Below the pieces are notes generated by a model that was not told the DNA's origin, did not search any database, and saw only the letters and a list, made by a program, of their open reading frames with translations. 32,000 nt of DNA. Origin: an uncultured Chloroflexia bacterium (GTDB lineage: Bacteria > Chloroflexota > Anaerolineae > Anaerolineales > Anaerolineaceae). Made by a program: the position numbers and the translations under genes. Shown here one piece after another: positions 1 through 32,000 of this stretch. The stretch spans positions 30,001 to 62,000 of the forward strand of contig OY969938.1 of the NCBI GenBank assembly GCA_963704755.1. Direction: 5' to 3'. Numbering within the stretch: position 1 is the first letter of the stretch; the number at the start of each line of letters is the position of its first letter.

Positions 1-1282
1 TGAGGAACGCATACTGTTTTCGAGTGAGGCAAAAAGCATTCTTTAGTTCAGCCCCGGTGGCTAAAATAGGCGGTACTTCCTGGGCCAGGCGAATCGGATC
101 CGGGGCGTAACCGCGCGCCCGGCGGAGCATGCGAGGCTGTCCAGCCAGTACCCGCACCACCAAATCGTCGACGCGCATGTGGATTTCACGGTCGTGCAGC
201 AGGAATGCATCCGCCAGGCCGTCCAGGCGGGTGCGGGCATCCTCATCCTGATAGGCAATCGGCTCTTCACTCAGGTTGGCGCTGGTCATCACCAGGCAGT
301 CCGGGAAACCGGGCTCCGGCTCGAGCAAGAGCAAATGCAGGGGCGTGTAAGCTAACATGAAGCCCAGGGTGGTCTGGTTAGGCGCCACCGATGGGGCGAT
401 GGAAGATCCGGCTTGACGCTGCAGCAGTACGATGGGGTGCTGAGGGGATTGAAGCAATGTGCGTTCGGTCGCATCGACTGAGCAGTATTTTTCGATCGTC
501 TTCAGATCGAAGGTCATCAACGCAAAGGCTTTGTCGCTGCGTTTCTTGCGCTGGCGCAGCTCGTCCACAACGCTGGAATTGGTCGCATCGCAGGCCAGGT
601 GATAGCCGCCCAGCCCTTTGATGGCCAGGATCTTGCCTGCGCGTATCGCCTGGCGAGCAGCTTGCAGCGCGTCTTCACGGCGGGCCAGAACTTTCCCGCC
701 GGCTTCCAGCCAGATCTGCGGCCCACATTCCGGGCAGGCGACCGGTTGGGCGTGGAAGCGCCGGTCGGCGGGGTTTTCGTACTCAGTCCGGCAATCGGGA
801 CACATTTCGAAGGGGGCCATGGTCGTCAAGGGGCGGTCGTAGGGTATATCGCGGATGATGGTGAAGCGCGGCCCGCAGTTGGTGCAGTTGATGAATGGAT
901 AACGGTAGCGCCGGTCGTGGGGGTCGAACAGCTCTCGGGCGCAATCCGGGCAGATAGCCATATCGGCCGAGACGGGAATAAAATCACCCGCCTGGGCGTG
1001 GCTTTCCAGGATCGTAAAAGATGTGTAGTGGTCTGGCTCAAGGGGAGTGACTTCGATCTGGTCGATATGGGCCAGGGGAGGCGGCTCGTTGCGCAGCGCT
1101 GCCATAAATTGGTAGATGGCAGCCGGCTGGCCGTTGATCTCGATCTCGACGCCGGCCGAAGTGTTGCGCACCCAGCCGGTCAACGAATTGCGTGTAGCCA
1201 AGTTGTAAATAAATGGCCGGAAGCCTACTCCCTGGACAACGCCCCTTACCCAGATCTTGCAGGCTGCCTTTGGCGAATTCAT
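1..1282 (-). CDS. hypF: [NiFe] hydrogenase maturation carbamoyltransferase HypF, N-terminal ~427 codons (gene runs off the left edge)
   Basis: Missing from the ORF track because it is open at the window edge. My minus-strand translation from ATG 1282 (ATGA overlap with the hypB stop) reads MNSPKAACKIWVRGVVQGVGFRPFIYNLA (acylphosphatase-like). Two CxxC-x18-CxxC zinc fingers follow (CPDCARELFDPHDRRYRYPFINCTNCGPRF; CPDCRTEYENPADRRFHAQPVACPECGP), then YrdC-like ILAIKGLGGYHLACDA. No stop down to base 1. Plus-strand ORF 599..1411 is its antisense shadow. Confidence 0.9.
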   Translation of the reverse strand, partial: MNSPKAACKIWVRGVVQGVGFRPFIYNLATRNSLTGWVRNTSAGVEIEINGQPAAIYQFMAALRNEPPPLAHIDQIEVTPLEPDHYTSFTILESHAQAGDFIPVSADMAICPDCARELFDPHDRRYRYPFINCTNCGPRFTIIRDIPYDRPLTTMAPFEMCPDCRTEYENPADRRFHAQPVACPECGPQIWLEAGGKVLARREDALQAARQAIRAGKILAIKGLGGYHLACDATNSSVVDELRQRKKRSDKAFALMTFDLKTIEKYCSVDATERTLLQSPQHPIVLLQRQAGSSIAPSVAPNQTTLGFMLAYTPLHLLLLEPEPGFPDCLVMTSANLSEEPIAYQDEDARTRLDGLADAFLLHDREIHMRVDDLVVRVLAGQPRMLRRARGYAPDPIRLAQEVPPILATGAELKNAFCLTRKQYAFL

Positions 1283-1950
1283 TTAACGCGGTTGCCTTCG
1301 ATGCGAGCGCTCAGCCAGTCTGTCCAGGCCTGTACGCCTTCACCGGTCTTGCAGGAGAGCGGGAAGGTAATCAGCCCAGGGTTGAGCATTTCGACGCCCT
1401 GGCGAAAATAGTCCATATTGAAATCGATGTAGGGGGTCAGATCGGTCTTGTTGATGATCAAGACTTCCAGGCCCCGGTAGATGTTGGGGTACTTGTAAGG
1501 CTTATCGTCGCCTTCGGGGATACTGGCTACCAGAATGTTCAGGTGGGTACCCAGGGTGAATGCAGCCGGGCAGATGAGGTTGCCCACATTTTCGACGATC
1601 ACCAGGTCCAGGCCGGTCAAGGGGAGCTGGCTTAGTCCCGCTTTGAGCATGACGGCATCCAGGTGGCAATCGCCGCCGGTATTGATTTGCACAGCCGGCA
1701 TACCAACCGCCGTGATCTTATCGGCATCGATGGTGACCGGGGCCGTATCGCCTTCAATAACGCCAATCTTGTAGCGGTTTTCGAGGGAATGAATAGTTTT
1801 GAGGATAAAGCTGGTTTTTCCAGCGCCGGGTGAGGCCATCAGGTTGATCCCCAGCACCCGATTCTGGTCCAGTAAGCCCTGGTTTAATTGGGCAACCTGG
1901 TCGTTTGCATCGAGAATTTTTTCAACAACCGGGACACGTGATACAGGCAT
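1279..1950 (-). CDS. hypB: Hydrogenase nickel-incorporation GTPase HypB
   Basis: P-loop MASPGAGKTSF, ENVGNLICP and NKTDL motifs typical of HypB/UreG G3E GTPases. The ORF track starts at GTG 1959, but ATG 1950 lies 6 nt after a GAGGTG Shine-Dalgarno, so I prefer it. Confidence 0.9.
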   Translation of the reverse strand: MPVSRVPVVEKILDANDQVAQLNQGLLDQNRVLGINLMASPGAGKTSFILKTIHSLENRYKIGVIEGDTAPVTIDADKITAVGMPAVQINTGGDCHLDAVMLKAGLSQLPLTGLDLVIVENVGNLICPAAFTLGTHLNILVASIPEGDDKPYKYPNIYRGLEVLIINKTDLTPYIDFNMDYFRQGVEMLNPGLITFPLSCKTGEGVQAWTDWLSARIEGNRVK

Positions 1951-1960
1951 AAAAGTCACC

Positions 1961-2309
1961 TCAAGGTTTTTCGACGCCGATACTTTCCAGGTAGAATTCT
2001 TCTCCCTGGGTGATATTGACGCGCATAGATCCGCAATTCGGGCAGGGTTCGAGTTGGTCTGCTAGCTCGAATTCAGAAGTTGCAGTTTAAACAAACCATT
2101 TTGGCCGGCAGGCGGTTGAAATGCAGCTCGGCGCCCTGGCAAATGGTGTTTTCGGCCAGAATATCCCAATAGAATTGAACGGAATCATCGACAAAGCTGG
2201 ACAGTCGCCCGATGACAAGATAGATATCGGTGACGCGAGTAGCATCGGCCTGTTTTGCATGTTTCAAGGCCAGATCTAATAAAGATTCGGTTATCGCCAG
2301 TTCATGCAT
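1961..2309 (-). pseudogene. hypA: Hydrogenase nickel metallochaperone HypA, reading frame broken by an apparent 1-nt insertion at 2073-2075
   Basis: ORF 2073..2309 gives MHELAITESLLDLAL...MVCLNCNF then TGA. The next frame (2074 down to 1961) continues EFELADQLEPCPNCGSMRVNITQGEEFYLESIGVEKP*. Joined, they restore the HypA zinc site CxxC-x12/13-CxxC and the conserved C-terminus. Confidence 0.85.
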
Positions 2310-2375
2310 TGTCTAATTATAATCTTTGGCTACCAATAATGGACAAACCGAATCCGATTTCTTTTTTGCCTGCGA

Positions 2376-2867
2376 TCACTCAGCAATCACCTGTTCGGAG
2401 GAGTGGACGATTTGTTCCATTAGCTGTAATTTGAACATCAACAAGTTGCTGGCAACCACATTGGCCAGCCGCTTCATGATGACATAACCAACATGGCGAT
2501 CGCGATCGCAAAGTTCGTAAAGCTCGTCGCCATTGAGCACTAACAGGCGGGTATCCTTGACCGCGACTGCCGATGAGGTCCGCTGGCGGACAACCGGGGT
2601 CATGCGCGACCAGCCGATGATATCCAGGGGTTCGGCATAGTAAATGTGAACCTGGCCGCGAGAGGGTATGCTGGAAAAAAGATCTACCTCACCTGAAAGG
2701 ACTATATACACATTATCGATGCGATCCCCCTCGCAGAAGATCGTATCGTCTGGTTGCTTGGTTACGATTGCGGCAATATTCGCCAGGCTCTCGAGTTGCT
2801 TTTGATTAAACTCGAGGAACCAGGGAATACCTTTGAGTATTTCGATCAATTCAGTCTTATTATCCAT
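2376..2867 (-). CDS. Cyclic-nucleotide-binding (cNMP/Crp-type effector) domain protein with no DNA-binding domain
   Basis: The 163-aa ORF follows the cNMP beta-barrel pattern (FCEGDRIDNVYIVLSGEVDLF ... AEPLDIIGW ... RTSSAVAVKDTRLLVL). It ends after the C-helix with no HTH. Confidence 0.75.
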   Translation of the reverse strand: MDNKTELIEILKGIPWFLEFNQKQLESLANIAAIVTKQPDDTIFCEGDRIDNVYIVLSGEVDLFSSIPSRGQVHIYYAEPLDIIGWSRMTPVVRQRTSSAVAVKDTRLLVLNGDELYELCDRDRHVGYVIMKRLANVVASNLLMFKLQLMEQIVHSSEQVIAE

Positions 2868-3027
2868 GGTATACCACTACTTTCGATGCTATTGTTTTAA
2901 CATTCTTGGCGTCTCTATTGAAGTGTCCTCCGTCACAAACCGGCGGGGTCGATTGTCATCAAAATAATGAAATGTAAATAAGAGTTGTCATAATTCATTT
3001 CACAGGATGTTTCCCCCGACTTTGAAA

Positions 3028-4145
3028 GCCGGGCTACCGGTGGGCAGCGCCCGTTGGTGACCAAGGTCGCGGCAACAAAAACGCGAAGACCCACCTGCGT
3101 GGGTCTCTCTTTTGGCAGCGCCTGATTTCCTAGCCGGAGTTTTGCCCGGCGAGCTGATGAAGTGCCCTCCCCAGGCCCTCTCCCAGCGCCGGCCAAGCAA
3201 AACCCTGTCCACTGGATCATTTTTCACCGAAATTGAGCCCCACGCAGGTGGGGCTTCGTGGTTTTGTAGGTGCAGCTTTAGCTGCTGCGGGCCTGGGTAG
3301 AAACGCCGGCCTGGCTACCCCCCGGCTGGGCTACCGGCGGGCAGCGACCGTTGGCGACCAAGGCCGCGGCAACAAAAACACGAAGACCCACCTGCGTGGG
3401 TCTCTCTTTAGGCAGCGCCTGATTCCCTAGCCGGAATTTTGCCCGGCGAGCTGATGAAGTCCCTCCCCCCGGCCCGCTCCCAGCGCCGGCCAAGCAAAAT
3501 CCTGTCCACTGGATCGGTTTACACCGAAATGGAGTCCCACGCAGGTAGGGCTTCGTGGTTTTGTAGGTGCAGCTTTAGCTCCTACGGGCCTGGGTAGAAA
3601 CGCCGGCTGGGCTACCGGCGGGCAGCGCCCGTTGGCGACCAAGGTCGCGGCAACAAAAACACGAAGACCCACCTGCGTGGGTCTCTCTTTTGGCAGCGCC
3701 TGATTCCCTAGCCGGAATTTTGCCCGGCGAGCTGATGAAGTCCCTCCCCCCGGCCCGCTCCCAGCGCCGGCCAAGCAAAATCCTGTCCACTGGATCGGTT
3801 TACACCGAAATGGAGTCCCACGCAGGTAGGGCTTCGTGGTTTTGTAGGTGCAGCTTTAGCTCCTACGGGCCTGGGTAGAAACGCCGGCTGGGCTACCGGC
3901 GGGCAGCGCCCGTTGGCGACCAAGGTCGCGGCAACAAAAACACGAAGACCCACCTGCGTGGGTCTCTCTTTTGGCAGCGCCTGATTCCCTAGCCGGAATT
4001 TTCCCCGGCGAGCTGATGAAGTGCCCTCCCCCCGGCCCTCTCTCACCCTGGCCAAGCAAAACCCTGTCCACTGGATCGGTTTTCACCGAAATGGAGCCCC
4101 ACGAAGGTGGGGCTTCGTGGTTTTGTAGGTGCAGCTTTAGCTGCC
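3028..4145. repeat. Noncoding tandem array, about 3.9 copies of a 281-297 bp GC-rich, hairpin-dense unit
   Basis: The anchor GAAGACCCACCTGCGTGGGTCTC recurs at 3085, 3382, 3663 and 3944 (periods 297, 281, 281). Segment 3411-3721 is base-for-base identical to 3692-4002. ORFs called here occur on both strands, repeat with the unit, and are Gly/Arg/Pro-rich with no RBS. Confidence 0.92.
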
Positions 4146-4177
4146 GTTTGAAGGACGCAACTTGGATTTTGGACGGC

Positions 4178-4729
4178 TCATCTGGCCTGGATCCAGTCCA
4201 GAATACGGCCAGCTGCCTGCGGGACCAGGTCACGGGTTGCCGTCGAAAGCTCCTGCGAGAAGCCAAACTCGAACCCACGCACCGAAACGAGCACTGCCTG
4301 GGGGAGCTTGCCGTACAGGGATTGCACCAGCGACAGGCAGGTCTGGGGTGTCATATGGTGGGTAAAAGGCGAGTTGACGAATTCGGGACTGAGCCTTTCC
4401 AGGTTGACCAGTTGGTCCACCCGACCGGTGTGCGCGTCGATGAAGCACACCCGTTCGTAAGCCGAAAGCAGTTCAGCCTCTTCGGGCATGAGCTGGAGTG
4501 CGAATGCTGCGTCGATCCCAGCGGAGATCGTAACCAGGGGTTCATCCGGCTGTTCAGGCAGGCTGAACCCATAGGATTGGGCAACTGCCTGTAAGACGTG
4601 CCAGGCAACACCGTCGTCCTGGCGGTCAACGTTGCCGTAGCCCAACAACAAGACGCTTTTTGTTAAACCGGCATCTTCCGCAGGAAGATGCCGGTTTAAA
4701 CTTTCGTTGCCAGAATGATCAGTCATCAT
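4178..4729 (-). CDS. hoxW: [NiFe] hydrogenase maturation endopeptidase (HoxW/HyaD/HycI family)
   Basis: N-terminal LLLGYGNVDRQDDGVAWHV matches the GxGNxxxxDDGxG metal-binding motif. Downstream it has FIDAH and a THH(M) region. It overlaps the hoxH stop by 11 nt. Confidence 0.85.
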   Translation of the reverse strand: MMTDHSGNESLNRHLPAEDAGLTKSVLLLGYGNVDRQDDGVAWHVLQAVAQSYGFSLPEQPDEPLVTISAGIDAAFALQLMPEEAELLSAYERVCFIDAHTGRVDQLVNLERLSPEFVNSPFTHHMTPQTCLSLVQSLYGKLPQAVLVSVRGFEFGFSQELSTATRDLVPQAAGRILDWIQAR

Positions 4730-6152
4730 CCCGTGTAATCGTTTTGATCAGGTTTCCATCCGGGTCGAGCATCTCGACGACGATGGGCATTTGACCGACT
4801 GCATGGGTGGAGCAGGACAGGCAGGGGTCGTAAGCGCGTACGGCAGCTTCCACCCGGTTAAGCATACCTTCCTGGATATCTGGGCCGTGGACGTAGGTCT
4901 TGGCGACCGAATCGACCGCTTTGCTCATCGCCCAGTTGTTATTCCCGGTGGCCACAATCAAGTTCACCTTGGTGATCTGGCCATTTTCGTCAGCCCAATA
5001 GTGGTGCCAGAGGGTGCCGCGCGGGGCTTCAATCACACCCACGCCTTCGCCACGGATGTCCTGCCTGGTATTGAGCGTATCCTGGCTGAGGATATCGGGG
5101 TCGTCGAGCAGCACACGCACGTTTTCAGCAGCGTAGAGGGTTTCGATCAGCCTGGCATAGTGGTAGTACAGCGTGTTTTCAACCGGTTTGCCGCTGTTGA
5201 GGCCTTTGAAAATTTTCATTTCTTCTTCGGCCAGTGGGGTCGAAATGCTATCGCTGGCGTTCAAGCGGCCCAAGGGGCCTACGCGATACACCCCACCTGG
5301 GTAACCCAGTTTCTTGTAATAGGGGAATTTGAGGTACGACCAGCTCTCGACGTGCTCGGCGATGTAATCCAGGTAGTCGCGGCCATCGAAGCATTCCAAT
5401 TCCTGGCCGGCCTGGTCGATCAGGCGTACATTGCCATCGTACAGCTCCAGGCTGTTGCCTTCTTTGACCATGCCCAGGTAACCGGAGGGGAAGACGGCAA
5501 ACTTGTTGATGTCTTCCATATTCTTGGCAGCCCAGTCTTTCATGATGCCCAGGCCAGCTTGAATGGTGGCGATGGCTTCATCCAGACCGGAGAGAATATC
5601 ATCCCGTTCGGCCGGCTTCAAGGATTTGTTGACCCCACCCGGTACGGCAAAGGTCGGATGGATGCGGCGCCCGCCCAGGGTGTGGATAATTTCTTGTCCA
5701 AATTTGCGCAGGTTGACTGCTTTTAGCGTCAGTCCAGCGTTGGCCTGTACCAGACCGACCACGTTGCGGATGGCGGGGTCGGCGTCGAAGCCCAATAACA
5801 AATCAGGCCCGGCTAGCTCGAAGAAGTGCATGCCGTGGCTCTGGATGATCTGGCCCATGTGCATCAATTCACGCAGAAGTTGAGCCGGGCGGGGAGCGGG
5901 CATGCCCAACAATTCATCGCCAGCCTTGGCAGAAGCCAGGTGATGCGAAACCGGGCAAATTCCGCAAATACGCGGGGTGATATTGGGCATTTCGAAGACC
6001 ATACGGCCTTCGCAGAATTTCTCGAAGCCGCGGAACTCGTTGACGTGCAAGTAGGCGTGGTCCACGCTGCCGTCTTCAGCCATGTGGATGGTGACTTTGG
6101 CGTGACCTTCGATCCGGGTGACCGGTTCAATCGTAATTTTTTGGGTTGCCAT
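4719..6152 (-). CDS. hoxH: [NiFe] hydrogenase large (catalytic) subunit, group 3 / Hox-type
   Basis: N-terminal Ni-Fe ligand motif [13 protein letters not shown] and C-terminal DPCLSCSTH, followed by a 27-aa tail of the kind removed by the endopeptidase. The ORF track begins at TTG 6176, but ATG 6152 follows GGAGGG by 5 nt and does not overlap hoxY, so I prefer it. Confidence 0.93.
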
Positions 6153-6166
6153 TTTTCCCTCCACCA

Positions 6167-6709
6167 TTAATGCCAATCAAGTTTATCGTTCTTGATTTCC
6201 GGGATACGGCCCTGGGCCAATTCGGCCAGCACATAAAAAATTGTGTCGGCATCCGGCGGGCAGCCAGGGACGAAAACGTCCACCGGCACGACTTCGCTTA
6301 CGGCCCGTACTTTGGTCGGAACACACAGTTCGGGATCATCCGGAATTTTGCCTTCGGAGTCAGTGCTTTCGGTTTCAATATAAGCCCGCCGCAATGACTC
6401 TTCGAGGGTAAAGAAATTACGCATAGCCGGAACGCCACCGAAGACCGCACAGTCACCCAGGGCGACCAGGACCTTACAGTGTTTGCGCATGTTTTCGGCG
6501 ACTTCTTCGTTGTAGGTATTGTTGATGCCGCCTTCCAGAATGCCAACATCGACACCTGATTCATCCGGCCTTTTCAAATCTGTGATCGGGGTGGAGCGCA
6601 GGTCGGCCAGTTCGAGTACTTTGATAATTCGTTCGTCCATGTCCAATAAGGACATGTGACATCCCGAGCAGCCTGCCAACCAGTCCGAGGATACTTTTGG
6701 TTTAGTCAT
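6167..6709 (-). CDS. hoxY: [NiFe] hydrogenase small subunit (group 3, NuoB/20-kDa-like)
   Basis: MTKPKVSSDWLAGCSGCHMSLLDMDE... with further Cys ligands (GDCAVFGG, PGCPP). An AAGGAG RBS lies upstream of ATG 6709. Confidence 0.9.
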   Translation of the reverse strand: MTKPKVSSDWLAGCSGCHMSLLDMDERIIKVLELADLRSTPITDLKRPDESGVDVGILEGGINNTYNEEVAENMRKHCKVLVALGDCAVFGGVPAMRNFFTLEESLRRAYIETESTDSEGKIPDDPELCVPTKVRAVSEVVPVDVFVPGCPPDADTIFYVLAELAQGRIPEIKNDKLDWH

Positions 6710-6739
6710 TGATATTTCTCCTTATACCAGTACGAAAGC

Positions 6740-8692
6740 TCAGGCAGCGATCTCAACTGGAGATGGCTGTTTGCTTAATTCTGCTTGCCAATCCTCATCC
6801 AGGGCAATGCCTAACCGGCCGGCAATCTTTTCCAGCACAGTGCTGCTGGCTAGCACGGCTTCTGGAGCGGTCAGAGACGCCTGGGCGGCCTGGATACGGC
6901 CATCCATGCTTACATAATGGCCGGCCTGTTCCAGCCAGGATTGAACCGGCAGGACCACATCGGCCTGGGCGGTCAGTTTGGATACATGGCTGGCCTGGAC
7001 GACCAGGAAGGGTGCTTTTTCCAGGGTCTTGACCAGGCTCTCGCTGGGGGCTTCGTCGCCCAGGGCGACAAATGCGGCTTTATGGCCGTTGAGCTTGAAG
7101 GCTTTGTCGAGGCCGTACTGGGCGGCAGCGACACTGTTCGCCCCACCTTTGGGGTCGATCAGCGTGGCGCCGATGGTTTCGGCAAATTTGACCAGGGCCT
7201 GCAATGTGGCCAGGTCGTTGATCTTGGCCGGGTCGTAGATAACAACCGGGTTGCTGGTGTTGGCCAGCCGGAAGGCAGCCTCGAGCAGCAGGTCGGAGGA
7301 CACGCCGGATTTGGCAGCCGCCTCAGCAACAGCCGGGTCGGGCTCACCTTCAAAGGCGGCTTTATTCTGGCCTAATTTGGCCGCAGCAGCGGTCAGGCCG
7401 TTGACCAGGGTGGCTTCCTGCCCGGCTTTGGGGGTCAGGCCACAGTTCGTGAATTGGGTCAGATCGTTTTCCTGCGGGTCGACCACCACCAGGGTGATAT
7501 CGTTGGCCAACTTGCGGCGGATGAAGAAGCCGGTTACCTGGTGTTCGTTCATCAGGTCGGCGCCGAAGACGAGCACGCCGCCGGCGTTCTTGAGCGCATC
7601 CAGCTTGCCTTCGAAGGCTTTCCCGGTCTGGGCAGCCATTTCAGAAGTAATGTGGGTGTTGGAACCTTCTTCCAGGGAGGTAACCATATCCCCGGCCAGG
7701 CCGTCGGCAAAAATTTTCTTGAATGCGTAGAGCGATTCGGCCGGCAGGCGAGCGGAAGCCGTTGCGGCGACGCTGTGATCTTTCAGATGTTCGGCTACTG
7801 CGTCCAGGGCTTCATCCCAGGTAGTGGGGATCAAGGCGCCATCTTTGCGGACCATGGGGGAAAGGATGCGTTCGCGATCCTCACTCAGGGGGATGAAGCG
7901 ACCCTCTTTGCACAACAGGCCCTCGTTGACGGGAGCATCCCAATCGCCTTCGATGCGCACAACCTGCCCGTCACGGGTAAGCACGTCGATACCACAGCCG
8001 ACCGAACAGCCGACACACACGGTAAGGTTGTGCTCCACCTGGGTTTCCCTGCCACGGTAAGCTGAACGGCGGTCGATCAACGCGCCGGTGGGGCAGACCT
8101 GCACGCAGGTACCGCAGGATACACAGGAACTTTCACCCAGGGGCACGTTCAAGTCGGCGATGACGAAGGTCTTGGCGCCGCGCTCTTCAACGCCCAAGGT
8201 GTTGGCGCCGACCAGCTCGGAGCAGGCGCGGATGCAGCGCCGGCAGAGGATGCAGCGGTTGTGCTCCAGGATAAAGAACGGGTGGGAAGCATCCACCGGG
8301 TAGCGCTGCCAGTTAGGCTGTAAGTCCCAGTGGGTCATATCTTCATCGTAGGCCGCGTTTTGTAATTCGCAGTCGCCGCCGCTGACCTGGCAGTAAGGGC
8401 AGAAGTGATTGCGCTCGCTGAAGATCAGGGTCAAGACGAATTTGCGGGCCTTGTTAACTTTTTCGGTGGTGGTGTGAACCACCATGTTGTTGCTGACCGG
8501 GATCGTGCAGGCAGATTGCAGAGTCCGAAAACCGTCGATTTCGACCATACATAACCGGCAGCCCCCATACGGCGTCAGGTGCGGGTGGTCGCACAAGGTG
8601 GGGATATGAATACCGGCCTGTTGGGCTGCTCGTAAAACGGTGGTTCCTTCAGGTACCTCTAGATTTTTATTATCGATTGTGATGGTGACCAT
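6740..8692 (-). CDS. Fe-S electron-transfer subunit: HoxU/NuoG-like N-terminus fused to a molybdopterin-oxidoreductase-like domain
   Basis: From MVTITIDNKNLEVPEGTTVL: a 2Fe-2S motif (CDHPHLTPYGGCRLCMVEI), then CPYC/CELQ, then two ferredoxin 4Fe-4S motifs (CILCRRCIRAC; CVSCGTCVQVCP). Next comes a molybdopterin-oxidoreductase-type 4Fe-4S motif (CVGCSVGCGIDV...LCKEGRF) and about 370 further aa. The AAGGAGAG RBS precedes ATG 8692. The ORF-track start at 8839 would overlap the preceding gene. No H-cluster motifs (TSCCP, MPCxxK) are visible. Confidence 0.85.
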   Translation of the reverse strand: MVTITIDNKNLEVPEGTTVLRAAQQAGIHIPTLCDHPHLTPYGGCRLCMVEIDGFRTLQSACTIPVSNNMVVHTTTEKVNKARKFVLTLIFSERNHFCPYCQVSGGDCELQNAAYDEDMTHWDLQPNWQRYPVDASHPFFILEHNRCILCRRCIRACSELVGANTLGVEERGAKTFVIADLNVPLGESSCVSCGTCVQVCPTGALIDRRSAYRGRETQVEHNLTVCVGCSVGCGIDVLTRDGQVVRIEGDWDAPVNEGLLCKEGRFIPLSEDRERILSPMVRKDGALIPTTWDEALDAVAEHLKDHSVAATASARLPAESLYAFKKIFADGLAGDMVTSLEEGSNTHITSEMAAQTGKAFEGKLDALKNAGGVLVFGADLMNEHQVTGFFIRRKLANDITLVVVDPQENDLTQFTNCGLTPKAGQEATLVNGLTAAAAKLGQNKAAFEGEPDPAVAEAAAKSGVSSDLLLEAAFRLANTSNPVVIYDPAKINDLATLQALVKFAETIGATLIDPKGGANSVAAAQYGLDKAFKLNGHKAAFVALGDEAPSESLVKTLEKAPFLVVQASHVSKLTAQADVVLPVQSWLEQAGHYVSMDGRIQAAQASLTAPEAVLASSTVLEKIAGRLGIALDEDWQAELSKQPSPVEIAA

Positions 8693-8793
8693 TCCAATCA
8701 CTCTCCTTAGCGTATGGGGTTCTTGCACCAGCAAGTCATTTTTAATTTTTTTCTCAACCAGTGACCATCTTCGCCGGATGGCGCCAGGCTCGT

Positions 8794-10432
8794 TTATGCG
8801 TGGACCGGCTGCGCAATTTTGCACACACCGGTTGGGCAAACATGCAGGCGGATATGGGCTTCAACCTCTGCCCGGAAGTAATTCAAGATGTCTCGCAACG
8901 GCGTACCGGCCGACTGGCCCAGGCCGCAATTGGAGAGCTGATACAGGTTATCCGAGAGCTCGGCCAACTGGTCCAAATCGTGCAATGTAGCGCTGCCTGA
9001 GGCAATATTGGTTAATATCTCGTATGCGCGCTGAGTACCGATCCGGCAGGGGTTGCATTTCCCGCAAGATTCGGTGCGGAAGAAGTTCAGCAATACCCGG
9101 GCGAGATCGACCACACAATTATTCTCGTCGCAGATCAACATGGCGCCCGAACCGAGCGAGACGCCGGCTTTGCTGAAGGAGTCGAAGTCCATCGGGGTAT
9201 CCTGGAGTGAGGCGGGAATTATCGAACCGCTCGAACCGCCGGTCTGGGCCATCTTGAAAGAAACCCCGTCTTTCATCCCTTTGGCGTAAATCGCGATGAC
9301 TTCGCGTAAGGTGATGCCCATGGGGACCTCGATCAGGCCGGTTACGTTGACGTTGCCCAATACGGTGTAAACTTTGGTCCCCGGGCTGCTGGGCGTACCA
9401 AAACTACGGAACCAGTTGGCGCCGTTGTTGATAATGGCGGGAATATTGGCCAGGGTCTCGACGTTATTGATCAGGGTGGGTTTGTTCCACAGGCCGTTAG
9501 TGGTGGGGAAAGGTGGACGAGAGCGGGGTTGGCCGCGCTTGCCTTCGATCGACTCGATCAGGGCAGTTTCCTCGCCGCAGATGTAAGCGCCGGCGCCACT
9601 GTGGACGTGCAGTTCGAAGTTGAACCCGCTGTTGAAAATATTTTCGCCCAGGAAACCCATTTCCTTGGCTTGCAGGATGGCCCGGTTCAACCTTTCCTGG
9701 GCTAAAACATATTCGCCGCGGATGTAAATATAACCTTCATCAGCACCGACCGTATAGCCGGCCAGGGTAATCGCTTCGATAATGGCGTGCGGATCGCCTT
9801 CCAGGATCAGGCGGTCTTTGAACGTGCCGGGCTCGGATTTCATCGGCGTTACACAGGACGTATTTCTTGTCCGATTTTTCACGGGCGACGAAACTCCACT
9901 TCAAGCCGGTCGGGAAGCCGGCTCCACCGCGGCCACGCAGCCCGGAGGATTTGATCTCTTCCTGCACCTGTGCCGGTGTCATTTCGGTCAAGGCTTTGCC
10001 GAGGGCCTGGTAACCTTCGTGCAAAATGTAATCTTCGATTTCGTTCGGGTCGATGATGCCGGCCCGGCGCAGGACGATCCGCTGCTCGGCCGGGAGGGTG
10101 CCTTTACGCGCGGACAGCCAGGCGATGTTACCGGATAACTCGCGGATAGACGCCTTCAGGTCTTCGGCGACACGACCTTTGTAGAGGTGTTCTTCGACCA
10201 GGTAAGGGACTTTATCTGGCGTGACCGGCCCGTAGATGACGGCTTCCGGGTACACAATGACGATGGGCAGTGCATCATGGCGGCCAACATCGCCGATCAT
10301 GGACAGTGAAATTTCATCTTCCAGGCCGAAAGCTTTGATCTCTTCCTGGAGTTTATCGAAGACCTCTTGGGCACCCCGCTGCATCGAGATCGGGTCACTG
10401 GATACCAATACCATGGATCGTACGGTTTTCAT
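8794..10432 (-). pseudogene. hoxF: NAD(P)H-binding flavoprotein HoxF/NuoF-like, frame broken by an apparent extra A in an AAA run (plus-strand TTT 9838-9840)
   Basis: ORF 9740..10432 reads ...[18 protein letters not shown]...KYVLCNADE, then goes out of frame. ORF 8794..9882 picks up at [17 protein letters not shown]...ESCGKCNPCRIG...SNCGLGQS. Deleting one base gives the canonical [14 protein letters not shown] junction and a protein of about 545 aa. Confidence 0.85.
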
Positions 10433-10444
10433 TAGTCTCCCTCC

Positions 10445-10924
10445 CTACTCATAATTTCCCAGGATTTCTGAGACTTTCTTGGGATCGACATTGCCATAAA
10501 TATCATCGTCGATGATGATTACCGGGCCAACGCCGCACACACCCAGGCAACTGGTGGTGATCAAAGTCCATTTTCCATCCTGGCTGGTTTCACCGGATTG
10601 CAAATCGAGCTGTTCGCTGAGGCTTTCCCACACCTCGCGGCCGCCAACGACATGACATGGGGCACTTTCACAAAACTGAATCACGTGCCGGCCACGGGGT
10701 TTGGTGGACAGCATGTGGTAAAAACTGGCAACGGAGAACAGGCTGCTCTTGGGTTCACGCAGCCGTCGGCTGATTTCAGACAAGGCTTGTTCAGGAAGGT
10801 AGCCAAGCGAGCGGTTGACATCGTTCAAGATGGGGATCAACTCATCGCGGGTGGCACCATGACGATCAACCGCCGCACCGACAACTTCGTTGATCTTTTC
10901 TTCTTTGGTTGCTGTTACTGCCAT
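10445..10924 (-). CDS. hoxE: NuoE/HoxE-like 2Fe-2S thioredoxin-fold subunit (copy 2)
   Basis: The 159-aa ORF has the NuoE cluster pattern: FCESAPCHVVG ... TTSCLGVCGVGPVIIID. Confidence 0.85.
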   Translation of the reverse strand: MAVTATKEEKINEVVGAAVDRHGATRDELIPILNDVNRSLGYLPEQALSEISRRLREPKSSLFSVASFYHMLSTKPRGRHVIQFCESAPCHVVGGREVWESLSEQLDLQSGETSQDGKWTLITTSCLGVCGVGPVIIIDDDIYGNVDPKKVSEILGNYE

Positions 10925-10986
10925 ACTGGTTCTCCTTTTGGTTTCATTTTGGCCAGTCCGGTTTGGCTGGAGAAATCACTGCCGGG

Positions 10987-12768
10987 TTAGCAAATGTCGA
11001 TCGCGTTGAAATTGCAGACCTGCATACAAATGCCACAGCGGATGCATACGTCGGGGTCGATCGTATGAGTTTGGCGGCGTTCACCGGAGATAGCACCCAC
11101 GGGGCAATTACGCGCACAGACAGTACAGCCGGTGCACGGCTCGGGCTGAATTTCATAGCGGATCAACGCTTTACAGACTTTGGCGGGACAACGCTTTTCG
11201 TAAATATGGGCTTCGTATTCTTCGCGGAAATATTTGAGGATGCTGACGACCGGATTGGGTGCACCCTGGCCGAGCCCACAGAGACTGTTTTGGCTGATTT
11301 CGGCACACAGGTCTTCCAACAGCTCAATGTCTCCATCCTGGCCTTTACCGTCGCATATACGGGTCAGAATTTCCAGAAGTCGGCGGGTGCCCACCCGGCA
11401 GGGTGTGCATTTCCCACAACTCTCATCCTGGGTAAATTCCATGAAGAAACGGGCGATATCGACCATGCACGTATCTTCATCCATAACAATCATACCGCCA
11501 GAACCCATCATCGTGCCGGCTTTTTTGAGCGATTCGTAATCAATGGGCAGGTCCAGATATTCTTCGGGAACACAGCCGCCCATCGGGCCGCCAATCTGGA
11601 CCGCTTTGAATTTCTTATCGTTCTTGATGCCGCCTCCGACGTCGTAGATCACATCCCGCAGGCTGATTCCCAGGGGAACCTCGATCAACCCGGGGCGGTT
11701 CAAATCGCCGGCCAGGGCAAAAGTCTTGGTGCCTTTACTGGTTTCGGTACCCCATTGCGAGTACCATTCTGCACCGTTGAGGATAATCTGGCGAATATTG
11801 GCGTAGGTTTCGACGTTATTGACGTTGGTGGGTTTGCCCCACAGGCCCGAAACGGCCGGGAAAGGCGGCCTGGGACGCGGCTCACCGCGCCGGCCTTCGA
11901 TCGAGCTGATAAGGGCCGTTTCTTCGCCGCAAACAAATGCGCCGGCGCCCATACGTACTTCCAAATCGAAATCGAAACCGGTACCGAAGATATTCTTACC
12001 GAGTAAGCCCAGCGCGCGGGCCTGTTGGATGGCAATATTCAGGGTGGATACCGCGATAGGATATTCGGCGCGGCAGTAGATATAGCCCTGGTGGGCGCCA
12101 ATGGCAAAGGCGGCGATAGTCATCCCTTCCAATACCGAATGGGGATCGCCTTCGAGCACCCGCCGGTTCATGAACGCGCCCGGGTCGCCTTCATCGGCGT
12201 TGCAGATAACGTATTTGATCGGGCTGTTACTTTGTTTGGCTAATTGCCACTTTTTGCCGGTAGGAAAACCTGCGCCGCCACGCCCGCGCAGGCCAGATTT
12301 CAAGACCGTATCGACCACTTCATCCGGCGTCATGCCGGTCAAGACTTTGGCCAGGGCCTGGTAACCATCATCGGCGATGTAATCTTCGATATTGGTTGGG
12401 TCGATTTTGCCGCAGTTTTTCAGCACAACGCGAACCTCTTTGGCGGTCGGCGCGCGCAATTCTTCATCTTGCGATATTGTCTTTCTTTGTTCGAACTTTT
12501 TTACCGGGCGGCCTTTGAGGAAATGTTCTTCTACCAGGTAAGGCATATCATCCGGGGTCATGCCAACGTAATGAATTCCCTCGGGATAGACCATCATTTC
12601 AGGTCCATCCGCGCAACCGCCAATCCTGGATGTTTCGAGAACCTGAACTTCGTCGATTAAACCTTCCTGGACCAGTTCGTCCTGCAAGGCGTCCATCATT
12701 TCGTGAGCGCCCTTTGCCAGGCATTCTGGATCAACACAAACCAATACGTGAGAGCGGAAATACTTCAT
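10987..12768 (-). CDS. NuoF-like FMN/NAD(H) flavoprotein with a C-terminal 2x[4Fe-4S] ferredoxin domain (HydB/HndC type)
   Basis: [30 protein letters not shown] and ESCGKCTPCRVG...SLCGLGQG. The C-terminus has CTGCTVCARNCP and CIRCGICMQVC. The N-terminal thioredoxin-like domain retains three Cys. Confidence 0.9.
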   Translation of the reverse strand: MKYFRSHVLVCVDPECLAKGAHEMMDALQDELVQEGLIDEVQVLETSRIGGCADGPEMMVYPEGIHYVGMTPDDMPYLVEEHFLKGRPVKKFEQRKTISQDEELRAPTAKEVRVVLKNCGKIDPTNIEDYIADDGYQALAKVLTGMTPDEVVDTVLKSGLRGRGGAGFPTGKKWQLAKQSNSPIKYVICNADEGDPGAFMNRRVLEGDPHSVLEGMTIAAFAIGAHQGYIYCRAEYPIAVSTLNIAIQQARALGLLGKNIFGTGFDFDLEVRMGAGAFVCGEETALISSIEGRRGEPRPRPPFPAVSGLWGKPTNVNNVETYANIRQIILNGAEWYSQWGTETSKGTKTFALAGDLNRPGLIEVPLGISLRDVIYDVGGGIKNDKKFKAVQIGGPMGGCVPEEYLDLPIDYESLKKAGTMMGSGGMIVMDEDTCMVDIARFFMEFTQDESCGKCTPCRVGTRRLLEILTRICDGKGQDGDIELLEDLCAEISQNSLCGLGQGAPNPVVSILKYFREEYEAHIYEKRCPAKVCKALIRYEIQPEPCTGCTVCARNCPVGAISGERRQTHTIDPDVCIRCGICMQVCNFNAIDIC

Positions 12769-12815
12769 ATTTTTTAGCCTATGGCGATAATGTCCGAGGA
12801 AATTCCCAGGGACAA

Positions 12816-13184
12816 TTAGATCTGGATCATGTTCTCGGTTAACGGTTTCCCTTTAACCACGTGCTCGTTGACAATCTGGCGGGCGACTTCCGCGTTGACT
12901 TTACCGTAGGTCACTTTGGGCTGCTCACCAACGACTACCTGGACGATCGGTTCTTTTTCACACAGGCCAATGCAACCGGTCTGGGTTACAACAACTCCTT
13001 CCAGGTTATCTTCCTGGATGGTATCCAAAATCGCTTTCATTGCATCACGAGCGCCGGCTGCGATACCGCAGGTACCCATACCAACAATGATCTGGATCTG
13101 ACCGGATTCGGTCTTTACCTTGCGTTTTTCCAATGCTTCTTCGCGAATTCTCTTGAGATCGTCCAAACTTTTGATTGTAGGCAT
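12816..13184 (-). CDS. Thioredoxin-like 2Fe-2S ferredoxin (HydD/HndB-like)
   Basis: The 122-aa ORF has GMGTCGIAAGA ... TGCIGLCEKEPIV, the pattern of small 2Fe-2S subunits found in multimeric hydrogenase clusters. Confidence 0.8.
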   Translation of the reverse strand: MPTIKSLDDLKRIREEALEKRKVKTESGQIQIIVGMGTCGIAAGARDAMKAILDTIQEDNLEGVVVTQTGCIGLCEKEPIVQVVVGEQPKVTYGKVNAEVARQIVNEHVVKGKPLTENMIQI

Positions 13185-13222
13185 TTTTGACTCTCCTGTC
13201 TGTTTATTCTGGAAGAGGTGGC

Positions 13223-13777
13223 TTATGAAATGGGTTCAGCCTGGAGGGAGTGAATCCCTTCTTTGATCAATTCGTTCAAAAACTTCAAGACGAAGGGCTC
13301 GGTCAAGGAAATTCCATCCAATTCCTCTTTGAGCGGTTCGTCGTCGAAAACAAATTCTTGCTGGTTGAATCGGTAGCGGAAAATCCAATGGACAGCCGGG
13401 TTTGCGACCAACAGGGTGATGAGGGTGTCGCCCAGATTACCCATCGGCATGCGGTCGATATGGCTGCGTTGAAATTCCACTTCGAGCAGGGTGCCTTTGC
13501 CGGGAGCCGATTCGATTTTTAAGCTGCCGTTACATGCTTCAGCGGCTTCTTTGAGTAGCGGTATCCCAAGACCGACTTTGCGCGTCGTTCGGCTGGTGAC
13601 AAAAGGATCCACCACTTTTGCGACGGTTTCTGCATCCATCCCCTTGCCATCATCTTGCACGCTCATATAGAGGCGGTCTGTTTGGGTATCTTCAATGACG
13701 GTAATTTGTACAGTCGCAGCCTGAGCGGCGATGCTGTTTTCGGCGATATCGAGCAGATGGAGCGATAGCTCTCTCAA
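13223..13777 (-). CDS. Stand-alone GHKL/histidine-kinase-like ATPase domain protein
   Basis: N-box LLDIAENSI, G1 DDGKGMD and G2 KVGLGIPLL. No HisKA or dimerisation domain. Its start overlaps the nuoE-like stop by 4 nt. Confidence 0.75.
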   Translation of the reverse strand: MRELSLHLLDIAENSIAAQAATVQITVIEDTQTDRLYMSVQDDGKGMDAETVAKVVDPFVTSRTTRKVGLGIPLLKEAAEACNGSLKIESAPGKGTLLEVEFQRSHIDRMPMGNLGDTLITLLVANPAVHWIFRYRFNQQEFVFDDEPLKEELDGISLTEPFVLKFLNELIKEGIHSLQAEPIS

Positions 13778-14286
13778 GCAGTCCCCTGCACTTTCCGGAG
13801 CACCTGGGGTAGTTTGTTTGGCCGGACGCGACCGACCGATTCTTCATCCACGACGACTACTGGGGCCTGGCTGCAAGCGCCGACACAGCGGCAGATTTCC
13901 ATGGTGATTTCGCCATCCGCTGTGGTCTGTCCGGGTTCGATCCCCAGAATCGTTTTGGCTTTTTCGATCAACTGAGGCGTCCCACCCACATAACAGGCCG
14001 TGCCCATGCAGAACTTGACTACATGTTTTCCGCGCGGGGTGGTGGTGAAAAACGAGTAGAACGATACGACCCCATGCACTGAACTTGCCGGTACATGGAG
14101 CTGTTCTGCTACGTATTGTTGCATAGCGGGAGAGATAAAACCAATCTGGCTTTGCAGTTCGTTGAGGATGACCATGGTGGAACCAGATTTACTTCTATTA
14201 TTTTCCAATATCTGGTCGATAATTTTTTTCTGATCTGGATTGGCCAGCGGATCGTTGGCTGGTATCTTTATTTTTGGAAGGGCCAT
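13774..14286 (-). CDS. NuoE-like 2Fe-2S subunit (copy 1; HydC/HndA-like)
   Basis: The 170-aa ORF has FCMGTACYVGG ... ICRCVGACSQAPVVVVD. Confidence 0.88.
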   Translation of the reverse strand: MALPKIKIPANDPLANPDQKKIIDQILENNRSKSGSTMVILNELQSQIGFISPAMQQYVAEQLHVPASSVHGVVSFYSFFTTTPRGKHVVKFCMGTACYVGGTPQLIEKAKTILGIEPGQTTADGEITMEICRCVGACSQAPVVVVDEESVGRVRPNKLPQVLRKVQGTA

Positions 14287-14397
14287 GAATTTACTCCGCT
14301 AATAAATTGGATGGATTTGGTGCAATTATCCTGTTCCTATCATTGAAAAGTTTAACCATATAGGCGATCCGAAGTAATTGCCAAATGTCATGGTTTA

Positions 14398-14415
14398 TTG
14401 TGAAAGTAATAACAA
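14398..14415. promoter_or_regulatory. Candidate Rex-type operator (TTGTGAA-AGTA-ATAACAA)
   Basis: The left half-site matches the Rex consensus TTGTGAA-N4-TTCACAA perfectly; the right half matches 5/7. It lies in the only sizeable gap (143 bp) of the long minus-strand operon, next to a possible minus-strand promoter (TTGGCA at 14379-14384, 16 nt spacer, TATATG at 14357-14362). Confidence 0.3.
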
Positions 14416-14429
14416 TCGGTTGATGCCGC

Positions 14430-15191
14430 CTAAATTGTCTCGGATTGCGTCTGAGACAGCTCGCGATAAGACCGCCCATCTGCATGCCGGAGGGCCAGGC
14501 GGATTTCAGCGATTGTGGGATTTTCGATCGAAAACAGGTTCGCCCCACGGAGTTCGTTCAAGCGATGGGCGTCGCCATCCTGAATCAGGGGAAAACCTTC
14601 CAATTGGGGGAAGACATGGGCTGCCTGGGATGGTTTGAGGTGGCGTGATATCTCCAGGGCTTCCCAGGGAATGTCCGCCGGGACGAAACCCAGCAATGGA
14701 ATCAGACCATTGGCTTTACGGTCCACGTGGGCGGGAATGAACAAACCACCCAGGTCGTTGACCTGGCGCCAGGCTTCTTCGAGAGATAGGTCGGCCGAGG
14801 TTAGCAGCAGCCGCTCTTCACGGGCGACGAAGTCTCCGTTTTGATCGACAAATAACTGGTCGCCAAAATAGTCGGCCCGATTTTTCTGATCGGGCAGTTT
14901 TTGATCGACGATGGCTTGCCAGGTACGGGCCTGGTCCAGGCTGTCGAAAAGGCACAGCGAGTGGACTTCTTCGCGGGTCTGAATTTCCATGCCGGGTAAA
15001 ACGGTCAGGCCGGTACCCTGGGCGGCCTGCATGACGGCCTGGGCGTTCCCGCTGGCGTTGTGGTCGGTAATGGCGAGAACCTGGATACCAAGATCCAATG
15101 CTTCCATGACGATCAGCGGTGGGAGCATTTCAATTTCAGCGCAGGGAGAAAGTACAGTATGGACGTGGAGTTCTGCTCGGAAGGTTTTCAC
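14430..15191 (-). CDS. PHP (polymerase/histidinol-phosphatase) family metal-dependent phosphoesterase
   Basis: LHVHTVLSPCA ... LAITDHN ... IPAHVDR ... DGDAH, the His/Asp metal-ligand pattern of PHP domains. GTG start preceded by AGGAGGAG. Confidence 0.8.
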   Translation of the reverse strand: MKTFRAELHVHTVLSPCAEIEMLPPLIVMEALDLGIQVLAITDHNASGNAQAVMQAAQGTGLTVLPGMEIQTREEVHSLCLFDSLDQARTWQAIVDQKLPDQKNRADYFGDQLFVDQNGDFVAREERLLLTSADLSLEEAWRQVNDLGGLFIPAHVDRKANGLIPLLGFVPADIPWEALEISRHLKPSQAAHVFPQLEGFPLIQDGDAHRLNELRGANLFSIENPTIAEIRLALRHADGRSYRELSQTQSETI

Positions 15192-15210
15192 CCTGCCTGC
15201 GCTCCTCCTG

Positions 15211-15549
15211 TCATCGTAATCCTAACTCCCATAATTTACCCGCAACGACAAAGGTTGGCTCCGAGGTCGATAGGAGGGTGATACCTTCACTGTTGGCTTT
15301 TTCTATGGTGGGTTGTTCGGGTTGGGCGTTCTCGGTGATAATCACGGCGGCCAGTTCAAGCAGGGCTGCCACGGCAACGATATTATTGTGGGCTTGTAAG
15401 GTGACCCAAAGCCCGTTGTGGCAGGCTCCGGTCATAACGCAGCTCAATAAATCTGCGGCGTACCCTCCGGCTGGAGAAATTGTGGAAAAATCTTTTGGTT
15501 CCGTTAATACTTTGAGGTTCAAAGCTCGGATTACATCGGCCAGATTCAT
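15211..15549 (-). CDS. DRTGG-domain protein (copy 2)
   Basis: The internal ATG at 15549 (MNLADVIRALNLKVL...) follows AGGAGG and sits just after the upstream stop; the ORF-track start at 15675 would overlap that gene. The layout (...AADLLSCVM...VTLQAHNNIVAVAAL...AAVIITE...GITLLSTSEPTF) fits my recollection of the DRTGG fold. Not searched. Confidence 0.6.
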   Translation of the reverse strand: MNLADVIRALNLKVLTEPKDFSTISPAGGYAADLLSCVMTGACHNGLWVTLQAHNNIVAVAALLELAAVIITENAQPEQPTIEKANSEGITLLSTSEPTFVVAGKLWELGLR

Positions 15550-15560
15550 CAAATTTCCTC

Positions 15561-16553
15561 CTAGTTCTTGGTCTGAGATCTTTCGCCTACCGTATCTTCC
15601 TTGTCCAAATTCATTTTCATTTGCAGGCGAGTGCCTTTCCCTAATATCGATTCGAGCTTCATTACATCCACGCAACGGTTGATATTCGCCAGGCCCATCC
15701 CGGCTCCAAACCCTAACTCGCGAACTTTTTCGGGTGCAGTTGAATAGCCCGGGCGCATAGCCAGTTCTACATTTTCGATGCCCGGCCCGGAATCGTAAAC
15801 GTCGATCGAAATCTGGTGCGGTTCAATTTCCACCCGGATGACACCCCCCTCGGTGGTATGGATGATCAGGTTCATCTCCGCTTCATAGACGGCGATACCG
15901 CAGCGGCGAGCAATCTGGGGATTGGCCCCCATGCGGGTTAGCGCGCGTTTGATCTTGGAAGAGGCCTCTCCGCCATGGGCGAAATCGCCGGATTTGACGT
16001 GATAGCGCATAATCAAGCTGGTCCGTTCCGATTCGATATCTTCGAACAGGTGACTGGCGCGATACCGGCGAACTTCCTCGGTCTGGTAATCCTTTTCCAG
16101 GGCTTTCAGGATGCCGTTGGTAATATCGCCCTTGGTGATAATGCCTAACAGATCCCCATTTTTATCCAGCACCGGCAGCCGGCCGACCTGGGTATCGGCG
16201 AAGACCTTCAGCGCTTCGACGACCGGATCGGAGTAGAGAATCGTGAAAAGATTGCAGCTCATATATTTTTGAATGTCCGAATCCAGGTCGTTACTGACCA
16301 GGCAGCGGATCAAGTCTTCGATGCTGATGACGCCGATCAGCTTGCCATCTGCGACGATCGGTGCTCCCGAGATGCGCGCCTGGCGGAAACGTTCCAGTAC
16401 CGCAGACATTTTGGTATCAGCCGACATACTGATGATGTTGCGGCTCATGACCTCGTGAACTTTTATCTCGTAAGCAAGTTCTTCTACCCGAGTAATATTT
16501 TCGGCTTCTTCGTCGGTTATGATCCTGGATTTACTTGGTTTTTGCTGGTCCAT
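15561..16553 (-). CDS. CBS-pair + HATPase_c protein (RsbW/SpoIIAB-like serine kinase/anti-sigma type)
   Basis: Two CBS repeats (VHEVMSRNIISMS...GAPIVADGKLIGVISIEDL; ...GRLPVLDKNGDLLGIITKGDI). A GHKL ATPase core follows (EAEMNLIIHT, DSGPGI, GFGAGMGLANI). Confidence 0.8.
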   Translation of the reverse strand: MDQQKPSKSRIITDEEAENITRVEELAYEIKVHEVMSRNIISMSADTKMSAVLERFRQARISGAPIVADGKLIGVISIEDLIRCLVSNDLDSDIQKYMSCNLFTILYSDPVVEALKVFADTQVGRLPVLDKNGDLLGIITKGDITNGILKALEKDYQTEEVRRYRASHLFEDIESERTSLIMRYHVKSGDFAHGGEASSKIKRALTRMGANPQIARRCGIAVYEAEMNLIIHTTEGGVIRVEIEPHQISIDVYDSGPGIENVELAMRPGYSTAPEKVRELGFGAGMGLANINRCVDVMKLESILGKGTRLQMKMNLDKEDTVGERSQTKN

Positions 16554-16587
16554 TGATTTCCCTGACTGGAAGCATTAAGAAGAACCT

Positions 16588-16866
16588 TTATTCGCAAGAA
16601 CAATCGCCATCAACGACGGGCTTTTCCATACACTGTATGCCGGCCTGGTACAATTTTCCACAAGCCTCAAACATACCAAAAGGGGTACCGATCAAGGGTA
16701 CTCCTTCCTGGTCGGCCAGGTCGATGGTTTCACGAGGCGGCGTTTTTCCGCGCACCAGAACAATCGCGGTGATATCGGCCATTTGGGCCGTGCGGATGAC
16801 CTGCGGGTTGCACAAACCGGTCAATAGAACGGCCTCGGGTTGGAGGGAGGCCAAAACATCACTCAT
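16588..16866 (-). CDS. DRTGG-domain protein (copy 1)
   Basis: The 92-aa ORF reads AVLLTGLCNPQVIRTAQMADITAIVLVRGKTPPRETIDLADQEGVPLIGTPFGMFEA. It is the first gene after the 500-bp AT-rich divergent intergenic region. Confidence 0.6.
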   Translation of the reverse strand: MSDVLASLQPEAVLLTGLCNPQVIRTAQMADITAIVLVRGKTPPRETIDLADQEGVPLIGTPFGMFEACGKLYQAGIQCMEKPVVDGDCSCE

Positions 16867-17370
16867 CAGGTCAGCTCCACCACAACCGTTGACCTCTTGA
16901 TCAAGAGTGGCGTTCGTGTTCAGAAGTTTTCCATTGATTAATCGAATGAGGTCATTAAGATTTCATGTCGTTTGCCTGCAAATCAAGCGGGATCTCCCCG
17001 GAATTTTACTGTTTTATAAAATAAGATAAAAAGTTATCTCATGAGTGGTTTTTAGAATCGCCTCATCGCAAAAAAACCAGACCCATAAGCACTCTTCACT
17101 TTGTCGGATTTAATCGCAATTCGCCATATAAGAACTTAACATAATCCCCCGAATCCGGTAAGTGGATAAAATCATAATCTCAAGGTCAATTGTCATCATT
17201 TGAGGGTTGACCATTCAATTTATTCTGAATAGGGTATTCCCTGCCTGTTTTTCTGGCCGGATCTTGCAAATGGCCGTTCATCGCTCCAGAAATTGCGCAT
17301 AGCAAATTGAGGCGGGGATAGATTAACGTGTTAAAATCAGAATGATTAATCCCACCGAGCAGGAATCGTT

Positions 17371-18642
17371 ATGGCAAAGATCATTCAACCAGTCAAGGGA
17401 ACACGGGATTTTTATCCCGAGGAAATGGCAGCACGCTCCTGGTTATACCAGCAACTACGGCAGGTATCAGAATCCTATGGATATCAGGAATACGAAGCTC
17501 CCTTTCTTGAAAAGATCGACCTTTACGCGGCCAAGTCCGGTGAAGAGTTGGTCAAAGAACAGGCGTTTGTCTTTCCGGACCGGGGTGGGGATTTAATCAC
17601 CTTACGCCCGGAACTAACGCCCAGCCTGGCACGCATGGTTGCCCAACGCCAGCAGCAGTTCTTTTACCCCTTGCGGTGGTGGTCTTTTGGCCCATTCTGG
17701 CGCTACGAAAAGCCACAGCGCGGGCGGACGCGTGAGTTCTTTCAATGGAATATCGACCTGATCGGCCCCAGCTCGTCCGAATCGGATGCGGAGTTGATTT
17801 CGGTGGCAGCCAGCCTCTTTAAACGGGTGGGCCTGTCTTCCAATCAGGTACAGATTTCGGTAAATGACCGGCGCTTGATGGATGCGCAGTTGACCAAACT
17901 GGGGTTAGCCGATAGCAGCCAGAAGAAAGCGGTTTTTCGTTTGATCGACCGCCGGGACAAAATGCCTTTCGCAGCCTGGAAGGATTATGCGCTGGAACTT
18001 GGATTGGATGAAACCCAGTTCGAAAAGTTCCTGGCGGTGCTGGATGACCAATCCTTATGGGAGCAAAGCCCGGATATGGTTCAGTTGTTCGCGGCCCTGG
18101 AGGCTTCAGGGGCGAAAGAATACGTGCGCTTTGACCCGCAAGTGATTCGCGGATTGGAATATTACACCGGCACCGTTTTCGAAGCCCACGATGTACAGGG
18201 TGAGGGACGGGCCATCCTGGGTGGCGGCCATTACGATAACCTGGTCGGCGATGTGGGGGGCAACCCACTGGCGGGAGTCGGGTTTGCTATGGGCGATGTG
18301 ATGGTCACCCTGATCCTGAAGGATTATGGTTTACTGCCGGAATACAGCGGAACACCTGCCCAGGTACTGGTGACTTTGTTCGATGAGAACCTCAAAAACG
18401 ATGCGATCGCGCTGGCCAGCCGGCTGCGAGAGTCCGGGGTCAGCACGGCCTGTTTTACCGAGGTGCAGAAGCTGCCGCGCCAGTTCAAATACGCCGACCG
18501 GCTGGGTGTGCGCTTTGTGGTCATCGTCGGCCCGGAGGAACAGGCGGCCAGAACTGCGACCTTGAAAGATTTGCCTTTGGGCAGCCAGGAAACAGTACCT
18601 CAGGATCAACTGGCCGGGGTTATACTGGCCAAGCTGAGTTGA
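17371..18642 (+). CDS. hisS: Histidine--tRNA ligase
   Basis: KGTRDFYPEE, RPELTPS, FRYE-like WRYEKPQRGRTREF, GGGHYDNL, and a C-terminal anticodon-binding domain (VLVTLFDE...VRFVVIVGPEE). Confidence 0.92.
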   Translation: MAKIIQPVKGTRDFYPEEMAARSWLYQQLRQVSESYGYQEYEAPFLEKIDLYAAKSGEELVKEQAFVFPDRGGDLITLRPELTPSLARMVAQRQQQFFYPLRWWSFGPFWRYEKPQRGRTREFFQWNIDLIGPSSSESDAELISVAASLFKRVGLSSNQVQISVNDRRLMDAQLTKLGLADSSQKKAVFRLIDRRDKMPFAAWKDYALELGLDETQFEKFLAVLDDQSLWEQSPDMVQLFAALEASGAKEYVRFDPQVIRGLEYYTGTVFEAHDVQGEGRAILGGGHYDNLVGDVGGNPLAGVGFAMGDVMVTLILKDYGLLPEYSGTPAQVLVTLFDENLKNDAIALASRLRESGVSTACFTEVQKLPRQFKYADRLGVRFVVIVGPEEQAARTATLKDLPLGSQETVPQDQLAGVILAKLS

Positions 18643-18716
18643 AAATAGGATGATTTTTGATGGAATGGGGCGGTCAAGCCGTCCCATTCCATTGCGAAAT
18701 TCTGACCAAGAATCTT

Positions 18717-18745
18717 GCATAAGAAGGATGGCTGTGATAAAATGG
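18717..18745 (+). promoter_or_regulatory. Sigma-70-type promoter for tRNA-His (TTGCAT-17 nt-TAAAAT)
   Basis: The hexamers and 17-nt spacing are read directly; they lie about 38 nt upstream of the tRNA 5' end. Confidence 0.45.
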
Positions 18746-18783
18746 GGGCTCTCGGGCGGTTCAACTGACCGAAAAAGTAGTAT

Positions 18784-18858
18784 GGTGGGCGTAGCTCAAT
18801 GGCAGAGCGTCGCACTGTGGATGCGAATGTTGTGGGTTCGATCCCCATCGCCCACCCA
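18784..18858 (+). tRNA. tRNA-His (anticodon GTG) with genomically encoded G-1
   Basis: Hand-folded cloverleaf: G(-1)-GTGGGCG / CGCCCAC-C acceptor, GCTC/GAGC D stem, TCGCA-CTGTGGA-TGCGA anticodon arm, GTGGG-TTCGATC-CCCAT T arm. Confidence 0.9.
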
Positions 18859-18867
18859 GATAAGAAC

Positions 18868-18894
18868 ACATCCCACGCAGGGATGTTTTTATTT
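18868..18894 (+). terminator. Rho-independent terminator after tRNA-His
   Basis: ACATCCC-ACGCA-GGGATGT followed by TTTTTATTT. Confidence 0.6.
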
Positions 18895-19333
18895 GTGACT
18901 TTGATAGATCATTAATTTGCGGCTTTTCCTTTATAATAATGGTATAAGAAGCCACTCAGCCTGTCGAAACCCAATTTGGTTTTGAGTTGTTTACGGAGAG
19001 GTCCATGCCAGTAAACTGCCCAGGTGTACTGGATCCGTCAGGGCACCAGTGTGGTGGTTAGGAGAGCATCAATTTGGACGGAAAGATTTTGCATAAACCT
19101 TTTAACGGCGAGGCCGTAAAAAAGTTATCCGGGCAAAATCTGATCGTTTTCTGCGAACCGGATTGATGTCTGCAGAGACCGTTTGAAATTTCACCTGTGG
19201 GATTAATAAAATAACCGTTGCAAAAAACGAAAGAAAGGTGTGCGTGGGGGCTGCAATCCTTACGTATATCTTTTGATTTGTAGGCTTTGTGGGTGATACT
19301 TCTCTAAAATTATTGCCATAAAGAGAAAAATCG

Positions 19334-20926
19334 ATGTCAGAATACACGGTTTTAATCTTCGATAATGACACAGCAGCCGTTGAATATTGCCGTTCGGTTC
19401 TCAGCCAGGCTTCATTTGGTGTGAAGAGCGCAAATACCCCCCCAGAAGCGCTGGTAATTCTCGAAAAAGACCGTATTGACGTATTAATCGCTGCATTGGA
19501 TGGTTCAGAGGATGAATTAGTGGCTTTTGTGCACCAGGCGCGAAAGAAGAATCTTTTGCTGCCTGTTGTGGTTTTGGCCGGGTCAGGTCAGTTTCGACCG
19601 GCTTTGAAAGGCCTGCGTAAGGGAATCGACGGGCTGCTGATTAAACCGCTCGATGATCCGGGTGAAATTCTGGAAACCGTACAATATGCGCTTAGACAGC
19701 GCGATTTACGCCGGCGGATGGACGAGGTGAATAACATCCATCCTATGTTCGAATTTGGACAAAACATGCTCCCTGAAACAATCCCGGATGAATTGGGGAA
19801 TCGGGTGCTTCAGGTTTTCCTCAAGATGCTGCAAGCCAGCTATGGGGGTATCTTCGTCAATCAAAATAAAAGCTCAGGCTGGCGGATATTTAGCGAGTGT
19901 GGGCCGGAACAATTCGCCGGCCTGGACGAACCGGGTTTGAACAAAATCCTCGACAGTACCCGTGATTTGGGCCAAAAGGTCGTTTTTGGACCGCCGCAAA
20001 ACAACCCGTTGTTTGAAAACTGGCTGGCAGAAAAAGGACTTAAGCCCGTTTTCGTCCCAAGTACCTGGCAGGAGCATGATTACATTTTCTTCGCGCTGCG
20101 CAGCGCTGAACTGCCGGCGATGGGCGAAGCGGATGTACAGGATTTATCCAGGCTGGTCAACCATTCTGTGATTGCCCTGGATTATATGCAAAAAAATGCC
20201 GATCTGCGCACCAACATCAACCATTTGGAAGAATCAAAAAAGCTGGCGGTTCTCAGCGAAAAGATGGATGCTTTGGGCCGCCTGATTTCGACTGTGGCAC
20301 ACGAAGTAAATAATCCCTTGCAATCGATCACCAACTGCCTGCACCTGGCCAGCCGGACGGATGTATCCGAAGAGCGCAAACAGGGCTACATTCAACTGGC
20401 GCTGGGCGAGGTGGATCGCCTTTCAAACCTGGTCCAAAGCGCGCTTCATTTTTACCGGCCCAACCTGGTTCAGGAGAGCCAAATCGACCTGGCCGATCTG
20501 TTTGAAACCGTGCTGGGGCTGCTCGAGCCGCAATTACTGTCTCAGGATATTACCGTTCACAGAAATTATGGATCCGGATGTTATCCGGTCAAGGGGATCG
20601 CCGCTTCACTTCAACAGGTATTTTTAAATATCCTTTTGAATGCAATTCAGGCGGTTCAAACCACCCCTGCCCCCCATGAGATTTGGATCGACCTGGCTCG
20701 CGCAGAAACGACCACCCAGGTTCGCATTGAAGATTCAGGGCCGGGGTTGAATCCGGTGGCTCAAAAACGGGTATTCGAGCCCTTCTTTACCACCAAGTCC
20801 AATGGGACCGGGTTAGGCTTATCGATCAGTTACGAAATTATTGTGGATGTACACCGCGGTGAAATGGGGTTCGTTGAGGGAGCCCATGGGAAAGGCGCTT
20901 GTATCAGTATTTCTCTGAGGGAGTAA
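19334..20926 (+). CDS. Sensor histidine kinase with an N-terminal receiver-like domain
   Basis: H-box STVAHEVNNPLQSI, N-box NILLNAIQA, G-boxes EDSGPGL and GTGLGLSISYEI. The first ~120 aa look like a REC fold (VLIFDND...DVLIAALDG...LLIKP). Confidence 0.85.
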   Translation: MSEYTVLIFDNDTAAVEYCRSVLSQASFGVKSANTPPEALVILEKDRIDVLIAALDGSEDELVAFVHQARKKNLLLPVVVLAGSGQFRPALKGLRKGIDGLLIKPLDDPGEILETVQYALRQRDLRRRMDEVNNIHPMFEFGQNMLPETIPDELGNRVLQVFLKMLQASYGGIFVNQNKSSGWRIFSECGPEQFAGLDEPGLNKILDSTRDLGQKVVFGPPQNNPLFENWLAEKGLKPVFVPSTWQEHDYIFFALRSAELPAMGEADVQDLSRLVNHSVIALDYMQKNADLRTNINHLEESKKLAVLSEKMDALGRLISTVAHEVNNPLQSITNCLHLASRTDVSEERKQGYIQLALGEVDRLSNLVQSALHFYRPNLVQESQIDLADLFETVLGLLEPQLLSQDITVHRNYGSGCYPVKGIAASLQQVFLNILLNAIQAVQTTPAPHEIWIDLARAETTTQVRIEDSGPGLNPVAQKRVFEPFFTTKSNGTGLGLSISYEIIVDVHRGEMGFVEGAHGKGACISISLRE

Positions 20927-20933
20927 GAAAACG

Positions 20934-21713
20934 ATGGAAGCACCGCATATTTTAATAGTCGATGACGATGCAGTCGAGCGCTCTACTCTTGTGGATATCT
21001 TTCAACTCGAGAATTTTCAAGTGACCGAGGTTACCAATGGCGACCTGGCTTTAGAAGCACTCTCGAAAGGAATATTCGATTTAATGCTGCTCGACCTGCA
21101 CCTGGTCGGCATGAGTGGGATCGAAGTATTGGAGCGCGTCGCTGTCGCTTATCCCCGCACCAAGGTGATCATCCTGACCGCGCATGGCAGTTTTGATACC
21201 GCCGTGCAGGCGCTGCGGCTGCGGGTAGGCGATTACCTGGCCAAGCCCATCCGCCCCGAAGAGTTGCTGGAAAGTATTCACCGGGTGCTTTCGAAGACCG
21301 AAGCCACTGAGACAGCAGGCTATGCCGGCGAAGATGTCGTACCCTCGACCTGGAAGCCGGCCGGGAGTGCCGCGCTTATGCCAAGCTCCATTGACCTGTC
21401 CAATGGGGTGACGATCAATTGTATCCGCCGGATTATTTCCTGGGACGCCTGTGAAATCAGCTTGACACCGATCGAAGCCCGCCTGATAGCCTACCTGTTT
21501 GCCCATCACAAACAATTGATTGCCCACCAGGACCTGGTCAAGGCCGTATACGATTATTCGCTTTCCAACCTGGAAGCAGCCAAAATTTTGCGGACGGCCA
21601 TATCCAGGCTCAATAAAAAATTGGTCCGCATTCCGGGGGGAAGGGATTGGATCGAAAATGTGCGCGGGGCGGGGTATTTGTTGGACGTTTCGCCGGAACG
21701 GATAGTGCCGTAG
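20934..21713 (+). CDS. Response regulator, REC + OmpR/PhoB-type winged-helix output
   Basis: ILIVDDD...LMLLDLHLVGMSG...ILTAHG...YLAKP. The C-terminus reads LTPIEARLIAYL...VRGAGYLLD. It starts 8 nt after the kinase stop, with a GGAGGGAG RBS. Confidence 0.88.
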   Translation: MEAPHILIVDDDAVERSTLVDIFQLENFQVTEVTNGDLALEALSKGIFDLMLLDLHLVGMSGIEVLERVAVAYPRTKVIILTAHGSFDTAVQALRLRVGDYLAKPIRPEELLESIHRVLSKTEATETAGYAGEDVVPSTWKPAGSAALMPSSIDLSNGVTINCIRRIISWDACEISLTPIEARLIAYLFAHHKQLIAHQDLVKAVYDYSLSNLEAAKILRTAISRLNKKLVRIPGGRDWIENVRGAGYLLDVSPERIVP

Positions 21714-21719
21714 GGATTT

Positions 21720-21927
21720 CTCGAGCGGGTGAAGGGACCCGATCATTGATCCCCCCACGGGGAACCACGATATTATTACCTTGAGCGGGTGATGGGACTC
21801 GATCATTGATCCCCCCACGGGGAACAACGAGATTAAAAAATAACCCCTCTAACGAGGGGGTAACTTGAGCGGGTGATGGGACTCGATCATTGATCCCCCC
21901 ACGGGGAACAACGATATTATTACCTTG
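21720..21927 (-). repeat. Three tandem 60/84/60-bp units, each ending in a copy of the last 19 nt of tRNA-Gly plus its 4-nt trailer
   Basis: Plus-strand CTTGAGCGGGTGATGGGACTCGA occurs at 21780, 21864 and 21924 (the last is the tRNA itself). A degenerate copy, CTCGAGCGGGTGAAGGGACCCGA, is at 21720. Every unit shares TCATTGATCCCCCCACGGGGAAC(A/C)ACGA. Confidence 0.85.
21835..21860 (-). terminator. Rho-independent terminator (minus strand) embedded in the repeat array
   Basis: On the minus strand: CCCCTC-GTTA-GAGGGG followed by TTATTTTTT. It lies after the first repeat unit downstream of tRNA-Gly. Confidence 0.55.
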
Positions 21928-21999
21928 AGCGGGTGATGGGACTCGAACCCACGATATTTTGCTTGGGAAGCAAACGTTCTACCACTGAACTACACCCGC
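21928..21999 (-). tRNA. tRNA-Gly (anticodon CCC), CCA not encoded
   Basis: Minus strand reads GCGGGTG-TA-GTTC-AGTGGT-AGAAC-G-TTTGC-TTCCCAA-GCAAA-ATATC-GTGGG-TTCGAGT-CCCAT-CACCCGC-T. All four stems pair. Confidence 0.9.
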
Positions 22000-22011
22000 T
22001 TGAGTACCTGG

Positions 22012-22040
22012 ATTATATTCAAGCGATGAATAAGTGTCAA
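22012..22040 (-). promoter_or_regulatory. Consensus sigma-70 promoter for tRNA-Gly (TTGACA-17 nt-TATAAT)
   Basis: Minus strand reads TTGACA cttattcatcgcttgaa TATAAT. The -10 ends 12 nt before the tRNA 5' end. Confidence 0.6.
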
Positions 22041-22061
22041 GCAATTTTCGGAATAGACTGG

Positions 22062-22120
22062 CAGGCTGGTTTCGCGTTTTCCGCGTGCATTGCACGCGGA
22101 AAACGCGAAACCAGCCTGCT
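22062..22120. repeat. 59-bp perfect palindrome (29-nt arms, single central T)
   Basis: GCAGGCTGGTTTCGCGTTTTCCGCGTGCA-T-TGCACGCGGAAAACGCGAAACCAGCCTGC. I checked the arms base by base. Confidence 0.95.
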
Positions 22121-22172
22121 TCTGCGGGCAGACAGAGAGTATCATTTTTTTTCTTATCAGATAAAACACCTA

Positions 22173-22181
22173 TGGTATAAT
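22173..22181 (+). promoter_or_regulatory. Extended -10 element (TGGTATAAT) upstream of mreB
   Basis: It fits the TGnTATAAT pattern, about 58 nt upstream of the TTG start. The -35 is weak. Confidence 0.4.
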
Positions 22182-22238
22182 TTTTTCTTGGCTTATAAAC
22201 AAGTCACGAACATCCCGCAACGGGTTTAGGAGATCATA

Positions 22239-23306
22239 TTGGCTTTCAATCCATTACAATGGCTGCTGGGATTGTTCTCCCTGGACATTGGCATCGACTT
22301 AGGCACAGCAAACACGCTGGTGAATGTTCGGGGAAAGGGAATTGTCATTAATGAACCCTCTTGGGTAGCAATTAAAAAATCTACCCGTGAACCATTAGCA
22401 ATTGGTATTCAGGCAAAAGAAATGGTGGGGCGAACTCCGGCAAACGTTGTCGCTATCCGGCCGCTCCGCGATGGGGTAATCTCGGAATTCGAAATTACCC
22501 AGGCTATGTTACGATATTTCATCATGCGCGCTCATCAACAGACTTTTGTTCCGATCGCCTTCCCGCGGGTGGTTGTGGGGATCCCTTCGGGGGCGACCGA
22601 AGTTGAAAAGAGGGCTGTTTATGACGCAGCCATGTCAGCAGGTGCGCGTGAGGCTCATTTGATCGAAGAACCAAAAGCAGCTGCATTAGGCGCCGGGTTG
22701 CCGGTGACAGAAATTAAGGGCTGCATGATCGTGGATATCGGCGGCGGTACGACGGAAGTGGCCATCATATCCATGGGGCGCATCGTGGTCTCGCGTTCTT
22801 TGCGTGTGGCCGGCGATGAGCTGGACCAGGACATCATCCAATACGTGCGCAATAAATACAACCTGTTCATCGGCGAGCGCATGGCCGAACAGGTTAAGAT
22901 CGAAATCGGTTCCGCCTTTCCCCTGCAAACAGAACAAACCATGTCGGTACGAGGCCGAAACCTGGTCACCGGCCTGCCGGAGACACTCGAGATTTCGTCG
23001 ATCGAGATCCGTGAAGCCGTCTCCAGTTCGGTGCAGGTAATTATTGATACAATTAAGGATGCACTCGACGAAGCGCCCCCGGAAATTGTGGCCGACCTGA
23101 TCAACTCGGGTATTTGCCTGGCCGGTGGGACGGCTCAACTCCAGGGCCTGGCGGACCGGCTAAACGATGAGCTCAAGCTGCGCGTGTGGGTCGCGGAAGA
23201 CCCGATGACCTGTGTGGCTCGCGGCGCTGGTTTAATCCTGGAAGACCTGGATACATTCATCGAAAACGATTACCTTGCACCTTTAGACCGTACTGGTCTA
23301 AAATAG
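22239..23306 (+). CDS. mreB: Rod-shape-determining actin homologue MreB (TTG start)
   Basis: DIGIDLGTANTLV, DIGGGTTEVAI and LAGGTAQLQGL. An AGGAG lies 6 nt upstream of the TTG. Confidence 0.93.
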   Translation: MAFNPLQWLLGLFSLDIGIDLGTANTLVNVRGKGIVINEPSWVAIKKSTREPLAIGIQAKEMVGRTPANVVAIRPLRDGVISEFEITQAMLRYFIMRAHQQTFVPIAFPRVVVGIPSGATEVEKRAVYDAAMSAGAREAHLIEEPKAAALGAGLPVTEIKGCMIVDIGGGTTEVAIISMGRIVVSRSLRVAGDELDQDIIQYVRNKYNLFIGERMAEQVKIEIGSAFPLQTEQTMSVRGRNLVTGLPETLEISSIEIREAVSSSVQVIIDTIKDALDEAPPEIVADLINSGICLAGGTAQLQGLADRLNDELKLRVWVAEDPMTCVARGAGLILEDLDTFIENDYLAPLDRTGLK

Positions 23307-23348
23307 GTTATCCCTGGTAGTTCCCAGGAAATGTAAAATACATGTAAC

Positions 23349-24197
23349 ATGAAATCATCCAATGCACGTTCGTGGCAAACCGCCACAATGATCATTGTGG
23401 CGATTGGCTTGATTGTATTTGCGTTAAGCGGTTACCTTCGACCGGCTTTGCGGGTTGCTACGGCACCTCTGGTGAATGCCCAGGAGTGGTTGTCTTCCCG
23501 CTTTATTGCGATGTACGAATTTGTCACCGTCCCGCGGGATGTGGCCAGTTTGCGTGCGAGCAATGATGAGCTGGAAAAAGAAGTCTCTCAATTACAGGCA
23601 CAGATCATCGAGCTAAACCAGCAGTTGCGTGAGCAAAATGTGCTGTATGCGTTGTTGAATTATGAACGGGCCAACCCAACCGGAAGCCAATATGTGACCG
23701 CGGCCGTGATTGGAAACGACCCCAGCCCCTTTATGCGCTACATCTTTATCAACCGCGGCTCGGATGACGGCCTTAAAAAGGGAATGCCGGTCATCACCGA
23801 CAAAGGCCTGGTTGGGCGGATCGATGCGGTCACTGCGACGGCTGCGCGGGTCCAATTGATCACCGATACCAGTTCGGTGGTTAACGTACGCCTGGAGCCG
23901 GACCGTGGGGATGCTCAAATCGTCGGCTCGTTGACCGGAGAAATCACCGCCACGATGGTCTCGCAAGACGTGTCGCTGCAAACTGGCGACCTGGTACTGA
24001 CTTCTGGCCTGGGCGGCAGCTATCCGGATGATATTCTGATCGGACAGATCACCTCGATCCGTAAGCAGTCCAGTGATTTATTTCAATCCGCAAACGTCCA
24101 GCCGGTCGTTGATTTCACCACTCTGGAGGCCGTGCTGGTGATTACTAATTTCCGGCCGGCTGATATTACTCCGCTCGAACCTACGGTGAGTCCCTAA
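23349..24197 (+). CDS. mreC: Rod-shape-determining protein MreC
   Basis: N-terminal TM anchor, coiled coil (ELEKEVSQLQAQIIELNQQLREQN), then a beta-rich domain (GMPVITDKGLVGRI...). Its position directly after mreB supports the call. Confidence 0.85.
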   Translation: MKSSNARSWQTATMIIVAIGLIVFALSGYLRPALRVATAPLVNAQEWLSSRFIAMYEFVTVPRDVASLRASNDELEKEVSQLQAQIIELNQQLREQNVLYALLNYERANPTGSQYVTAAVIGNDPSPFMRYIFINRGSDDGLKKGMPVITDKGLVGRIDAVTATAARVQLITDTSSVVNVRLEPDRGDAQIVGSLTGEITATMVSQDVSLQTGDLVLTSGLGGSYPDDILIGQITSIRKQSSDLFQSANVQPVVDFTTLEAVLVITNFRPADITPLEPTVSP

Positions 24198-24199
24198 AC

Positions 24200-24697
24200 A
24201 TGGCCATTTTGTTAGGCATTCCAGTATTGGGGGGAATGTTAATGCTGCAAATGGGGATCGTCAGCCGTTTAACCCTGTTGGAGGGGGCTGCCGACCTGGT
24301 TATGCTGGTGGTCATCGCCTGGGCTTTGCAGGAGAACGTGAAAACCGCCTGGCAATGGGCGATCATCGGTGGGGGATTGGTGAGCCTGGTCACGGCTACG
24401 CCATTTTTCGCCCCTTTGATTGGATATTTGATCGCCACGGGGGTAGCCCGCCTGTTTCAGCAGCGGGTATGGCAGTCACCGATATTGGCCATGCTGTTGA
24501 CCACCTTTGTAGGTACAATTTTGTATCACCTGGTGTCGATTGCGATGATCCAGGCTGCGGGAACGTCCCTTTCCGTCCTGGATTCGCTTACCCTGGTTAC
24601 GCTCCCCAGCGCTTTGTTAAACCTGATCCTGGCGTTACCGGTCTTTATCGTAATACGGGATCTCGCTTATCTGGTTTATCCCAGCGAAGAAGCATAG
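24200..24697 (+). CDS. mreD: Rod-shape-determining protein MreD
   Basis: A 165-aa multi-pass hydrophobic protein that starts 3 nt after mreC. Called mainly from position and topology. Confidence 0.7.
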   Translation: MAILLGIPVLGGMLMLQMGIVSRLTLLEGAADLVMLVVIAWALQENVKTAWQWAIIGGGLVSLVTATPFFAPLIGYLIATGVARLFQQRVWQSPILAMLLTTFVGTILYHLVSIAMIQAAGTSLSVLDSLTLVTLPSALLNLILALPVFIVIRDLAYLVYPSEEA

Positions 24698-24700
24698 ATT

Positions 24701-26812
24701 ATGGAAAGTCCCAAATTATCACAACACAACTCTCTGCATGGGGGACGGGTCTTAATCGTGTACATTATTCTGGCAGGGGTGATTGGATACTACGGTCTGC
24801 GATTGTTCCAAATCCAGATCCTGAATGGCCAGAATTATATTGCCCGGGCCGAGGACAACAGTTCGCGGACCGTCAGCCTGCCCACAACCCGTGGGTTGAT
24901 TTATGACCGCAATGGCGTGGTCTTAGCCCGGAATGTGCCGTCTTACGATGTGGTGATCACTCCGGCGGATTTACCCAACGATCCCGGTGAGATCCAGCAA
25001 GTTTATCGAGAATTATCGTCGTTGATCGGCGTGCCGGTCAGCAACGGGAACACCGATGAAAGCACCGTTCGTAACTTTACCCCGTGCCAAACCGACCTGG
25101 GGATCACCCAGATTGTGTATATTGGCAACACCAATGCCCCTTACGATCCGGTACAAATAAAATGTTACATCGACCAGACCACGGCCATGGAAATTAGCGA
25201 GAAGGCGGCCGACATGCCGGGTGTGACCATCCAAACCAATTCCGTTCGCGAATATCCAACCGGTGAGTCGACCGCAGACGTGGTCGGTTTCCTGGGGCCT
25301 ATTCCCGAATCGGAAGTGGATTACTGGACCAACCTGGGTTTTGTGGCCAACCGGGATAAGGTGGGCTATGCCGGCGTAGAAAACTCGCTCAATGATATTT
25401 TGATCGGACGCAATGGCCAGCGGGAAGTTCAGGTCGATAATTCAGGCGCAATCGTCAAAGACCTTGAGCCGCCTATCGCCCCGGTGCCGGGAAATAGCGT
25501 ACAGTTGACCATCGACGTGCGCCTGCAAAATGCAGCCCAGGCGGCCTTGGTCAATGAGATGAATTATTACAACACAAAGGTCGGTAAGGACAAATACACC
25601 AGTGGGGTCGTAATTGCTTTGAATCCGCAGACCGGGGAAATCCTGGCGATGGTGTCCTACCCCAGTTATGAAAACAACCGCATGGCGCGGGTTATTCCGG
25701 CCTATTATTACGAACAGTTGAAGGATGACCCCATGACGCCCTTGCTCAACCGGGCGATATCGGGTACCTATCCACCCGGATCGGTGTTCAAAATGTCCAC
25801 CGCTGTGGGAATCATCAACGAGGGAGTGGTGACTCCGGATACGACCATCTTCGACCCGGGCATCATCACTGTGGATCAAACCTACCTGCAAAATGACCCG
25901 AACCCGCAGCCACGCCAATATGTGTGCTGGATCTATAAAGACACCGGGGCCGGGCATGGCAACATCAGCTACCTGCAAGGCATTGCCCAATCCTGTGATG
26001 TGTATTTCTACATGGTCGGCGGCGGATACAAGGATGAAATTCCGGAAGGCTTGGGTATCTGGCGGATCGGCGAGTACGCCAAAGCTATCGGTTACGGCAA
26101 GGCGACCGGCATCGAGCTGCCCGGTGAGGCTGACGGCCTTATTCCCGACCCGACCTGGAAACGAACCACGGTTGGCGAGAACTGGTCCACCGGCGATACC
26201 TATATTTCCACCATCGGCCAGGGCTACGTCCTGGCGACCCCGCTGCAAGTGGTCAATGCAATTTCGACGATTGCAAACGGCGGCAAGCTGATGAAACCTA
26301 CCCTGGTGGGGAATGTTCTGGACACAGATGGCAATATCATCAAGCCGTTCGAGCCGCAGATGGTTTGGGATGTCACTAAAGATCCCGAGATAAATATCTA
26401 CGATGAGAATTACAACGTGACCGGCCAAAAGAAGACGATTGATCCGTATGCCATCCAGATGGCACAGGAAGGCATGCGCGAAGTCGTCACCGATGGTACG
26501 GCGGAAGCTACGTTCGATGGATTCGAAGTCGATGGTGTTCCGATCGAATCGGCCGGCAAGACCGGTACGGCCGAATACTGCGACGACGTTGCCCGGGCAC
26601 AGAACATTTGCAATGAAGGCTTGTGGCCTTCGCATGCCTGGTACGTGGGTTATGCGCCTTACCAGAACCCGGAGATCGCGGTGGTTGCCTTTGTCTATAA
26701 TGGCGACGAAGGGGCTACCCTTTCTGCCCCAATCGTGCGGGAAGTGATGCGAGCTTACTTCGAATTGAAAGACCTGGACAACGGCCAGAACCAAAGCACG
26801 AATACACCCTAA
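24701..26812 (+). CDS. mrdA: Penicillin-binding protein 2 (elongasome transpeptidase)
   Basis: N-terminal TM anchor, SxxK (GSVFK), SxD (SCD) and KTG (GKTGTAE) motifs. It lies between mreD and minC/rodA. Confidence 0.9.
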   Translation: MESPKLSQHNSLHGGRVLIVYIILAGVIGYYGLRLFQIQILNGQNYIARAEDNSSRTVSLPTTRGLIYDRNGVVLARNVPSYDVVITPADLPNDPGEIQQVYRELSSLIGVPVSNGNTDESTVRNFTPCQTDLGITQIVYIGNTNAPYDPVQIKCYIDQTTAMEISEKAADMPGVTIQTNSVREYPTGESTADVVGFLGPIPESEVDYWTNLGFVANRDKVGYAGVENSLNDILIGRNGQREVQVDNSGAIVKDLEPPIAPVPGNSVQLTIDVRLQNAAQAALVNEMNYYNTKVGKDKYTSGVVIALNPQTGEILAMVSYPSYENNRMARVIPAYYYEQLKDDPMTPLLNRAISGTYPPGSVFKMSTAVGIINEGVVTPDTTIFDPGIITVDQTYLQNDPNPQPRQYVCWIYKDTGAGHGNISYLQGIAQSCDVYFYMVGGGYKDEIPEGLGIWRIGEYAKAIGYGKATGIELPGEADGLIPDPTWKRTTVGENWSTGDTYISTIGQGYVLATPLQVVNAISTIANGGKLMKPTLVGNVLDTDGNIIKPFEPQMVWDVTKDPEINIYDENYNVTGQKKTIDPYAIQMAQEGMREVVTDGTAEATFDGFEVDGVPIESAGKTGTAEYCDDVARAQNICNEGLWPSHAWYVGYAPYQNPEIAVVAFVYNGDEGATLSAPIVREVMRAYFELKDLDNGQNQSTNTP

Positions 26813-26837
26813 AAGGCTAGGGTCTGAGCAGCTTGTT

Positions 26838-26846
26838 TGCTATAAT
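26838..26846 (+). promoter_or_regulatory. Extended -10 element (TGCTATAAT) upstream of minC
   Basis: Read directly, in the 111-bp gap after mrdA. Confidence 0.35.
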
Positions 26847-26923
26847 CAAGGATCAATGAATGGATTATTTATGGGACAGGATGAACAGGTGACTGCCACA
26901 ATCTCAACCGGTTTACCCAGGAA

Positions 26924-27583
26924 TTGAAGATCAAGGGGATCCGGGATGGTCTGTTGGTGACCGTCGGAGACGGTGAATGGCCGGAAATCCAGGCAAATTT
27001 GCTGCTCCAGATCCATCAGAAGGAAAGCTTTTTCAAAGGCGCCCGGATGGCTTTGGATGTAGGGAACCGGATCTTGCATGCCGCTGAAATGGGCACGCTG
27101 CGCGATAAACTGGCAGATCATGAAGTGACCTTATGGGCTGTGGTCGGAAACTCGCCGATGACCGAAGCGACGGCGCAGGTATTGGGCCTGGCGACCCGGT
27201 TATCTGTGGCAAAGCAGGAACGGGTCACGCGTCCCCTGGATACCAACTTGCCCGGGGAAGACGCAGTCCTGATCCAAAAGACCTTGCGGTCAGGCTTTCG
27301 GGTATCTTCTCACGGGCATGTCATCGTAATCGGTGACGTTAACCCTGGGGCGGAGATTGTGGCCGATGGCAACGTAATCGTCTGGGGACGCCTGAAGGGC
27401 TCAGCACAGGCCGGGGCGAGTGGAAACGAGAACTGTGTGGTATGTGCGATGGAAATCAGTCCAACTCAACTGCGCATAGCCGATGTTTTTTACACACCAA
27501 CTTCGAAAAAGAAAAAGAGTGGACCAGAAGTTGTTCGAATCATCAACGGCCAGGCGGTTCTCGAACCGTGGAGCCAAAAATAA
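26924..27583 (+). CDS. minC: Septum site-determining protein MinC (TTG start)
   Basis: C-terminal beta-helix repeat GDVNPGAEIVADGNVIVWGRLKG. The N-terminus has IKGIRDGLLV. No ATG or GTG lies upstream in frame after the TGA at 26882. Confidence 0.85.
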   Translation: MKIKGIRDGLLVTVGDGEWPEIQANLLLQIHQKESFFKGARMALDVGNRILHAAEMGTLRDKLADHEVTLWAVVGNSPMTEATAQVLGLATRLSVAKQERVTRPLDTNLPGEDAVLIQKTLRSGFRVSSHGHVIVIGDVNPGAEIVADGNVIVWGRLKGSAQAGASGNENCVVCAMEISPTQLRIADVFYTPTSKKKKSGPEVVRIINGQAVLEPWSQK

Positions 27584-27595
27584 CCAGGGAGGAAA

Positions 27596-28399
27596 ATGAC
27601 CGCTACAGTCATTACGATCACCTCAGGGAAAGGCGGCGTCGGGAAGACGACCACCACGACCAATATAGCAGTTGGATTGGCAAAAGCCAACCAAAAAGTT
27701 GTTTGCATCGATGCCGATATCGGTTTACGGAATTTAGACGTCGTATTGGGATTAGAGAATCGTATTGTTTACGATCTTGTGGATGTCGTCGAAGGTCGCT
27801 GCCGGCTGCGCCAGGCGATGATCCGGGACAAGCGCCTGCCGGAACTCTACCTGATCCCGGCCGCTCAGACACGGGACAAGACTGCCATTTCTCCCAGTGA
27901 TATGACTTATTTATGCGACGAGTTGCGCGCCGATATGGATTGGATCCTGATCGATTCGCCAGCAGGCATCGAGCGCGGCTTTCGCAACGCGCTCGCCCCG
28001 GCGGATGTCGTCATTGTGGTGACCAACCCGGAAGTATCTGCAGTGCGGGATGCCGACCGGATTATCGGCCTGATCGAAGCGGAAGAAAAAGGGCCGGCCC
28101 GCCTGGTGATCAACCGGGTGAATATGGATTTGGTCCGGCGCGGCGATATGCTCACGGCTGACGATGTATTGGAATTATTGGCCGTCGAGTTGATCGGGAT
28201 CGTCCCGGAGGACGAGAGTGTAGTGGTTTCCACCAACCGCGGCCAGCCGGTCGCATTGGATGGCAAATCCAGGGCCGGGATGGCCTTTCAAAATATTGCC
28301 CACCGGTTACTGGGTGAGGAAGTTCCTTTCCTCAATTTGGATGATAAAAACGATTTCTTCAAGCGGTTGTCCAAGGTTTTCCGACCGGGAGGAAATTGA
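27596..28399 (+). CDS. minD: Septum site-determining ATPase MinD
   Basis: Deviant Walker A SGKGGVGKTTTT and DSPAGIE, with a C-terminal amphipathic tail (FFKRLSKVF). Confidence 0.95.
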   Translation: MTATVITITSGKGGVGKTTTTTNIAVGLAKANQKVVCIDADIGLRNLDVVLGLENRIVYDLVDVVEGRCRLRQAMIRDKRLPELYLIPAAQTRDKTAISPSDMTYLCDELRADMDWILIDSPAGIERGFRNALAPADVVIVVTNPEVSAVRDADRIIGLIEAEEKGPARLVINRVNMDLVRRGDMLTADDVLELLAVELIGIVPEDESVVVSTNRGQPVALDGKSRAGMAFQNIAHRLLGEEVPFLNLDDKNDFFKRLSKVFRPGGN

Positions 28400-28400
28400 T

Positions 28401-28685
28401 ATGCCTGGCTGGCTGGAGTTGTTAAGCGGAAAAAAGGCGAAAAGCGCCGATGACGCAAAAGAGCGCCTTAAATTAGTGTTGGTCCATGACCGCACGGATA
28501 TTACTCCGGGCCAGTTAGAAACGATGAAGAACGAGCTCCTGGAAGTAATTTCCCGGCACGTGGAAATTGACCCGAACACGGTCAGGATCGATATGGCCCA
28601 GGTGGGCCGTGAACAACGCCTGATCGCCGACATCCCGATCAAATCGACCGGGCCGAAGGGCCGGAAAAGGGTAGCTTCCGGGTAG
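28401..28685 (+). CDS. minE: Cell-division topological specificity factor MinE
   Basis: ATG 28401 lies 1 nt after the minD stop. MPGWLELLSGKK...AKERLKLVLVHDR is the conserved MinE N-terminus. The ORF-track start at 28260 lies inside minD. Confidence 0.9.
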   Translation: MPGWLELLSGKKAKSADDAKERLKLVLVHDRTDITPGQLETMKNELLEVISRHVEIDPNTVRIDMAQVGREQRLIADIPIKSTGPKGRKRVASG

Positions 28686-28694
28686 AGGTGGTTT

Positions 28695-29825
28695 ATGTTT
28701 AATCGTGAGACCTGGCGCCACTTTGATTACTGGTTATTTGGGGTGGTCCTGGTTTTGTGTGTGTTTGGTGTCGTGATGATCCGTTCCGCCATTGGCGGAA
28801 ATGAGGACCTGGCATCCAACGTGACCAGCCAGGTAATTTTCGTGATCCTGGGGATGGTGCTCATCCTTTTCCTGGCCTCGATCAATTACCAGGCTTTGAC
28901 TTCGCTCACCTGGTGGTTGTACGGCATAGGGATTGCCCTGTTAGTCGGCATCAACCTGATCGGTAACGCCTTGTTTGGCTCGACGCGCTGGTTCTCGTTG
29001 GGAATCGTCAATATTCAGCCCTCCGAGCTGACCAAGATTATTATTATCATCGTTCTGGCCGATTACTTTACCAAGCGGCTGGACCAGCCTAAAAACCTGC
29101 GTTGGGTGGGCGAATCCTTCGCGTTGACCTTTGGGATCGTCGTGTGGATCTTGCTGCAGCCCAACCTGAGTACCTCGATTGTGATCCTGGTACTCTGGTT
29201 TGCCATGATGTGGATGAGCGGATTGCCCACCCGTTACATTTTGATCTTCGTCGGTGTGGGTGCGTTTGTGGCGGTTGTGTTTTTTGTGCTGGTGTTCTTC
29301 TTCCAGGTCAAAATACCCTTCATCCAGCAGTACCAGATGGATCGGGTCATCAACTTCCTTTTCCCGGATCCAAACGCCCGGCAAGGGGAGGGTTACAACG
29401 TCGAGCAGGCGTTGATCACGATTGGCTCTGGCGGTTGGTTTGGGCAGGGTTATGGAAACGGGACGCAGGTCCAGTTACGTTTCCTGAAAGTTCGCCATAC
29501 CGACTTCATCTTCTCATCCATGGCAGAAGAGTTTGGCTTCATCGGCACAGCGATCGTGGTTTTGCTGCTGGTTTTTGTGGTGATCCGCTGTTTGTATGTG
29601 GCCCGCAAAGCCCCGGATAATTTTGGAGGAATGATCGCCTACGGCATCGCAATATTGATTTTCTTCCAGATGGCGGTTAATATTGGCGTTAATTTGAATG
29701 TACTACCGGTCACCGGTTTGACTTTACCGTTTGTAAGTTATGGCGGCAGCTCATTGTTATCCCTGGTGTTGGGGATCGGGCTGGTAGAGAGCATTGCTGC
29801 GCATAGTGAAAAATCGGAAATCTAA
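28695..29825 (+). CDS. rodA: SEDS-family peptidoglycan glycosyltransferase RodA (FtsW/RodA/SpoVE)
   Basis: A polytopic 376-aa protein with NIQPSELTKI, RHTDFIFS and LPFVSYGGSSLL motifs. I call it RodA rather than FtsW from its mre/mrd/min context. Confidence 0.85.
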   Translation: MFNRETWRHFDYWLFGVVLVLCVFGVVMIRSAIGGNEDLASNVTSQVIFVILGMVLILFLASINYQALTSLTWWLYGIGIALLVGINLIGNALFGSTRWFSLGIVNIQPSELTKIIIIIVLADYFTKRLDQPKNLRWVGESFALTFGIVVWILLQPNLSTSIVILVLWFAMMWMSGLPTRYILIFVGVGAFVAVVFFVLVFFFQVKIPFIQQYQMDRVINFLFPDPNARQGEGYNVEQALITIGSGGWFGQGYGNGTQVQLRFLKVRHTDFIFSSMAEEFGFIGTAIVVLLLVFVVIRCLYVARKAPDNFGGMIAYGIAILIFFQMAVNIGVNLNVLPVTGLTLPFVSYGGSSLLSLVLGIGLVESIAAHSEKSEI

Positions 29826-29833
29826 GGAGCATT

Positions 29834-31345
29834 ATGGATCACAATACAACCCCTGTTCGGGTAAGGTTTGCGCCGTCTCCTACCGGCCATCTTCACCTGG
29901 GTGGCGCCCGGGTGGCGCTTTACAATTATCTGCTTGCCCAGAAAACCGGCGGCCAGTTTATTTTGCGAATAGAAGACACCGATCAGAAACGATTTGTCGC
30001 TGGGGCGGAGCAGGAAATCATCGATGGGTTGCATTGGTTAGGGATCGACTGGCAGGAAGGCCCGGATAAGGGCGGCCCATACGGGCCCTATCACCAATCC
30101 GAGCGTAAAGAGCTTTACCAGCAGTATGCCGAAGAATTGATCGAGAAGGGGTTGGCATATTATTGCTTCTGCACTCCGGAACGGTTGGAGCACATGCGCC
30201 AGGACCAGCAAAAGCGCAAAGAAGTGCCGCATTACGATGGAACTTGCCGGCGGTTGACGCTGGACGAGGCCAGGGCGCGGGTAGCCGCGGGTGAACCGCA
30301 CGTTGTGCGCTTCAAGATGCCTCGCGAAGGGACGACTACAGTTACCGATCTGCTGCGCGGCGATATTACGGTCGAGAACCGTAACCTGGACGATTATATT
30401 CTGGTCAAATCCAATGGACTGGCGGTGTATCACCTGGCAGCGGCAGTGGACGACCATTTGATGAAGATCAGCCATGTTTTCCGTGGTTCGGAATGGCTGC
30501 CGACCTTTCCCCTGCATGGCCTGATTTACCGCAGTTTCGGCTGGCAGGAGCCGGTCTGGGTACATCTTTCGGTATTTCTCAAGCCCAGCGGAAAAGGCAA
30601 GATGAGCAAACGCGAATTGGCCGAACTGATCAAGGATGGCCATTCTATTTTCCTGCAGGAACTCGCAGGCCTGGGCTATTTACCGGAGGCGGTGATCAAC
30701 TGGATCGCACTGATGGGTTGGAGCTACGATGACCACACCGAGTTCTTCACCCTGGCAGACCTGGTCGAAAAATTCAGCCTGGAAAAGCTCAACCCATCGC
30801 CGGCGGCGATCAATTTCACTAAATTCGACTTTTTCAATGGGCTGCACATCCGTAATCTGTCCATCGAAGACCTGGCTCAGCGGATCAAGCCGTTTTTCGA
30901 GCAAAAAGGTTTTTCGACCGACGACGAAACCTTGCTCAAGATTGCCCCAATTATCCAGGAACGCATCCAGGGCCTTGACGATGCCCCGGACCTGGCCGGC
31001 TTTTTCTTCGAGGATAACGTCACCCCCGATACCGATGAGCTGGTAGTGAAAGGGCTGAGTGCGGCCGAATCGCTGGAACTGGCCCGCAATGTGACGGCCA
31101 TTTTATCCAAATTGCCGGATATGCGCCTGGAGACGGCCGAACCGCCGATGCGAGACTTTGTCGAGGCCAGCGGCTTGAAAGCCGGGCAGGTGTTTGGGTT
31201 GATGCGCATCGCGGTGACCGGACAACGGGTCAGTCCGCCGCTGTTCGAGAGTATGGAGATCGTTGGTAAAGAGCGGGTCATGCAGCGCATGGAACAGGCA
31301 GTTGAGATGATGGAAAAAGTTACCGAAAAGACCGGGGTAGATTAA
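29834..31345 (+). CDS. gltX: Glutamate--tRNA ligase
   Basis: RFAPSPTGHLHLGGARVALYNY (HIGH-type motif) and GKMSKR (KMSKS motif). The length and C-terminal anticodon-binding region are typical. Confidence 0.93.
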   Translation: MDHNTTPVRVRFAPSPTGHLHLGGARVALYNYLLAQKTGGQFILRIEDTDQKRFVAGAEQEIIDGLHWLGIDWQEGPDKGGPYGPYHQSERKELYQQYAEELIEKGLAYYCFCTPERLEHMRQDQQKRKEVPHYDGTCRRLTLDEARARVAAGEPHVVRFKMPREGTTTVTDLLRGDITVENRNLDDYILVKSNGLAVYHLAAAVDDHLMKISHVFRGSEWLPTFPLHGLIYRSFGWQEPVWVHLSVFLKPSGKGKMSKRELAELIKDGHSIFLQELAGLGYLPEAVINWIALMGWSYDDHTEFFTLADLVEKFSLEKLNPSPAAINFTKFDFFNGLHIRNLSIEDLAQRIKPFFEQKGFSTDDETLLKIAPIIQERIQGLDDAPDLAGFFFEDNVTPDTDELVVKGLSAAESLELARNVTAILSKLPDMRLETAEPPMRDFVEASGLKAGQVFGLMRIAVTGQRVSPPLFESMEIVGKERVMQRMEQAVEMMEKVTEKTGVD

Positions 31346-31398
31346 AGGATGGCTTTCTCGGGCTTTTTTAAAAAGCCAATTAAGATATTCCGTAACCC

Positions 31399-31427
31399 TT
31401 GTCTTTCGCCTTAAATGGTGCTAAAAT
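31399..31427 (+). promoter_or_regulatory. Sigma-70-type promoter for tRNA-Gln (TTGTCT-17 nt-TAAAAT)
   Basis: Hexamers and spacing read directly. The -10 ends 16 nt before the tRNA. It has the same -10 hexamer as the tRNA-His promoter. Confidence 0.45.
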
Positions 31428-31443
31428 AAACGCCGTTGTGATT

Positions 31444-31516
31444 TGGGGGCTCGTCTAACGGCAGGACAGCAGACTCTGAATTTGCTTGTAGAGGTTCGAA
31501 TCCTTTGCCCCCAGCC
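31444..31516 (+). tRNA. tRNA-Gln (anticodon CTG)
   Basis: TGGGGGC/GCCCCCA acceptor with U1-A72 and G73, GTCT/GGAC D stem, GCAGA-CTCTGAA-TTTGC anticodon arm, AGAGG-TTCGAAT-CCTTT T arm. Confidence 0.88.
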
Positions 31517-31520
31517 TAAC

Positions 31521-31555
31521 AAAAAATCTCCCGCTTGCGGGAGATTTTTTGTTTT
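31521..31555 (+). terminator. Rho-independent terminator after tRNA-Gln
   Basis: AAAAAA-ATCTCCCG-CTTG-CGGGAGAT-TTTTTTGTTTT. Confidence 0.7.
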
Positions 31556-31598
31556 CGGTAGTTCGAAGCCCATCCAGGGGTATTGTTACTGCCAATGT

Positions 31599-31781
31599 TG
31601 AAGAGCAGCCTCGGTCTGGAGACCGGGCCGATCTGCTTCCTGCGGAATCATTTTCATAAATTTCAAGTTTGCAGCTTTAGTTTCTAGCCAAGGTTGATCG
31701 CTAAACCCACTGATCATCTTCAACGATTAGAAGGAATGCTGCCGTTGTTCGGCCCGGTCTCCAGACCGAGGCCGCTCTTGA
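31599..31781. repeat. 33-bp inverted repeats (2 mismatches) flanking a 117-bp core; MITE-like or a long structured RNA
   Basis: The left arm at 31599-31631 (TGAAGAGCAGCCTCGGTCTGGAGACCGGGCCGA) matches the reverse complement of 31749-31781. Confidence 0.75.
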
Positions 31782-31820
31782 GCGCCAGCCAAGAACCGGA
31801 CTTCGAAAGGGGGGCTGCAT

Positions 31821-32000
31821 TTAGTGGAGCTGCTTTTGATCTAATTTTGGTTCTAAACCTGGCTTAGCCAACAGCACCATCTCTGCGTTACTCAGGCTCA
31901 AATCGGCAGCAGCCAGGTTTTCGGCCTGGTGCTGTGGATCGAACGACATGGGAATGGTGATCACCCGCGGTTGGGCCACCAGCCAGGCCAGCGCAACCTG
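31821..32000 (-). CDS. Aldo/keto reductase, C-terminal 59 codons (gene continues past the right edge)
   Basis: My minus-strand translation is QVALAWLVAQPRVITIPMSFDPQHQAENLAAADLSLSNAEMVLLAKPGLEPKLDQKQLH*. This is the typical AKR C-terminus (ALAWLLAQP..V.PIPG....L.EN..A....L). It is not in the ORF track because it is open at the edge. Confidence 0.65.
   Translation of the reverse strand, partial: QVALAWLVAQPRVITIPMSFDPQHQAENLAAADLSLSNAEMVLLAKPGLEPKLDQKQLH

Follow-up and report, generated by a model that had tools for sequence, protein, structure and literature searches.

A tandem array of a noncoding palindromic doublet, probably a REP/REPIN- or MITE-like repeat, between the hox and hyp genes of an Anaerolineaceae bacterium

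The hox and hyp genes in the window, the 32,000-nt stretch of DNA analysed here, are separated by four tandem copies of a single palindromic doublet. We consider the array likely to be selfish or neutral DNA, built from a non-autonomous extragenic repeat of REP/REPIN-like or MITE-like character. It represents a known kind of repeat and no new kind of system; repeats of this kind are ordinary for bacteria, and the family itself seems undescribed. An earlier note on this DNA had likened the array to a REP/BIME mosaic, and this reading gains support from other Chloroflexota, which carry arms of this family as inverted doublets scattered outside genes.

Locus, extent and anatomy of the array

The position first proposed for the array, between the hox and hyp genes, proved correct: the hoxW-like gene on one side and the cNMP-binding gene, hypA, hypB and hypF on the other all lie on the minus strand. 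The hoxW-like gene is the last of the hoxEFUYH(W) operon and is upstream of the array in the direction of transcription. Beyond the array, the ancestral intergenic region retains a promoter-like site (2991-2964) and a conserved motif, TGACGGAGGACACTTC (2935-2920). Two nearby genes, hoxF (near 9840) and hypA (near 2075), carry apparent frameshifts, which, if real, would point to a decaying hydrogenase locus and to relaxed selection around the array. The features of the locus are as follows.

2376..2867, minus strand: cNMP-binding-domain protein (PF00027; synteny), first gene of the hypA-B-F... block
2868..2996, minus strand: ancestral intergenic region, intact beside the array (84% identical to the intergenic region of the relative L015)
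3021..3026, plus strand: TTTGAA adjoining the left array end (6-bp direct repeat with 4147-4152)
3027..4146, no strand assigned: whole tandem array, four units of the noncoding palindromic doublet (repeat detection, pairwise comparison)
3025..3321, plus strand: unit 1, 297 bp, with an additional 16-nt local duplication, CCGGCCTGGCTACCCC, at 3306-3321
3322..3602, plus strand: unit 2, 281 bp
3603..3883, plus strand: unit 3, 281 bp, one long imperfect hairpin when folded
3884..4146, plus strand: unit 4, terminating at the native element end ...AGCTTTAGCTGCCG, without the inter-unit linker
4147..4152, plus strand: TTTGAA adjoining the right array end (6-bp direct repeat with 3021-3026)
4178..4729, minus strand: hydrogenase maturation protease, hoxW-like (TIGR00072, 53.8 bits, cut-off 47.45; synteny)

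TRF reported a period of 281 bp with 2.9 copies and 97% matches (3322-4142), and repeat detection placed four copies at 3025-3305, 3322-3602, 3603-3883 and 3884-4164. These positions match the four head-to-tail copies, at periods of 297, 281 and 281 bp, described previously. Units 2 and 3 differ at three positions, whereas all other pairs of units differ at 20-26 of 258 (8-10%). The previously noted identity of 3411-3721 with 3692-4002 holds at every base (a 311-nt exact duplicate), and these near-identical copies support the recent duplication or gene conversion suggested at the time. The repeat comprises the entire 281-bp unit and lacks unique spacers, which led us to reject a CRISPR array; an integron attC array was likewise rejected on anatomy, as whole units repeat without cassettes. 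A riboswitch or leader of the cNMP gene was rejected because the conserved promoter region falls outside the array.

Each unit is an inverted doublet in which two arms of ~65 nt surround a spacer. An arm consists of a 5-bp hairpin (loop usually TAAA), a conserved A-rich linker with CGAAG at its end, and a GC-rich hairpin of 8 bp whose loop is CTKC. R1, a covariance model that we built for this two-hairpin arm, scored the eight arms of the array as listed.

3049..3113, plus strand: A arm of unit 1 (R1 68.9 bits)
3346..3410, plus strand: A arm of unit 2 (R1 69.0 bits)
3627..3691, plus strand: A arm of unit 3 (R1 72.3 bits)
3908..3972, plus strand: A arm of unit 4 (R1 72.3 bits)
3229..3293, minus strand: B arm (inverted) of unit 1 (R1 74.6 bits)
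3526..3590, minus strand: B arm of unit 2 (R1 63.8 bits), large hairpin degraded by one mismatch and one wobble pair
3807..3871, minus strand: B arm of unit 3 (R1 63.8 bits), degraded hairpin identical to that of unit 2
4088..4152, minus strand: B arm of unit 4 (R1 76.4 bits), the first arm met by transcription from hoxW

In unit 1, the A arm reads GYGAC-CAAG-GTCGC, linker GGCAACAAAAACRCGA, then AGACCCAC-CTGC-GTGGGTCT and CTCTTTT, and the B arm reads GCAGC-TAAA-GCTGC, linker ACCTACAAAACCACGA, then the large hairpin AGCCCCAC-CTGC-GTGGGGCT. All eight GC-rich hairpins of the earlier description were recovered, four as GAAGACCCAC-CTGC-GTGGGTCTC on the plus strand and four as related inverted forms (a 23-mer hairpin match is not expected by chance). 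Its other elements hold for part of the array: GTAGGTGC-AGCTTTA-GCTCCTAC is limited to copies 2 and 3, with the simpler GCAGC-TTTA-GCTGC in its place in copies 1 and 4; the palindrome GCGACC-AA-GGTCGC is perfect in copies 3 and 4 and imperfect in copies 1 and 2; and the GCAG loop of the inverted hairpin reads GAAG in the last copy.

The arms of the window doublets (41-53 nt) are 79-85% complementary, and every window unit folds as one long hairpin. Relative to shuffled sequence, the fold of unit 3 is significantly more stable (z = -4.25 on the plus strand and -3.30 on the minus strand). In an alignment of 22 arms, 95.4% of cells are paired and two-sided changes occur at 8 of 13 pairs, the large hairpin having been partly selected by the search criteria used here. 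Neither the percentage paired nor the covariation score was matched in any of 500 shuffles, and slid controls paired at only 33-41%. Three of the five pairs of the small hairpin covary, though this hairpin was absent from every search pattern. On the compensatory changes for which the earlier note advised a check, stems covary, and loops and linkers are conserved. Mismatches in the arms show no clear asymmetry between G-U wobble and C-A on the two strands, hence the functional strand cannot be inferred in this way. Within the array itself, selection on hairpin structure looks relaxed from the sequence, because units 2 and 3 carry the mismatch and wobble pair and units 1 and 2 carry single-sided changes in the small hairpin.

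The array was previously judged noncoding and unlike any recognised RNA family, and both judgements stand. Its period is not a multiple of 3, Pfam returned nothing at E <= 1 for the array ORFs, and a search of 5.8 billion proteins yielded no homologue of the 115-aa array ORF; a protein-coding reading was rejected on these grounds. Rfam gave nothing for the array at the gathering threshold and noise only at E <= 10 (<=20.6 bits); over the window in both modes and over eight loci in gathering mode, it returned tRNAs and noise only. A sigma-70-like promoter site was found nowhere within 3028-4145. A phage or plasmid origin was rejected after blastn of two units and two viral-contig pattern scans came back empty. 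The 32-kb window contains no transposase, RAYT included; a 423-aa protein whose cluster is labelled 'putative transposase' was rejected as such, being a histidyl-tRNA synthetase (HisRS fragment).

Related loci and dispersed family members

The HoxH relatives are Anaerolineae/Bellilinea MAGs. Four Anaerolineae-type relatives (L011, L012, L015 and L016; HoxH identity 83-92%, one at 92%) lack the array at the orthologous locus, and an R1 scan of these loci found zero arms. All four share the order hoxH, a gene for a 181-186-aa protease, an intergenic region, the cNMP gene and hypA-E. At the position of the array, their intergenic regions measure 109, 124, 102 and 261 nt in L011, L012, L016 and L015, respectively, and that of L015 aligns with window positions 2993-2885, directly after the stop codon. 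Judged by this alignment of loci, the array is a lineage-specific insertion of ~1.15 kb, and the hox-hyp intergenic region is ten times the length of its counterparts because the element array was inserted there. A cyanobacterial origin, suggested by a GCGATCGC (HIP1) doublet at 2496-2509, was rejected, as three sites were present against one expected and the HoxH relatives belong to Anaerolineae.

Homologous arms occur on six contigs of the Chloroflexota MAG OH_CBlB_125; a second MAG and two metagenome contigs carry them too. A pattern search for the large hairpin matched the six separate contigs of OH_CBlB_125, and a 23-mer from the opposite arm end independently found the two metagenome contigs. 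For a 19-base pattern, ~4 chance matches are expected in 596 Gb; singletons in Halothiobacillus (L002) and Phytohabitans (L008) were set aside as probably due to chance (R1 <=15 bits, small hairpin absent).

Outside the array, family members are single inverted doublets, located mostly between convergent gene 3′ ends (L003, L007, L010, L013 and L014). Unrelated housekeeping genes that match Pfam flank the doublets, and the arms lie in intergenic DNA or reach only the last codons of such genes; in 5 of the ~11 cases seen, the incoming ORF stops at the TAA of the small-hairpin loop. The OH_CBlB_125 doublets have near-perfect 55-nt terminal inverted repeats around a variable middle of 85-105 nt (184-214 nt in total), and the two metagenome contigs have only a 135-nt compact doublet in common, with unrelated flanks. 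The MAG doublets and those of L013 and L014 also fold as one long hairpin. Homology between window arms and MAG elements extends to the arm architecture plus ~30 nt, with unrelated spacers, and the middles of most doublets cannot be aligned with one another. The tetranucleotide that precedes the small hairpin by 2 nt reads GTAG in the B arms of the window, L013 and L014; A arms have GTTG and MAG arms have CTAG.

Two of eight elements are flanked by direct 6-mers, TTTGAA at the window array and ATCTTG at the L007 doublet, which differ in sequence and offset; a shared 6-mer within 18-nt flanks arose by chance in 3.8% of trials. Flanking direct repeats were absent at L001, L003, L009, L013 and L014, which include three of five MAG doublets. 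The TTTGAA pair is possibly a target-site duplication, to judge from its placement at the array ends.

Hundreds of dispersed copies, which the earlier note held would make this an ordinary REP-type element, did not appear within the sequence examined. We saw at least six doublets on the six OH_CBlB_125 contigs; in the window, all eight arms fall inside the array, and R1 detected no arm in its other 31 kb or in 67 kb from relatives. The family looks low-copy in these sequences, and because arms are absent from those 31 kb and 67 kb the array element does not look like a classical high-copy REP.

Comparison with known systems and rival explanations

REP dimers have spacers of 20-100 bp, REP clusters arise where dimers are tandemly reiterated along with flanking DNA segments, and REPs tagged with GTAG have been reported from Chloroflexi (Di Nocera et al. 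2013, PMC3733652). REPINs are REP doublets mobilised by RAYT transposases (Bertels & Rainey 2011, PMC3116915). The elements described here resemble these in being short extragenic palindromes in inverted pairs, with a 20-110-nt spacer less conserved than the arms, and in folding pairwise as one long hairpin. They also lie after genes, chiefly convergent ones, sometimes supply the stop codon, form clusters by tandem reiteration of dimers with flanking DNA and, in the array B arms, have GTAG 2 nt ahead of the small hairpin on its 5′ side. They differ in having two hairpins and ~65 nt per arm (20-40 nt for REP), a tag that varies across arms, a low-copy appearance (at least six doublets in one MAG and none in ~100 kb of this lineage outside the array), no RAYT in the window, a possible 6-bp target-site duplication at the array, and a 281-bp repeat unit far above typical REP cluster periods.

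BIME-2 of E. coli comprises alternating Y and Z REPs with fixed linkers, is tandem-amplified, and has IHF, gyrase and Pol I as partners. The array shares its alternating-orientation palindromes, two alternating linkers, tandem-amplified intergenic unit, operon context and, probably, variable copy number. However, the two are unrelated in sequence, BIME units span ~80-100 bp rather than 281 bp, and the phylum is another; the array arms do not resemble the known E. coli REP consensus, nor is the array built from Y/Z REPs joined by the S/L/l/r linkers of E. coli, and BIME serves as an analogy only. Structured-end MITEs (Neisseria Correia, enterobacterial ERIC/IRU) are comparable as noncoding elements of ~130-230 bp with long terminal inverted repeats and intergenic insertion and, by analogy, in co-transcription with neighbouring genes and a possible role as RNA hairpin or terminator. 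In contrast to these, the internal region of the array family is not conserved, target-site duplication is inconsistent and the parent insertion sequence is not known.

These last differences bear on a rival account in which a classical DDE-transposase MITE, bounded by terminal inverted repeats and flanked by a target-site duplication, was later amplified in tandem. The mobilising enzyme is the only difference between that account and the one we prefer. The near-perfect terminal inverted repeats of the MAG doublets and the TTTGAA and ATCTTG repeats speak for it, but a fixed target-site duplication and a conserved internal sequence, both typical of MITEs, were not found, and the window without a transposase adds to the reasons for which we think it improbable. 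A domesticated terminator or insulator array, its hairpins selected to stop or buffer transcription from hox into the separately regulated cNMP-binding/hyp operon or to stabilise the hox mRNA 3′ end, would account for the exact placement of the array between the last hox gene and the intact promoter region of the next operon. Consistent with this, 12 terminator-like sites occur in 2300-4800 against 3.2 expected, 10 of them within the array; T-runs follow A-arm hairpins on both strands; and the short intergenic regions of the relatives have no obvious terminator. Yet those four lineages manage without the array, and conservation across the family does not extend to the T-runs. On the minus strand these begin 4 nt past the stem or amount to UUU only: the first hairpin is followed by CAUUUCGG, and the better run, CGUGUUUUUG, starts 4 nt past its stem. 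A single hairpin would be enough, hence four units with decaying hairpins look unselected, and we regard this account as unlikely.

The earlier note also raised an array of small structured RNA genes. NsiR1 forms such a tandem sRNA gene array upstream of hetF in Nostoc, and the window array is similar in its tandem direct repeats with a terminator-like hairpin in each. Four small RNA genes, each unit with its own terminator, would fit the strong hairpin covariation with conserved loops and linkers, the two terminator-like hairpins per unit on the plus strand and the stability of the unit fold. Unlike NsiR1, however, the units have no promoter, are not conserved at the orthologous locus and follow an inverted symmetric design, which together with the position at convergent gene ends fits DNA repeats better. 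The spacer is the sole part in which a specific function could reside, and it varies among family members; the mismatches lack the strand asymmetry; and the two most recently homogenised copies bear a degraded hairpin. With no internal promoter, no Rfam match and no counterpart in four relatives, the reading finds little support and its chances appear slim. A false array, produced by mis-assembly or over-collapsing of reads, is extremely improbable: the hoxF and hypA frameshifts hint at an error-prone long-read assembly, but artefactual arrays normally consist of identical copies, whereas these diverge by 8-10% in a structured pattern with a 16-nt indel in unit 1, inside a 4.87-Mb contig.

Origin and significance

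For the REP/REPIN-like or MITE-like repeat that we favour, the array may have arisen in a few steps. A single doublet would have inserted into a gap of ~100 nt downstream of hoxW and upstream of the cNMP-binding/hyp promoter, a site at which we infer insertion to have been harmless. Unequal recombination or replication slippage could then have raised the doublet and ~48 nt of linker to three copies or more, long enough ago for divergence of 8-10% to accumulate, and a recent duplication or gene conversion would account for the near-identity of units 2 and 3. The TTTGAA and ATCTTG flanks suggest mobilisation with target-site duplication, at odds with a RAYT/IS200-type enzyme, yet the evidence conflicts, three of five MAG doublets having no flanking repeat.

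On the transcribed minus strand, eight stable hairpins follow hoxW, four of them with a nearby T-run. By analogy with E. coli REP/BIME, the array probably reduces read-through from hox to hyp or protects the hox mRNA 3′ end; we treat any such terminator or insulator effect as a secondary by-product and not as the cause of its existence. It is quite unlikely that the two-hairpin arm is instead a functional module shared across Chloroflexota, acting as a mobile 'gene-end cassette', and not plain junk DNA. Were that so, inverted pairs would supply a stop codon and a protective or terminating hairpin to genes from either side, the arm would be recognised by some protein or act as RNA, and its fourfold repetition here would serve as reinforced insulation, uncoupling hox from hyp expression in this lineage.

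We advise annotating these 1.1 kb as a repeat region, neither as genes nor as RNA genes; copy-number variation and breaks in short-read assemblies are likely here. To our knowledge, REP/REPIN-type elements are well studied in Proteobacteria and barely described in Anaerolineae. The R1 model defines the two-hairpin arm family and can be used in surveys of Chloroflexota for its copy number, any associated transposase and any effects on transcript 3′ ends.

Tandem copies of a non-coding inverted doublet

The array lies among minus-strand hydrogenase genes, listed here with their positions in the window.

Gene neighbourhood of the array
10445-10924, minus, hoxE
8794-10432, minus, hoxF, two overlapping ORFs through a +1 frameshift (break near 9839/9840)
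6740-8839, minus, long hoxU-like gene with a NuoG-like extension
6167-6709, minus, hoxY
4719-6176, minus, hoxH
4178-4729, minus, hoxW-like maturation protease gene (TIGR00072)
3027-4146, the array, between the hoxW-like gene and the cNMP-binding-domain gene
2376-2867, minus, cNMP-binding-domain gene
1967-2309 (between 1960 and 2376), minus, hypA, frameshifted (break near 2071-2079)
1279-1959, minus, hypB
after hypB in the gene list, minus, hypF

TRF reports a 281-bp period with 97% matches at 3322-4142, and a repeat search places four in-register copies at 3025-3305, 3322-3602, 3603-3883 and 3884-4164 (spacing 297/281/281), so the tandem array described in the earlier note holds. The additional 16 nt of unit 1 are a local duplication. 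Segments 3411-3721 and 3692-4002 are identical at every base, as had been claimed. There are 3 differences between units 2 and 3, against 20-26 in 258 positions for the remaining pairs, which bears out the proposed recent duplication or conversion. A 23-nt hairpin core occurs eight times in the window, always within the array (0 expected).

Each unit is an inverted doublet, laid out as follows.

A arm, plus strand: small hairpin GCGAC-CAAG-GTCGC, linker GGCAACAAAAACACGA, large hairpin AGACCCAC-CTGC-GTGGGTCT, then CTCTTTT
Spacer between A and B arms: about 111 nt
B arm, inverted, designed as the A arm: small hairpin GCAGC-TAAA-GCTGC, linker ACCTACAAAACCACGA, large hairpin AGCCCCAC-CTKC-GTGGGGCT
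Inter-doublet linker: about 48 nt, palindrome-rich, connecting successive doublets

The motifs listed in the earlier note were correct except for small copy-specific differences. The whole unit folds as a single long imperfect hairpin (z = -4.25 on the plus strand, -3.30 on the minus strand). It is non-coding, as first read: the period is no multiple of three, no Pfam domain was found in the array ORFs, and a search of a large protein collection gave no homologue of the 115-aa ORF. An Rfam scan of the window gave no match at threshold for the units, and a promoter scan found no sigma-70-like promoter inside them.

The host is an Anaerolineae-type Chloroflexota; among named entries, the best relatives of its HoxH come from Bellilinea/Anaerolineaceae MAGs. 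Outside the hydrogenase region, the window carries chromosomal housekeeping genes (hisS, a two-component system, mreBC, a penicillin-binding transpeptidase gene, a rodA/ftsW-family gene, a class I Glu/Gln tRNA synthetase gene and tRNAs). The protein of 17371-18642 (423 aa) is histidyl-tRNA synthetase; its 90% cluster in the protein collection is represented by a JGI fragment of 55 aa that bears the misleading label 'putative transposase'. A 60-bp tandem repeat (1.9 copies, 92% matches) lies at 21723-21835, between a response-regulator gene and tRNA-Gly (21927-21999). Directly after tRNA-Gln lies the perfect 16-bp stem AACAAAAAATCTCCCG-CTTG-CGGGAGATTTTTTGTT (31518-31553), an intrinsic terminator of textbook form for both directions, which the hairpins of the array are not.

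In relatives, hoxF encodes a single protein of 544-546 aa. At the break in the window, GAAATCC holds one A beyond what the conserved ...CNADE-x-EPGTFKDR reading needs; either the homopolymer was misread in sequencing or the gene is a true pseudogene. The hypA frames correspond to residues 1-77 and 80-114 of HypA from L011, a related hox-hyp locus. These are the only two frameshifts seen in the window, and both fall in hydrogenase genes (roughly p = 0.15, not statistically compelling). The HoxU-like subunit, with its NuoG/molybdopterin-oxidoreductase-like extension, is 699 aa long in the called ORF versus 650-656 aa in relatives. The hox cluster of some relatives includes a formate/nitrite transporter gene, and that of L011 (3658-7384) a 932-aa formate-dehydrogenase-like gene; the window has neither.

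Covariation and dispersal of the arms

The arms carry the compensatory changes that the earlier note had raised as a check. When 22 aligned arms were scored for the two-hairpin structure, standard pairs filled 95.4% of cells and both sides changed at 8 of 13 pairs. None of 500 shuffles equalled the observed covariation score, none equalled the observed percentage paired, and slid partners paired at 33-41%. The search criteria had in part selected for the large hairpin but not for the small one, which covaries at three of its five pairs. No strand bias of wobble pairs versus mismatches was seen in the arms, so the alignment does not show in which form the hairpins matter, RNA or single-stranded DNA. 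R1, a covariance model of the arm, detects eight arms in the array and none in the other 31 kb of the window or in 67 kb from relatives.

A degenerate large-hairpin pattern (19 fixed bases; about four matches expected by chance in 596 Gb) matched ten stretches in GTDB species-representative genomes; six of these lie on different contigs of OH_CBlB_125, a single Chloroflexota MAG. Singletons in Halothiobacillus and Phytohabitans are probably chance matches rather than family members, because the rest of the arm is missing and R1 scores 15 bits or less. The OH_CBlB_125 element is an inverted doublet of 184-214 nt, with near-perfect 55-nt terminal repeats around a variable middle of 85-105 nt. 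Independently of that pattern, a search with a 23-mer taken from the B arm, at the end with the small hairpin, yielded two metagenome contigs that have only a 135-nt compact doublet in common, their remaining sequence being unrelated. Compared with the window, its flanks and loops agree (5'-side CGAAG, CTGC and GAAG loops, TTYGYGGTTTTGTAGGTGCAGCTTTAGCTGCCG), whereas the sequences of its stems differ entirely, with full compensation (CCTGC/GCAGG and CCCGCC/GGCGGG). A second Chloroflexota MAG (L005) has more arms, built on still another stem. Judged by these sequence matches, the arms of the array are members of a dispersed family.

At L005, a non-coding stretch of roughly 900 nt adjoining a tRNA gene (5480-6370) holds several family arms and hairpins with different stems. 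The arm model also matches 1220-1278 of a Candidatus Eisenbacteria MAG contig, L006 (30.7 bits, E about 3e-7); the family may reach beyond Chloroflexota, or this contig may be mis-binned.

The ORFs beside the dispersed doublets are unrelated and have clear Pfam domains (trehalose phosphatase, VWA, glyoxalase, UbiA, NMT1, GH4, GNAT, WD40, endonuclease/exonuclease/phosphatase family protein). At L003, L007, L010, L013 and L014 two genes converge on the doublet, which occupies the space between their 3' ends; at L001 it lies between two same-strand genes. The TAA of the small-hairpin loop (TAAA) is the stop codon of the incoming ORF in 5 of about 11 cases (L007, 2548-2550 and 2716-2718, both sides; L013, 620-622, one side; L014, 203-205 and 311-313, both sides), suggesting that elements insert at or over stop codons.

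Insertion into an ancestral hox-hyp locus

Four related loci are arranged like the window: hoxH is followed by the protease gene, the cNMP gene and, if the contig extends that far, the hyp genes; the 3.4-kb L015 contig stops just past the cNMP gene.

HoxH identity to the window and length of the intergenic region
L011: 84%, 109 nt
L012: 84%, 124 nt
L016: 83%, 102 nt
L015: 92%, 261 nt

Regex and covariance-model searches found no arms at any of the four, so the conservation in related genomes that the earlier note had looked to is absent there, and the array is a lineage-specific insertion. Window 2993-2885 aligns to the L015 intergenic region at 84% identity, beginning about a dozen bases past the protease stop codon, and the ancestral promoter region beside the insertion is intact. 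It contains a promoter-like site at 2991-2964. Also in this region, upstream of the cNMP-binding-domain gene, the 16-nt motif TGACGGAGGACACTTC (2935-2920, minus) is kept with small differences in all four relatives (consensus about TGACGGRGKACAC), while the remaining intergenic sequence has diverged; the motif probably serves the cNMP/hyp operon as an operator or promoter element.

The hexamer TTTGAA abuts the array at both ends (3021-3026, 4147-4152), is absent from inter-unit junctions and may be the target-site duplication of the original insertion. The L007 doublet is flanked by ATCTTG, and no flanking direct repeat was found at the other elements examined; a shared 6-mer within 18-nt flanks arises by chance in 3.8% of trials. 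B arms carry a GTAG at 2 nt from their small hairpin; elsewhere it is GTTG or CTAG. Given this inconstant GTAG and flanking hexamers at some elements only, we class the element as REP/REPIN- or MITE-like and do not regard it as a confirmed REPIN.

Repeat type and history of the array

REPs are known to form dimers with 20-100-bp spacers, as well as clusters of tandemly repeated dimers that take in flanking-DNA segments, and GTAG REPs are reported in Chloroflexi (Di Nocera et al., PMC3733652). The array resembles such clusters on a larger scale. With the REP/REPIN or MITE type its family shares palindromic arms, inverted pairs, a poorly conserved spacer, extragenic sites after genes, presence or absence differing between relatives, and near-identical arms at unrelated loci of one genome. 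The array thus matches, in its sequence features, an extragenic palindromic repeat of REP/REPIN- or MITE-like type. Among the readings in the earlier note, REP/BIME was the right one, given inverted palindromic pairs that are extragenic and dispersed at unrelated loci; an array of small RNA genes and an insulator are not supported. T-runs past the large hairpin are inconsistent across the family, and termination is therefore no conserved property of it. From the hairpin positions, and by analogy with REP/BIME elements in E. coli, where such effects are established, the array itself could have a terminator, insulator or mRNA-stabilising effect.

We propose that a single insertion downstream of hoxW would have been followed by early tandem amplification that included the 48-nt linker; the outer copies would then have diverged by 8-10%, and a recent duplication or conversion would have produced units 2 and 3. 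Hairpin decay in these two units argues against strong selection on structure within the array. The element would be a novel member within an already known repeat type.

Follow-up and report, generated by a model that had tools for sequence, protein, structure and literature searches.

The window analysed here, a 32-kb stretch of DNA (32,000 nucleotides) from a relative of Bellilinea, carries a soluble [NiFe] hydrogenase operon that is conserved among Anaerolineae (Chloroflexota). Translation together with Pfam and NCBIfam searches confirmed the gene order and domain content as first described (Table 1). Read along the minus strand from 16966 to 4178, genes for a DRTGG protein, a CBS-GHKL ATPase, a second DRTGG protein, a PHP protein, HydC, a stand-alone GHKL ATPase, HydD and HydB are followed by those for NuoE2, NuoF2, a 650-aa NuoG-like HydA, HydS, HydL and the maturation protease. 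As the first-pass annotation had stated, the accessory and diaphorase genes are not followed by an [FeFe] HydA, and none is present in the 32-kb window.

Table 1. Features of the hydrogenase locus, with coordinates counted from the first letter of the window.
Feature	Coordinates	Strand	Evidence and remarks
DRTGG-domain protein 1	16588..16966	-	Pfam PF07085; longest intact ORF 16588-16866 (92 aa)
CBS x2 + HATPase_c (GHKL) protein	15561..16553	-	Pfam CBS 1.2e-27, HATPase_c
DRTGG-domain protein 2	15211..15549	-	Pfam PF07085
PHP-family phosphoesterase	14430..15191	-	Pfam PF02811; position conserved in relatives
HydC (BfuC / NuoE-like, [2Fe-2S])	13774..14286	-	Pfam 2Fe-2S_thioredx 9e-46
Stand-alone GHKL ATPase	13223..13777	-	Pfam HATPase_c 1.3e-15
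HydD (HndB-like, 122-aa thioredoxin-like 2Fe-2S ferredoxin)	12816..13184	-	Weak Pfam and NCBIfam 2Fe-2S ferredoxin matches
HydB (BfuB), 593 aa	10987..12768	-	7T2R_B 841 bits; N-terminal Trx-like, C-terminal 2x[4Fe-4S]
NuoE2, second NuoE/BfuC-like [2Fe-2S] protein	10445..10924	-	Pfam 1.1e-43
NuoF2	8794..10432	-	Two overlapping ORFs, 9740-10432 and 8794-9882; 545 aa without the extra A
HydA-like NuoG-type Fe-S subunit	6740..8692	-	650 aa from conserved start; Pfam
HydS, [NiFe] small subunit, short form, 180 aa	6167..6709	-	Pfam Oxidored_q6 1.5e-30; NCBIfam VhuG-like
HydL, [NiFe] large subunit	4719..6167	-	7T2R_D 595 bits; motifs from translation
HydP, hydrogenase maturation endopeptidase	4178..4729	-	TIGR00072 53.8 bits, cut-off 47.45
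Four tandem copies of a 281-nt repeat	3025..4164	.	Terminator-like hairpin per copy, operon strand
cNMP-binding protein	2376..2867	-	Pfam PF00027; synteny
HypA (Ni insertion)	1967..2309	-	Frameshifted, +1 insertion near 2070-2075
HypB (1279-1959) and HypF N-terminal 427 aa (2-1282)	2..1959	-	Pfam cobW; both intact

The CBS-GHKL protein, which is kept in related loci, matches the NCBIfam model spIIAB at 59 bits, under the cut-off; it is related to SpoIIAB-type Ser kinases and presumably acts as a sensor or regulator. DRTGG protein 2 measures 112-118 aa in relatives, and the top PDB matches of HydC are the HydC chains 7Q4V_C and 7T2R_C. On the operon strand, 62 nt separate hydB from nuoE2, 12 nt nuoE2 from nuoF2 and 101 nt nuoF2 from hydA. 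A transcript break separating 10987-16866 from the hox genes had been raised as a possible objection; on the operon strand, terminator-like sites are absent from every intergenic gap within the operon. Four such sites stand just past its end, in the 281-nt repeats that likely mark the end of the transcription unit; the repeat has no Rfam match and is absent from all 165 fetched loci. In many relatives, too, a cNMP-binding gene lies between the protease gene and hypA. The HypF part shows 77.5% identity over 427 aa in a single frame (tblastn).

The electron-bifurcating NiFe-HydABCSL (NiFe-Bfu) enzyme of Acetomicrobium mobile is, judged by sequence, a homologue of the operon core. The A. mobile structure 7T2R is the best solved match for HydL (chain D, 595 bits), HydB (chain B, 841 bits) and HydA (chain A, 293 bits), bearing out the earlier proposal that the NuoE, the 593-aa NuoF, the NuoG-like protein and the NiFe pair reproduce the subunit composition of that enzyme. 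HydL scores lower against MvhA (425 bits) and HoxH of 5XF9 (420 bits); it carries a 10-residue motif and DPCLSCSTH, and ends in a C-terminal extension of 27 aa. HydA comprises Fer2_4, NADH-G_4Fe-4S_3, Fer4, Molybdop_Fe4S4 and molybdopterin-like domains and has no H-cluster. Its match to 7T2R_A covers the N-terminal half, the NCBIfam NuoG model scores 343 bits, and the C-terminal half shows weak similarity to 7T2R_A, NuoG and FdhA.

The residues of HydB match the published bifurcating signatures, for which the criteria of Losey et al. 2020 (PMC7311640) were used. The FMN/NAD site shows the motifs AFM, F and GGPMG, and the protein has the B1 cysteines, all five B2 ligands, the eight B3/B4 cysteines and three of the four cysteines of B5, the N-terminal cluster. 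By column counts, AFM / F / GGP(M/A/L)G is found in 47 of 47 HydB orthologues and each of the eight C-terminal cysteines in 41-47 of them, and the B5 positions differ among family members. The 593-aa NuoF falls with bifurcating enzymes in its signature residues, in its cluster ligands and in a neighbour-joining (NJ) tree; therefore the first objection anticipated in the first-pass annotation, a grouping with non-bifurcating enzymes, falls away. Bifurcation by this HydB is not certain, because one B5 cysteine is missing and Schut et al. 2022 count B5 within the invariant bifurcating core.

The second pair, NuoE2/NuoF2, is by sequence a non-bifurcating NADH dehydrogenase module. The top PDB match of NuoE2 is 7T2R_C (137 bits), and HydB and NuoF2 are 46-52% identical. 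As had been noted, NuoF2 is frameshifted, its Trx-like N-terminal domain has no Cys at the cluster positions and the C-terminal ferredoxin domain is absent. By the same criteria of Losey et al., TFK / Y / GGSSG without C-terminal domain or N-terminal Cys characterizes 61 of 61 NuoF2 orthologues. In the NJ tree, NuoF2 is monophyletic (100/100) and falls outside the bifurcating clade containing HydB. Loss of the C-terminal domain alone is no proof of a non-bifurcating role, because a 2026 Synechocystis preprint reports that a flavoprotein without it can still bifurcate. Of the five B2-cluster ligands of A. mobile HydB, four are also present in NuoF2, among them a His described by Schut et al. 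as missing from non-bifurcating homologues; other proteins with non-bifurcating motifs keep these residues as well. In syntrophs, non-bifurcating HydB homologues without B3/B4 use NADH as the sole electron donor for H2 formation when H2 pressure is low (PMC7311640; summarised in PMC11406978). We rejected NuoF2 as a classical HoxF, and with it the first-pass reading of the pair as HoxEF: it lacks the HoxF N-terminal cluster and the motifs AFM / F / GGPSG that the 2026 Synechocystis preprint on Hox gives for HoxF, its best 60 PDB matches do not include the solved HoxF 5XF9, and it is partnered by a 650-aa NuoG-like protein and not by a ~240-aa HoxU.

HydC/HydB and NuoE2/NuoF2 stand in tandem in 51 of the 60 informative Anaerolineae GTDB species loci, so that this layout is the norm. 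The arrangement, syntenic in dozens of genomes, is far beyond chance, and the misassembly considered in the first-pass annotation is ruled out by synteny conserved in >50 genomes. Across related loci, NuoF2 is in every case immediately followed by HydA or by FocA-FdhA-HydA. Four species (L009, L011, L014 and L024) and the metagenome contig L088 have HydD-NuoE2-NuoF2-HydA-HydS-HydL-HydP next to HisRS, with no HydC/HydB, and NuoE2/NuoF2 can therefore be the sole flavoprotein pair beside a HydA-HydS-HydL core; HydD is kept even in these operons. In A. mobile, HydBC is the only such pair (PMC8880783), so each pair occurs alone somewhere.

In the likeliest reading, to which we give about an even chance, a single [NiFe] core is served by two alternative modules for NADH input, of which one is confurcating and the other uses NADH only. 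HydC/HydB would form the NAD(H)- and ferredoxin-linked flavoprotein module and HydA the Fe-S wire, while HydS/HydL would carry the catalytic [NiFe] site and HydP with HypA/HypB/HypF would mature the enzyme. From homology and gene order, either pair may bind to the same HydA-HydS-HydL core, so that two isoenzymes would result. The confurcating one would produce H2 from NADH plus reduced ferredoxin, as needed when H2 accumulates, and the other from NADH alone, a reaction that the low H2 pressures of syntrophic growth would allow. The DRTGG, CBS-GHKL, DRTGG and PHP proteins and the stand-alone GHKL ATPase could, purely speculatively, be candidate sensors or regulators of module choice. With two such input modules, one hydrogenase core could possibly be run in two energetic modes.

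The main rival to two modules on one core, which we think unlikely, is that NuoE2/NuoF2 forms an FdsG/FdsB-like diaphorase for an NAD-dependent formate dehydrogenase, left from an fdsG-fdsB-focA-fdsA cassette inserted in a HydABCSL operon; the FocA-FdhA of the window would have been lost or moved, and the pair would serve an FdhA elsewhere and not the hydrogenase. The order NuoE2-NuoF2-FocA-FdhA-HydA, equivalent to fdsGBA, indeed occurs in seven related loci (six GTDB species loci and the Thermanaerothrix contig L002), including Bellilinea caldifistulae (L012) and Thermanaerothrix (L002, L033), and in ~10 further loci the protease gene is followed by an FdhA that lacks its own flavoprotein genes. 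NuoF2 also has the architecture of C. necator FdsB, with an end-to-end alignment to 6VW7_B that takes in the N-terminal domain, and shares its motifs with NADH-dependent formate dehydrogenases as given by Losey et al. (PMC7311640). However, in most tandem loci FdhA is absent from the surrounding 10 kb, yet NuoE2/NuoF2 is retained at 66-87% identity, and FdhA is absent from the locus in the four species and L088 where this is the sole pair. NuoF2 is moreover nearer to A. mobile HydB (608 bits) than to the solved FdsB proteins (384 and 326 bits), related non-bifurcating pairs lie directly upstream of [FeFe] HydA in L084, L087 and L096, and in several loci (L040, L077, L083) it is an extra HydC'/HydB' pair that adjoins FdhA.

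Somewhat less probable still is a larger complex, such as a mixed oligomer, that holds both pairs. NuoE2/NuoF2 could there supply a second site for a nucleotide (NADPH or NADH), and a single enzyme linking three or four redox pools would take the place of two isoenzymes. Tight packing of the genes on one strand (gaps of 62, 12 and 101 nt, free of terminator-like sites) is compatible with this, and since HydABCSL of A. mobile forms a dimer of pentamers (PMC8880783), mixed oligomers can be imagined. A third HydB of ~1000 aa, fused to a GltD-like half, in relatives (L023 and L037; also L084, L096 and L099) indicates that modules are stacked in such operons. Against it, each pair is found alone with a complete core, and HydA offers a single route to a flavoprotein in the solved enzyme (PMC8880783).

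The NuoF2 frameshift is a single-base insertion peculiar to the window sequence, one extra A at 9838-9840 (GATGAAATCCGAG in the window, GATGAATCCGA or GATGAAAGCGA in relatives), and interrupts the FMN-binding domain (position 37 in a profile of 150). Including this one, the window has three +1 insertions, the others being in DRTGG protein 1 and HypA. In DRTGG protein 1, the conserved start ATG (16966-16964) is followed by an extra A at 16961-16963 (ATGAAATCTT, compared with ATGAATCTC in the nearest relative, L001, an assembly with many broken genes), giving a stop after three codons with the N-terminal 33 residues still homologous in frame behind it. The NuoF2 and DRTGG sites share the 8-mer ATGAAATC, for which we roughly estimate a chance of ~1 in 1000 if the events were independent; this points to a context-specific error process. 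NuoF2 is unbroken in each of the 60 orthologues that related loci yielded and in the top 120 database matches (the latter 543-546 aa). Without the extra base, the window copy matches an intact protein of 545 aa along 100% of its length at 87% identity, a conservation on par with neighbouring genes. Since relatives have NuoF2 intact and DRTGG protein 1 and HypA carry like insertions, assembly error or very recent lesions are likelier than evolutionary loss, and the NuoF2 frameshift is probably an indel introduced in assembly, or else a lesion of very recent date. The first-pass suggestion that a classical HoxEF, retained by a bifurcating [NiFe] hydrogenase, is being lost would fit the cut in the FMN-binding domain and, as real decay of the locus in this strain, the other two insertions, but it is contradicted by the intact orthologues, the neighbour-level conservation, the shared 8-mer, its presence as the sole flavoprotein of the operon in four species and a NuoF2 that is not HoxF-like in PDB ranking or motif columns, and we regard it as very improbable. 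If the three frameshifts were real, the strain may have no working hydrogenase, because HypA would be broken.

Like modules are found in [FeFe] hydrogenase clusters. The natural order in Caldanaerobacter is hydC-tte0891-hydD-hydB-hydA (PMC4694547), and contigs L090, L096 and L087 carry DRTGG / HATPase / DRTGG / (PHP) / HisK / HydD / HydB and then [FeFe] HydA, in agreement with the first-pass statement that the accessory module precedes this gene. In metagenome contigs L084, L087 and L096, a bifurcating-type pair is followed by a non-bifurcating pair and then by [FeFe] HydA. The A. mobile operon also encodes HisK, HydD and a protease (PMC8880783), and the stand-alone GHKL ATPase of the window occupies the position of A. 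mobile HisK and of Caldanaerobacter Tte0891. The window operon differs from that of A. mobile in the extra NuoE2/NuoF2 pair, of non-bifurcating type, between hydB and hydA.

ORF calling combined with Pfam and NCBIfam scans resolved 14 genes on the minus strand of the window, which are listed below together with the other features mentioned in the text. Intergenic gaps are short, and non-coding terminator-like hairpins on the operon strand are confined to the repeats after hydP. The gene order and domain content given in the first-pass annotation are therefore correct. The repeats themselves are GC-rich and 86-100% identical. Each contains, on the operon strand, a terminator-like hairpin (GAGACCCACGCAGGTGGGTCTT and then a T-run) and, on the opposite strand, a mirror hairpin. 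No Rfam family matched the repeat, and the hairpin was missing from all 165 fetched loci. The plus-strand housekeeping block is ordinary, its scanned genes all being full-length by Pfam.

Features of the window and of related loci (positions in related loci are preceded by the locus name)
Feature	Position	Strand	Content
Hydrogenase operon	about 16966 down to 4178	minus	14 genes
Gene 1, DRTGG1		minus	DRTGG protein
Gene 2		minus	two CBS domains and GHKL ATPase domain
Gene 3		minus	second DRTGG protein
Gene 4		minus	PHP phosphoesterase
Gene 5, HydC		minus	NuoE-like [2Fe-2S] protein
Gene 6		minus	stand-alone GHKL ATPase
Gene 7, HydD		minus	122-aa thioredoxin-like ferredoxin
Gene 8, HydB		minus	593-aa NuoF-like flavoprotein; N-terminal Trx-like domain, C-terminal 2x[4Fe-4S] domain
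Gene 9, NuoE2		minus	second NuoE-like protein
Gene 10, NuoF2		minus	second NuoF-like gene, two overlapping ORFs
Gene 11, HydA		minus	NuoG-like Fe-S protein, 650 aa counted from conserved start
Gene 12, HydS		minus	short [NiFe] small subunit
Gene 13, HydL		minus	[NiFe] large subunit; both metal-binding motifs and C-terminal extension
Gene 14, HydP		minus	maturation protease
DRTGG1 insertion	16959-16966	minus	+1
NuoF2 insertion	9836-9843 (extra A, 9838-9840)	minus	+1
281-nt repeat	3025-4164		four tandem copies, between protease and cNMP-binding genes
cNMP-binding protein	downstream of operon
HypA	1967-2309, downstream of operon	minus	+1 insertion near 2070-2075
HypB, HypF	downstream of operon
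Histidyl-tRNA synthetase	upstream of operon	divergent
Housekeeping block	19334-31345	plus	hybrid response-regulator/histidine kinase, OmpR-type regulator, mreB, mreC, likely mreD, PBP2, minC, minD, minE, rodA, further 503-aa ORF
Fragmented HydS and HydL	L001:13723-15715		closest relative
Fused HydB	L023:1-2955		about 1000 aa
Fused HydB	L037:2472-5558		about 1000 aa
Fused HydB	L084:4367-7414		about 1015 aa
Fused HydB	L096:4511-7528		about 1000 aa
Fused HydB	L099		about 1000 aa
ORF with weak [FeFe] HydA similarity	L090:4381-5868		495 aa, between HATPase and second DRTGG gene

The subunits were compared with all solved structures, in which the NiFe-HydABCSL (NiFe-Bfu) enzyme of Acetomicrobium mobile is represented by the chains of 7T2R (Feng et al. 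2022, PDB 7T2R/7T30; Schut et al. 2022). These chains are the top matches of HydL (7T2R_D, 595 bits; MvhA of group 3c, 425), HydB (7T2R_B, 841 bits) and the N-terminal half of HydA (7T2R_A, 293 bits), and they are best or near-best for the NuoE-like proteins, with 125 bits for HydC and 137 for NuoE2 against 7T2R_C. The best NCBIfam match of HydL is VhuA, at 456 bits and below its cut-off. A C-terminal architecture of HydA unlike that in A. mobile was ruled out, as this half weakly matches 7T2R_A, in addition to NuoG and formate dehydrogenase. The HydL translation has the N-terminal RxCGxCxxxH-type motif and DPCLSCSTH (DPCxxCxxH) followed by 27 residues, with the protease gene adjacent. HydA (an Fe-S protein with no H-cluster), HydB, HydC, HydS and HydL are thus co-encoded and each is homologous to its A. 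mobile counterpart. The match to HydABCSL proposed from sequence was right, the core being the same operon, and the operon of the window is very probably of HydABCSL type, supplemented by a flavoprotein pair of the non-bifurcating kind.

The window HydB was read residue by residue against A. mobile HydB for the ligands listed by Schut et al. (PMC9304861). All four B1 [4Fe-4S] cysteines (C451/C454/C457/C497), all five B2 ligands (C434/C472/H521/C527/C532) and all eight C-terminal cysteines of B3/B4 (C545 to C585) are present. The B5 [2Fe-2S] site retains C11, C16 and C52 and has an Arg where A. mobile has its third Cys, which leaves it short of four cysteines. Of 47 HydB orthologues, 26 have Cys and 18 have Ser at position 11, and 29 have Cys and 14 have Pro at position 52; such variability is a real departure from the family's 'invariant core' (Schut et al.). 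The C-terminal ferredoxin domain is kept, with each of its eight cysteines found in 44-47 of the 47 sequences and the last motif Cys in 44.

The residue criteria of Losey et al. 2020 (PMC7311640), which separate bifurcating from non-bifurcating NADH-only flavoproteins, were then applied to an alignment of 47 HydB and 61 NuoF2 sequences from the fetched loci, and the split between the two groups is absolute. All 47 HydB sequences carry A-F-M at the NADH site, F at the FMN site and GGP(M/A/L)G, with Met, Ala or Leu instead of Ser in the glycine motif (GGPMG in the window), whereas all 61 NuoF2 sequences carry T-F-K, Y and GGSSG. NuoF2 therefore falls in the non-bifurcating class on every residue criterion. 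In the same 61 sequences the C-terminal ferredoxin domain is absent, and the N-terminal cluster cysteines, variable in HydB, are missing altogether (Ser/Ser at the first two positions). Four of the five B2-type ligands do persist in NuoF2; they were considered as a sign of bifurcation and given no weight because many representatives with non-bifurcating motifs carry them too.

In a neighbour-joining tree of 411 core columns, the 593-aa HydB lies inside the bifurcating clade, as the first-pass annotation had expected, and the NuoF2 clade (100/100) falls outside it, with other non-bifurcating-motif proteins, although support at deeper nodes is weak (57 and 40 of 100). The best solved matches of NuoF2 are BfuB chains (608 bits; complex I NuoF, about 400), which had raised the idea of a recent HydB duplicate or truncated BfuB; this was dropped on the motifs and the tree. 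Nor does the second pair, together with HydA, make up the classical HoxEF diaphorase first suggested: NuoF2 has a Cys-less N-terminal domain and the TFK/Y/GGSSG motifs, the HoxF of 5XF9 is not among its 60 best PDB matches, and HydA, at 650 aa, is not of HoxU size (about 240 aa), with the HoxU model matching just its first ~210 residues. NuoF2 is thus an old paralogue of the non-bifurcating type; it is not a classical HoxF, nor did it arise through decay of a HydB copy. A 2026 preprint on Synechocystis HoxEFUYH, in which HoxF bifurcates without the C-terminal domain, calls for caution here, though that HoxF keeps the AFM/F/GGPSG residues that NuoF2 lacks.

A HydL scan of one genome per GTDB species retrieved 425 related stretches, and the best 80 were annotated by tblastn/blastp with the window proteins plus FocA, FdhA and HypA of a Thermanaerothrix locus. 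Of these 80, 79 are Chloroflexota/Anaerolineae by record title and one is titled 'uncultured bacterium'; a Bellilinea MAG is the top HydL match (84% identity). The species of the window itself is missing from this genome set, and exact-sequence look-ups of HydL (with either of two starts) and HydB returned no record. Database hits that bear a name are Anaerolineaceae (Bellilinea, Anaerolinea, Thermanaerothrix, Levilinea), whereas the names of the nearest representative proteins were uninformative. Sixty loci had enough upstream sequence for their arrangement to be counted. Both pairs stand in tandem in 51 of them, exactly as in the window in 43, with FocA-FdhA between NuoF2 and HydA in six (including Bellilinea caldifistulae) and with FocA alone there in two. 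Four loci run from HisRS into HydD-NuoE2-NuoF2-HydA-HydS-HydL-HydP and lack HydC, HisK and HydB, one has HydB types only, and four have no flavoprotein gene upstream of HydA. In other loci FdhA follows hydP, either without flavoprotein genes of its own or, as in L040, L077, L083 and L066, within a distinct HydC'-HydB'-FdhA set that looks like a formate dehydrogenase of bifurcating type. The locus is thus a modular kit, with two kinds of putative NuoG-like acceptor (HydA towards [NiFe], FdhA towards formate) and two kinds of flavoprotein donor. Several loci encode a HydB that has bifurcating motifs and, at about 1000 aa, includes a fused GltD/NfnB-like half of the pyridine-nucleotide oxidoreductase type; in L023 it comes on top of the normal HydB and NuoE2/NuoF2, giving three flavoproteins in a row.

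The tandem layout also occurs with [FeFe] hydrogenases. In a library clustered at 50%, the closest relative of NuoF2 from outside Anaerolineae is P0123, which has TFK, Y and GGTAG and a Cys-less N-terminus. On its contig, L084, the order is HisK-like, HydD, NuoE, fused HydB (bifurcating motifs, GltD-like half), NuoE2-like, P0123 and [FeFe] HydA. A metagenome scan with P0123 yielded two further contigs with tandem pairs and [FeFe] HydA, L087 and L096, both with a DRTGG/HATPase/DRTGG(/PHP) block upstream, and also L090, a plain DRTGG...HisK-HydD-HydB-[FeFe]HydA-HydC cluster. On L084, L087 and L096 the non-bifurcating-type NuoE2/NuoF2 stands directly upstream of [FeFe] HydA and the bifurcating-type pair before it, which parallels the [NiFe] layout of Anaerolineae. 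Because it also occurs ahead of [FeFe] HydA, the predicted bifurcating plus non-bifurcating layout is shown not to be tied to [NiFe] hydrogenase or formate dehydrogenase. The 495-aa ORF of L090 may be a sensory HydS-type hydrogenase.

Homology, the motif classes, conservation of the tandem layout and the occurrence of each pair, somewhere, alone with a complete core are established. On this basis, HydC/HydB with HydA-HydS-HydL would form a confurcating/bifurcating enzyme, as in A. mobile, and NuoE2/NuoF2 with the same HydA-HydS-HydL would form an enzyme driven by NADH alone. The latter would resemble the non-bifurcating hydrogenases known from syntrophs, in which NADH yields H2 only when the H2 pressure is very low (PMC7311640). 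The two pairs would compete for, or be allotted to, the single site on HydA where a flavoprotein docks. We give such alternative modules on one core close to an even chance. Tentatively, and with the balance somewhat against it, the system could go further: a hydrogenase with one core, [NiFe] in Anaerolineae and [FeFe] in other lineages, and two interchangeable modules encoded in tandem, one for NADH plus ferredoxin confurcation and one for NADH alone, chosen or tuned by a sensor set according to H2 pressure or energy charge. The CBS, DRTGG, GHKL and PHP genes are candidate regulators by co-location alone.

The second pair might instead serve a formate dehydrogenase. The order NuoE2-NuoF2-(FocA)-FdhA in seven related loci mirrors fdsG-fdsB-fdsA, and the whole of NuoF2 can be aligned with C. 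necator FdsB; however, FdhA is absent from the 32-kb window, and NuoF2 scores far higher against BfuB proteins than against FdsB (608 versus 384 bits). We consider this role unlikely. A single complex containing both flavoprotein pairs seems more doubtful still.

The first-pass annotation also suggested that the locus might have retained, or be in the course of losing, a classical HoxEF diaphorase with a frameshifted NuoF. The two NuoF2 ORFs align to successive parts of HydB (46% and 52% identity), with the junction between NADE and SEPGTF, where the DNA reads GATGAAATCCGAG in the window versus GATGAATCCGA or GATGAAAGCGA in relatives, that is, one extra A. Without this base the product has 545 aa, which align from end to end, at 87% identity, with an intact protein of equal length. 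No split version occurs among the 120 best database matches of NuoF2 (116 have 543-550 aa and four are slightly shorter), and ongoing loss is accordingly very improbable. DRTGG1 has its +1 insertion directly 3' of the conserved ATG, by the same change as in NuoF2, ATGAATC to ATGAAATC. Because these are the only two occurrences of the 8-mer on that strand, they suggest either an error that depends on sequence context or a hot spot for mutation. The third insertion lies between the two Cys pairs of HypA (AACTTCTGAATTC). HypB, the first 427 aa of HypF, the remaining operon genes and the ~12 genes of the right half of the window are intact. A systematic error at GANTC motifs was rejected as the complete cause, 56 GAATC and 2 ATGAATC sites being unaltered and the HypA context being different; an enrichment of frameshifts in the hydrogenase half (3 of ~19 genes versus 0 of ~12) involves too few genes for significance. 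In L001, a long metagenome contig (ENA contig_60227, 605 kb) and the nearest relative found, HydS falls into two parts and HydL into several fragments, as is typical of an indel-rich long-read assembly. For the window we lean modestly towards assembly errors over real, very recent lesions. Erroneous or real, the insertions say nothing on long-term gene loss, and the NuoF2 frameshift should not be annotated as such.

Anaerolineae rank among the most abundant fermenters of anaerobic digesters, sediments and the subsurface; for many, growth is best beside hydrogen-consuming partners. To our knowledge, their route for disposing of NADH as H2 is not settled. The present operon is unremarkable within its lineage and has in part been annotated before, its relatives being filed as 'group 3d Hox' or 'NuoF'. 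A survey of Chloroflexi assigned such loci to group 3d and drew them with diaphorase, nqoF-like, hndB, nqoG, CBS and FDH genes (bioRxiv 10.1101/2021.08.23.457424), and an earlier paper merely noted a NiFe hydrogenase cluster in Anaerolineae. In the open-access literature we found no link of Anaerolineae to HydABCSL, no account of a bifurcating versus non-bifurcating split between the two flavoproteins, no description of tandem modules ahead of [FeFe] HydA, and nothing relevant on DRTGG with hydrogenase or on two diaphorase/NuoF/HydB modules. The main soluble hydrogenase of Anaerolineae is related to the one bifurcating [NiFe] enzyme whose structure is known, and a family hitherto listed for six Synergistetes and a few haloarchaea now includes at least 51 Anaerolineae species, usually with a second, non-bifurcating-type pair. 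Such naturally matched bifurcating and non-bifurcating modules would help to establish what makes a NuoF-type flavoprotein bifurcate. If the pairs alternate on one core, the cell could move between a ferredoxin-coupled, energy-conserving mode and a plain NADH-driven one as H2 pressure changes; if the sensor-controlled form is true, it would be a general design principle for fermenters alternating between free-living and syntrophic growth. Switching between the two modes is a concrete, testable idea, and three cultured strains allow a direct test of the model.

Among known systems, the upstream part of the operon resembles [FeFe] hydrogenase clusters, as the first-pass annotation recognized. 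Its HydC/GHKL ATPase/HydD/HydB order is identical to that of the published hydC-tte0891-hydD-hydB-hydA cluster (PMC4694547), and the DRTGG/HATPase/DRTGG/PHP block precedes it as in the [FeFe] operons of L087, L090 and L096. Unlike these systems, the window has no [FeFe] HydA and carries the NuoG-like HydA and the [NiFe] pair in that place. With group 3d HoxEFUYH it shares the plan of a soluble, NAD-linked [NiFe] enzyme with NuoE-, NuoF- and NuoG-like partners; however, NuoF2 lacks the N-terminal cluster of HoxF and the AFM/F/GGPSG residues seen in Synechocystis HoxF (2026 preprint), and HydL is nearer A. mobile HydL (595 bits) than HoxH 5XF9 (group 3d, 420 bits).

NuoF2 resembles Hyd1ABC of Syntrophomonas wolfei and HydAB of Syntrophus aciditrophicus (Losey et al. 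2017, 2020) in having T and K for A and M and Y for F, and in lacking both GGPSG and the B3/B4 domain. In contrast to those enzymes, its partner is [NiFe] rather than [FeFe], it stands in tandem with a bifurcating-type module, and it combines a Cys-less N-terminal Trx-like domain with four B2-type ligands. The closest known system is that of A. mobile, whose operon adds HydD, HisK and a protease gene to the five subunits, with contiguous locus tags (PMC8880783). All five subunits and the three extra genes have counterparts in the window, the ligands of B1 to B4 are conserved in HydB (for B2, the same all-Cys/His set), and the order HydC-HisK-HydD-HydB-HydA-HydS-HydL-HydP is the same (PMC8880783) except for NuoE2/NuoF2 between hydB and hydA, a pair for which the A. 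mobile subunit tags (Anamo_1675-1678 and 1681) leave no room (PMC8880783). The window HydB also differs in being one B5 cysteine short of four, and its host belongs to the Chloroflexota, whereas the NiFe-Bfu members listed by Schut et al. come from Synergistetes (6 members) and Halorhabdus only.

Follow-up and report, generated by a model that had tools for sequence, protein, structure and literature searches.

The window, the whole 32,000-nucleotide stretch of an uncultured Chloroflexia contig that was analysed, carries five non-redox genes within a hydrogenase gene cluster. The features were assigned as follows, all on the minus strand.

16588 to 16966, minus strand: DRTGG-A, ∼125 aa, frame broken (open reading frame as called, 16588 to 16866); Pfam DRTGG, 30.0 bits once reconstructed
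15561 to 16553, minus strand: CBS pair plus SpoIIAB/RsbW-type GHKL ATPase/kinase-like domain (CBS-GHKL), 330 aa; Pfam, NCBIfam and PDB
15211 to 15549, minus strand: DRTGG-B, 112 aa, paralogue of DRTGG-A; Pfam DRTGG, 25.9 bits
14430 to 15191, minus strand: PHP-family metal-dependent phosphoesterase, 253 aa; Pfam PHP, 31.3 bits (cut-off, 26.4)
14355 to 14415, minus strand: PHP-NuoE spacer elements, a Rex-box-like inverted repeat and a promoter-like site
13774 to 14286, minus strand: NuoE/HydC-type [2Fe-2S] subunit, first copy; Pfam 2Fe-2S_thioredx, 155.7 bits
13223 to 13777, minus strand: stand-alone GHKL ATPase of the histidine-kinase catalytic (CA) type (GHKL2), 184 aa; Pfam HATPase_c, 58 bits
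12816 to 13184, minus strand: thioredoxin-like [2Fe-2S] ferredoxin (HydD-like); Pfam and NCBIfam matches, all sub-threshold
10987 to 12768, minus strand: NuoF/HydB-type flavoprotein; Pfam Complex1_51K, NADH_4Fe-4S and Fer4
4719 to 10924, minus strand: downstream redox gene block (Pfam, NCBIfam), comprising the next five genes
10445 to 10924, minus strand: NuoE-2
8794 to 10432, minus strand: NuoF-2, frameshifted near 9838
6740 to 8839, minus strand: NuoG/HoxU-like subunit with a molybdopterin-type domain
6167 to 6709, minus strand: [NiFe] small subunit
4719 to 6176, minus strand: [NiFe] large subunit

Read along the minus strand, the order is DRTGG-A, CBS-GHKL, DRTGG-B, PHP, NuoE, stand-alone GHKL, ferredoxin, NuoF, NuoE-2/NuoF-2 and [NiFe] hydrogenase. 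The five non-redox genes were found at or near their predicted positions, and Pfam bore out their domain assignments; the predicted translational overlap at 13774 to 13777 is also real, with the NuoE stop and the stand-alone GHKL start sharing TTGA. The hydrogenase is of the [NiFe] type and includes a NuoG-like subunit; two NuoE/NuoF pairs come before it. The NuoF/HydB-type protein has a [2Fe-2S] domain at its N terminus and a 2x[4Fe-4S] domain at its C terminus, and NuoF-2 is a single uninterrupted frame in relatives. ATP-binding or metal-binding motifs are kept in all three non-redox enzymes (the two GHKL proteins and PHP).

For CBS-GHKL, Pfam matched CBS (96 bits), HATPase_c (39.5 bits) and HATPase_c_2 (36 bits), while the top GHKL match in NCBIfam was SpoIIAB at 58.8 bits, under its cut-off. 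The SpoIIAB/RsbW-like character first proposed was supported by sequence matches to the SpoIIAB entries 1til and 1l0o and by the AlphaFold2 model of a homologue, which gave a target-normalised TM-score of 0.85 to SpoIIAB and also matched RsbW. In an alignment of 81 sequences (the window and its Anaerolineae orthologues), the N (YEAEMNLIIH), G1 (DSGPGI) and G2 (GFGAGMGL) boxes were invariant or nearly so. Both CBS domains, read directly from the sequence, contain the GhhS/TxxD ribose-phosphate motif (GVISIED and GIITKGD), and the pair most likely senses energy charge through adenine nucleotides.

As first delimited, DRTGG-A and DRTGG-B scored 23.0 and 24.9 bits, just under the Pfam cut-off of 25.2 bits; with corrected starts both exceeded it, in agreement with their original assignment as DRTGG proteins. 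A single surplus A just past the ATG (16964 to 16966; ATGAAATC at 16959 to 16966) disrupts the DRTGG-A frame. The upstream in-frame translation NLNDLIRLING... agrees with relatives of 118 to 127 aa beginning MELKQVIEILNG, and the reconstructed protein is 40% identical to the N-terminal half of a DRTGG-GHKL fusion, P0222 (E = 7e-29). For DRTGG-B the start codon is the ATG at 15549 rather than a TTG further upstream, with an AGGAGG ribosome-binding site 8 nt 5' of the ATG. The protein shares 29% identity with DRTGG-A (E = 7e-11), and its signature, DLLSxV then WxTxQxHxN, is kept across phyla (120 sequences). The Ser of a DL(M/L)S motif is invariant in both paralogues; in the Pfam consensus it aligns with a conserved motif of generic DRTGG domains and may therefore be structural. 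The invariant residues of DRTGG-A (S, TG and RxK) would be compatible with a phosphate-binding pocket.

The PHP protein retains the metal-ligand motifs HVH, DH(N), GME, PAH and GDAH. Its family profile matched endonuclease Q (EndoQ; 5zb8, E = 2e-12), RNase AM (7ug9) and TM0559 (2anu), with no protein phosphatase among the matches. The proposal that it acts as an opposing phosphatase was therefore weakened, the nearest solved relatives being nucleases and nucleotide phosphoesterases.

The stand-alone GHKL starts at a TTG and has a C-terminal 80-aa domain without a recognised fold. Its profile matched the CA domains of KinB (3d36, E = 7e-14), ZraS and WalK over residues 5 to 100 only, together with weak MutL/HATPase_c_3-type matches. 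Invariant residues in an alignment of Anaerolineae, Firmicutes, Desulfobacterota and unassigned-metagenome members were N14, D42xGxG46, D57PF59, G69LG71, G95T96 and H106xD108xxP111xG113. By domain and gene position the stand-alone GHKL matches "HydE" of Acetobacterium woodii and "HisK" of Acetomicrobium mobile, the hydE gene lying between hydC and hydD. HydE (hydCEDBA operon) is a histidine-kinase-like ATP-binding protein reported as absent from the purified enzyme (PMC3315566); A. mobile hisK (NiFe-HydABCSL operon), given by gene name only, likewise stands outside the holoenzyme (PMC9304861). Such absence argues against the stand-alone GHKL being part of the enzyme. The orthology is deduced from position, domain type and a 44%-identical Firmicutes member (L085) rather than from the HydE and HisK sequences, and the domain type and position of A. 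mobile hisK are themselves presumed. The operon descriptions found for these two organisms make no mention of upstream DRTGG, kinase or PHP genes or of a cassette.

Within the 143-nt PHP-NuoE spacer lie a Rex-box-like inverted repeat, TTGTTATTACTTTCACAA (14398 to 14415), and a promoter-like site (14384 to 14355). Allowing up to two mismatches, TTGTGAAN4TTCACAA was found in 15/74 Anaerolineae PHP-to-NuoE spacers versus 19/2000 random windows. No rex gene was found within the window, and the repeat is a putative Rex operator, as judged from its sequence; in Firmicutes-type loci, Rex is encoded directly upstream of the cassette.

The gene order of the cassette was kept in ∼70 of 80 Anaerolineae genomes. 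At these loci the second DRTGG and PHP were present in 78/80, the second GHKL in 72 of 75 informative loci, and NuoF in 69 of 72 informative loci, so that co-occurrence with NuoEF-type enzymes is strong. A variant cassette occurred in 80 metagenome loci of other lineages, some from human gut, and in single Firmicutes and Desulfobacterota genomes; in the metagenome loci the second DRTGG was present in 48/48, PHP in 41/41, GHKL2 in 37/39, NuoF in 31/35 and a HydS-like gene in 70/70. A DRTGG-B-type gene lies directly 5' of PHP in 121 fetched loci, and the ferredoxin gene follows the second GHKL in the loci examined. In Thermovenabulum gondwanense (Firmicutes), the order is Rex, DRTGG-GHKL, HydS-like, DRTGG, PHP, NuoE, GHKL2, Fdx, NuoF and [FeFe] HydA, and on one metagenome contig the same cassette precedes a [NiFe] enzyme. 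"Candidatus Hakubella thermalkaliphila" has DRTGG, CBS-GHKL and DRTGG adjoining HydABC and the HydEFG maturases, with a PP2C (SpoIIE-type) gene next to NuoE. A Desulfobacterota locus encodes DRTGG-GHKL, DRTGG, PHP, GHKL2 and a response regulator, with NuoEF absent within 10 kb, which indicates that the five gene products belong together. The cassette or part of it also stands without NuoEF nearby in a few fully flanked loci (L014, L062, L066, L109, L117, L121, L129 and L086). The catalytic partner may be a [NiFe] hydrogenase, an [FeFe] hydrogenase or, in Thermanaerothrix-type relatives, a formate dehydrogenase. Hence, the cassette tracks the NuoE-Fdx-NuoF (Bfu/HydBC) module irrespective of the catalytic subunit and, contrary to what had been supposed, is not tied to hydrogenase as such.

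What varies between lineages is the sensor. A CBS pair is attached to the kinase in the window and in each of its 80 Anaerolineae relatives, where no H-domain protein is present, whereas outside Anaerolineae, in the metagenome loci and the Firmicutes genome, the kinase has no CBS pair and a HydS-like sensory [FeFe]-hydrogenase domain is adjacent or fused to it. Identity between the GHKL domain of the window and those found in fusion with Fer4 + Fe_hyd_lg_C + PF04060 proteins is 44 to 53%. Absence of the first Cys of H-domain motif L1 is a feature of sensory HydS proteins, and this Cys is missing in the HydS-like proteins found here. This exchange of sensors reinforces the sensory role first suggested. 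It also relates the cassette to the putative sensory [FeFe]-hydrogenase systems of group C that are encoded near group A3 (bifurcating) enzymes, namely HydDB group C1, HydS and hfsABCD of Thermoanaerobacterium, which share the kinase-like GHKL domain fused or adjacent to a HydS-like H-domain and, in that variant, the downstream order DRTGG, PHP, GHKL, NuoE, Fdx and NuoF. The hfs/HydS systems of the literature differ in having PAS domains and PP2C phosphatases. The HydS-like variant order can be seen in the Halanaerobium Halsa_1862-1871 operon list (PMC4237134).

DRTGG-A-GHKL fusions were found in Firmicutes, Aminicenantales and Desulfobacterota. The AlphaFold2 model of one fusion (pLDDT 90, pTM 0.82) has halves matching SpoIIAB/RsbW and the DRTGG structures 2ioj and 3l31, the DRTGG half also matching the CBS-pyrophosphatase insert (3l31 and 3l2b). 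Such fusion of DRTGG-A to the kinase, seen in several lineages, is unusual for a substrate; it points to a built-in partner or regulatory domain more than to the phospho-acceptor role first suggested.

Four other accounts of the cassette were weighed. True partner switching is possible but doubtful. In it, a Ser/Thr of a DRTGG protein would be phosphorylated by the RsbW-like kinase and dephosphorylated by PHP, and the unphosphorylated partner would free a sequestered target, which might be a sigma factor, Rex or an enzyme subunit. With SpoIIAB/SpoIIAA/SpoIIE and RsbW/RsbV/RsbU the cassette shares a small GHKL kinase that adopts their fold and has intact N, G1 and G2 boxes, encoded together with a phosphoesterase and small single-domain partners, here two paralogues with the invariant Ser. 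The PP2C gene of "Ca. Hakubella" and the upstream Rex of Firmicutes-type loci fit as well, as do the kinase and PP2C pairs discussed around sensory hydrogenases (PMC5707799). However, a scan of the cluster genes turned up neither a STAS protein nor a PP2C phosphatase nor a sigma factor, and the cassette is therefore not a canonical partner-switching system, contrary to the family resemblance first drawn. The partners matched DRTGG structures rather than STAS, the phosphoesterase is PHP without a protein-phosphatase relative, DRTGG-A and the kinase form a single fusion protein in several lineages, the kinase bears a CBS pair (elsewhere a DRTGG domain or hydrogenase-like sensor), and a second, histidine-kinase-type ATPase is included.

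The genes might instead form an assembly or maturation set needed to build or repair the NuoEF flavin/FeS module, the two GHKL proteins serving as clamps or chaperones powered by ATP and PHP having a processing role. This is unlikely, although translation of the second GHKL is coupled to that of NuoE and the protein has the weak MutL-type matches. A. woodii HydE was suggested to act "in assembly or signalling" (PMC3315566), and the absence of HydE and HisK from the purified enzymes recalls maturases. Against an assembly role, the interchangeable sensor domains of the first GHKL (CBS or HydS-like) argue for sensing rather than maturation, several loci have the cassette without NuoEF, and some relatives (L083) have NuoE-Fdx-NuoF and the DRTGG/CBS-GHKL trio without PHP and GHKL2. 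HydABC enzymes have, moreover, been made heterologously without such genes.

Also improbable is a nucleotide-messenger module in which PHP is a phosphodiesterase for Ap4A, pAp, a cyclic dinucleotide or nucleic acid and the CBS pair and DRTGG proteins are receptors or allosteric regulators. The model is the CBS-DRTGG-CBS insert of family II (CBS-) pyrophosphatases, which likewise combine a CBS pair and a DRTGG domain with a metal-dependent phosphoesterase. Their CBS pair binds AMP, ADP, ATP and Ap4A and exerts allosteric control of catalysis. The PHP relatives (EndoQ, RNase AM and TM0559), the match of the fusion model to this insert, the position of DRTGG-B directly 5' of PHP in loci having both, and the possible phosphate-binding pocket of DRTGG-A are in keeping with it. 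The EndoQ match is distant, however, with the EndoQ-specific extra domains absent (253 aa versus 400 aa), and two intact GHKL ATPases and the swap to an H2-type sensor are left unexplained. Unlike the pyrophosphatases, the cassette also has its elements on separate polypeptides, a PHP rather than a DHH esterase, DRTGG proteins from which the DR and TGG residues that name the family have disappeared, and two added GHKL ATPases. That the genes are unrelated neighbours hitch-hiking in the operon is effectively refuted by the synteny statistics, with order and content kept in Chloroflexota, Firmicutes, Desulfobacterota, "Ca. Hakubella" and many metagenome lineages and domain fusions between components.

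The reading that we favour, with moderate confidence, is that the window holds the Anaerolineae form of a conserved signalling cassette that is accessory to NuoE-Fdx-NuoF (HydBC/Bfu-type) NADH/ferredoxin-linked operons and acts post-translationally. The identities of the domains, the intact catalytic motifs, the synteny across phyla, the swapping of sensors and the DRTGG-A-kinase fusions were observed; the CBS ligand, phospho-acceptor, PHP substrate and output we infer. One sub-module would comprise DRTGG-A and the SpoIIAB/RsbW-type kinase-like ATPase with its input domain, a CBS pair here and a HydS-like sensory [FeFe]-hydrogenase domain in metagenome and Firmicutes loci of other lineages; the other would comprise DRTGG-B, PHP and the orphan histidine-kinase-type ATPase. 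The state of the sensor would set the ATP-dependent activity or binding state of the kinase, and kinase and PHP enzyme would act in opposition on a phosphorylated intermediate, for which DRTGG-B would be the best candidate. No sigma factor, DNA-binding protein or other output protein is encoded in the cassette. Its genes are already on published operon maps, and the literature searched gave no established function for it, as the original prediction had stated. The cassette is conserved across several phyla, adjoining NADH/ferredoxin-linked hydrogenases and formate dehydrogenases; its effect would be post-translational, tuning how active the flavin/FeS module is or its state of assembly, while transcription of the redox genes may be under separate, Rex-type operator control.

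The original prediction described five putative sensory genes, encoding two DRTGG proteins, a CBS-GHKL kinase-like protein, a PHP phosphoesterase, and a stand-alone GHKL ATPase, interleaved with the redox genes of a hydrogenase operon. The genes, their domains, their translational overlap, and the position of the stand-alone GHKL between NuoE-1 and the ferredoxin were all confirmed. In transcript order, the cluster was as follows.

16588–16866 as called, true ATG at 16966, minus strand: DRTGG-A, first in transcript order
15561–16553, minus strand: CBS-CBS-GHKL protein, 330 aa
15211–15549, ATG at 15549, minus strand: DRTGG-B
14430–15191, minus strand: PHP phosphoesterase
13774–14286, minus strand: NuoE-1
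13223–13777, minus strand: stand-alone (second) GHKL ATPase
12816–13184, minus strand: thioredoxin-like [2Fe-2S] ferredoxin
10987–12768, minus strand: NuoF-1, [2Fe-2S] domain at the N terminus and 2x[4Fe-4S] domain at the C terminus
3′ of NuoF-1, minus strand: NuoE-2, then NuoF-2 (8794–10432)
last in transcript order, minus strand: NuoG/HoxU-like subunit, then [NiFe] hydrogenase small and large subunits

Since the [NiFe] subunits follow the NuoE and NuoF genes, the hydrogenase is a [NiFe] enzyme with a diaphorase part like that of the Bfu/HydABC enzymes (NuoE-Fdx-NuoF type, linked to NADH and ferredoxin), not an [FeFe] enzyme. The genes are tightly spaced, with AGGAGG ribosome-binding sites 5′ of DRTGG-B and PHP, and the 143 nt between PHP and NuoE-1 form the only sizeable gap among the genes of the cassette region. 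The NuoE-1 stop and the stand-alone GHKL start overlap in TTGA at 13774–13777 (TTG start, TGA stop). The tandem NuoE/NuoF arrangement (8794–12768) is kept across the Anaerolineae; the extra domains of NuoF-1 are those of bifurcating HydB-type subunits, and NuoF-2 gave no match to the ferredoxin-type (Fer4) C-terminal domain. On the minus strand 3′ of the [NiFe] large subunit lies a 183-aa open reading frame (4178–4729) without a Pfam match, 46% conserved in one related locus (L055), which may encode a maturation protease. Farther 3′ on the same strand are genes for a cNMP-binding-domain protein and a HypB/CobW-type GTPase (2376–2867 and 1279–1959). Upstream of DRTGG-A, on the opposite (plus) strand, is HisRS (17371–18642), as in most Anaerolineae loci, followed on that strand by a tRNA (18785–18856), the only hit of an Rfam scan of the window, and a receiver-histidine kinase hybrid (19334–20926). 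Beside the hybrid lies a probable response regulator (20934–21713, plus strand).

Two reading frames carry an extra base. One extra A just after the ATG of DRTGG-A, in ATGAAATC (16959–16966), shifts the frame, and the in-frame peptide upstream of the called gene, NLNDLIRLING..., aligns with the N termini of relatives of 118 to 127 aa. A second extra A, in GATGAAATCC (9836–9843), splits NuoF-2 into two frames where all relatives have a single continuous one; this lesion reflects an indel from sequencing or assembly or else a recent pseudogenization. There are three ATGAAATC sites in the window, and two of the three carry a frameshift. A systematic methylation-motif sequencing artifact at GANTC sites was considered for both +1 A frameshifts and rejected, because GAATC (35 sites) and GATTC (21 sites) are abundant in the window.

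As first delimited, both small proteins scored slightly under the Pfam cutoff for DRTGG (PF07085; 25.2 bits). With the gene starts corrected to the ATG codons at 16966 and 15549, DRTGG-A reached 30.0 and DRTGG-B 25.9 bits, and both therefore pass the gathering threshold. Their predicted membership of the DRTGG family was thus upheld, and the model of a homologue matched the DRTGG structure 2ioj with a target-normalized TM-score of 0.79. The two are paralogues (29% identity, E = 7e-11) that no longer have the DR and TGG residues of the family name; in their place stand TGLCNPQ and VRGK in DRTGG-A and TxQxH in DRTGG-B. Each keeps its own signature across phyla, namely DLMSDVL, LxTGL, and RxK in DRTGG-A and DLLSxV and WxTxQxHxN in DRTGG-B.

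The CBS-GHKL protein passed the Pfam thresholds for CBS, HATPase_c, and HATPase_c_2 (36 bits). Motifs were read from alignments of 73 to 81 sequences per family, consisting of the window protein and its Anaerolineae orthologues. Among the 81 sequences for this protein, the N box (YEAEMNLIIH), G1 box (DSGPGI), and G2 box (GFGAGMGL) were invariant or nearly so. The GhhS/TxxD motif, which contacts the ribose-phosphate of adenosine ligands, is present in each of the two CBS domains. SpoIIAB was the best match of the GHKL domain in both NCBIfam and the PDB (1til, 1l0o); the score of 58.8 bits fell short of the NCBIfam SpoIIAB equivalog cutoff of 135. By its SpoIIAB-like fold, and with all three boxes intact, this first GHKL belongs to the SpoIIAB/RsbW type. 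Full-length CBS-GHKL homologues were found down to 33% identity in a library of representatives at 50% identity. The GHKL domain itself was 44 to 53% identical to that of three further architectures: stand-alone kinases of 140 aa; kinases joined to Fer4 and PF04060 (435 to 562 aa), most of which add Fe_hyd_lg_C, making up a HydS-like sensory [FeFe]-hydrogenase module; and kinases with a DRTGG-A-type domain fused at the N terminus (261 to 286 aa), found in Thermovenabulum, Thermosediminibacter, Caldanaerovirga, Aminicenantales, and Desulfobacterota. From an alignment of 73 sequences, AlphaFold2 modeled one such DRTGG-GHKL fusion (P0222) with a pLDDT of 90, a pTM of 0.82, and a disordered linker. 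In a Foldseek search of the PDB, its C-terminal half matched SpoIIAB (E = 1.7e-10, target-normalized TM-score 0.85) and also RsbW. The N-terminal half, which is 40% identical to DRTGG-A (E = 7e-29), matched AF1212 (2ioj) and the DRTGG domain of a CBS-pyrophosphatase (3l31), and no STAS structure was among the PDB matches of the model.

The PHP protein (PF02811) scored 31.3 bits against a Pfam cutoff of 26.4 and keeps all metal-ligand motifs of the family (HVH, DHN, GME, PAH, and GDAH, corresponding to HxH, DH, E, H, and DxH). Its family profile matched Endonuclease Q over both halves (E = 2e-12), then RNase AM and TM0559, and also YcdX and PolC PHP domains; no protein phosphatase of the CpsB/YwqE type was among these PDB matches.

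The stand-alone GHKL scored 58 bits with HATPase_c and keeps the N, G1 (DDGKGM), F (DPF), and G2 (GLGIPL) boxes; the CA motifs were invariant across the aligned members from Anaerolineae, Firmicutes, Desulfobacterota, and unassigned metagenomes. Its profile matched the CA domain of KinB best (3d36, E = 7e-14), followed by those of ZraS and WalK, and this second GHKL is a true CA domain of the histidine kinase kind. It differs from two-component histidine kinases in the N-terminal DHp/HisKA domain with its phospho-accepting His, which profile scans did not find; the protein begins straight at the N box. The 80-aa C-terminal domain gave no PDB match in a family profile search and contains HxDxxPxG, invariant in the same set of aligned members. 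A single-sequence AlphaFold2 model was unusable (pLDDT 47). The H-box-like motif SHIDRMPLG (SHxxRxP-like) after the CA domain prompted the idea of a circularly permuted histidine kinase. The sole support came from two loci with nearby response regulators, one from a Desulfobacterota metagenome-assembled genome (MAG) with a receiver gene 3′ of GHKL (L086) and one from “Candidatus Hakubella thermalkaliphila” with a receiver gene 5′ of a DRTGG/CBS-GHKL/DRTGG trio (L081). In the window, no response regulator directly adjoins the stand-alone GHKL; on the other strand, at a distance of 2.5 kb, there is a histidine kinase/response regulator pair. The idea was not adopted, since the pattern of conserved residues after the CA domain suggests a mixed alpha/beta segment and not a helical hairpin.

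A genome scan with CBS-GHKL gave 302 confirmed hits, and neighboring genes were mapped by tblastn and custom HMMs in the best 80 of these 302 loci, nearly all labeled Anaerolineae or Chloroflexota (61 to 72% identity). Among these 80 loci, two DRTGG genes were present in 78 and PHP likewise in 78, and where the locus was informative, the second GHKL was found in 72/75 and NuoF in 69/72. A [NiFe] hydrogenase was the catalytic partner in 47 loci, and a formate transporter with a molybdopterin formate dehydrogenase took its place in 10 (the Thermanaerothrix type). In the type example, L001 (17825–20401), the ten upstream genes are unchanged, and the [NiFe] hydrogenase gives way to a FocA-type formate transporter and a molybdopterin formate dehydrogenase; eight further loci (L002, L004, L006, L023, L029, L032, L041, and L070) are presumed to be alike, with the same weak, displaced NuoG-like match. 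When the L001 formate dehydrogenase frame is extended downstream, it runs into an in-frame stop, which may encode selenocysteine or may just end the gene. In two of the exceptions, L008 and L014, all four upstream genes are retained, and in L014 an epimerase and a phosphofructokinase lie downstream; L062 and L066 have DRTGG-A and CBS-GHKL only, with MutS2 and EF-G next in L066.

The first genome scan and homologue search returned close Anaerolineae relatives only; distant ones were reached through the representative library and repeated queries with distant members. An exhaustive search of the library gave 106 families at E < 1e-30. In Thermovenabulum gondwanense, the order is Rex, DRTGG-GHKL, HydS-like, DRTGG, PHP, NuoE, GHKL2 (the second GHKL), Fdx, NuoF, [FeFe] HydA, and Rnf. 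A 330-kb metagenome contig carries a Thermovenabulum-like cassette followed by NuoE, Fdx, NuoF, a NuoG-like subunit, FlpD, and a [NiFe] hydrogenase. In “Ca. Hakubella thermalkaliphila,” DRTGG, CBS-GHKL, and DRTGG lie beside HydABC and the HydEFG maturases; a SpoIIE-type PP2C gene (L081 1–337) is directly 5′ of NuoE in that HydABC cluster, and the contig ends before any PHP position. One MAG has Rex, DRTGG, CBS-GHKL, DRTGG, NuoE, Fdx, and NuoF, without PHP or GHKL2. The cassette of the Desulfobacterota MAG is free-standing: it consists of DRTGG-GHKL, DRTGG, PHP, GHKL2, and a stand-alone receiver (L086 10001–12822), and neither NuoEF nor a hydrogenase occurs within 10 kb of it.

A further 80 loci, several of them from human gut assemblies, came from a scan of metagenomes that started from the DRTGG-GHKL fusion family. 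Among their informative loci, the second DRTGG was found in 48/48, PHP in 41/41, GHKL2 in 37/39, and NuoF in 31/35; catalytic partners were [FeFe] in 11, formate dehydrogenase in 7, and [NiFe] in 3. A HydS-like protein, recalling the kinase-linked sensory [FeFe]-hydrogenases of the group C1 type, was present in 70/70 informative metagenome loci but absent from the window and from all 53 informative Anaerolineae loci. The window thus holds the CBS-sensor variant of the cassette. Most HydS-like open reading frames keep the H-cluster motifs L2 and L3, and the CCP of L1 is reduced to xCP, as is typical of sensory HydS proteins. In one case, PHP and GHKL2 form a single uninterrupted 447-aa open reading frame (L152 2238–3578), which may be a natural fusion or could be a sequencing error. 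The set usually lies with NuoEF-type enzymes; the partner is sometimes a formate dehydrogenase, and the free-standing form lacks NuoEF within 10 kb.

Taken together, the five gene products form one set, and the partner of that set is the NuoE-Fdx-NuoF flavin/FeS module, not any single catalytic subunit. The fusions suggest two submodules, one of DRTGG-A, kinase, and sensor and the other of DRTGG-B, PHP, and GHKL2.

The PHP-NuoE spacer contains a Rex-operator-like inverted repeat, TTGTTATTACTTTCACAA (14398–14415), and a promoter-like site (14355–14384). Rex-like boxes with at most two mismatches occurred in 15 of 74 Anaerolineae PHP-NuoE spacers, compared with about 1% of random windows (approximately 20-fold enrichment). 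The promoter/terminator scan gave 6 promoter-like sites against a shuffled mean of 4.7, which is near expectation, and no rex gene was found in the window. The box and the promoter-like site hint that the redox genes have an NADH-responsive promoter of their own, and the sensory genes may form a separate upstream transcription unit.

The cassette genes are already visible in published operons as unexplained “hisK,” “HydE,” “PHP,” or “anti-sigma kinase” entries. The GHKL gene of the window, like those of two other loci (L085 and L087), lies beside NuoE (hydC) and Fdx (hydD), as do HydE/hisK in Bfu/HydABC operons, a likeness in gene order. HydE of Acetobacterium woodii and the hisK product of Acetomicrobium mobile are reported not to belong to the purified holoenzyme (PMC3315566, PMC9304861), and the NiFe-HydABCSL operon of A. 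mobile shows hisK and hydD, neither of which is in the holoenzyme according to the Bfu family paper (PMC9304861). In a Halanaerobium HydA operon, PHP, a histidine kinase, an anti-sigma Ser/Thr kinase, and FeS/hydrogenase-like genes were listed without comment (PMC4237134), and in Hydrogenedentota, HATPase_C domains occur on group C1 [FeFe] hydrogenases adjoining group A3 enzymes (PMC11406978). The hfsABCD system of Thermoanaerobacterium was ruled out as the same system, being different and PP2C type. The earlier statement that the set has no established function held: literature searches pairing DRTGG, PHP, histidine kinase, hydE/hydD, HydS, or Bfu with hydrogenase returned no functional study of the cassette, and none of the 18 papers found to mention DRTGG deals with DRTGG proteins in hydrogenase operons. 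What is new is the CBS-sensor form in the window, which adds a variant and a comparative framework, not a function.

The original prediction likened the set to a partner-switching circuit. The SpoIIAB/RsbW-type kinase, with the same fold and N, G1, and G2 boxes, the small partner proteins, and the phosphoesterase speak for this reading. Against it, no STAS antagonist was found among the cluster genes scanned, the small neighbors of the kinase being DRTGG proteins; nor was a PP2C phosphatase (SpoIIE, RsbU, or RsbP), PHP being the sole phosphoesterase of the cluster and PP2C having been seen only at the “Ca. Hakubella” locus; and the cluster has no sigma factor gene, its flanks being HisRS, the tRNA, and the histidine kinase/response regulator pair. 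The cassette is therefore somewhat like partner switching in its working, yet on the STAS, PP2C, and sigma factor features it falls outside the family.

Signal transduction is argued for by the exchangeable sensor of the kinase (a CBS pair or a HydS-like H-domain), by the intactness of all ATP- and metal-binding sites, and by the occasional association with Rex, a response regulator, or PP2C. Other roles are possible. The cassette could serve in assembly; by analogy with CBS-pyrophosphatases, PHP might act on a nucleotide messenger with the CBS and DRTGG domains as receptors; or the cassette could control a transcription factor. We nevertheless favor a post-translational regulatory device, whose architecture is directly apparent in the genes and domains and whose ligand, acceptor, substrate, and output would be as follows. 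In the Anaerolineae form, adenine nucleotides would be read through the CBS pair; the kinase and PHP would be opposed, possibly on DRTGG-B; and the output would be the tuning of the Bfu-type enzyme after translation. A broader proposal, offered tentatively and with considerable doubt, is that the cassette is a previously unrecognized type of phospho-signaling or partner switching, in which DRTGG folds would replace STAS antagonists, PHP would replace PP2C, and an orphan histidine kinase CA protein would be the effector. Its inputs would be exchangeable (CBS for energy charge, a HydS-like H-cluster domain for H2), and its direct, post-translational targets would be electron-bifurcating hydrogenases and formate dehydrogenases of the NuoEF/Bfu type across many phyla of anaerobes, gut bacteria among them.

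The gene set itself will not surprise hydrogenase specialists; it is the comparison that makes a testable hypothesis of what has long been a loose end. The cassette offers concrete targets for biochemistry and for the engineering of H2 or ethanol yields. Bfu/HydABC-type enzymes set the H2/formate balance of fermenters, acetogens, and syntrophs. One question about them is how their activity is adjusted to energy state and to H2 pressure. A single conserved cassette found in several phyla with interchangeable sensors, an adenylate-type CBS sensor in Anaerolineae and an H2-type sensor elsewhere, makes that question testable.
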